Assembly: GCA_003427395.1 (NCBI GenBank)
Contig: BFEA01000012.1
Coordinates: forward strand, 3,126,622 to 3,177,504
Length of the DNA: 50,883 nucleotides
Reading direction: 5' to 3'
From: Chara braunii
Taxonomy: Eukaryota > Plantae > Charophyceae
Every line of letters starts with the position of its first letter. Positions within the stretch are counted from its first letter, which is position 1. Both the position numbers and the translations under genes were made by a program. Of the stretch, positions 1 to 50,883 are shown one piece after another. The notes beneath the pieces were generated by a model. That model worked only from the letters and a program-made list of their open reading frames with translations, was not told where the DNA came from and did no database searches.

Positions 1-1564
1 TCTGCAGACTGTTGAGGGTTCAGCCTCCTGATGAGTCGGTGAAACTCCGATGAAACAGTTTGTCACAGCCCCTCGTTTGTTGTCCTCTTCTCTCTCTCTG
101 CCTACGGTTTTACCGGGCAGTTCTGTTTGTGACGATATATATATCGTCACATAGATATCAGAGCACAAAAACGAAAAAAACAAAAAAGGAAACAAAAAAG
201 TATCAATTCATTTTTCATCTTCTTCCTTACAACTCCCCCTTTTCAGAACCTCTTGCGTACAAGGCCGCCCACGTGGATGTAGGTTGAGCGGCTGCTGCCC
301 CCACCCCCGTGTGTCATACAGACCCACTTGCACACAGCCAAAAGGCGAAGAGGCAAAGAAAAGAGGAAGGGAACAGTCAAACATTACAGAACAGGGGGCA
401 AACGAATCCTAGATGACAAGTCCCACATGCAGACACCGCCCCCGACAGCACAGGCCAAACGACGGGACAAACCAGCCAGGATTCAAGACACGGGAACTGT
501 GAGATGGTTAAACGATGAGCCAGGCCATTTTCAACATAAATGAATACCAGAGAACAAATTCTACCATATCCATGCAAAGAATCTGAAGCAAAGAACACCT
601 TATCTAAAAGAGGAAGGAAACAGCCCAAACAAAACAGAACAGGGGGCTGCAAAGCAAATCCTAAATGACAGTCCTAGATGACAAGTCCCACATGCAAACC
701 CCGCCCCTGGCAACTACAGGCCAAACGACGGGACAAGACCAGCCAGGATGTCATACCAAAAAAAGGAGGACCCGGATGACCAGTCCCAGATGAAAGCACG
801 GCTACCAGGATCAACCAGGCAACATCCCAAATAGCCGAACAACGGGACAAAACCAACGGGGACGCAGACAAGGCAAAAAAAGCTCCGATCCACAGTGTGA
901 CAACCAAAAAAAAGAAGAGAAGACAATCCCGGATGACGATTTCCACATACAAGCACCGCCCCGCGCTCAAAAGGCCGAACAACGGGAAACAACCAACCAG
1001 GATGCCAAAAGCCCGAATGACTGGTCCCACGTGAAAGCATCGCCATGCCCATAAAATAGCCCGAACAACGGGACCAAACCAACCGGGATACAGACAAGAT
1101 CACCAAAACAAATTCTACCATATCCATAGTTAAAAAAACGGAACCATACAGTAGGTCCGTAAAACGAAATACCCCCTACAAAGGGGGAGAGCAACACAAG
1201 AAAATATGGGACGACAGGACAATGACTCAGGCTATTTTCGACGCAAATGAATTCTTGCATGCACTAACAAGAAAATCAAGAAAATATTTTCTATATATAT
1301 ATATATATTTGGCTGTTCCCTTGCTCTTTTCTTTGCCTCTTTNCCTTTTGGCTGTGTGCAAGTGGGTCGATATGACACACGGGGGTGGGGGCAGCCGCCG
1401 CTCCAACCTACACCTACGTGGGCGGCCTTGGACGCAAGAGGTTTTGAACAGGGGGAGTTGTAAGGAAGAAGATTAAAAAAATGAATTGATATCTTTCTTT
1501 CTTGTTTCCTTTTGTTTTTGTTTTTTTCGCTTTGGCGCTCTGATAACTTGGTGACGGTATATAT
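1..1564. mobile_element. Penelope-like (PLE)-type repeat: hammerhead-bearing terminal segment with ~250-bp inverted arms (137-382 / 1308-1564)
   Basis: 1308-1564 is the reverse complement of 137-382. The hammerhead is at the 5' end, and a second dispersed copy occurs at 50361-50540. No RT or GIY-YIG ORF is seen, so the family assignment is inferred. Confidence 0.55.
4..63 (+). ncRNA. Type III hammerhead ribozyme
   Basis: Stem III GCAGACUGU(4-12)/ACAGUUUGU(55-63); cleavage triplet GUU (11-13); stem I GAGG/CCUC with loop GUUCAG; core CUGAUGA (28-34); stem II GUCGG/CCGAU with loop UGAAACU; GAAA (52-55). The G10.1-C11.1 pair is a G-U here and is C in the copy at 50361. Confidence 0.9.
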
Positions 1565-1566
1565 TC

Positions 1567-1569
1567 TGT

Positions 1570-1604
<35 letters not shown>

Positions 1605-1637
1605 CCCATTGTTGAATCACCTATGAATGCAGGATAG

Positions 1638-1722
<85 letters not shown>
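1567..1722. repeat. (GT)n, (GATA)n, (GA)n microsatellites
   Basis: Directly visible simple repeats. Confidence 0.95.
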
Positions 1723-1725
<3 letters not shown>

Positions 1726-2598
1726 TATGGCTTGATGAATAGAGGACCTTCATTGATTGGTTGTCGTGGAAAGAGAGGTGGTGCATGGTTCTAAAAACAG
1801 ACCACATGGTCCCTGTGAGGCATGGTTTCTGGTTGCAGGTTGTTGAAGCACAACGTGCCTCATATGAAAGGTCATTCACATGGTCATGCATGTGTCGCTC
1901 ACACCATTCTCCATATGAAACTTGATGTCACACCCACCACTCCATATGAAATTTCCTGTCTCGCACAATTTTTTTTTTCCCGTATGAAATTTGTTGTCAT
2001 ACACCTTTTTCTTTCATATGGGATTTTGTCACACACACCACTTTTTTGAAGTTTTTTCCTAACGAAATTTGCCGTCACACACCATTTTGCATATTTGTCT
2101 GTCACACACTATCACACAGCATTCACGATGAATGTGCAGAAAAGAAGATCGTCACACCTCTAACTCTACTTGCTTTGAGTTCTCTTAACCTATTTGGCGG
2201 GGTCTCAATGGATCAAGTGACCAGTTTCCCCCGTGGACTTCCAGGCAACCGTCCTCAGGACACAATACACACGATTCCACGGCCTAGAGATTGCCTGGAA
2301 GAGATTCCACGGCCCAGAGATTCCTGAGATTGCAACAAATGATGAATGAATGAACAGTGTCGACGATTTAATGCAGGAAAGAAGATCCAAACCAAGCAAG
2401 CACGTAGGACGAACAGACAGGATAGAGGAGACAGAGAAGTCACAGACGCGGCAACGTAACAGACAGACAGTATTACTGCAAATCACAGGGTTAGATATCA
2501 TGCGCCTCTCTCCGACTGTGGAGCAAGAGCGGGAATTCCTCCCATATGACCTGCTATGCTCTTCAGTGGGGGGAAAGGTGGGGGGGTCAAACGGACTC

Positions 2599-3109
2599 AA
2601 ACGCCAGATGCACAATTACCACCTGGGGCTTATGGGTGGTCGGTCGGTCGGTCAAGCGCCGTTCCCACGTGCCTTAAGTAGGGGGGCTCACAGCAGGGAA
2701 AGTCTCTCCAACGTGAAGTATGTGGCCTGGCTGGCTGGGCTCCTCTCCGTTCTACCCTCAACATGCACCAACCAACATGCCCACAAGTCACGAGGAAAAA
2801 CTCTTCGCGAGGTTAACACTGTGCGGCACAGCCATACATGCACGTTGTACTCCTCCTACTGGTAACCCCCCCTGCTGCTTGGAGCTGTTTCTTTTTTCTT
2901 TTTCTTGCCTTTTTTGAAGTTTTTTCTCTTTTTTCGAAGGGTTGTGCATGTTGAGGGTAGAACGGAGAGGATCCAGGCAGCCAGGGTATCTCTGCCCCTC
3001 AGAGTGCACGTTGGAGAGGCTTTCCCTGCTGTGAGCCCCCCTACGTAAGGCACGGAAAGGTGCTTGACCACCCACGAACGCCAGGTGGTATTTGTGCATC
3101 TGGGGTTTG
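2599..3109. repeat. ~170-bp inverted repeat (foldback/MITE-like)
   Basis: 2599-2772 and 2941-3109 are reverse complements (e.g. CTCTCCGTTCTACCCTCAACATGCAC / GTGCATGTTGAGGGTAGAACGGAGAG). Confidence 0.8.
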
Positions 3110-3540
3110 CTAATTAGGGGGTGTTCATTTCGGGCGGTTGAGCACACCCTGATGAGCACACCCCAGGTGCGGGTTAGGGTGGTGGGGCCCCACTGGAAGA
3201 CCATTGAGTACAGTGTGGTGGTCCCCACTGTGGAGCCACCCTAATAATGCCTCTAATGGCACGTAATCCTGCGCATTAGGGTGGTGGCGATCCCCACTGG
3301 GGAGCCACCCAAACGAGCACACCCCCGATGATAATTGTAATCGTAAGGCGCCACTTGCAAGGCACACAGTACCGCCTCACAGAACCCATCCTACTTGGCC
3401 TTCAGTTGGTACTCTCTCAGAGTCTCATCCCCCTCTGGTACCTCGCCTCCCACTTTCCAGTAGCCCTACGAGCAACAAGGTCAGGCGAAGGGGATGGCTT
3501 CTGCCACGGTAGTTGGTGAGCGAGCATCGCAGCCGCTCAG

Positions 3541-3605
3541 TGTATAATGCAGCTCAAGAAAGAAATACTGCAGCTTAAACTGCGTGTGACAACAATAGAG
3601 AAATG
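3541..3605 (+). CDS. Tentative upstream exon of FLASH-like gene (CIMQLKKEILQLKLRVTTIEK)
   Basis: AG..GT bounded heptad-like peptide, phase compatible with 3731-3758. The acceptor is weak, and ATG 3547 is an alternative start. Confidence 0.4.
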
Positions 3606-3730
3606 GTAATCCACATTGTGTACAATGGTATCAGCTCAGCTTCCAAAATGACCGTAGCTGGCAGGCTGGGAACTTGGAACATAAGAATGAATGCCTTGGC
3701 AATTTGGGAGGGCATCTGGGTCCTGCCCAG

Positions 3731-3758
3731 CAGAGAAATCGAGGAGAAAATCTCCTGG
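3731..3758 (+). CDS. Tentative micro-exon of FLASH-like gene (C-REIEEKISW)
   Basis: cctgcccag| ... |gtcggt. It bridges phase 2 to phase 0 between the neighbouring exons. Confidence 0.4.
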
Positions 3759-3938
3759 GTCGGTTTCTCGGGGGGAAGAACTATGGGACCGATTGAGGTC
3801 TCTGCGAAACTGGGTCTAATGGAAGTGAAGTGTGTGTGGATGCGCATGTGCGATTTCGATAAATTAAAGAGCAAGAGAAGATGGAACATTCGAGGTTGGT
3901 GGTGTTGATAGTGACACTGTTATCTGCGTATCTGATTC

Positions 3939-3985
<47 letters not shown>

Positions 3986-4029
3986 NCCCCCCCCCCCCCC
4001 CCCTCTCCCCCTCCCGCTTCCCCTGACAG

Positions 4030-4104
4030 CTGAAGGAGAAAATAGAGACGTTGAACAAGGAAAAGAAGGAAGCTTTACAGCAAGTGGCGGAGCTGAAAGG
4101 AAAG
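4030..4104 (+). CDS. Exon of FLASH/CASP8AP2 N-terminal-domain-like coiled-coil protein (LKEKIETLNKEKKEALQQVAELKGK)
   Basis: Poly-C tract plus ctgacag acceptor and AAG|gtatgg donor; 75 nt, phase 0/0; strong coiled-coil pattern. Confidence 0.7.
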
Positions 4105-4705
4105 GTATGGATTGTAATTTTTGCAAAGCATGGAAATATTATTTGAGAGGAGAGGGCTCGGAAAGCAGCGCTTGTTCAGAAAGGATGTGTTGGCAAGGGA
4201 TAGGGGACTGGTGAAGAATGAGAGGGTGTGGAGGCTCTTTGAAAAAAAAAGCCCTTGTTTGCGTTGAAACAGGTTGAATGAAACAGATTGGCCACAGAGG
4301 AAATTGAGGGAGGACAATTGTTATCCAAGAGGATTCAAGCTCTCAATCTGTTCATCAGTAGTTACATGTGTGTGTATTGTTCAGCCACCGGCCCCTACTG
4401 TGATGTACATCTATGTCTAAGTTGGGAAATTCAACGTGTGATGATATGCAAATTTGGGGTTTTCCCCATCTGACTGGACCTAGAGATAATCCAGTGGGGC
4501 CTGCCCCTAAGACAGATCGATTTGTCACCAGAAGCTTGTGTTAGTGAGGGAGTCGGATGCCGAAATAGAGAGCGAATGGAATAGCGACCAGCAGGCTGTT
4601 CCCAGCACATGAGTTAGAAGAAGAGGGATCGGGAGGTGTGTGTGTGTGTGTGTGTGGAGGGATGGGGGGAGGTGTGTGTGTATGTGTGTGTGGAGGGATC
4701 GGGGG

Positions 4706-4750
<45 letters not shown>

Positions 4751-4858
4751 GCATTTTGTTCTTATTCAAGTTGCCGTGTGGGGAAAAAGAGTGCCTTGGT
4801 GTTTTCCATAACAGTGTGATGGTGTTGAGAATCAGCAGCAGCAGTAAGTCCTGGCCAA

Positions 4859-5217
4859 GGGCCTGGTTGCAGTACTTTCCATATGCCAAGTTTGGCGAGT
4901 AGGCGCCTGGTTGCACTTACTCGCCAAACTTGGTGTGAGGAAACGTGTCAGAACTTTTGCCGAGTCTCCTTTTTCAATCCGCCACCGAGTGCGGCGAGTT
5001 CCCGACCACAAAACAACTCTTTGGAGAGTGCAGTGCTTCATGAGTAGAGATCAGGCAGACAATTTTTTTTGAAAACTTTTCTGTAGAAGAAATATAGTGG
5101 CGAGTAAGTGCAACCAGTCCTACACTTCAACACGCTTCAAGTTTTTTTCACTCTCCAGAGTCTCCACACATCCGCCACGAATTGTCGCGGATGGCGAGTA
5201 GTGCAACAACTAGGCCC
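4859..5217. mobile_element. Tourist/PIF-Harbinger-like MITE
   Basis: Imperfect TIRs starting GGGCC, 3-bp flanking duplication CAA (4856-4858 / 5218-5220), internal copies of the TIR motif and a 16-bp perfect hairpin at 4886-4933. Confidence 0.55.
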
Positions 5218-5696
5218 CAAGTGGAGTTCGTCAACTGTAAGATACAGCAGATGGAATCCAGCGCTGTCCCTGAAACCTATTATGTTGAGTCTGTTGTTTG
5301 CCCGATCCTGTAGTTACCGATCCGTGGCCGCAGTTTCTCCTCGCCGCTGTGGCCGGCCGACGCCATGACGTTACGTAGCTAACCCGCTACCCCTGCGTAT
5401 ACTGGCTTGGTCCTCAGTTGCCGTCAGGCACAGCGGCAGTTTAGGTTGTGTTAAAGAATTCTCTCACTTGTCATCACGGGGACTCTTAACCACAAAGCTA
5501 GTGGCCTTAATAAATCCTTGGCGGTAGAGCATCTAAACCTCCAGTCTCACAGGCCCTCTCTGCAGTTCTGACTGCATTCAGCCTAATCAGACTGTCTAAT
5601 CCTCGTACATAGCACAGAGGCGTGTCTTTTCTGAAAGGCTCCCCTCAGCCATAGCCGTGGAATTTGTTATAAACAAAGTTACAAACAGTATGTGCA

Positions 5697-7084
5697 ACGA
5701 ACCCCTGTTTTTAGACCACAAATGGCTGTCATGGGTAAAGAAAGGAATATGGAGGATTAGCCACTTATGGAACGAAGAAAAAAATGATTGGGTAACGGAG
5801 CAGGACCTGGAAAGATGTTTGAAAGGTTGCCACCGAAGAGGCCTGAACCGACAGTATATCATTAATCTGATCCCTCAGGATTGGAAGGATATACTGGCAC
5901 AGGAAGGGGACTGGAAAGGTGGAGACTGGGGTATCAAGGTGGAGGAAAACCCTCCGGCAAGGGCCTTTCAGTTCTCACATCCACAACAAGGGACGATTAC
6001 ACAAGCCGTGTTCTCCTCTTTTCCAGTTACACACGCCAGAGATGGAATGCCATCGATCTTAGACACCAATGTAGAAACTGTAGTCATGGAGAGCTTCCTG
6101 CTCAGGAAAGTAAGAGTTTTAGGGACGTGGCCGGAAAGTATATACAGATACGATACAGCAGTACGTAACTTGGAATTTGACCCAGGGGAGTGGACATGGA
6201 AACCAGACAAGAAAGCAAACGTTAACAAACGCACACCCTTACAAGACTACACGGTCAAACTAGGTTACAAACGCACACCCTTACAAGACTACACGGTCAA
6301 ACTAGGTTACAAACTAATGTTAAAAACAAAAGACCCAGAACCGGTTATCAAATCCAGGTGGCAAAGACTGGTAGGTCAGGATGCCGACAGCATCACGCGA
6401 ATCCCGTGGAAAACCTACAAAGCAATCAGACCTATCAAAATCAGAAGCTTCCAATGGCTAATTACATACGCAGCCCTGCCAGTCAATCAATGGTTACACA
6501 TCAGGCGGAAAGGTTCCAACCCAGACAGCTCTGACACATGTAAGGTGTGCACGGAGAACGTAACCGAAGACATAACACATTGCTTACTTCACTGTAGAGA
6601 GGCGAAAAAGTGTTGGGCAAAAGCCGTGACCCTCTGGAATTCCCTTCTATCTATCCCCTTCCCAGAAAAACCCATCCAACTCTCCCTTATTATTAACATT
6701 CCCCAACAACTCCGGAAAGTGGAAAAAGTATGGTTCGGGATGATCAGGAAAGTGACCCTCTGGATCATATGGAAGGAGAGATGCAGCAGAACGATCGAAG
6801 AAACATCTAATACTCCTGAAACGATTTGGGTGGAGACGAAAACAATGATTCAGGCGGAGATCCTGTGCAGATGGCGGAAAATCAAACAGTCTTGGTCTGA
6901 AGATGAGGAGCAACGAAACAAAGCCAGACGGAATTTCAGCAAAATCTGGCTGATCGACGACAAAGTGGCTGAACTGAGGGATGACAACACACGCTGGAAG
7001 GACTGGCATAACTCGACTGCAAGAGGAGAGGAGGGGCAACAGAGTACAATACAGGGTCAAGGCGCCCCACTGTCAGAGTCATAA
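5697..7084 (+). pseudogene. LINE ORF2 C-terminal fragment (zf-RVT)
   Basis: Lies within ORF 5657..7084, whose first 40 nt are host flank. Contains an in-frame 42-bp tandem duplication (KRTPLQDYTVKLGY x2). Confidence 0.85.
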
Positions 7085-7664
7085 AGAGGCAACAAGACAG
7101 GAAGGAGGGAACCGAGGGTGTACATTTTGGACAAAGATCGGGGCATCCGGTCGGTTTCTTGAGGGACAACAGCGACAGACTTAGGAGAATTATTTTCTAT
7201 CGGGAACTTCAATCAACGTCAAACCAGGACAGCATCTAGACCTAGGGTTTAGGGTTTTAAGGTTAAGACAGGAACAATGGTAATGCTGTCATAGAGCCAA
7301 AATGGTGTTTATTAGACGCATATATGGTCCAGGATGCTCTAGTATAATCACGGATACCTGACAGCGACTCAGCTGAGAGGAGCAATTCCGGGAACAGACA
7401 GATTGACAGCTAAGCAGTATAGGCTAAATTAGGCAGGGGTGAGAGGTGGTACATCCTTCCTCAAGGAAGTAATCAATGCTGCCCACTCGGACCTCTCAAC
7501 CATAATGGGGAGGAGCGTGCGCGAGTCCTTTATGTATTCTATATTGACTTGCTGGGGGAATAGGAACCGGACTGTCGCTCCCCAGAATGGTAGGAGCCAG
7601 AACCTTGAGGTTCTGTTTAAACAAACAAACAAACAAACAAACAAACAAACAAACAAACAAACAA
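5697..7664 (+). mobile_element. 5'-truncated L1-like LINE (ORF2 C-terminus + 3'UTR + (AAAC)n tail)
   Basis: 16-bp TSD ACAAACAGTATGTGCA (5681-5696 / 7665-7680); zf-RVT motif CKVC..EDITHCLLHC; WIIWKERC motif. Confidence 0.9.
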
Positions 7665-7849
7665 ACAAACAGTATGTGCAGTAGAGTTTCCAACAGTTAA
7701 GAGTTTACACTTTGTTCGTGCTCCTCGTGCAAACAGCTCATGTGATAGATCTTCAGGGAGTCATATGGACGCAATGAGGGCTAGGGGCTATACCCTTCTC
7801 AAACACTGAAAAAAGAATTTGCAGTGTCTATGACTCTATGGTAGTTTGT

Positions 7850-8866
7850 GGAAAAAAAAAAGGAAAAAAAGAAGAGAGGTAGTTATGGCAGATTGCTCAA
7901 GGAGTTCCTGATGTCGAAGATGGGAGTTGCGAAAACAAACTGAACTGTGAAAAACAGAAAGCATGGCAAACGGACACCAGGGCCAGACACAGCAACTGGC
8001 TTCACCATGAACAAGGGAAGTCAAAGCTTAGAAAGGCGAAGGTCAAGAGTGGAGTGCAAGCAAAGGATCACAGGTTAAGACAGAATCGCAAACGGCTGAC
8101 CATAGCAAGAAGCAAGGCAACTTTGGAGACTAATGGCATTGAGATGGAAGGGAAGGGTTCACAGCGAAGGACCATTGGAGACTATTGGCAATGAGAAGAA
8201 AAGGAAGATTTCAGGTAAGGATACTACAAATGAATGAGTCTGCAAAGTAAGCAGACCTCTAGAGGAATACAGGTAGGTTTAAAGGTTTAAGGAAGTAGGG
8301 TTTTGGGTTTAAGGAGATAACACTCGGAAAACATTGCCGGAAAGAGAGATTCAAGCTTCATCTGGCAAAAGTCAAGGGAATACAAATGTGGTTATGGCAT
8401 AGGGGAACAATAGGGACCACATTCCAATACAAGGAGGGTGCTAAGGTAGTTTCTTCATATTCACGAGTTATATGACAGGTTACTATGGGTAATCTGAGAG
8501 GAAAGGACATAGAAAACAGGGGAGACAATACCAGTCTTTCTAGAAATTCATGTATGACATGGCAGGCTCTTAAGGAAAGGTCTGAGAGGAAAGAATATGC
8601 CGGGTTTACGAGTTAAACTGCTGGATGATGTAGAATAGGCTAACTTAGGCAGGGGGGAGGGGTGGTATATCCTTCCTTATGGAAGTAATCAATGCCGCCC
8701 ACTCAGACCTTCCACCCATCATGGGGAGGAGCGTGGGTGAGTACATTTTGTAATCAATTATGACTTGCCGGGGGAATAGGAACCGGACTGTTGCTCCCCA
8801 GAATGGCAGGAGCCAGAACCGACAGGTTCTGTTTTTTCAAAAAAGAAAAAAGAAAAAAAAAAAAAG
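7850..8866 (+). mobile_element. LINE 3'UTR fragment with conserved 3' module and poly(A)
   Basis: 8640-8835 is homologous to 7420-7618, followed by an A-rich tail at 8838-8866. The 5' boundary is approximate. Confidence 0.65.
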
Positions 8867-8892
8867 CCTGAGGAAGGTAGAAGAAAGGGGCA

Positions 8893-8966
8893 GAGATGCA
8901 AGAGAAGATTAATTGGCATATGCCCCCACGCAATGACGACACACGTAAATCGGGAAATGCTCCGAA
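8893..8966 (+). pseudogene. U6: Degenerate partial U6 snRNA copy
   Basis: AGAGAAGATT..GCAT..GCCCC..CGCAA.GA.GACAC..TAAATCG.GAAATG.TCC matches the 3' two-thirds of U6. Confidence 0.7.
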
Positions 8967-9063
8967 AAAAGAAAAGAAAAAGAGAAGAGATGGAACGATG
9001 TGGACCCTGAGCTCACTGTTCCTCCTGGGAACGCGAACTGTTTGCCGGTTGCTGTGTTTGCAG

Positions 9064-9123
9064 AATGCAAAGTTGAAGCAGGAGCGCACGGTACTGGTCA
9101 ATAATCTGTCAAGCATTTTCAAG
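9064..9123 (+). CDS. Exon of FLASH-like gene (NAKLKQERTVLVNNLSSIFK)
   Basis: gtttgcag| ... AAG|gtattt; 60 nt, phase 0/0. Aligns without gaps to FLASH NFSLINENQSLKKNISALIK (recalled). Confidence 0.85.
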
Positions 9124-9169
9124 GTATTTCAAGTTTCAACCAGTTACCATTACAAAAAAAAAATTGTGG

Positions 9170-9282
9170 CGTTCTGCGGGCCATGCGTTAAAAAAATTGG
9201 AACGATACAGAGAAAGAAGATTAGCATGGCCCCTGTGCAAGGATGATGACACGCATAAATTGAGAAAAATGGTCCAATTTTT
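9170..9282 (+). pseudogene. U6: U6 snRNA retropseudogene
   Basis: AAAATTGGAACGATACAGAGAA(AGAA)GATTAGCATGGCCCCTGTGCAAGGATGA(TGA)CACGCATAAATTGAGAAAAATGGTCCAATTTTT. Small insertions disrupt the region after the ACAGAGA box and the ISL; an A-rich tail follows. Confidence 0.9.
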
Positions 9283-9315
9283 ATTGGAAAAAAAAACAAA
9301 CAAATCGTGGAGTAT

Positions 9316-9721
9316 CAGCGACGGTGGAAGTCAGACTAGCATCCAACTTCAAAAGTAAGACATGCCCCATCAAGAGAATGGACTCAATGGAGTCATCTAC
9401 AACCGAGAAAAAAAAAAAGAAGAAGAAAACAAACAAAAAAAAGAAAAGAAAAGAAAAAGAAGAAAAGAGTAAGGCATGCAGGCTAACTGAGGCAGGGGTG
9501 AGGGGTGTTACATCCTCCCGTCGGGAAGTAATCAATGCCGTCCACTCGGGCCTCTCAACCGTAGTATTGGGGAGGAGCATGTGTGAGTGTCTATGGTATG
9601 GTAATCTCTGTCTGACTTGCCGGTGGCATAGGAACCGGACTGATGCTTCCCAGAATGGAAAGGAGCCAGAACCACAAGGTTCTGTTTTTTTTTCTTCTTT
9701 TTTTTAATGCAAAATAAAAAG
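9316..9721 (+). mobile_element. Short LINE-tail/SINE-like insertion with the conserved 3' module
   Basis: 9480-9690 is homologous to 7420-7618; 14-bp TSD AAATC(G/A)TGGAGTAT at 9302-9315 / 9722-9735. Confidence 0.75.
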
Positions 9722-10374
9722 AAATCATGGAGTATATTGTTTGTGGTGCCTTGAATTGTTGCACCCTTGCGGGCAGCCCTGTCCCAATCACTGACTACAT
9801 GGACTGACTGGTGGAGTCTGGTGCTAGGTAGTGTGCGGACCAGTTTGATTCGGCGGGTGGGCCTGAATTNCGGGATTGGATGCATTTCTCCTGCCCCAAT
9901 TTTTTTTTTTTTTTTTTTTTTTTTGCAACAGGTAATTTTNTTCTGCATGGGTAGTAATAACCGTAGTATGTTTATTGCGATTTTGTATTTCTGCATGACT
10001 GGAACAGCCGATCTGTGACGATCAAAGGGTAGATACAACGACTTGCAATGATGCCTTCGGCGCTGTTGTCCATCTGCCTCTGGGTGTAAGCATCTTCTTT
10101 TTTTTTTTTTCGAAACAAAAGGCTCCAATCTATTCATGGGGAGCATAACGTGCGGAGAAACGGGCTCAGCGTCCCTTCTGTACAACATTGTTGGAGTCTG
10201 AAGGTCTGTTAAGAGTCCTAAGACTGAGAGCATGAGAAAACAGGTATGAGCATGAGACATATTAAGCATGACCACAGTGCTCAACTTGTGGCGAATGAGC
10301 TTCTCATCTCAGTCAGTTAAATGCAGATGAGCATGTGCTGGCAAGCTGGCCCACAAGCCCGTCATCAATAGATA

Positions 10375-10702
10375 TGTACTCTGGAGTTGGACAATAGATA
10401 TGAAGTATTATGAACTCTGGAGTTGAGAATAGGCATATGGACTCTGAAGTTTAGAATAGGCATATGAACTCTGGAGTTGAGAATAGGCATATGGACTCTG
10501 GAGTTTGAGAATAGGCATATGGACTCAGCTAGAAAAATGCACAAAAGGAGTCGAGAATAGGCATATGTGCTCTGGAGTTGAGAATAGGCATATGGACTCT
10601 GGAGTTGAGAAGAGGCATATGGACTCTGGAGTTGGGAATAGGCATATGGACTCTGGAGTTGAGAATAGGCATATGGACTCTGGAGTTGGAGAATAGGCAT
10701 AG
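10375..10702. repeat. 27-bp minisatellite (GGACTCTGGAGTTGAGAATAGGCATAT)n
   Basis: About 11 imperfect head-to-tail copies. Confidence 0.9.
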
Positions 10703-11021
10703 TCATTGAGGAGGGGGAGAGTGCATATTCAATGCGAGGGAGGTGGATATTCATTGAGAAGGGGGAGAGTGTACGTTCAGTGGCTGGAAATTTCGGATGG
10801 CTGCAAGATCTGCCCACAGCTAGAAAAATGCACAAAAGGGGTGGTTGGTTGTTTTAGGGCTCTTGTGTGTGTACTGTTGTTGCAGACAGGCTTGGTGTTG
10901 CTGGAGGGCGTTGCATTTGTCCTGTTAAGCATGCAGTGCCGTGCACCCTTGGCTAATGACTGTCGTTCGTGGTGTGCTTTTTCTCGTGGTCGTGATTTCG
11001 ATCTCTTGTGTTTTTGACCAG

Positions 11022-11077
11022 ACAGCGCAGTTAGAAATCAAGCGGAAAGATATGTTCATCAAGGAGCTTCGAGAGGA
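11022..11077 (+). CDS. Exon of FLASH-like gene (TAQLEIKRKDMFIKELRE)
   Basis: tttttgaccag| ... GA|gtaagt; aligns to FLASH TARVEINRKDEEISNL (recalled). Confidence 0.85.
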
Positions 11078-11648
11078 GTAAGTTTGGTTCCACTAAAGTG
11101 TGTTTGTGTGGCTTTCCATGGAGAGGATAATACGGAGCAAAGCAGAAGGGTGTGATTCTGAAGGAATGCTGATTTATTTTTTGAAAATTTTTCATAAAAT
11201 CAATCCATGTGTTGAATCCAGTCTGTACCAGCAGATCTCTGGCTTTTCCGCGCTCGCACTGCAGTTCTTTCTTTGGCCTTATGGTAGAAGCTTGAATGAG
11301 GACTCTTTTCGGTTCTCCAACAGAATTAGTAATAGCCTGAATGAACTGAAGAGTGCTCTCTCCTGACAACACAGACTAATGCAGGGTCTTGGTCAACGGT
11401 CGTGGTCAACGGTCTTGGTCAATGCTGAAATGAGGACCCTTCCGTTCTGAGTGAGAATTAGTAATAGCCTGAGAAAGACGCTGCTATTATTCATTCTCAC
11501 TGAGAACGGAACAAAGCAGGAGCTTGGATCAGAAGGTGTAGAAGAATGCAGGGTCTGTGTTGTCAGGAGAGAGAGCACTCTTCAGTTCTCCAACAGAATT
11601 AGTAATAGCCTGAAAATGAGGGCTCGTTGGGACTCACAAAATGCCAAG

Positions 11649-11740
<92 letters not shown>

Positions 11741-13987
11741 NNNNNNNNNNNNNNNNNNNNNNNNNNNNNNNNNNNNNNNNNNNNNNNNNNNNNNNNNNNN
11801 NNNNNNNNNNNNNNNNNNNNNNNNNNNNNNNNNNNNNNNNNNNNNNNNNNNNNNNNNNNNNNNNNNNNNNNNNNNNNNNNNNNNNNNNNNNNNNNNNNNN
11901 NNNNNNNNNNNNNNNNNNNNNNNNNNNNNNNNNNNNNNNCATCTATAGTGTAGAGGCTGTGCCATGGATGGTTCAATGTGGACCCAAACAGCCTGCCGTT
12001 TGGTATACGCACAGACCACTCCAGAGTTCTGCACTTAGGGCTTTAGATCTTAAATCACGATTGCTCCCGAAGCGAAGTTACTGAACCGGTGCATTATTCC
12101 GAGCCCAGGGAGCAAGAATCCGCACAATTTCGCTGCCAGAACTTTAATTGTTCAGATATCTTCTCCTGAAAAGATCAGCAACCACCAAAGTTGGTGCTCT
12201 CTAAATTTTGTGCGTTGCTGCCGACTCCCCGCAGCCCGTAGGCCACCCGCCCTGCAGCTGGCTGCAAGAGTCCACCAAGACTATCAAATTGCAACGTGGG
12301 CGGTGATGGTTTGTTTGAGGACAAGATTTTGAGCCCACGTGACGGATCTACATTGTGTGCTCCTCCCACCCATCCAAACGAAGGCGAAAACTACCGTCTT
12401 CACCCGAATATAATGCCCGGTCATTATCACTGTATCTAGAGTGGAAGCTGCACCAAATACAGTTATAATGACCGGGCATTCTATTCGGGTGAAGACGGTA
12501 GTTCAATTTTGCATGATGTGCACAGAAGATGAATGTAACACTCTGTCTCTCTGTCTCTCTGTTTGCGCGCGTGCATACTATATGAGAGGGATGTTCACAG
12601 CTTCCAGCGGCAAGAGCAATGGGGTGTTGATTGGATTGGGCGTCGGGACAATCTAGGTTGAACTGCTGGTAGTCTCCAGGCAGGCTTTGCTGATAGGGCT
12701 TACTGTGAATGACGATAGTACAGTCAAAAGCTAAGGGCTGTTTGGGTGCTTGTAGCATCGTACCCCTCCTTTGCCAGGTAAGGGTGGATCGGGACCTCGT
12801 GCACCCCCTCAGGCCCGTCCCCTTCCCCTTGCCCTCATAGGATAGGAAGTGTGTGAGCCAAAAAAAAAGGCTGGCATATGCATTGTCAATGAAAGAAAAT
12901 CCAACAAGTTTCCTGCCAGTCTGGCTTTGTACACCCCCACCCTGTGCCTATTGGCTGTGAAATCCCCGCTACCGTCCCCTGGAAAGAGGCAGCCTCTTGT
13001 CATTGTAGCTGTACTCGAGCTGGGAAAATTATACGCTGGATATAGCTGTGGTGTGGGACAGAAGCCAGTGTTAGGCAAGCAGGAGGGGGGCATATGGAAG
13101 AAGCTAGAAGGACCAGGGGGCCAGAAAGCCTGTGTTATGCAGATGCATTATGCAGATGCATCATCAAAGTCATCTGTCGAGTTGCGGTTACCCTCGTTGT
13201 TATTACTATTTTTAGTATTTTAGTCATTCCTCCTTGCTATCCACTAGGCGGAAGGGGGAAGAATTGTGTGGGTGTATACCCCTATTTTTTCTTACCAGGG
13301 GGAAGGGGACTAATTGCACAGTGGTGTGTACCCAGACTGTCCTCCGACCTCGTACTGTCTATTAGGGGGAACAAATGGTGTGGGAGTTTGCAGGTGAGAT
13401 GAGTACAGGGCAAAGAAGGGTGATAGGCTGGAGTGCCGATAGGGAGATGCAACTCCCCTTCTTTGTCAATCGTTTCCATTATCACAGACTGTTATACGGC
13501 CGAGGTCACCAGCTCGTTTCCGTCTGGCTGCGGAGCGGAGTTTGATCCTGGCTGGTTTTCCCAGTTGGACAGTATACGAGCGTAGTAACCAGGCCAGGGG
13601 ATGATCACCTGGATGTTGGTCTCTGCATGGACCTACCTGCGGAGTATCTCTCATAGATGTCGCACGAACTACAGTGTAAGTCCTTGCTGCTGCAACTGTG
13701 CTGGGGTGGGCTGTATGTCATGAACTCCGGGTCACAGTTGCAGTGGTAAAGGCATCTGGCTTATACTGCCGAGGTCACCGGTTTGATTCCGTCCGGCTGC
13801 GACGTTTGATCCTGGCTGCTGTTTGCAGTTGGACAAGTGCGGCTTGCTCGGTACTTCAGAAAGTGCTCAGTGCATTCGGCAACCCAGTTTACCAGCTCTG
13901 TGAGTGTTTGAGACCTCAACTGCACTGCAGCGCTCTCGTTCAGAGTCTTACTGTTGGCTTGTGTTGGTGCTTTTGGTGCATTCACAG

Positions 13988-14015
13988 AAATCAGAGATTG
14001 AAAGAGCGAAGATGA
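13988..14015 (+). CDS. Probable terminal coding exon of FLASH-like gene (E-NQRLKERR*)
   Basis: ttcacag acceptor; the phase-2 join completes GAA and continues the coiled coil to TGA at 14013-14015. Confidence 0.6.
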
Positions 14016-15137
14016 GCAAACTCTCAATACGCCCGTGCACAGCTCTGTTGACGAGGCGAACCATCTAGACCGTCTCTTCTGTCAAGTTTTGGAACGATGA
14101 CGCTTTTTTCTGCGCTGGAATCGGATGACTGGTTATCGATTGGTGAATTGGAATTGGAATTGGCTGGTGGCAGTGGTGGGTGCAAAGAGAAGTACTTAGA
14201 CAAACCAATCTAAGGACAGGTATGACTCTTTCGCAACTTCTGCTGCTTTCCTTTTTTTTTTTTTTTTTTTTTTTTTTTTNNNNNNNNNNNNNNNNNNNNN
14301 NNNNNNNNNNNNNNNNNNNNNNNNNNNNNNNNNNNNNNNNNNNNNNNNNNNNNNNNNNNNNNNNNNNNNNNNNNNNNNNNNNNNNNNNNNNNNNNNNNNN
14401 NNNNNNNNNNNNNNNNNNNNNNNNNNNNNNNNNNNNNNNNNNNNNNNNNNNNNNNNNNNNNNNNNNNNNNNNNNNNNNNNNNNNNNNNNNNNNNNNNNNN
14501 NNNNNNNNNNNNNNNNNNNNNNNNNNNNNNNNNNNNNNNNNNNNNNNNNNNNNNNNNNNNNNNNNNNNNNNNNNNNNNNNNNNNNNNNNNNNNNNNNNNN
14601 NNNNNNNNNNNNNNNNNNNNNNNNNNNNNNNNNNNNNNNNNNNNNNNNNNNNNNNNNNNNNNNNNNNNNNNNNNNNNNNNNNNNNNNNNNNNNNNNNNNN
14701 NNNNNNNNNNNNNNNNNNNNNNNNNNNNNNNNNNNNNNNNNNNNNNNNNNNNNNNNNNNNNNNNNNNNNNNNNNNNNNNNNNNNNNNNNNNNNNNNNNNN
14801 NNNNNNNNNNNNNNNNNNNNNNNNNNNNNNNNNNNNNNNNNNNNNNNNNNNNNNNNNNNNNNNNNNNNNNNNNNNNNNNNNNNNNNNNNNNNNNNNNNNN
14901 NNNNNNNNNNNNNNNNNNNNNNNNNNNNNNNNNNNNNNNNNNNNNNNNNNNNNNNNNNNNNNNNNNNNNNNNNNNNNNNNNNNNNNNNNNNNNNNNNNNN
15001 NNNNNNNNNNNNNNNNNNNNNNNNNNNNNNNNNNNNNNNNNNNNNNNNNNNNNNNNNNNNNNNNNNNNNNNNNNNNNNNNNNNNNNNNNNNNNNNNNNNN
15101 NNNNNNNNNNNNNNNNNNNNNNNNNNNNNNNNNNNNN

Positions 15138-15212
15138 GGAGGGCAAGGCAGGGAAGTGGAGGGCAAGGCAGGGAAGTGGAGGGCAAGGCAGGGAAGTGGA
15201 GGGCAAGGCAGG
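15138..15212. repeat. 20-bp tandem repeat (GGAGGGCAAGGCAGGGAAGT)n at gap edge
   Basis: Directly visible. Confidence 0.85.
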
Positions 15213-18200
15213 TCAGGGAAGGGGAAGGTGGCAAGGGGAGGTAAGGCAGGAAGGTGGAGAGGAGAGGAAGGGAGGAAGGTGGGAAGGTGGGGGGGGAGAA
15301 GAGAGAGGTGGGAAGATACGGGGCAACGTCCATTCAGGCAGCACCGTAACTCAGGCAGCGTGCATTCAAATGCAGTGATCTTTGGCTGCCCCACAAAACC
15401 CAAAGGGTGAGCCTGTGGGTATACCAGGGGGCCTACCAGTCAGCAGACCTGATAGCACTACACCAAGCTGCAGAGCACTGGTACCTAACGGCTACGCTTG
15501 CCTGTGGGAGGGGGGATGAGAGAGAGAGGATGCAAGATAAGATAGACAGCAAGGGACTGCTGTCTGGTGTCCTGGCATTAAGTTTTCCATGCCAAGACAT
15601 CTCACCATGAGTCTGGTGTAAAATTGTCCACAGCAAGGGACTGCTGTCTAGTGTCCTGGCATTAAGTTTTCCATGGCGAAAAGACTGCAGTCTGGGATTA
15701 AGTTGTCTCCATGACAAGAGATTGCTGTGTGGCTCTGTCTACCTGGTAGGATGTACAATGGCAAATACCCTTCTCACCTGGCAAATACCCTTTTCATGGT
15801 TATGTTCTATGAACAAAACCACCATCGCACTGTCTTTTGGCAATGACAGAGCTTCCATCCGCCTTTGCGGAATCCTCTAATCCTCTTCTTCAGCAAGGAA
15901 CTACTTCTATTTTTTATTGGGTGGACAGTCAACCCACTTTTAACTTTTAAGCAGTATAACCAGTCCTGGATCCTCCCTCCCCTCCCCCCCCCCCTCCCTT
16001 CTGGATTATTATTATTGTTACAGTGAAAAGTACTGTGATACTGAATTTGGACCTTCTGCGTGTGTCATCTGTGTGTAGGTGACGGTGGCTATGTCGTCTG
16101 TCTCTCAAAGGATTTGCTGTGGAAGAAAAGGGAATTCCAGTGGCTTTCTGGAGAACTTGACTTTTGCCTTGCCCAGCCAGGAGATGGTATTGGGGTACAA
16201 GTTGTTTGCTTGTTGAAAGACAGGCCAGTCTATTTGGGCTATTCAGAGTGCTGGTCTCCAGTTCCAAGAGATGGAAAATTCATGGAGTTTTTTCAAGACC
16301 AAGGCGAAGATGGAACACTACTAGTAGGGTTATTTTTTGCAAGGCAGGCCTACATGCTCAACAAGCATTATCTGTATCTATCATGCAGTGGACGCCAATG
16401 CAATGAACTTGCAGATTCTCTCAGCGAGGTGTAACACTAGTAGTAGGGTTATTTTTGGAATTTTCTCGGTTCTGGGCCCTAGCCCAGGATTGACACAGGC
16501 CTAGTCCCTACGGGGACTGTTCTGCAAATACTGAATTTCCACTATGGTATGGACTGGTCCTCCAGTTACTCGGGACCATAGGCCCGTTTTTTGGTCGGCT
16601 AGGTTCGGTATGTCCAAGTCTGGTAGGCTGTTGGGTAGGATCTAGAAATAGCTTGGATTCAACGACTGTCGCACGTTTTTTGGTCAGCTAGGTTCAGTAG
16701 GTCCAAGTCTGGTAGGCTGTTGGGTAGGAACTATAAATAGCTTGGAGTCAAGGAGTGTCGGGTTCTTTTCTTCAGCTGGATTTTGGGATCGAGAGTGGGA
16801 TGCGCTGTTTTGAGCGTCGAAGTGGGAAGCCGCCATGCTTGAGGGAGCTGCGCCATAGCTGCTGCCGAGCGAAGCAGGGACTGCAAAGCAGCGCTGAAGC
16901 TTGAACTTCAGCCGCTGATGTGATGGCCATGACGCTGTGCTGTTGGGGTTAGGCGCTGCCATTTATCAATTTTCACCTTCTAGGCAGCAGATCTTCGCCT
17001 TTCTTTGGTTGCAGAGAAGTCCTTCTTCGTCCAGGGTGCTGGCGCTGCACTCCCTGGATGGGTGGCATTGGGTGCTGATCAGGCGCCACTTTTGCTGCTT
17101 CATTCCTGATTGCCGCTTGTGGATACTTCAGGAGCGCTTGGTGGTCTGCAGCTTGCGGGCGACGGTTGCCATATAGCCAGGGGTGCTGTAGAGGTGATGG
17201 TGGAGGTTGGAGAAGGCTCCTGCTAGTTCGATGAAGTTTCGTTGAATTTGTGCGGGGTTGCTGAAACACGGTTGGGATTCTTTGAATTTTGTTTATCTGA
17301 TTGATCGGAGGAGGAAAAGGGGGGGAATGAGAACTGAAGTTTCGTCTTTAATTCGATTGTTGCTTCAATTCGATTGTTGCATATTTTTTTAGCTTCTACT
17401 GTGTACTTCTCTCCGGTTTTGTGATGGATTTGCCGCCTCCAAGTCTGCGGTATCATTGCATGCGTGTATGGGAACGTGTGAGTGACTTGTGGATGGATTT
17501 TCAACCAGTTACATAAGACCAATATGTATCATCGGGATCCCTGTTCAATTTCGTCACTGTTTCGAATGTGGAATCTTTTAAGGTGCTCCGGTTTTGTCGT
17601 GGTCGTCAACTTGAATTTTGTACGAGGATCTTGCTTTTTCGTTGTCACCAACTCAGGGGTTGTGATCATGGCAGTCCATATTCGGCACTCCCCCTCTGGC
17701 CCTTCCACCCTCTCTCCCTCTTTCTCTCTCGCGCACACACACGTGACATGCTCACTCGCTCAGTCATCTATTCTGGTGGGCAGCAATCCGGTTGCGTATC
17801 ACCGACAAGCATGTTGGTACATCCAGAGAAGGGGGGGGATCAGATCAGTCTGAGAGAAGGGGGAACAGACTATCCTTGTGGTACTAATCACCTGGCAAGG
17901 GGGGAGCTGCAACAGGGGGCCTCACCCCCCCTAAAACCATGCCCTTTCTCTGGGGGCCACCCTGCTGGCGGGGAGGCTTGCTAGCAGCACCCAGACAGGA
18001 TGGCCCTCCGGGCGGGACAGGGCGGGGCGGGGCGGGGCGGGGGGAGGGGCCTCCCCTGCAGTTACTCAGGCGGGTACCAGTTCCAGGCCCATGCGTCACT
18101 CGGTCGTCACTTTCAACCTTAGTCCTATTCTCATCCTGTCTATCTTGTCTGTTTTTTTTTTTCTTTTCTTTTCTTTTAATTTAAATAGAACTGTAAGGCT

Positions 18201-18696
18201 CTGGCTCCTTTTCCATTCTGCGGAGCATCAGTCCGGTTCCTATTCCATCTTGTACTGTGTAACCCGGCTTTGGCAATACTCTGCAACACTCTTGTCCCTC
18301 GTACCTTGGTTTTCACTAACTCCATGCCTCTAGCTTTCACGGGAGTCGTGTGAATTTAATTAAGCCTTCACAGGACTTGTACGGATTATCGACCTTGAAA
18401 TGCCTGGCAAAACTGTACCTGACGAGGAAAATAAAATATTCCGGTACTCGTAGGTCCGGTGCAGCAACACTGCTATTGGTCACCGTCATTATCAAGTTGG
18501 GGTGACTATTATGAAAACAGCCATCTTCCAAGCCTTCACCAAAGCAGGTTCCGCAGCCAGAGAGGGCTGGCCATCGGGCGCAGAGATGTAAACCACTCGG
18601 ACTACCGGCAGGCGCAGAGAATATAAAGGGTCAATACATAGGTTCCTCAACTTTGTTTTGCCCACCCATGTCGGCCTTCGTTTCGCTGCTGATCCT

Positions 18697-20660
18697 CTAG
18701 TGGCCGTTTATCATAACTGCTGAGGTCGAAAGGGTGTACATCATCACCGTCCACTTGCAAAAGTTAACTCCAAAGCCCATTCTTTTCAGCGTTGTGAACA
18801 CAAACGACCATCCCACCTTGTCGTAAGCTTTCTTCAGGTCCAATAGCAGAGTCGCCGAGTTCATGCTCTCCGACAGTACTACCTCCAATACCTCCAGTGT
18901 CGTGACATTGTTGTTAAAGATTGATCGTCCTTGGACGAACGCACCTTGGTCTCCAGCCACTAAACCCGGTAAGTGCTTTCCCAACCTTCTTGCCAGTGAT
19001 TTTGCTAAGATCTTCTATGACACATTTAGAAGGGAGATAGGGCACCAGTTTTTCACATCAGCCTTATCACCCTTCTTGAAAAGCACGGCAATCACCTCGT
19101 GAGTCATTCCCTTACCCAGTTCTCCGCTTTCCAGCACTCTGTTGGAAACCTCCACCAAGTTGCACCAACTCTTCCCTCACTGCTTCCTAGTTGCTGATGT
19201 AAAATTTGACATTGAGGCCGTCTATACCTGGTGACTTTCCTTTGGCCATACTCTTGAGTGTTTGTGTAACTTCTTCCACAGTCAAAGGTCTGTCCAAATC
19301 CAGTCTAGCCCTGGTAGACAGGCTTACTGTTGTGTCTTGCCATATATCAGATTGTTCGATGAGGTCTGTGGTAGGAGCCTGAGGTCGTCTGGTTGTGAGC
19401 ACATCTTCATAGTAGAGCTTGGCATAGTGGAGCATCCCAATTGTTGAGCAGGCCACCGGTGTTGAGTTGTCAAAGGGGTGTCGCAACTCTACCATTTGCT
19501 GTTGAGTCCGTCACGGCTGCAGCTTTAGGAAGGTATCCTTGATTCCTTGGTCATCTGATCGTGTGCCCTTATACCCTTTTCCCTTAACAGGTCAGTCCAC
19601 CTCTCGTGCGTATCCTGTTGGATTTCCTCCCATTCTGCTACCCATAAGTCCCATTCTGTTGCCCACACCATGGCCGATATTGGGTGCCCCTCCATCCTCT
19701 CTTCCGCCTCCTCTACCTTTCGCCTACACTCAACTTCCTTCATGTTCCTAGCTTTGGCCAGGATTCTGGAACATACATACATAACCCCCGAAGCAATAGT
19801 TAGTCCCCCATCCAGCCAGTCTTCTTCGTTCACAAAGTACTGTTTGGCCTCGTTCCATTGCTTCATATGGTCCTTGACCCACTCCCCTATTCCGGGATCT
19901 TCTAACACCTGCTTGTTCGATCTGAAGAAGCCTCTCCCTCTCTCTAATCCTTCCTGGAGTCTAATATCCGCCACCACCGGCTTGTGGTCCGATAGTGGAT
20001 TGCAGAAATGTCGTACCGCAGACACACCATTTACCACGCGCTCTCCTACTAGGAAGTAGTCTAGCCGTCTTCTTGTTACCACTTGTCTGTCGTGGTGTCT
20101 GTGTGAGAACCACGTGTACCCAACGTTTGTTGGGTAAAGTAACCGAAAGGGATCTGTCAAGGCCAATTCCTCTGTGAACTCAAGTAGTTCCTGCACATCT
20201 TGTTTCATTACAGCAGCCGATCCTGGTTGAAGAGCCTCGTCCAAGGACCGATTCCAATCCCCAGCCAATACTAGCTTGTCCACCTTAGGAATGCGTGTTG
20301 CTAAAGTCTTGAAAAAGGTTGCTCTTTCTCTCGCGTTCGTGGGGGCATACACTGTCACTAGGAGGCAGTCTTCATTCGCTACTTCCACTCATCCAAGCCC
20401 ACCTCCCCCAGATGTCTATTTCTGAGTCAATCACCCTCACCAGTAGATACCCCTCCCCGAGTACCATGAGCGGGTGCCCAAACCTGTGCCCTTCCCACCA
20501 CAGACCTAGCTGTCTGATTTTCTCTTCTCCGAGCTTTGTTTCCTGTAGCATAACGCAGTTTACATTTCATTCACGAACCCATGATTTCAGTCTCCTGTGT
20601 TTGAAGCGTCCCCCGGTATCCCCTAAACCTCTAATATTCCAAGATGCAACTTTAAGTTTC
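18697..20660 (-). pseudogene. LINE ORF2 fragment (APE endonuclease + N-terminal RT)
   Basis: VYAP, LAGDWN, GYTW, RLDYF, SDHKPV, GKSPGIDG, QGAFVQGRSI, LLDLKKAYDKVGW. Confidence 0.9.
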
Positions 20661-23279
20661 TCCATCTACACCTGTTTCTTCCGCTCTGCTTTGGATGCGG
20701 GGATGGCTCTCGATGCGTTGTGACACTGAACGCGAGTGGGATGAGCGAGACATGTATCGAGTGCTGCCTCTTACTGAGTTGGACTCTGAACCCAGACCCC
20801 ATTGCTTGGTAATGGCCTCAACTAAGAACTGGGAGAGCAAATTTTCCTCCCTATCCAGCTTCTCGTTCACGTTCAAGAGGACTAGTGCAGAGATATCCGG
20901 AAGGATTTTTATCTGACTTAACTCTTCCACTTCTTGATCCCTTACTTTTCTCATATGTACCCACCGTACTCCAGCTGTAGTCGGCATGTCTGCTATTTCT
21001 GGAGGAATGCGCGCATCCAAAATGGGGAAGTACAACTTGTAGTAGGTCTGGCTTGATTCCACTATTAGGCTTGTCATAGAAGAACGGGGGATAAGCCTGA
21101 TGTGGACATGATTACTGTACAGAGATCTAGTGTGAGCCATGATCTCTAGCGGAGTGGGTGAGTGAGATATATCAATAGATGGGATGTAAGGAGAGCTATC
21201 TGAGTTGGCCAAGCCCAAGAAATACACACCATCATTAGCCATTGTGCACATCAGAGGCACTAGTCTTGTCTGCACAGAACTGGCATGACTCTTACTTGTG
21301 GTACTATCTGCTCTTGTGTCCCTGTGTTGCTCCCATCTCCTCTCTCCTTCTTTTTTTTCCTCCTCTAAGTGTTTGGTTGCTGCCGACTCAGTGCCGAGCT
21401 CCTCATTGAGTTTTGATCTTCCTCATTGCTGAGTTCTGAGTGTCTTTCTTCCCCATACCATTCACTTCCCTACTTCACTTGAGATTGGAAGGAGGCAGAG
21501 GTCTTCGACAAATTCTCCGGCTTCCTCTCTATCCCTTCTTGAATGTCTTCTGTGTGTGGCATATTCGGGCCCCGTCTCTTCGACTGTCCTCCTCTCGATC
21601 GTTCTAATCTCCTCCTCCTGTAACCTCTTGTTCCTTCTTCACTCGTCCACTCTTTTTCACCACACCAACAGTCTCTCCACTTTTCGTTCTCGCCTGCTCC
21701 CTTGCCAAGTCTGAAGGTTCCAGCTCCTTCGTATCTCCTAGTTGGCCCCCAGTACGTAGAGCTCTGCTCTCCGTATTGGGGCACGAAGTCTCTCCAACTA
21801 TATGACCCAAAGGAGTATCTCGGTGTGGGTGCATTGGCCCCACAAAACCACGATGAGGTTCGAAAAATCCTTGGTCCGGGTAGTGGAGTCTGACATCTTG
21901 TGTGCCACCTGGAGTCCACCCAAGGTTGTTCCATCCTACTTGGGAGGGGCCCAGGTGTCCGCCACACTCGACATGGCCGTTTCCTCCTGACCACTCTGCT
22001 CTGTCAGCCCAGGGGGGCATCACCGAAGGAGTAGGGCCATGCTCAATTGGATATGTAGGATGTGCAGGGCTTGGCCGTCCCTGAGCACGTTCTTCTCCCA
22101 TGTCGTTCATATCCCTTTGTTGCAAATTGTTGGTCATTTAAGTGTGCGTTGGCTCCTTGGTGCGCTGTTGGTGCCATCGGTACTGCCTGTACTGGTTCTG
22201 TCGGTACTACTGACTGTCCCATGCCATGTGGGCCTCAGATCTGGTTGCTTGTCCAGTGCTGGTTTCCTTCCGCTTGGGCTGTGCCCTCCGTCCATCTGCC
22301 TGCTTGTTGTTGCCTATCCGCTGAAATTGTCCCTGTTCTCCCCCCTACATCTTCAATCTCTGCTCTTCGTGCTACTTGTTGTTGTTGTTGAAATCTCTCT
22401 GTGTGTCCACCGGAGCGCTGACCGGATGCACCTTTGCCTTCCTCTTGACGCACTCCAGGGCACGTAGCATCCGTGTGGAAATACCACTTACATCTCCGAC
22501 ACCAATCTGTGTACGGAGTAGTGATATCTACTTTCCACCACGATCCCTTAGGAAGTTAGGAGATTCACCTTAAATCTGGCTTCCGGTGGCAGGTCCATTT
22601 TCACATTTATCAATTTCGGTCTAGTGCTGTCGTATTCTGACGGATGCATTTGAGTGACTTCACCGAACGTTCCTCTCATGGCAGAATTCAAGTAGTAGTA
22701 GACTTCCAGTGGCACTCTCAGTGCAATAATCAAAAATTTCGATTCTGCTTCCTGTAGCCTAATCTCTTGTAATTCTTGAAGTGGTATCCACGGCTTGAAG
22801 GACACTGGGTATTCTTTCGAATCCTGAAGTTTAATCTTTAGTTCCTTCCGACGAATAAGCCACTCCGCCACTTCTTTTGCCCTGGCCACATAAGAGGCCA
22901 CATTCGGTCCTTCGAACTTAACCCTTCCTCGTTTCGAGTCTGGGCCGAACAGTCTCCTCGCAAACCATCCATCTTCATACGCCCTGATTAAGTCTTCCTT
23001 AACCTGTCTTGATAATTGACTTGCCTCTCCCTGAAACATCACGATAACTGTATGTTCCTTCAACCACGCCTCCTTTATGTCGTTAACCTGTGCGTTGACC
23101 ACGAACCTCTTTCCCTGTTCGTCCTCCACCACCTCTCCTATTGGTAAGTCATCCAGACATATTCCCTCTTCGTAACATTTTTCAACCGATTCTCGGATCC
23201 TGGCTGCGTCCCTAACTGCCGCCGATGGAATTGGGGGTCTATACGGCCCTGCTCTCACTTGTTCTGCCATCACCTTCAT
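20652..23279 (-). pseudogene. LINE ORF1 (fragmented) with CCHC knuckle and C-terminal extra domain
   Basis: Homologous to 31287-33886 (WLKEHTVIV.F, YEDGW, FKPWIP); WCRRCKWYFHTDATCP at ~22455-22505. Confidence 0.8.
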
Positions 23280-25527
23280 TTTAGGGCTACAACTAGTACG
23301 TCGTTCCTGGTTTGACCTCTCCTCCCCAGCACATTTCTTCGATGCTCACCCTACAAGCGGGAGCCTATCCTACTCTAACCTTCCAGGACTGCTTAGATGG
23401 CGCATGTACCATCATCCTCGTTGAGAGAGCGTGTACATGGCAAACCGCTTTCCATCATGGCGGCGGAGGGCGTGACCGTGGCTGACCCACAGCGACGACC
23501 CGAACGGAGCGCTACGCTACCTGCCTGTTCCGACCGCTCCCGACCGCGCCTACGGTACTGGTGGTTTAATTACCTCAGGCCGGTTAATTGAATATCAATG
23601 ATATTCAATGATAATATCGCCCAGCAGAGTTGGGACTGGGGACTGGGACAACTATTCGCATTTGACCAGGTTCTGGGGGTAGAAACGGTCTGCCCTATGG
23701 CAAAAGGGGTAGAGGACTGCCCAAAATCGAGAAAAAAGGAAAAAAGGGGGGAGGTGGGAGAACACCGGACTCAGGGGGTAGTAGGACTTTTTGTACTGGG
23801 CTGCTACGAGGGCTTTTTCTACTGAGCTGTGGGCGCTATTTCGGTTTGATTTATCGGCACGTGGACGTAATGGCGGTCATATACATTCGGAAAAGTACTG
23901 GTGTGAGAGCATGCCCTCAGAAAAGGGCGGCGGGCTCAGTTGCAGACGTGTGACAGTGGATGGCGTCGTTGGCTTGGGAGCATATCTGGCCGTCCATATG
24001 CGAACGGCCAGATAAGTCAGGGGAATAGGNCGTTGGCTTGGGAGCATATCTGGCCGTCCATATGCGAACGGCCAGATAAGTCAGGGGAATAGGGGTGGGC
24101 CAGAGAAAGGAGCGGTATGGAGTCGCCGTTCGCAGGCAGGCGCAGAAGAAGTGTAGGAAGGCATCGCGCAGAAGAAGTGTAGGAAGGCAGATGCCGTTGA
24201 ATGGACGGGGGAGACTCGTGGAGAGGCAGTTCTTGATAACCGCCTCCCGCCATGCGAAAAATAAAAATAAAATAACCGCCTCCCGACCTTTTCTGAGGGA
24301 AGGCTCTCACACCAGCTGGAGGAGGGGAGGGGGGGGGGCGTCGCACGAGAGGGTCGACAGGGCAGAGCACTTACCGTAGTCGGGGCCGGCACCTGGTCGG
24401 AGTCTGGCACTTCGCAACATGCGAAGACAGCGCGCAAGCCGAGCGCTCGTGGACAGCGCACGGTGGGGAGTGCGGGGAAGCGCACGGGAAGCTCGCGAGA
24501 GAGCACAGGGGAGGAGGAGCACGGTCGGAGGCGAACGGAAGAACAGCNNNNNNNNNNNNNNNNNNNNNNNNNNNNNNNNNNNNNNNNNNNNNNNNNNNNN
24601 NNNNNNNNNNNNNNNNNNNNNNNNNNNNNNNNNNNNNNNNNNNNNNNNNNNNNNNNNNNNNNNNNNNNNNNNNNNNNNNNNNNNNNNNNNNNNNNNNNNN
24701 NNNNNNNNNNNNNNNNNNNNNNNNNNNNNNNNNNNNNNNNNNNNNNNNNNNNNNNNNNNNNNNNNNNNNNNNNNNNNNNNNNNNNNNNNNNNNNNNNNNN
24801 NNNNNNNNNNNNNNNNNNNNNNNNNNNNNNNNNNNNNNNNNNNNNNNNNNNNNNNNNNNNNNNNNNNNNNNNNNNNNNNNNNNNNNNNNNNNNNNNNNNN
24901 NNNNNNNNNNNNNNNNNNNNNNNNNNNNNNNNNNNNNNNNNNNNNNNNNNNNNNNNNNNNNNNNNNNNNNNNNNNNNNNNNNNNNNNNNNNNNNNNNNNN
25001 NNNNNNNNNNNNNNNNNNNNNNNNNNNNNNNNNNNNNNNNNNNNNNNNNNNNNNNNNNNNNNNNNNNNNNNNNNNNNNNNNNNNNNNNNNNNNNNNNNNN
25101 NNNNNNNNNNNNNNNNNNNNNNNNNNNNNNNNNNNNNNNNNNNNNNNNNNNNNNNNNNNNNNNNNNNNNNNNNNNNNNNNNNNNNNNNNNNNNNNNNNNN
25201 NNNNNNNNNNNNNNNNNNNNNNNNNNNNNNNNNNNNNNNNNNNNNNNNNNNNNNNNNNNNNNNNNNNNNNNNNNNNNNNNNNNNNNNNNNNNNNNNNNNN
25301 NNNNNNNNNNNNNNNNNNNNNNNNNNNNNNNNNNNNNNNNNNNNNNNNNNNNNNNNNNNNNNNNNNNNNNNNNNNNNNNNNNNNNNNNNNNNNNNNNNNN
25401 NNNNNNNNNNNNNNNNNNNNNNNNNNNNNNNNNNNNNNNNNNNNNNNNNNNNNNNNNNNNNNNNNNNNNNNNNNNNNNNNNNNNNNNNNNNNNNNNNNNN
25501 NNNNNNNNNNNNNNNNNNNNNNNNNNN

Positions 25528-25608
<81 letters not shown>

Positions 25609-25949
25609 TTGAAGTTCCTGTTGGTATTTACCTGAGACTCGCTGTATAAGGCAGGTGTTCAAATTGGCGAGCGATCAGTTCACCGACATTTACGTTTTAT
25701 TTCAAGGCGAACAGTCCAAGTGGCAGTTCTACCGTTCGCGTTGAAATAATAAATGTCACTTAGGCTGAGCGTTGAGCAGGAGGGGTCCATTTTCTTTTCC
25801 CGTTTGGTTTTGTGTTCTTTCGGAAGGGTGTTGAAAGGGTTTGATTGCGATTTGCAGCCCGCATAAATAGTCTTAATTAGGCCTCGCCTCTGCTTCGGAG
25901 CGACCTCCTCAGTGGAAAGACGACATCTATGGGTAGTAGCTTGCTATCA

Positions 25950-26156
25950 TTCTATTCACCCTCGTTACCTGCATAGAGAGTCTCAGAGAACTATTTACCC
26001 TCGTTACCTGCATAGAGAGTCTCAGAGAACTATTTACCCTCGTTACCTGCATAGAGAGAGAGTCTCAGAGAACTATTTACCCTTGTTACTTGCATAGAGA
26101 GAGAGTCTCAGAGAATTATTTACCCTCGTTACCTGCATAGAGAGTCTCAGAGAACT
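25950..26156. repeat. 39-41-bp tandem repeat (TATTTACCCTCGTTACCTGCATAGAGAGTCTCAGAGAAC)n
   Basis: About 5 head-to-tail copies with no unique spacers. Confidence 0.9.
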
Positions 26157-27269
26157 GCCGCAACGAAGCCCGATGTCAGCGATCTGCATATTAGAGAGTC
26201 TCAGGCAACGGGCGACACAGTGAGTGAGCGAGTATAACGGTTTTTTTTTTTTTTTTTTTTTTTGGCCGTGTGTGTTAGAAATCGTGAGGAGGTAACAAGA
26301 GTACAGGGAGCCTGAGGGGGAGGGGATATGCTGGAGGGGATAAAAGCTGTTAAATTAAAAAGCGGTGAAAGCTTAATCTGACGAGGTTCCAGTCAGAAGC
26401 ACTACGGTAGGCCGTGCGCCAGGAGGAGGAGGAGGAGGAGGAGAGCGATGCCAAGGCCCAAGAGTGTCAAAATAGAAATTTCGTCGCGGGCAGTAGCAAG
26501 CATGGGAGACGGAGGAGTTTTTTTTGAAGCACCGATATAGCTCTCCTTCTTCTGCACGTATCTGAGACTTGTAAATGCGATTTTTAAAGCACTATTATAG
26601 CTCTCCTTCTTCTGCACGTAACTGAGAATCTGAGACTTGTACAGCACTATTATAGCTCTCCTTCTTCTGCACGTAATAACTGAGAATCTGAGACTTGGAC
26701 ATGCGATTTAATGGAGTGAGCTTGAGATGCATGCGCGGAGAGCAGGGTCGGCCGCTGTTTGTGTCACTATTTTCCTTCTTCTTCCGTGTTAGCGAGAGAG
26801 CCTAGGCAGCGAAAACAAAAACGACTATTCATTGTTAGACACTTATAGCACTCCCTATTTATTTTTTGTGTGTCAACATCGATGGTCTTCTTACTACTAC
26901 TGGTACCCAGAAGACCAGATCGCTGAGATCGGGCTTCNNNNNNNNNNNNNNNNNNNNNNNNNNNNNNNNNNNNNNNNNNNNNNNNNNNNNNNNNNNNNNN
27001 NNNNNNNNNNNNNNNNNNNNNNNNNNNNNNNNNNNNNNNNNNNNNNNNNNNNNNNNNNNNNNNNNNNNNNNNNNNNNNNNNNNNNNNNNNNNNNNNNNNN
27101 NNNNNNNNNNNNNNNNNNNNNNNNNNNNNNNNNNNNNNNNNNNNNNNNNNNNNNNNNNNNNNNNNNNNNNNNNNNAAAAAAAAAAAAAAGAGACTGTAAT
27201 TGTTACCCGTTGCTAGTGGGCGAGAGCCAAGCCAGTGTCTTGATATCGACATTATCGAGGTTGGACAGG

Positions 27270-27821
27270 ATGCCTCCCGGTCAATGGTCCAGCAGAAGTG
27301 CGGCATCCAGTTTGCCTCGTCAGAACGGGGTGGTAGGGGTTCGGAGGGGTAGAAGTGCTGCGGTTGTTGTGTTGGAGGACTCAGGTGATGGGGACGCAAA
27401 TGGAATTGGAATTGGAACTGGAATTGCAAATGGAAATGGAAATGGAAAGGACATGAATCGTAGAATGGAGAAAGGGGGGGCTCTGGGGACATCGACAGCG
27501 ACAGGCATGATGAAGGAGTCGTCGGCGAAAAAGAAGGGGGGCGGTTCAGGATCGGGAGCAGGATCCGAGCTAGGGTCGGAACCAGGATCAGAACCGGGAA
27601 CAGGACCAGGAGCAGGACGCCACAAAGGAAGTCCCAGCGGCGTGGCCAAAGGTCTCCCGATGATGTGGCCCACTCAACGCACCGGCTATGTAACACCCAA
27701 GAAGAAAGAGCGAGTGACTCGAGCGAAGAAGAAAGCAATCAGCGGCTCGCGGAGAACTGCACGGAAGACCAATGCGTTTCAGCCTTCCTTTGCCACCCAT
27801 ATTCGGAGAGTCCTCAAACAG
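27270..27821 (+). CDS. H2B: Divergent histone H2B variant, exon with long N-terminal tail and helix alpha1 (…[13 protein letters not shown])
   Basis: Matches H2B 'ESYSIYVYKVLKQ'; donor CAG|gtaagc at 27821/27822. The start (ATG 27270) is uncertain because of the gap at 26938-27175. Confidence 0.8.
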
Positions 27822-29318
27822 GTAAGCCCGCAACAACAAGGACGACTCGGAGAAGGACAAACATAACAAGACGAGAAACAGGAGGAGGAGGACGACGACG
27901 ACGACGAAGAAGAAGAAGAAGAAGAAGAAGAAGAAGAAGAATTGCATTCAATCCATGAGCTGATCCCAAGAATCGAAAATGCGACGGCTGAGCTGACTGG
28001 GGTCAAAGTTAAGGCCCAAGATGAGTACCCAGCACGGATGTGTCGGCGTGCCGATGTACCCAGTCACACTCACACCCGACCGCACAGGCTGTCTACGCAG
28101 CCACTGCTACCCACCAGACAATGAACGGTCCTTACTGCTGGTTGCTACGCTAGCAAGACTTGAATTCCGTATTCCATCCACGAGGCAATCCCAAGAATGG
28201 AACACGTGAGGTTCTGCGCGCGTAACCAAATGGCTAAGCTGACACGGACGCCCACTCCAGCACGGACTTCTCTGAACTTCAAGAAGCAAAAGAAGAAGGA
28301 GAAGAAGAAGAAGAAGAAGAAGAAGAAGAGTGAAAACAGTGGCCAGTTTGGGGAAGATCAAGCGTAGTGTCTGTTCTGATCAGTTTAATAATATAGGATC
28401 TGTGTTCCATCGGGCTATATTTAAAGCAAAAAAAANNNNNNNNNNNNNNNNNNNNNNNNNNNNNNNNNNNNNNNNNNNNNNNNNNNNNNNNNNNNNNNNN
28501 NNNNNNNNNNNNNNNNNGGCCGAACTGCCTTCCGTACAAGCTTTAACCGAAAGTCTTTAGACTTCCATGCATACGACACTCAGTAACCCGCACATTCCCC
28601 AAAGAATAAGGGAGTTGGGAAAATGACCAAGGCGAGTAGGAGTAAGAGGAATTCCGGAAACGATCCGAGGGTCAATCTGTAGGGAAGGTCCGGAGGAAGG
28701 GCATGGTAGATGGGGGAGGGAGCAGATAGAAATTCTGGAATGTGGAAGTCAGGCGTAGTCAGCCGCGGGATGGAAGGCAATAGTTTTGGACAACGAAGTG
28801 GTGTCAAATTGTCAATTGATAAGAGACCTCGATAGGGAAGCTGTGGCGACAGGAAGGTTGAGCTTGCGAGCACATTCACACTAGGATTTTCCCAGATGCA
28901 TCTGACTTACACGTCACGTCAGGTTTAGTCAAAAATGTCCCTGTGTTAGTATGATCATATGGTGATCTCCCTCTTTTTTTTCCTTCCACTCCTTCAAATA
29001 TGGCTCATTAAACTTCATTTGCTTTGCCAGTATGGCCGTTCGGTTACCCCGCTTAAGGTTAGCTAGGCAACGTCAGGTCTGTGAAGCTCTCTCTCTCTCT
29101 CTTTTTTTAATCCTCTCCTTTTTCCACAATGTTCGATTTGCTTCGCAAGGATAGCTGCTCGGTTATACCTGCTTTTGGCTACCTTCTTCCCCCGAACATA
29201 ACGCACCCTGAAATTGAACGTATGCAAGCTATATTTCCGGTCCGGTACAGCCAAGATGAGGGTGCGTTGTGCTCGGGGGAAGACGGTAGCCAATGCCGGG
29301 GGCCCGTGGATGAGTTAT

Positions 29319-29463
29319 AATTGCACTATAGTATGGGCCAAGACACACAGTTTCCAATTGCAGTTTGGGGCATAATGCATACAACCCAGCTTTCTGGCCA
29401 GGTGTAGGGTGCCCGCGGGGCGAAGTGCAATTGCAAACTGGATCTTGCCCCATAGTGCAATTA
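29319..29463. repeat. Small MITE-like inverted repeat in H2B intron 1
   Basis: AATTGCACTAT..GGGCCAAGA..CAGTTT.CAATTGCA versus its reverse complement at 29426-29462. Confidence 0.5.
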
Positions 29464-30159
29464 CGTAGTATAACTCGTTTCTGTGACTCTACTGAAGTTA
29501 CCCCTTTTATAATTGACGACAACTTTGTATCGGCCACTGGGGAAATCATCACCTTCTGCCTGTGAAAGGAAGTGGTGGGCCTGCCCCAGCTATCGGCCTC
29601 GGAAAAAAATAGACTAGAAACGTTTCTACCGTCGGATGAATTTGGCCGCTCCTGTAGTGGCCCGTACATTTCCTAAAATCATAGTGGCTTGTTAACGGGC
29701 ACAACTTTTGGAAGTACTGCAGTGGTTTAAGTTGCGATTCTTGCGAAACAAGTGTGAAGTGTGAGAAAATTTCCGTTTCGGGAAAAAAAAAAAAAAAAAA
29801 AAAAAAAACACCGGCTTCAGAACGGAAAACTTGATAACCCCGGTTTTCCCAAACCAAAAATACTGGGAGGGTCTCTTTCTTTCTCGGTAGTACGTCTCAC
29901 GGTCTCAGTCAAGATTAGAGTTTGAAATTGGCAAAAGGGAACTTATCAGCGATTCAGCAGGGCTGTCAGCCTGCCACTGATCGAGTTAAAAAAAAAACAA
30001 AGGGCAGTTAAAACAGAAGCCGACGGCCCAGAGAGACAGGAGTGGGCCGTGGTGGGCCTGTGTTAAAAAAAAAGCAAAAATTGAGGGAAGTACACATGAT
30101 GGCTGTCAAGAATGGAGTTTTTCCCGCCGACGCTTATATATTGTCTCTAAATGTTGCAG

Positions 30160-30273
30160 GTTCATCCGAATCTATCAATTACGTGTGATGGGATCGACAT
30201 AATGAATGATTTTCTAATTGACATATTTGAGAGAATCGCCGGAGAAGCTGCACTTCTTATCCGTGTTCATAAG
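30160..30273 (+). CDS. H2B: Histone H2B variant, histone-fold exon ([38 protein letters not shown])
   Basis: ttgcag| ... AAG|gtacaa; 114 nt, phase 0/0; matches [38 protein letters not shown]. Confidence 0.93.
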
Positions 30274-31286
30274 GTACAAAATTATTCCGTTTCACTGTGT
30301 GTTTTGCGGCTCCTCACTCTCCTGCCCAGCATTTCCCCTTTGGCTCCCTTCTGTCTGTGCTTGTCACGCGCCTCTGCCTGTGTCTTGAAATGGCCACGGA
30401 TGATTGTCGTATAATCTTGTGTATAAAAATAATCTTGTATATAAAAATTATCTTGTATATAAAAATAATATTGTATTTTTTTTTTTTTTAATTAAATGCT
30501 ATTTCCTTGCCAAAGTTGCCATCTGTAAACCAAAAAATCCTTCTTTTAGTCTTGGGATAATGGGTAGAAAGCACCCAAGCCAAAACCTTTTCGGTTTTGG
30601 AGTTGGAAAAATCCAATTGGAAGAATCCGCTACCGGGTACGAGCGGTGCGATGCGGTAGCGGTGCGCTAAGCGGTGGCGGCGGGGGAGAAGGGCCGCGGC
30701 ATCCGGTCCGTGCTTTGGCACGGACCGGTTGGACGGGAGCACCGAGGAGGCGATGGGCGAGGCGTCGTTTTCGGCACTTTCAAGGACATCTCACTGAAAC
30801 TTGGTCCCTGAGCCAGGCGCAGAGACTGCGTTTCTGGGTCAGACGCAGAGACGACGTTTCTGGGGCCAGATGCAGAAGCTTAGGGGAGTTGACGAATGTC
30901 AGCAGGAAAGAGGGCATCAACGCTTCGCCCTCCACGAAGGGTAATCTGATGGCTGGAATGTCCAAAGAGAGAAGTGGAATTACTCGATAACTCTAAAGGC
31001 GGCTATGACGTGCGCAGCGTCGGCACAGCTCCAGGCGAAGTTCGTGCAGTAAGACTTCCTCCTTGTGATGCAAGGACAGGTATAACACTTCACTCTGCTC
31101 GATTGAGGGGGGAAGGGCGGTGTTGTCCCGTTGTTTATTGAAGGCTTCCTATTAAGTCTAGTCCCTATTGCTAGTTTGTTCCGTATTAGCGATTGTCTCT
31201 ACGATTGATATAGACTGCTAATTTTGATTTTGGTTGCCTTTTCTATTGTCGTTTTTGCTACTTCGTTCGGTATTTAACTAGAAACG

Positions 31287-33886
31287 ATGGGGGATACATC
31301 CACTATGTCGAATACCCTATCCGACCCCGAGAAGGAACGAATTCAAACTCTAATTAACAATTGTTACAACGAAGGAATCATCCCAAAGGATTTACGGCCG
31401 CAAGTAGTTGAGTCCGGGGATGACTTTGACCGAGTTCTGGTCAACCCGGAAGTATATCGGATTCAGCAAAAGTGGCTTATGGAACACGCAGTCACAATTT
31501 CCTTTGGGGGGGATTCGTCTTCATTGCCGGTGAAGGTCAAGGAACGAATTGTGCGAATTCATGAGAATGGTTGGGCAAAGAACGGAAGTATTAATGCCCC
31601 ACCGAAACGCGGAATATTTCGGAATGAAGGATACAATTTAGTCACCTACGTGGCCTCTGCGAAGGAAATCGCCACTTGGCTTCTGAGAAAGAAAGAAGAT
31701 TCAGTGTCTTTGAATGACAAAACATACACGCTTTCTATTAGACCATGGATGTCTGAGGCAGAATTGTTTGACTGGCGTGAGGCTATGCGTTTTAAGTTCT
31801 TCTGGATTCGTTGCCTCCAAGTTCCGATCGGGGTTTTACCTCACCTCGAAGGAGCTGTGGAAGCCTTGTACGGCAAAATTTTGAAATCCTATCCGGTTTT
31901 CAAAGACAAAAAAAAACCCTCCCTCTTGAATGTTCGATTCGATGTGGAATCGTCGGCCCGCTCCCGTTATAAAAGATTCATGGTAGTCGACATGGAGGAA
32001 GGGGGTTTTGTCGAGTTGGAGGTGATCTGTGCTACTACCCCTTGGTGCGAACGTTGTCGCAGGTACTTCCACGAAGAAGCGGACGATGATTGTCCCTTCT
32101 CGACAAAGTCCTCGCGGACAACGTCGAAGGTTCCCCCCAAGGGGAAAGGGAAAACACCTTCAACAGAGGAAACCCATCGAAAGACGAAACCAGGAAAAGC
32201 TACCCAGGCTTGGCGAAGGAAGGAGGGGGGAACGGGATCGGTACTGCAGGATCTCAGAAAGGAAAACGATCCCGAGAACCCTCTTTCAGACGCGGCACCT
32301 CCTGCTAACGTAGGGGATATGCCACGAACCAATCTTACGGGGACAGAGCAGGGCGGTGGGGATCCCGTATGTGGGGCTCAGGGGAAGATCAGATCTCCCA
32401 CCTATAAAGAAGTCTTGTTATCCCCCCCCCCCCACCCACACAAGAGAAAGAACGATTGGAGAAACTCCCGGCTCAACTTGGTGGATTCGAGGAAAGGTCG
32501 ATGGAGGTATCGCAGGAACCCGAAGCGAAGCTCCCGAGCGAGGATCTCGATGCAGAGATGGTAGATGGAAAGGAAACGGACGAAGAGGAGGAGGAGGAAG
32601 AGGAGGAGGAGGAAGAAGAGGAATTTGAAGAAGAGGAGGAAGAGGAGGAAGAGGAGGAGGGCGCAGGGCTGGTAAGAAAGATCTCCTCTCCATCCCCCGG
32701 GCTTTCGCTGGAAACAAGCAAGGCGGCGGATACCTTGACTCACTTGGAAGAACCAGAATCCAGGTGGCTCTTGCCTAATCTGTTTAACGAGAATTCTCAG
32801 GCTCCTAACGCAGGTGATCCCTCACCAGAAGCCAACATGCAGGAGAAGGGTAACGAGGAACCCGAACAGGAGTTCTTCTCCCCAGTTGGTGATCAGGAGC
32901 TAGGGTCAATTACAGCTCTGGCAGAGCCGAACAAAAATAGTTCTGTTCAAAAAAAGAAGAAGAGTTCGAATCTCGCAAAGGGCCAGGAAAATAAGCAGAA
33001 GAAAAATACAATACTTCCAGCAAATTCTGTCTCTCCAGGGGACGCTGCTTCCCCGGCGAAACGCACCCGGATTGACTTGAACACGGGAGCACCTCGTTCT
33101 CAGGAAGAGAAAAGCCCAAGAGAGGAAATTTTGAGAAGCTCCGCAAAGAAAAGGGAAAGGCTAGTGGGATTAAAAGCAGTCAGGCGCTCCCTCTCTCTAG
33201 CAGCTCCTACGAAAACCCTCTCTAGATCTGACAAATCCATAGGCTACCTCCCCCTGTACCTGGTGCCACTGGTCTGTACTCCCGCTAGTTCGGGTGCACA
33301 GATATTGACCCTCGCCACGGAGGACGGTAGTATAAAACTACCAATTGTTCCTATCTATTGCCTCCCATCGGGTGAGGACGTTGTTAGATTATTTAACAAA
33401 CACTTTTTGTTGGATGCAGCTGACACAGGCATTCTACCATACCCGAAAATTTCTTGGCACCTCGTGGAAATGCCAGGGCAAGGGAAAGTGGCCCTATTCC
33501 TGGCTTTCCTGGCTCTTAAATTTAAGCAGGAAAAGGACATTTCCCCAGCCCCTAGTCAGTTTCATTGGGTACACTTAGCTCATTTCGCTACCCCACAGTC
33601 GGAGATGCTGAAAAACATCAAGTTGGCCGACACCTTGACAACTCAAGTAGTAGCGGACTGGTTAATCTACTCGGACAACTCAAGTTTGATTCAGTCACCA
33701 GCATTCAAGGAACAGATTTGCAAAACCGTGACTGAAATTCAAAATAGGACCTCTCCTACTCCTGCTCATCCCAGCGCCGCTGCAGCAGCAGCTGTTGTTG
33801 CTGCTGCTGCATCTGGGATGGACACCGACTCCGACCGAATCCAATTGAATAACGGCAAGGACCCTACTGATGGTCCTTCCCAATAA
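31287..33886 (+). pseudogene. LINE ORF1 (frameshifted near C12 run 32422-32433): CCHC knuckle, poly-E tract, extra C-terminal domain
   Basis: ORFs 31287..32564 and 32456..33886; WCERCRRYFHEEADDDCP. Confidence 0.85.
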
Positions 33887-36800
33887 GGTTAGAATCTTAA
33901 ACTGGAATGTGCGCGGTCTTGGTGACTCCAACAACACCTTCAAAAAAAGTCGCCTCTCCTCCTGGATATACTCGAATAATACCCACATTATCTGTCTGCA
34001 GGAAACCAAACTGGACACGGAAAAAATTATGGAAGCCCAGAGATGGTGGTTGGGCCCACAAGTTTGGTCCCCTGCAGAAGGGTCAAAGGGAGGGGTCGCA
34101 GTCCTTATCAACAAGGATCTGGAAGTGAAAGTCTTGGACAGCTGTGCAGACACAGAAGGCCGGTGGGCTTGGGTGACAATCGCGGTAGAAGATGAGGACT
34201 GGGCCATTATGTCCATCTATGCCCTGGTCGAATACCCAACCCGAGTCGAGTTCTTTGCCAATTTACCAAAATTTATTCCGGATACAGAAAACTTGGTATT
34301 AGCAGGGGATTGGAACTCAGTCCTCTCCCCGGGTCTGGACTCCCCAAGCCCCAAAGCTTTAAGAGCAGACGGTCTACTTTTTTCAGAACTGGTCAACTCT
34401 CAGGGTCTGTTCGATACGTACAGAATGTGGAACCCGGACTCTCCAGGGTATACATGGCATGGACCCAGGCCAGCCCCTCGAGCGCCCCAACCAAAAAAAA
34501 GGTTGGATGTTATCTTTGCACGTGGCTCCCCCTGGGACCGGTGCATTGGGGCAGAGCTGAAGTACGGGTACATGTCGGATCATAACCCGGTGGTTATGAA
34601 TATTATTACAAAAGATGCTATTGATAAATACAAACCACCTTTTAGGCTAAATGTCAAAATTCTGAAGGACCCGGGGATCGCATCCTGGATAGCAGCCCAA
34701 GTTAAGGACTGGGAGAAGGCTAAAGACCTCTTTCCTAGTATAGGTGAATGGGCGGACACAAAAATTGGTATAGTTTAGGCTTCCATGGAGGAATTCTTTA
34801 GGATGAAAGCGGCGGCCCTCTCGTGGAAAGAAAAATCCTTGTTAGCAATTAACGAAGAAGTGGAAAAGTCAATGGGGGAGGATCCTTTCCAGAAATTTTA
34901 TTGGTCAAACAGAAGGACAGCGGCGCAAACTGAGCTTGAGCAGTTGGAAATTAAGCGACAATCCGACTGGCTACAATGGCTGAAGATCAGGGGGATTATA
35001 GGTTATGACCGAATGACAAAGTTAACTTTCCGTTCTCTAATCCTGCGCCAAGCCAAACCCCTCATGAGGGAACTGAATCACCCATTTGCGCTTTCGGGCC
35101 CTCTCGCTACAGAAACCTCTCAAATTTGTTCATATGCTATGGATTATTTTAGAGATATAGTGTCAACCCGTCGGCCTTTGGACACCTTTGAAACAGATTT
35201 AACGCAATTCTCAGGCTTCTGGAATGTGCCCCGCAAGTAAATTTCATGGGCTCAAAGGAATCTACTTGAGGTCCCAATATCTGAGCAAGAGGCATGGCTG
35301 GCAGCTAAACGAATGACATTGGGCAAATGCTCAGGCTCGGATGGTTTGCCGATTGAACTCTTTTTTAGCGCCTGGGATGTGTTTGCTCCTTTTCTGTGTG
35401 AGATTTATAATTCAGTCCTCTCGACGGGCTCGCTTCCCAGAGGCGTAGTTCGAGGGATGATCTCCCTTCTCTACAAAAAAGGCGGTAAAAGGGAAGTTCG
35501 CAACTGGCGACCTATTTCCCTTCTCAACGTGACCAATAAACTCCTTGGGAAAATCCTCGCGATCAGACTAGCTGACCTTCTCCCCTCCCTAGTGGGGGTG
35601 GAGCAGGGAGCCTTTGTAAGGGGCAGATCTATTCATGAAAACATCTTAACAACTATTCAGGCCATGAAAATCATTGGAAAAGAGAGAAGAAACCTAGCCA
35701 TCCTGATGTTAGACATGGAAAAAGCGCACGACAAGGTTGGTTGGGCATTCGTGAACACTACCCTACTACAGCTGGGCTTCGGTCCCTGTTTTTGTACTTG
35801 GATTAAAGCTTTATATGCGAACGCAACAGTCGTAATCGTAGTAAATGAAAAACTCTCTGAAGAATTTCCGTTGACACACTCTCTGAGGAGGCATGGCTGA
35901 CAGCTAAACGAATGGCATTGGGCAAATGCCCAGGCGCGGATGGTTTGCCCATTGAGCTCTTTTTTAGCGTCTGGGATGTGTTTGCTCCTTTTCTGCGTGA
36001 GATTTATAATTCAGTCCTCTCGACGGGCTCGCTTCCCAGAGGCGTAGTTCGAGGGATGATCTCCCTTCTCTACAAAAAAGGCGATAAAAGGGAAGTTCGC
36101 AACTGGCGACCTATTTCCCTTCTCAACGTGACCAATAAACTTCTTGGGAAAATCCTCGCGATCAGACTAGCTGACCTCCTCTCCTCCCTAGTGGGGGTGG
36201 AGCAGGGAGCCTTTGTAAGGGGCAGATCAATTCATGAAAACATCTTAGCAACTATTCAGGCCCTGAAAATCATTGGAAAATAAAGAAGAAACCTAGCCAT
36301 CCTGATGTTAGACATGGAAAAAGCGTACGACAAGGTTGGCTGGGCATTCGTGAACACTACCCTACTACAGTTGGGCTTCGGTCCCTGTTTTTGTACTTGG
36401 ATTAAAGCTTTATATGCGAACGCAACAGTCGCAGTCGTAGTAAATGGAAAACTCTCTGAAAAATTTTCGCTGACACGCTCTCTGAGGCAGGGTTGTTCCC
36501 TGGCCCCATTGGTTTTTGTACTCCAATTTGAAGTCTTATTAGATAACATAAGATCAAACCTCTCGATCGAGGGATTGAGGGCCCTCCCATCGCTCAAATG
36601 AAAGGTGGGGGCGATTGCGGACGATTTGACAGTTGCTTGTGTTAACTCTACGGCTGGCTTGCTTGAACTACGTAGATTAATAGATACATATTGTGAATTG
36701 TCGGAAGCCTCAGTAAACTGGGACAAATCAATTTTTTTCCTCCCCCCCCAATTCAAGTTGAGCGTGGAGTGGGGCCTGCGTCGTATCCCAGCTAATGCCT

Positions 36801-38700
36801 CTGACAGATTTTTGGGAGTGCAGGTTTCCTTTTGAGATTGCTGTGCGGTGCAGGATAACATTCTGGTGGGTAAAGCCACTGCGAGAATAGCAAGTTGGGA
36901 GAGAAGACACACCCTCTCCCTCTTTGGAAGAGCCCTGGTTCTCTCTGCTGCAGCCTTTTCAACGTTATGGTTTCCCATGACAGTGTGCCTATTAGGGGTG
37001 GAGGCGTATCAGGATCAAAAGAGCGGCGACACGGTATTTATGGAAGCCACCAGCATCAGAAGAACATGGGTTTATCCCCAAAGTGGCGTGGGAGGCGATA
37101 GCCAGGCCAAGCAATGACGGAGGCCTGGGGGTCTTAGACCCCCTCAAGCAAAATCTGACACTGCTTGCCAAATGGCCAGTCCAAGCCATGATAGGCGAGG
37201 ACTGCAAAATATGGATGAGGCTGACCGAGTATATCTTGGGGAGCGAAAGGGGTCTGGAGGACCCTTCTAAGATCTGGCTGTGCCTTATGATGCCTTCTTT
37301 CTGCCAACGCCGGCCTCAATCAAGAATCTGGTGCAACATAATGGCTGCATGGAACAAGCTGAAACCTACGGAGTGGAGACCACCACAGACTAAGCAGGAA
37401 TGTCTGAACCAACTACTTTTTGATAATCCTCACATCTGTCAGCCAAACGGTCTTCCGTTTGCAGTCAAGGGTGGGGAGTCCAGCTTTGGTAACTCGTGGA
37501 TCAAAAAAGGCATCATGCAGGTTAAGGATCTGTGGGACCCTGTTACCTCAGACTGGATATCAGAGGACATGCTGAGGAGAAAGCTCCCAAGGATACACAA
37601 TTTGGCTCGCAATTATCAAACAATCTTGGAAGCGGTCCCTTAAGGTTGGACCTACTTGCTCCAGGCTGATTCTGAGAATGTAGCGAACACCTGGGTCATA
37701 TCACCTAACCCAGGAGAGGTGTGGAGGGTCTTGGGGCCGGCCCCGGATCAGGGAATCAGGGTACAGTCGTGGTCCTTTTCCTCCTGCTTGTTATCCACAG
37801 GTCAGCTGCGGAAAATTGGAGAGCAAACAGTGCAACACACCGTTGATCTAGATGAAGTCCGTGTCTTCTATCAAGAAGAGGGTAAAGGGAAAGCCGCCGC
37901 CTCACTGGGGAGAGATGCTGCCTCCTGTCGGGTTGAACCTCTCCTGTTTGGATGGAAGGGGCTCAAATCCAATAACTCCTTTACCCCGCCACTTCAATAC
38001 AACTCTAGAATGGGGGTCGAGTTTCTGCGTGCGCAGTCAAAAATAAAACCGTTTACCCTAGCCCTCAAGAGAGCAGAAAATCAGCAGCTTGAAGGGGTCT
38101 CTAAGCACAACTTGAGAATCCTTTGGACGACCTTGAAGAAGCTACCATCGCAGAAGCAGGCCGCCATTGTCTGGCTTCAGTCCCTTCTGGTAACAGCGAC
38201 TGCAACCTTCCTAGCGACTAAAGGTATGGATGTTTCCACTACCTGTCAACGCTGCAATTGGGGATGGGAAGACCAAGCTCATCTCTGGCTTTTCTGCCCG
38301 TTATTAGACGACTTGCTGGAATGGTGGAAGAGACGGTGGCATTCCCTGTATGAGCAGGAAATACGCTGGATTGATAACTGGTGGCTTACAGGCCTCCCCC
38401 CTCCGGGATTGGGACTGACTTCAGGCACAGGATATGTAGCGCTTTGTAGCCTCGGTGCTTTACTAGAGGTCATCTGGGCGGCACGGAATGCTGAAGTGTT
38501 TAAGGGAGAGACCTTGTCCCTTCCTCAACAGAAAGCTATGATGAAATCTAAGTTAAGGCTAGTCATTACTGCATACTGATCTCTACGTCGAACGCCTGGA
38601 GCTAGGAACATTCTGTGGTTCTGATGCACATGGGGTTATGAAAATAAATGGGCGATTAGAGAGGGAACCCTGTCCTTGTCCCCCTGGCTTCTGGGCTAGG
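33870..38700 (+). pseudogene. LINE ORF2 (APE endonuclease - RT - zf-RVT) with stops, a frameshift and a 599-bp duplication
   Basis: WNVRGL, LQETK, GDWN, SDHNP; NWRPISLLN, DMEKAYD, LRQGCSLAP, IADD; GGLGV; CQRC..EDQAHLWLFCP. Confidence 0.95.
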
Positions 38701-39131
38701 TAGATGAAGCAGGATTATTTGGAAGAATTGGTGGGATGATAGGATGTATGGTTCGAATGGGTCGATTTAGACCCTCATATCTTTTCAGAACTAGTCAATC
38801 TGACACAGAGAGCACAGAGGCGGTAGTCGGAGACTTGTCAGAGAGGGCAGTAACTTGACAGGATATTAGCGATCTGGTTTAACTCGTATTCGGCTAACCA
38901 GCCTGAGAGGTTGTGGTAGGGGGATGTGAATCAGAATTGTTTGACAATCCTAGCCACAGGTTTCTGAGCTTCAAGGTTTACTTTTTTCTTGTGAGGAGTT
39001 AACGTATTGAGAAGAGGCTAATGAGGTCGTGGGACGCTGGACCCGGTTTCCAGCATGGTCTTGATACTTCCGGGTAGAATTGTGAGGTCCCCGGCCTCGT
39101 CCACCTTTTGTGAAATAAAGTGACAACTTCT

Positions 39132-39179
<48 letters not shown>

Positions 39180-39181
39180 TT

Positions 39182-39414
39182 GGTTTTGGGTGCCCAAAGT
39201 TTGGCCGTTTGGTACTACCGGCCTAAAATGTCGTCAGCCTGGGTGAAAGTCACACCCTTTGGCTTGTTTTTAGCCGTTCATGAATTTGGTGCTGTTTTTG
39301 TGCCAGATCCCTGAAACCGCAGGGCCCTGGGAGGGATGCGTGGGCCCGTAGTACCCCACATGGAAAATATTTGGCCAGTAGTACCAAATGGCCCAACTTT
39401 GAGTGCCCAAAACC
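39182..39414. repeat. MITE-like inverted repeat that received the LINE insertion
   Basis: GGTTTTGGGTGCCCAAAGTTTGGCCGTTTGGTACTACCGGCC versus the reverse complement of 39373-39414. Confidence 0.55.
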
Positions 39415-39416
39415 GA

Positions 39417-41750
39417 TTTTTTTTTTTTTTTTTGGAAAGTATAATCTTTTATTGCAAATTAAAGAGTACCGAGGTCGGGGACCTCACAATTCTACCCAGA
39501 GTTATCCTGGCAGCATCAGCCAGTTTAGCTTACGAGCATAGCTCGAATCCTAAACCAACTATAGTTATCTTACTGTTATAACCATTTACTGGAAACCGGG
39601 TCCTGTGTCCCATACCTGTTATGCTACTTTCCAAAAAATTAAATCCACTTGAAGCTCAACCCCAAAGGGGAAAGGATACTGGTTCCAACCAAGTAAAGAA
39701 AATTCCCATTATCTCATCTAGGAGACCAGTATTTAACTATGAAACTCACGAAAACTTTTGAACTTCTGAAATTCGGAAACTCTAAACTCTGAAACCTTGA
39801 AACTCTAAAACACACTAAAGAAGGACACAACGACTGAGCCATACGAACCTAGTACGGTCCTAAAAAGGGTTTACTTTTCTGTGTCATTCTGTGCCACTAT
39901 AGCTATGCGCTATTGGCATAGTATACTGAATTAATAGGGGATAACAACCAATTCCTCACGACACAAGATAGAAATTTCAATCAGCATCTTTCAACAGCCA
40001 TGGAGGGAAGTGGAACATGCCACCAGCTTTAAGGAGTACCAATTGTGTGTTCAGGCCCCAAGTTCTGGAAAACCAGCTGGCAGATTTGGGGCTCCGTTTG
40101 CCCCTGAAACGTCTTCTCCAATCAGCAATGATAGTACGTCTGATTTCAACCTTTACCTTGTTGATAATATCTCTGAGCGACAGATGGCAGCCTCGAAACA
40201 CTTGGTCGTTACGATCCGACCAAATAACACCAAAAATAATTCCCCTGATAACTTGTGGGATGTATCCCCACCCAACTGTTGCAGTCAATCCTGCCCCCAA
40301 AGTCCCTGTTTGAACCCAACCCTCATTCCAGGGAAATACATCTTTAGTGATCTATTTTCAACACTCTCCCACCATTCCCAAACCCGACTAGATAAAGGGC
40401 ATGCATACCACAAATGACTGGTGGTTTCCCAGATCCAATTACATCGCTCACAAGTAGTGGGTATTTCCATCCCTTTAGCGTGTAGCCAGACTGTCGAAGC
40501 TGTAACCAACAGTGATTGCAGTGTCATAATACGAGCATGTTTCTGAGAAGGCAACACCTTTAACTGTTGTACCACCAGGTTTTTCCTATCTTTGGGTTCT
40601 AGGGATTGTTGCTCTCTTCTCTTCAGTACAATGTCCACCGGTTGTTTCTTTCTTTTCTGTCGAAGGAGGTCTACCCCTCGTTTGGTTGAATAGGAATTCA
40701 GACCAATGATTTGAGTCCTTTGGCCAATCCAGCCAACCGAACAAGGGTGAGTTGCCATTTCTGTAAGTGTGATTCACTACTGGGAGACCGAACGTATCTG
40801 CAGCTTCAGTCCGAATCTTTCCAGATTGCATCTTGAACTCTGTCACAACTTGAGTCGTTCCTTCTAGAAAAGGAACTTGTATTTTAGCCTTGAAGGTGAG
40901 TAACCTGGTGTAGGAGGTGGTAGTTGTTTTCTCCCACACTTCCACAGCCTACCCCCCTCCAGCTTCTGGCCATAGCAGATTCCAGTACGTCTGCAGTTGC
41001 TGTCCACCTACAGTTTTCAGCCATCTACTTCGAACTCTGTCCATACAGTATCTGTGACCATCTCTGTGGCACAACATTTTGTATTTCTGCTAAGTGTTAT
41101 TCTACATTTCTAGATATCGGAGTTGGCTTCTCATCTGTGTCTCTGTTTTCCACTCAGTGGACTCTTCATCCCAAAGATAAAGTATACGAAATTGAAGAGT
41201 CCACTCATTGGATTTCAAGTTTCAACCACGTTCCACCCAAGCTCTTCCGAAATTTCCAGTGGAGTCTTGGGCCGAAGAGGGCTGGCCATCAGGACCACAC
41301 AAGAGGGCGTTTTCAAAAATGGTTTGTGTTAGAACTTCCTCCATTGACTCTGGTTGGAGCAGATTGGAGGGCAGAATCTTGGACCAGGCATACAGAATGT
41401 CACTCCAGAAGTGAGATTTTGACCTTTTTCGACTGTATGTCTTCATGAACAGACAATGCCAGACATCAGTTGGATTGATCAAGTTCCATTTCTCACTGAG
41501 TATATACTTAGCAAGCCAGATCCAGGCATATTAATATTCTGCTAGCACAACTTTTATAGGCCATTTTGCCAGTAATGCTATGTTTTGGCGTTTGGGATCT
41601 AGAATACCAAACCCGCCCTCCTCCCTTGGGAATGTAATGGAATCCCAAGTCACTTTTGATAAAAAGCCATCTTCCTCCTCCGCTTCTAGTTTACACAACA
41701 ATCTAGAAGCTCCTCTCTTGATCTTTTTGTAAGCCTGATCTCCCAACCGG
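39417..41750 (-). mobile_element. 5'-truncated L1-like LINE, related to the 30601-39170 family
   Basis: Poly(T) at 39417-39432; 3'UTR motifs shared with 39030-39130; ORF2 fragments EEGGFGILDP, LPSQKHA, CERC..ETTSHLWYACP, IWSDRN. Confidence 0.9.
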
Positions 41751-41754
41751 TGCA

Positions 41755-43335
41755 CTGTGATTCCGTTCAACCTCACTAACGTGCCTGCTATCTTCCAAAC
41801 GATAATAAGTGCTCTCTTCAGGGACCCTCTTGGAGGCTTAGTTTGTTTCCTCGTGAACTTGGACAATATCCTAATCTATCGTTGTACCTTAAGAAGCATC
41901 TCCTGCACCTCCGGGGTGTCCTCCAGCGCATATGTAGCCATGACTTCTCCACCAAGCTCAGTTAGTGTCACTTTAAGTCCATTTCTTAGGACACCAGGTT
42001 TCCGAGCAGGGCCTCCACATGGACGATGTGAAAATCACTACTATCACGCATTGCCAGTAGGCTGTAGCCTTCCGTAATCGTCAAGTAGCTTCGTATTCTC
42101 CTAGGTTTTACATGTTATTATCATTTGTTTATTGAGGGATACGTTAAGTGCTCCTTCCTTTTCTCCACCCTCCTTCAAAAGTAGGAGTTGTTCTATCCGA
42201 GTTGTTTCCCTCATCTACTCTTCGATTTGTCACCCATTCCCCATTTTTTTCCTCCCTCCTCCAGAAATGCTTCCCAAATTATGCCTACTTGTCAAGTTCT
42301 CAACCGCTCCCCCCCCACTGACAGTGAAACCTATCACATATTTTTCAACTATCATGTCGAGGCCCTTACTGGGGAGTGACTTATCGCCTTTTGTTCCCAT
42401 TAGTTGTGTCCGTCCCAGGTAATATATATAATTGATTAACATAAGCTGCTCGATTTAGTTTATGTCGCTTGGTACTAGCACCACTGTTTGCACGGGCAAC
42501 ACTTTACCATTGTTAACAACTCCGTCCATGTGGATTTCCTTAGGAAAGACAAACTTACACCTTAACAGGCACATTGGCGGCGTAAGTTCTTTGAGTCCAT
42601 CATCTTCGTTCATCATATTGGCAATGCGAGGAAATCCAACCGAGTAGCGGACGTCTTGTCGCACCATTCAAACTTATATTACGATGCCATTGAGACCTTT
42701 GTCATTTCGATCATCACTATTGATGATTCGGTGACCAACACGTATCGTATGCACTACCCTCGCTGCCCAGTTTCTGCAACATGTACTCGTGATTACGGTA
42801 CGACAAAACTATTCCTTCATATACCCTAGGCAAGAATGAGCTCCTCTACTAGCATGGCATACGTGGTAGTTCACAACCATGTGTATGTGTCCCCTCCATC
42901 AACCAGCTCCGTATTCAGGCGGTTCTGAGTTTGATGATCAGCAGTCTGCAGACCTACAAATTGAATCGTGTCTTCTGCCACTACGCATTGCTTCATAGAG
43001 CTGAGTTTATCCGGAGCTATTTTCAGGAATATTGCGCTGCCTAGGTATACCCACCTTGCATGACTGTTATTGGTTGTTCTGGATGTTAAGGCAACCTAGA
43101 GGTATTCTAGTGTCGATCATCAATAGGTGTACAATCACTGGTCAACTTCGCCCCCCTATCTCGCGCATCTACTATACTCCTCTCCACTCGTTTTTCTTAT
43201 GATTGTACCGTTGTTGTTCTAATCGTTGTTGGTTGTATATCATCTGGAGGTACTCTAGCCTCTGTCATCAGTAGGTACAAGGCCACCATTCGTCCTCGTA
43301 GCTAGGTGGCCTTCCACGATAGAGCAGTTGATGTA
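41755..43335 (+). mobile_element. Highly decayed Ty3/Gypsy pol fragment (RT-RNase H-integrase)
   Basis: IPFNLTNVPAIFQ..NLDNILIY resembles MPFGLTNAPATFQ..YLDDILIY; downstream FLG and LGF..YY traces and a late xFH motif. The downstream assignments are weak. Confidence 0.7.
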
Positions 43336-44202
43336 GTACCTCAGTGGGTCGAGCTAGGAAGCTGCAAGGGACAGGTCCAGGGTTCAATTTGGAGCGGCCC
43401 TGTGCATTACATAGTACAGATACAACTGGGGTGCAGGCAGGAGGGGCCAGGTAGGCCTACCTGAGTGGATGATCAGATAGTTGGTTACTTGTAGGCTTTG
43501 CTTTGGAGGTGCAGGGCTGCAGGTGGGATGGGGAAGGGGGGTCCGTAGTGGAGCGATTGTCTGCTTGAGACTACTTCCCATTGACATGAAGAAGATGATC
43601 CCAACGTCGAAGAAAAACTCGCTAGTAACTAGGATAGTTGCCAGTTTCTATTTGTATTGTATGTTTTTTCTATATTGTCCGAGAGGGATGGGTTATAATA
43701 CCGTTATATACTCTTTTTGCATGCTAAGATAGTTTAGCTGCATGCTTTTTGCATAATGCCCTTAAGATAGGTTAGCTGCATGCCCTAGAGAGCTTTGGGG
43801 GGCTGTTTGTGGGGGCAGTCTCAGTGGTCATCGGGGGTCGTAACTGGAGCAATGCCGACCTGTTTGTGAAGCAAGGTGGTGCAACTGTGTAACCTAACCT
43901 GAAGGGAGCATGAGGCTTGGAAGAGCTTCGGTTCGTGCTGAAAACAGCCATGTTGGTGGTGGTCGTAGGTGGATTGAATAGGTTTCACGTATCTGATTTG
44001 TGGTTGGGAGGCTTTTTGACACACATATTCTACTGACTTGGTAGAGTCTGAATAGTGGAAAATAGGTTGGTTGTTCTTATGAATGTCTTAGGACTCTAGG
44101 GAATCTTAGCAACCTATCTTAGGCGGTTTTGAAGTTGTTATACTCAGTGATATGTGGCTGTTCGATGCCAGAACGACGCTGGCCGGTGCTGGGGTGTTGC
44201 CC

Positions 44203-46944
44203 TGTGACGCGCAACCTCACGCCCTGTGCTGTCTTTCGTTCGGAGTGCTAGAGGTGCGGAAAAGGGGCCCAAAAAAACAGCAAGATGGGGTGTGCCAAGG
44301 ATTTTTGGAAATTAAGTGTGGGGACACAGACGGAACTGAAATCCCCCGTGTTGGTCCGATGAAGTAAGTCGATCGTTTTTTCGTGCGTCGCAAAATGCGC
44401 GCGGGAGTTCGGCGTGAAAGGAGAGAGAATACAAATTCAGTCCAAAAAGTATTGTCGGACTTCCCACTGTGCTACGGCCCTTCGTTTAGAGCGAAAAGGC
44501 TTCGGCACGCTTCGCGTGTCTCATCTTCGTATTAAGTCCCGACGTCGTTCACCAGTCAGTTCTGAGTCCGACGTGGAGGGCCTCAGTCGTGTGACTCTTT
44601 CTCTGTGTTCGTCTTCACTCCGTACGCGGTAGTGGAAACCCTTGGATTCGTAGCGCTCAAAGCGCCGGCACTCGGTGCATAGAGTGCGAGGCCAGCGGGG
44701 TTCTACTGCCGTCCACGGGATGACGATCAACTCGTTAAATGGCAACAATATCGAGTAAGGTGGAAAGTGTGTATCGATAATAACAAACCCAGCCTCTACG
44801 GACCCTGAACAACGATTTTCCGGAGGGAAGTAATATCGTCCGCCGATTCGTGCGACAGCTTCTCGTACGTCCCACTCGCATACACGTGTCCTTTCCTCGT
44901 CGTAAGGAAAAGGTCGCGTTGATACGGGAGATACGGGAGGCTGACGCCCGATCGAAGGGCGTTTGTCAGACCACATGTCAATCAACTGCAAAAATCATGA
45001 GACGTCATCAAGGAAAAACACCCGCACAACCACCAATCAATTCTTTTCGACACGAGAGAGAGAGAGAGAGAGAACACTCATCAGCTTGATCATGCATGTA
45101 ACTGAGGGACCGACCCGCGACTTAGGTTAGTAAGCCACCACGACGTTGATCCAAGCCGCCTTGTTTCTCGAGGTTGTCCTGTAGATCGGTTGCAAATGCC
45201 GTGCAACATAAGGCAGATGACATGCGCAGTGCATTCAGAACTACAGATCTAAACACTCTTGCATTCTCGAACAAAATCCCGCCGAGTGGTGCGTCTAATC
45301 AACACAACAAGGCAAGTATCTCCATACATATATTCACTGTGGAAGGTGCGAAAATGACAGGAGTACACAGGTCGGAAATCAACCAAGGGAATTGTACACA
45401 CGCATCCACCGTTCACAAGACAAGAGGATCAATTCCTCGACATCCGGGGATTACCCAGGAAACTAATGTAAGAGTTTCGGAAGAAGTTCCTTCACACAAG
45501 AGAGCACACAAATTCATTCCCATTCATGAGAGGGACAAGCATCAAGACACATCGTCATTCAAAGATAGAGGAGAGAGAGAGACGAGGGAGGAATGTTGAG
45601 ATAGGAGATGACAATATTCGAAAAGAGGAAGTTCGGCGTTACCGCCGTACACTCACGCCAGAGATAAAGATCCGCAACAACAAAGGCGCATTCACCGTGA
45701 ATTCCGATATGGTCCCGGGCCAACCACCCACTCAACTCCAATCATTGATCCTCATACCCGCACCGACGATCCCGATCGTCGCGTGCTAACTCCCACCACT
45801 GCGATCGTCACGCCGCCGACGTAAACTCGACGCGGTTCGCCCAGATCCCACAGTCCGTCGTGGCGATCAAGCGCGCAACCGGCCAGCCTATCGTCAGCCC
45901 GATAGGACTTTCCGACTGGCATCAAACACTCTGCCTAGCCACTGCTTCCCGGAAGCTGGCTTGGGAGTCGAGAACGTAAGAGAGATTTGCGGGCGCGTTT
46001 GCGGAATTTATAGTGGTGAGAAGGGGGGCAAGGGAGAGAGAAGGCAGGGGGAAAATCAAAGTGTAAGAAAAGAAGCATGAGGAGAAGACTTGGTGAGGAG
46101 TGCGCTACGGAAGCCATGTTGATCCTTCGGGACTCTGAGCTTCGCCAATCAGATTCGTCGCGCAATAAGCAGATCCTATCGTACCACGCGTTTGATTGGT
46201 GGGCGAGAGTAATCGAAGGATCGACCGGGCTTCCGATTTCACGTTCGGAAGGCGAAAGGAAAAAGGGCGCGAGAAGTAGCGCAAGACGGGTCTAAGATTC
46301 AGATGATCAAGAAAGGGAAATGGGCGCGCAACCAATCAGAGCGGGAGAGAGAGAGGGAAAACAGTTGCGAGAAGGGAGGATGAGAAGGGGGAAGGAAGAA
46401 AGAGTGCGGGAGAGAACGATGCGGGAAACAGAGCGGGGGGGGGGGAGAAGAAAGGTTCGCATGTGTGGCGCCGTCAACAAAAAGAAAAAGAAAAAGGCAC
46501 CGAAACAGTGACAGCTTGCCTATGTCCTAAACCAATTCAAAATTGAAATCACCATATCCGCGCGCGAAAAGGATGACGCGAGAAAAGAAAGTCCTACGCC
46601 TATTTGTATCCTCACAAAATTCCAAGAGTTTTCCCCAACGCGACCGAGAACATTCACACACAAAAAGGACACGTCGAAGTCCGCGTATCCCCGAATTCCC
46701 AATTGCCGGGCCCAATTCCTAGTGCGCTCGCTAAGGCGCGCGTAAATTCCTATGTATTTCCCGAATTGCAAAAGAAAAAGCAGAACCGAAGAATCACAAA
46801 AGCTTCCGGAAGATGGGGCCCCAAAACGCGGCGCCTGAAATCAAGAAAACAAGACGGGGTGCTTGTAGGGTCGGTATGATACAAGAAAAATTCAAACCAA
46901 AGGGGTACGAAAGATAGCCCGGGTTCGGGAAGTAGTTCGTCACA
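44203..46944 (-). mobile_element. 2.74-kb solo LTR-like element
   Basis: Termini TGTGACG...CGTCACA; 4-bp TSD GCCC (44199-44202 / 46945-46948). The empty-site sequence GTGTTGCCCTGTAACC recurs near 47074. Orientation is inferred from the TATA box. Confidence 0.75.
46006..46340 (-). promoter_or_regulatory. Putative LTR promoter: TATAAAT with upstream CCAAT boxes
   Basis: ATTTATA at 46006-46012 (TATAAAT on minus); CCAATCAG/GATTGG near 46145, 46194 and 46332. Confidence 0.4.
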
Positions 46945-47434
46945 GCCCTGTAACCTGCTGATGCAGGAGCGCGAGGCCTGGTAGAGAGATCTGGGGATGC
47001 TTTGGGGTGGGCATCCTGAGCGACAGCCAAGGTTTGCTGGTGGGACGACGCTGGTCGGAGCTGGGGTGAGTTGTGTTGCCCTGTAACCCAGCAGGGTGGG
47101 GGCGTGAGGCCTGGAAAAGCTCAGCAGGGAGTAAGACTGTGTTGGGAAGTCTTAGAAGGGCTTGTTAGGGATCCTGAGGGTTCTGAGCATTCGTAGGACC
47201 TCTGTGGCAGCCTATTGCATGAGTAGTTTCTTAATAGGTCATTAGATATTCATGATCTTCCCCATGCTTTCGGAATCATTATCGTGCTCACAGACTGTTC
47301 TTACCCGTAGTCGGGTATTGGCTCCGGTATCTCAAATGATCTCAAATGTTCTCAAAGATCTGTACAATTCGATATGGGACGCTGGGCCCGGTTCCCAGCA
47401 CGTGCTGCTCCCCACGAATAGACTGGAGCACGTG

Positions 47435-47465
<31 letters not shown>

Positions 47466-47797
47466 GGTTAGCTGCATGCCCAGTTTCCCTTGTTTCTTTT
47501 TCCGGGGGGGGTGTTTTTTTTTCCTGTTAGTTGAATCATTGAAAAAGATAACGTTGTTCTTGGATGATCAGACCAGCAGGCCCTGGTTTGGCCACTTCTG
47601 GCTCTCAATCACACTAAAGCCCTAAGGCCCTACACCAAAGCTGTGTGAAATGGTTCCAGTCCCCTTCTTTGGTTCCCGGGTTGTTTGCAACTCCCGGCCG
47701 GATTTGCATCTCACAAAACGGATGTTCTTTCTTTCTTCCCCCATAATTCCTTAGCAAGCAAATGGACAAACCCATGACTGAAGAATAAAGGAACAGA

Positions 47798-48000
47798 CTC
47801 CCGGTTTCTGGTTTCAGTTAGTCAGAGGAATGGGATGCTGGTCCCGGTTTCCAGCACAGTGTTTTTTCTCTGATTGTCTCATGCTCAGGTCTTTGTCTCA
47901 AACTTTCACCCACGAAGTTCATAAGGGACGCTGAGCCCAGTTCTCAGCACGTGATGCTCCCNACGAATAGATTGGAGCCTGAGTTTAAAAAAAAAAAAAA
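47798..48000 (+). mobile_element. ~200-bp LINE 3'-end insertion
   Basis: 11-bp TSD AAAGGAACAGA (47787-47797 / 48001-48011), two copies of the GGGAC-hairpin motif, poly(A). Confidence 0.75.
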
Positions 48001-48765
48001 AAAGGAACAGATCTGTGTAACCGAGGAGTGCGTACGGCCATGTCGCTCTGCTTTTTTTTTTTGTTTGTTTGTTTTGTTTTTAGTTTTTCACTGCCATGTC
48101 GCTCTGCTGAGAACATGTCTGTTCAGTTTCCTGGGAAGTTCTAAAGGATTGAAGGAATGACTACCTTCTTCCCCCAAATACAACGTATGGTCATTTTAGC
48201 TGTATCTAGACTGAAAGATGCCTCAAATGCAGCTATAATGACCGTACGTTGTATTCGGGGGAAGAAGGTTCCGAAATGGAACACCAGTACTTTGTGTTTC
48301 TCTTCATACCCCCTGCTCATCTCCCTGCCACTGCCTATTCTAGCTAAAACACAAAGAGATTTGAAGACACCAGGCTGGAAACCGGGTCCAGTGTCCCATA
48401 GGCCATAGACCACTAGTATCAAGAAAAGGCTGGAAGCCGGGCCCACCAGGCTCGGGCTACCTAACCCAGTGGCCCTGGCTGGCCCCGGGCCCTCCCAGCA
48501 GTAGGCATTCTCAGGCACAAATATAGATGGAGTGGCCAGCAGTAGGCTTACTAGGGGAGGCTGCTTATATCACCCCCCCTAGTAGGCGCGCCATGGCCTC
48601 GTTTCAAAAAAAGAAAAAAACAAAGTGCTTCTCTTCAAAGTTCATACTAAGTTCATAGGCATTATTTGTTTTGCGGCTTTTGCCAGATTGCAGTAAAGAA
48701 ACAATGTGGGAAATATGACTAATGTTGCCCCCCTTGGTTGGCGCATGGATGTGTTTTGGCCACAG

Positions 48766-48882
48766 AGGTGCACCCTCACTTGCCGCGAGATCATGGCTGC
48801 TGTGCAACTTGTCCTCGGGGGAGAGCTTTCCAAGCATGCGATCCACCTGGCAACAGAGGTTCTCACCTTATTCAGTCAATGA
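48766..48882 (+). CDS. H2B: Histone H2B variant, last exon ([38 protein letters not shown])
   Basis: ccacag acceptor, phase 0; matches [38 protein letters not shown]. Absent from the ORF track. Confidence 0.9.
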   Translation, partial: [38 protein letters not shown]

Positions 48883-48931
48883 TTGTCCAAAGTTGAAAAC
48901 TGATATCCTTCTGCATTTGAGAAGCCATCAT

Positions 48932-48993
<62 letters not shown>

Positions 48994-50163
48994 TGTCTTG
49001 TATGCGCGTGCGCCATGGTCCTGCACACCCAGACCCACACACAATCTTTGTGTGTGTGTGTCTGAAACAAACATGCAAACACACTCTCGTAGCCAGTCGC
49101 TCACTTCCTCTGTGGCTCTCTTTTCCTTGTTCGGATCGCACATTTGGCCACTTGTACCGTGGAGAAGAGGCATGTGGAAGTTTGGGTGTGCCCGTCATGT
49201 GAAGCAATGTACATAGTCCACTATGAAGGTGCTAGGTTTAAGAGATGAGATGGTAGACACTGTATGATTTTCCAGTAGTATCTTGGGAAGCTTATATTTG
49301 AAAATGGGGCCTGGCCTGTAGAACAGCCTGGCCCATAGAGCAAGTAGTATGTAATCCACAGGGCGATGAGGAAGTGAGGACGATATTCTGGTTTTCCACT
49401 CTCAGACTGTACATTCCACAGGGTGCTAATCCTGATCACCTAGTAGCAGACATCCTTGTGACATCGCTTTTATTCCCTTTTACTTATGCTTCTAGTAGTG
49501 TAGACCCTCTTGGACACCTTTTGCACTTTCTTTTCTCATCCTTTCAAGATCTGATTCAGAAGGTCAGCTGAGAACTCGCTATTCGTCTTCAATATGGAGA
49601 ATGCCGCAGAAGAACGTTCAACGAGCTTCGACGAAGCAGATGCAGCCACTTTGGCTGGCCAACCTGGCACAACATATGGCCAGTGTCACAGTTTGATTTT
49701 TGCCCTTTTTCATCTGTGAACATTTTCAATAAGAAGACTTTCCCCTCAATAGCCCACCACAATGGCCCCTGCAGCCTCTCATTGCACTAGGATAGGTGCT
49801 CTTTTTGGGGTCAAAAACATATTCATGTTCAATCATGCTCTCGTTGGTCGTCATTGGGCTTATTACTCTCCTTCGGACTACTCCAGTTTTCATCTGCTTC
49901 CTGACGTTTAGAGCCTCCGGTTAACAAATCAATGTCCATGAAATGCTTTGTACTAAGATCGTAGTCAAATCGTACGGATGGCTACATGCCGCGGGGTCGC
50001 TATTGGTGTAGTTGGTTGTACTTTTTCGCCGCAGAAACAGTGCAAAGCTCCAATCTATTATTGGGACCTGCATTTGGTTACCAGCCCCGCACCATCAGGT
50101 AGGTTTGTATCATTCATCTGCCAATGAGGCATCAGAGTCTGGTTTGAAATGGTTCCCCAACCA

Positions 50164-50245
50164 TCCTTTGGGACAGCTGTGAAAATTGGAAGGATAGCAC
50201 GGACCCTTTGCGAAGATCACACACATGAAAGGATGGATGTCCAAT
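50164..50245 (+). pseudogene. U6: Diverged U6-derived sequence lacking the ACAGAGA box
   Basis: TCCTTTGGGACA..AAAATTGGAA.GATAGCA.GGACCCT..GCGAAGAT.ACAC.CAT.AA..GTCCAAT is collinear with plant U6. Confidence 0.6.
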
Positions 50246-50360
50246 CTGGGTAGCATCCTGTACGCATATGCAGGGAGTACAGTGTACGTACTCCGGACTA
50301 CAGGTACTAACATTGGAGTACACGCACTTGCTGAAAATCGCGTGCACGCATACAAAAACT

Positions 50361-50540
50361 CCTCCTGATGAGTCGGTGAAACTCCGACGAAACAGTTTAT
50401 CACAGCCCCTCGTTTGTTGTCCTCTTCTCCTCTCTGCCTAAAGGTTGAGCGCCGGCTGCCCCCATCCCCGTGTGTCACAAGGGCCCACTTGCACGCAGCC
50501 AAAAGGCAAAGAGCTAAAGAAAAGGAGGAGGAAACCAAAG
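50361..50540 (+). mobile_element. Second copy of the hammerhead-bearing repeat (5'-truncated ribozyme)
   Basis: CCTCCTGATGAGTCGGTGAAACTCCGACGAAACAGTTT plus downstream similarity to 61-105 and 281-375; lacks the 5' strands of stems I and III. Confidence 0.85.
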
Positions 50541-50689
50541 CTCACAGAGGCAAGAGAAAGAGAAAGGGATTCAGTCAAAGAAAGGACAAGGGAAGAGGAA
50601 GGCCTATCAGTCAAACAAAGCAAATGACACATCCCATCGTTTTTTGAACTTTTTTCTTTTCTTCGGGAATTTGTTCTTTTTTTCTTTCC

Positions 50690-50883
50690 TCTTCTTCTTC
50701 TTCTTCTTCTTCTTCTTCTTCTTCTTCTTCTTCTTCTTCTTCTTCTTCATCATCATCCTTTTCTTTGTTTCCTTCTTCTTCTTCTTCTTCTTCTTCTTCT
50801 TCTTCTTCTTCTTCTTCTTCTTCTTCTTCTTCCTTTTCTTTGTTTTCTTCTTCTTCTTCTTCTTCTTCTTCTTCTTCTTCTTC
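50690..50883. repeat. (TTC)n microsatellite
   Basis: Directly visible. Confidence 0.95.

Follow-up and report, generated by a model that had tools for sequence, protein, structure and literature searches.

CBR_g8606, an intron-split and highly divergent histone H2B variant gene of the charophyte alga Chara braunii

Three exons scattered over 21.6 kb of the Chara braunii genome together specify a complete and strongly altered histone H2B, and the question arises whether this locus is a working variant gene or a decaying duplicate, and, if the former, how its product relates to other divergent H2Bs. The window analyzed here, namely the whole stretch of 50,883 nucleotides around these exons, comes from C. 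braunii and contains the gene denoted CBR_g8606 (NCBI) or CHBRA15g00560 (ORCAE). The three exon translations match, piece by piece, the public protein “hypothetical protein CBR_g8606 [Chara braunii]”, and PF00125 is recorded for this protein as a whole. The gene is also included, as Cbr8606/CHBRA15g00560, in the S1 data of a plant H2B phylogeny (Jiang et al., 2020, PLoS Genet, PMC7410336); a literature search found neither CHBRA15g00560 nor CBR_g8606 named in the text of any paper. Being already annotated in both databases and part of a published H2B data set, the gene is not a discovery, and the novelty implied in a preliminary description of this DNA has to be withdrawn. The present work adds RNA backing for the splice model, a description at the level of individual residues and the absence of close relatives in very large protein collections. 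The best explanation, and probably the correct one, is that CBR_g8606 is a single-copy, three-exon gene which is spliced and polyadenylated and encodes a very divergent H2B variant of 260 amino acids that would alter the nucleosomes it enters.

The gene lies entirely on the + strand. Exon 1 (27270..27821; 184 codons) matches the first 184 residues of the CBR_g8606 protein exactly and encodes a disordered, Gly/Ser-rich tail of ~140 aa, followed by a basic stretch and the beginning of helix α1. Exon 2 (30160..30273; 38 codons) encodes the end of α1, loop L1 and helix α2, and exon 3 (48766..48882; 38 codons and a TGA stop) supplies loop L2, α3 and αC, corresponding to protein residues 223-260. 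The preliminary description, which had reported phase-0 exons with intact frame and splice sites, separated by introns of 2.3 kb and 18.5 kb and jointly restoring a complete H2B fold over 21.6 kb, is confirmed by the exons, the frame, matches to solved structures and alignment. Intron 1 (27822..30159) spans 2338 nt, counting a gap of 82 Ns whose length is an estimate, and intron 2 (30274..48765) spans 18,492 nt. Both are of the GT..AG type, with the donors CAG|gtaagc (exon 1) and AAG|gtacaa (exon 2) and the acceptors ttgcag|G and ccacag|A, so that intron 2 starts with gtacaa and ends with ccacag. The gap in the assembly (28436-28517) lies wholly within intron 1, leaving the coding sequence untouched; another one (26938-27175), whose end is 94 nt upstream of the ATG, conceals the promoter.

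Transcription and splicing, which had been predicted from the DNA, are borne out by RNA. The joint between exons 1 and 2 (27818/27821 to 30157/30160) is present in RNA contigs from three studies (runs X1, X3 and X13) and in one raw read from an oligo-dT library (run X18, first mate on the - strand) which also joins 27821|30160. The contigs thus span the gap in intron 1, which places both of its sides in one transcription unit and makes the reading frame independent of the gap. Farther downstream, in three runs, the match between RNA contigs and genome breaks off exactly at 30273, the predicted donor of exon 2, beyond which the contigs continue with 138-193 letters that do not belong to the intron. 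In two contigs exactly 193 letters follow 30273, which is the length of exon 3 (117 nt) with a further 76 nt; the implied end, 48958, falls inside a (TC)n run, and the 3′ UTR appears accordingly to start with 48883..48958 and to run into a (TC)n/(TG)n microsatellite. An exact look-up of the CBR_g8606 protein returned no contig on record that proves the join between exons 2 and 3, for which we infer the path from 30273 to 48766. Expression is very low in the raw-read run (a few reads in the 6% of the run examined). Of the 21 contig runs listed, 17, from five of the seven studies, contain exon 1, a breadth that agrees with expression in ordinary samples of whole plants no less than with gamete specificity.

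That the product is an H2B follows from several comparisons. Each of the two short exons on its own matches only H2B chains in the PDB (E of 1e-7 to 3e-6 for exon 2 and 4e-6 to 1e-5 for exon 3 against solved H2B chains), and the two matches are colinear (8grq_D, residues 18-53, then 56-91); PF00125 on exon 2 alone scores below threshold (15.9 vs 26.4 bits). The last 88 amino acids (α1-α2-α3-αC) align with 28 H2Bs without any gap. In the AlphaFold model, α1, α2 and α3 occupy protein residues 174-185, 193-220 and 228-238 (model residues 37-48, 56-83 and 91-101) and are followed by the H2B-specific αC helix at residues 241-259 (model 104-122), with pLDDT of 85-92 across all four helices. All of the best 50 structures retrieved by Foldseek are H2B chains of nucleosomes (rmsd of 1.0-1.4 Å, with 86-89 positions aligned). 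Among the HMMER matches listed, the top ones examined are H2B-like (30-52% identity) rather than H2A, H3 or H4. The gap-free, complete histone fold with αC that had been claimed is thus supported by alignment, AlphaFold and Foldseek alike. The canonical H2B of Chara (Cbr45361, 126 aa) and the PDB chains have the same order of elements, α1-L1-α2-L2-α3-αC, with no indel, and CBR_g8606 retains the K-R-x-T of loop L2, REI, GELxKHA and E76 (human numbering, here and below).

Within this conserved framework, the sequence is strongly changed, and the substituted strings quoted in the preliminary description are present as written. The fold is 49% identical to an H2B consensus, compared with 69-93% for the 28 other H2Bs, and shares 40 of 88 positions with canonical Cbr45361 (hand count); of the 54 columns with a conservation of at least 90% among other H2Bs, 21 are altered, with changes at the H4 interface (Y83V) and P103G among them. 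The fold of CBR_g8606 is charge-neutral (pI 6.9 vs 9.2-10.2 in other H2Bs), with changes of charge or polarity that include K57D, S64D, R99Q, K116E and K120L; three serines of the fold are replaced by cysteines (C193, C224 and C228). The ubiquitylation site K120 is replaced by L257 and the acidic-patch residue E113 by L250; E105 is kept as E242. The loss of K120 and E113 marks a variant and does not exclude membership of the H2B fold family.

Such divergence, together with the failure of any search to detect an orthologue, the few reads in the raw RNA run and a tail made of slippage-prone in-frame repeats, would also be expected of a transcribed, decaying H2B duplicate, with a frame kept open by luck and a protein that, if made, has no role in chromatin. 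We consider this unlikely. The frame is unbroken over its 260 codons, and each of the four splice sites is of good quality; when neutral decay is simulated at ≥ 0.3 substitutions per site, no more than 0.3% of trials leave 260 codons without a stop, with indels uncounted. The 88-residue fold contains no indel relative to other H2Bs, changes at conserved hydrophobic positions are often conservative (M59I, V111I, A117V and V118L), the changes in charge or polarity are mostly at positions that are polar or charged, and the spliced transcript is found in three independent studies. The intact frame, the conserved hydrophobic core and the confidently predicted H2B fold speak in favor of a functional protein, and both frame and fold look constrained.

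The other unusual part of the protein is its N-terminal tail of 166 aa, compared with ~35 aa in canonical H2B, which is rich in Gly (20%) and Ser (11%), hydrophilic (GRAVY -0.81) and ends in a basic stretch with 12 K+R (residues 141-166). In the AlphaFold model, which covers only residues 138-172 of the tail region, pLDDT stays below 50 as far as residue ~163. Part of the tail is encoded by in-frame tandem repeats (27398..27618), with period 6 at 27398-27448 and period 12 at 27547-27618, which yield NGIGIGTGIANGNGNG and GSGAGSELGSEPGSEPGTGPGAG runs. An A>C difference from the genome is seen at 27448 (K60T) in RNA run X3. Because the tail is repeat-derived, has no database match and is translated by prediction, and because the two public gene models disagree on the N-terminus (260 aa at NCBI vs 267 aa at ORCAE), one could suppose that a real gene starts instead at the internal M131/M132, immediately ahead of the basic stretch, and produces an H2B of ordinary size. 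However, exon 1 is covered without interruption by contigs of two studies, which start at 27180 (run X3) and 27214 (run X1). The visible part of the 5′ UTR (27180..27269) is colinear with the genome, carries an in-frame TAA at 27198-27200 and lacks any ATG before 27270, such that the first ATG on the contigs is 27270, with A at -3. Furthermore, a second divergent Chara H2B, Cbr32230 (see below), also has a tail of ~160 aa. An untranslated tail is therefore very unlikely.

The introns are populated by repeats. In addition to the gap, intron 1 contains (GAA)n/(AAG)n microsatellites and, at about 29120-29767, a high-copy expressed repeat. Intron 2 harbors a degenerate, broken LINE-like retroelement (31287..38579, + strand) with Pfam matches to an endonuclease (33870-34778), a reverse transcriptase (35313-35900) and zf-RVT (37656-38579), all on the same strand. 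Inside this element there is a direct repeat of 300 nt (35289-35588/35888-36187). The presence of the LINE-like element and other repeats could suggest that the histone gene is carried by a transposon. Yet the element lies inside intron 2 and is spliced out, and the exons are not enclosed by it; in RNA contigs the exons have a depth of 16-21 vs thousands for the intron 1 repeat, which indicates a low-copy gene; and only a single such protein is found in databases, without a family of paralogues, each H2B part being present once in the window (tblastn). On grounds of copy number and anatomy we reject a transposon-borne histone, an exceedingly improbable explanation.

The gene appears to encode a genuine variant, and its relatives are few and distant. 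Neither word-index searches with exon 1, the fold within the whole protein and the fold alone nor an exhaustive HMMER comparison with 1.84 billion representatives detected a relative above 55% identity, and the gene looks lineage-specific, as had been proposed. A scan of metagenome DNA recovered one locus with 48% identity, and two metagenome proteins on short contigs (P0026 and P0152) have a few derived states in common with CBR_g8606 and are only 42-43% identical to it. The second divergent Chara H2B (Cbr32230/CHBRA03g01060; Jiang et al., 2020, S1 data) shares with CBR_g8606, apart from the long tail, R99Q (AVQL), KR-x-TL and HP-x-L; its fold is only about 39/88 identical (hand count), and, unlike CBR_g8606, it keeps the K120-equivalent lysine (VIKF) and has a long C-terminal extension in its gene model. 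These two genes may form a small variant group specific to Charophyceae.

A close parallel in general design is angiosperm H2B.S (H2B.8 in Arabidopsis), which likewise combines a highly divergent core with a greatly expanded disordered N-terminal tail (PMC7410336; PMC9668745). CBR_g8606 and the Capsella H2B.8 orthologue (published table) have in common HP-x-L, KR-x-TL, GELS-x-HA and the loss of the K120 lysine. In the published tree, divergent sequences from streptophyte algae form a grade basal to H2B.S (Jiang et al., 2020, PMC7410336). However, H2B.S/H2B.8 is by definition restricted to flowering plants (PMC7410336; PMC9668745) and its authors excluded the algal sequences (PMC7410336), so that a gene of a charophyte alga falls outside this clade. 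Other defining traits of H2B.S (Jiang et al., 2020, PMC7410336) are also absent: the tail of CBR_g8606 lacks the KVVxETV motif, and its C-terminus, LFSQ, is shorter than the canonical one instead of being extended. Judging by sequence comparison, the states shared with H2B.8 may reflect convergence or long-branch attraction. Animal germline H2Bs (TH2B/H2B.1, H2B.W and subH2B/H2B.L) and an H2B of lily male gametes were also named by Jiang et al. (2020, PMC7410336); these have no sequence relationship to CBR_g8606 beyond the H2B fold.

The gene has the features of a replacement variant, with two introns, a junction read from an oligo-dT library and no match to the histone 3′ stem-loop in 48700-50883 (Rfam scan, Histone3 RF00032, E up to 1). 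In land plants, canonical histone mRNAs are polyadenylated too, so that polyadenylation and the lack of a stem-loop discriminate replacement variants weakly. The suggestion that the variant is replication-independent is compatible with the gene's anatomy.

What such a protein might do can be proposed from its residues. With a normal histone fold, it would still pair with an H2A, enter nucleosomes and alter their properties. The loss of net positive charge should weaken contacts with DNA and other histones and yield a more labile particle. Transcription-linked H2B monoubiquitin would be impossible on this product because K120 is L257, and the acidic patch would be altered because E113 is L250; C193, C224 and C228 could permit redox cross-links. 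The disordered tail and the basic stretch could bridge or condense chromatin, as has been demonstrated for the disordered tail of H2B.8 in angiosperms. As a guess, the protein might act at a stage of compaction or histone replacement, in the spermatozoid or the dormant oospore. It could be a labile “transition” histone that eases the exchange of histones for protamines in the motile spermatozoid. Alternatively, it could condense chromatin by means of its tail in the dormant oospore, in convergence with H2B.8/H2B.S in the sperm and dry seeds of angiosperms. Animal germline and lily male-gamete H2Bs are lineage-restricted, fast-evolving and tied to the remodeling of male-gamete chromatin, and some are intron-containing and polyadenylated. 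That CBR_g8606 is Chara's own long-tailed, charge-neutral, cysteine-bearing H2B, which arose independently of flowering plants and acts at a stage of chromatin compaction, is a tentative and rather doubtful reading.

Recognized H2B variants are few, and the best understood of those in plants, H2B.8/H2B.S, is regarded as having originated in flowering plants, in connection with immotile sperm and with dry seeds. A gene of comparable design in a stonewort, whose product unites a divergent core lacking the ubiquitylation lysine with a long disordered tail, would provide a test of whether this design originated repeatedly, and poses a second question, namely what role it may have in an organism with motile, protamine-packed sperm and dormant zygotes.

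In the stonewort Chara braunii, a streptophyte alga, the gene CBR_g8606 consists of three plus-strand exons, at 27270-27821 (184 codons), 30160-30273 (38 codons) and 48766-48882 (38 codons and TGA), all of which translate cleanly. Every exon border is in phase 0, with the donors CAG/gtaagc and AAG/gtacaa and the acceptors ttgcag/G and ccacag/A (the final letters of exon 2 are ...CGTGTTCATAAG); the translation and the GT..AG border letters bear out the three phase-0 exons with intact splice borders of the preliminary description. On their own, exons 2 and 3 match solved H2B chains with E-values of 1e-7 to 3e-6 and 4e-6 to 1e-5, respectively, and the matches are colinear, covering residues 18-53 and then 56-91 of one chain. 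The 88-residue fold aligns without gaps with 28 diverse H2Bs, which, together with the colinear chain matches, upholds the complete, gap-free H2B fold that had been proposed to extend over the three exons. Given the clean exons, the colinear matches and the gap-free fold, the three-exon H2B observation is confirmed far beyond chance. Each H2B part is present in a single copy within the window (tblastn).

A search with the exon 1 protein retrieved one protein, the public entry P0001 ('hypothetical protein CBR_g8606 [Chara braunii]'; 260 aa, 100% identical, Pfam PF00125), which the three exon translations match piece by piece, so that the gene model read from the DNA coincides with the one already at NCBI; the exons were searched individually, and P0001 served for the analyses of the complete protein. 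Jiang et al. 2020 list this protein in their S1 data as Cbr8606 (CHBRA15g00560 in ORCAE) and leave divergent streptophyte-alga sequences out of H2B.S because the conserved substitutions are missing (PMC7410336). A literature search found no paper text naming CBR_g8606 or CHBRA15g00560. The gene and its divergence are thus already on record, being annotated and included in a published H2B survey, whereas the function is not; the initial reading is correct, and this is a real, rather odd histone gene.

The ORCAE model is 267 aa long, with six additional N-terminal residues, MWNLLR, ahead of MPPG. The genome at 27261-27269 reads ...LSRLDR instead, and the ORCAE N-terminus therefore requires an upstream exon joined at the ag 27267-27268; unlike this N-terminus, RNA contigs follow the genome without a break as far upstream as 27180. 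The discrepancy implies an alternative 5' exon or an error in one of the two models, and the upstream assembly gap (26938-27175), which stops 94 nt 5' of the ATG and conceals the promoter, prevents a decision. Directly 3' of this gap, just before the first seen base of the transcript, lies an A14 run (27176-27189), possibly the tail of a retroelement concealed in the gap. The smaller assembly gap, 28436-28517, is entirely within intron 1 (27822-30159) and makes the length of this intron, 2338 nt, an estimate; RNA contigs bridge it, passing from 27821 to 30160, so that no codon or frame rests on it. Intron 2 (30274-48765; 18,492 nt) contains one N, at 47962.

Four C. braunii RNA runs were mapped against 27176-30400 (3,225 letters). 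Spliced RNA recurs in independent studies: the 27821/30160 joint (GT..AG) is present in contigs of three runs from three studies (X1, X3 and X13) and in one raw read of the oligo-dT RNA library X18. The first mate of the latter read is on the minus strand, which corresponds to plus-strand RNA under the usual stranded protocol. All three contigs leave the genome exactly at 30273, although 127 nt of further intron were offered, and continue for 193, 138 and 193 letters. In an overhang of 193 letters, exon 3 (117 nt) would be followed by another 76 nt, and the contig would end at 48958, within a (TC)n run; such runs are usual breakpoints of assemblies. This length is consistent with the predicted exon 2-exon 3 joint, 30273 to 48766. 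No histone 3' stem-loop was found downstream of exon 3. Exon 1 is present in 17 of the 21 listed contig runs, from 5 of 7 studies, which favours presence in ordinary samples; the runs are not resolved by tissue and gametangia are borne on C. braunii thalli, so that this distribution does not discriminate against the possible gamete specificity suggested at the outset. Compared with the assembly, the contig of X3 (a 2023 study) carries T>A at 27241 in the 5' UTR, A>C at 27448 (K60T, at the edge of a tail repeat) and two further differences, which suggests that X3 represents another strain or allele in which the frame is still open.

The X3 and X1 contigs start at 27180 and 27214, respectively, and their first ATG is at 27270, with A at position -3; further upstream, at 27198, is an in-frame TAA. 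The observed mRNA therefore includes the long N-terminal tail in its reading frame. A shorter protein produced from an internal start is one of two minor alternatives that, even taken together, are quite improbable. The other, a transposon-borne gene, could draw on the degenerate LINE-like retroelement at 31287-38579 (plus strand, in the sense of the gene) but does not fit, given that this element is inside intron 2, that the exons are low-copy and that there is no paralogue family. The low copy number follows from the depth of RNA contigs, 16-21 over the H2B exons compared with thousands, up to about 22,000, over a high-copy dispersed repeat in intron 1 (29120-29767).

This repeat is represented by reads on both strands, shows many variants and loose ends, indicative of many genomic copies, and includes a 146-aa ORF on the minus strand (29229-29669); one X1 contig connects 27193 to it at 29179 via 25 foreign letters. 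The LINE-like element has approximately eight ORFs, with matches to Exo_endo_phos, RVT_1 and zf-RVT, and a 300-nt direct repeat inside the reverse-transcriptase region (35289-35588 and 35888-36187, 96% identical); fragments resembling it are located at 5657-7084 (plus strand) and 19525-20388 (minus strand). The plus strand also carries a U6 spliceosomal snRNA gene at 9165-9281 (65.2 bits, gathering score 44, E 2.6e-14) and two weak Rfam matches, to the type III hammerhead at 50356-50398 (23.9 against 48.5 bits) and to MIR408 at 50501-50719 (24.6 against 64 bits), the latter probably due to chance.

The many substituted positions noted at the outset are evident in the fold, whose identity to a consensus built from 28 other H2Bs is 49%, compared with 69-93% for those proteins themselves; it shares 40 of 88 residues with canonical Chara H2B (supplement sequence, hand count). 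Of the 54 columns in which the others show conservation of at least 90%, it deviates in 21. In human H2B numbering (protein residue minus 137), the introns fall after Q47 and after K85, and the main changes are Y40H, Y42R, K57D, G60D, S64D, Y83V, Q95M, R99Q, P103G, K116E, E113L in the acidic patch, K120L at the monoubiquitylation site, and the changes to cysteine S56C, S87C and S91C. The three cysteines compare with none in 27 of the other H2Bs and one in the remaining one; the fold contains 9 K+R and 9 D+E, with a pI of 6.9 compared with 9.2-10.2. Retained are a 17-residue stretch including E76, the K-R-x-T of loop L2, R92-E93 and G104-E105-L106-x-K108-H109-A110, and many of the changed hydrophobic positions are conservative (M59I, V111I, A117V, V118L). 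AlphaFold predicts α1, α2, α3 and αC at pLDDT 85-92, and Foldseek ranks nucleosomal H2B chains as the best matches, with 86-89 positions aligned at an rmsd of 1.0-1.4 Å. The tail (residues 1-166), in which Pfam has no match, is 20% glycine and 11% serine; in-frame tandem repeats, one of period 6 and one of period 12, encode two parts of it, and its C-terminal part is basic (12 K+R in 26 residues, with one TPKK motif).

Word-index searches, a metagenome scan and exhaustive HMMER searching of 1.84 billion representatives yielded no orthologue and nothing with more than 55% identity. In a simple neutral simulation with 0.3 substitutions per site, 0.3% of trials left the 260 codons stop-free, before counting indels, and fewer did so at higher divergence. 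The stop-free frame, the indel-free fold, the conserved core, the four intact splice sites and the recurrent spliced RNA indirectly favour constraint. The protein is probably a functional variant histone; that the gene is an expressed but decaying H2B duplicate appears unlikely.

Membership of H2B.S/H2B.8 was rejected: the clade is wrong, the KVVxETV motif is absent and the C-terminus is not extended. The data set of PMC7410336 includes another divergent H2B of Chara, Cbr32230 (CHBRA03g01060), which also has a long tail, of about 160 aa, and, in its gene model, a long C-terminal extension. Compared by eye, the two divergent proteins share R99Q (AVQL), KR-x-TL and a few other states, and are only about 44% identical by hand count; they may form a Charophyceae-specific group.

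As a functional variant, the protein would pair with an H2A through the normal handshake fold and then enter nucleosomes. The loss of four or five basic residues around L1, α3 and αC, together with Y83V at the end of α2 that faces H4, would be expected to make the particle less stable, monoubiquitin could not be attached at the usual lysine, and leucine in place of one of the two acidic-patch glutamates of H2B should alter how patch readers and neighbouring H4 tails dock. Nucleosomes could be linked by the long flexible tail and by the cysteines; the nearest functional analogy is with angiosperm H2B.8, which condenses sperm chromatin through phase separation by means of a disordered tail insert of 93 aa (PMC9668745).
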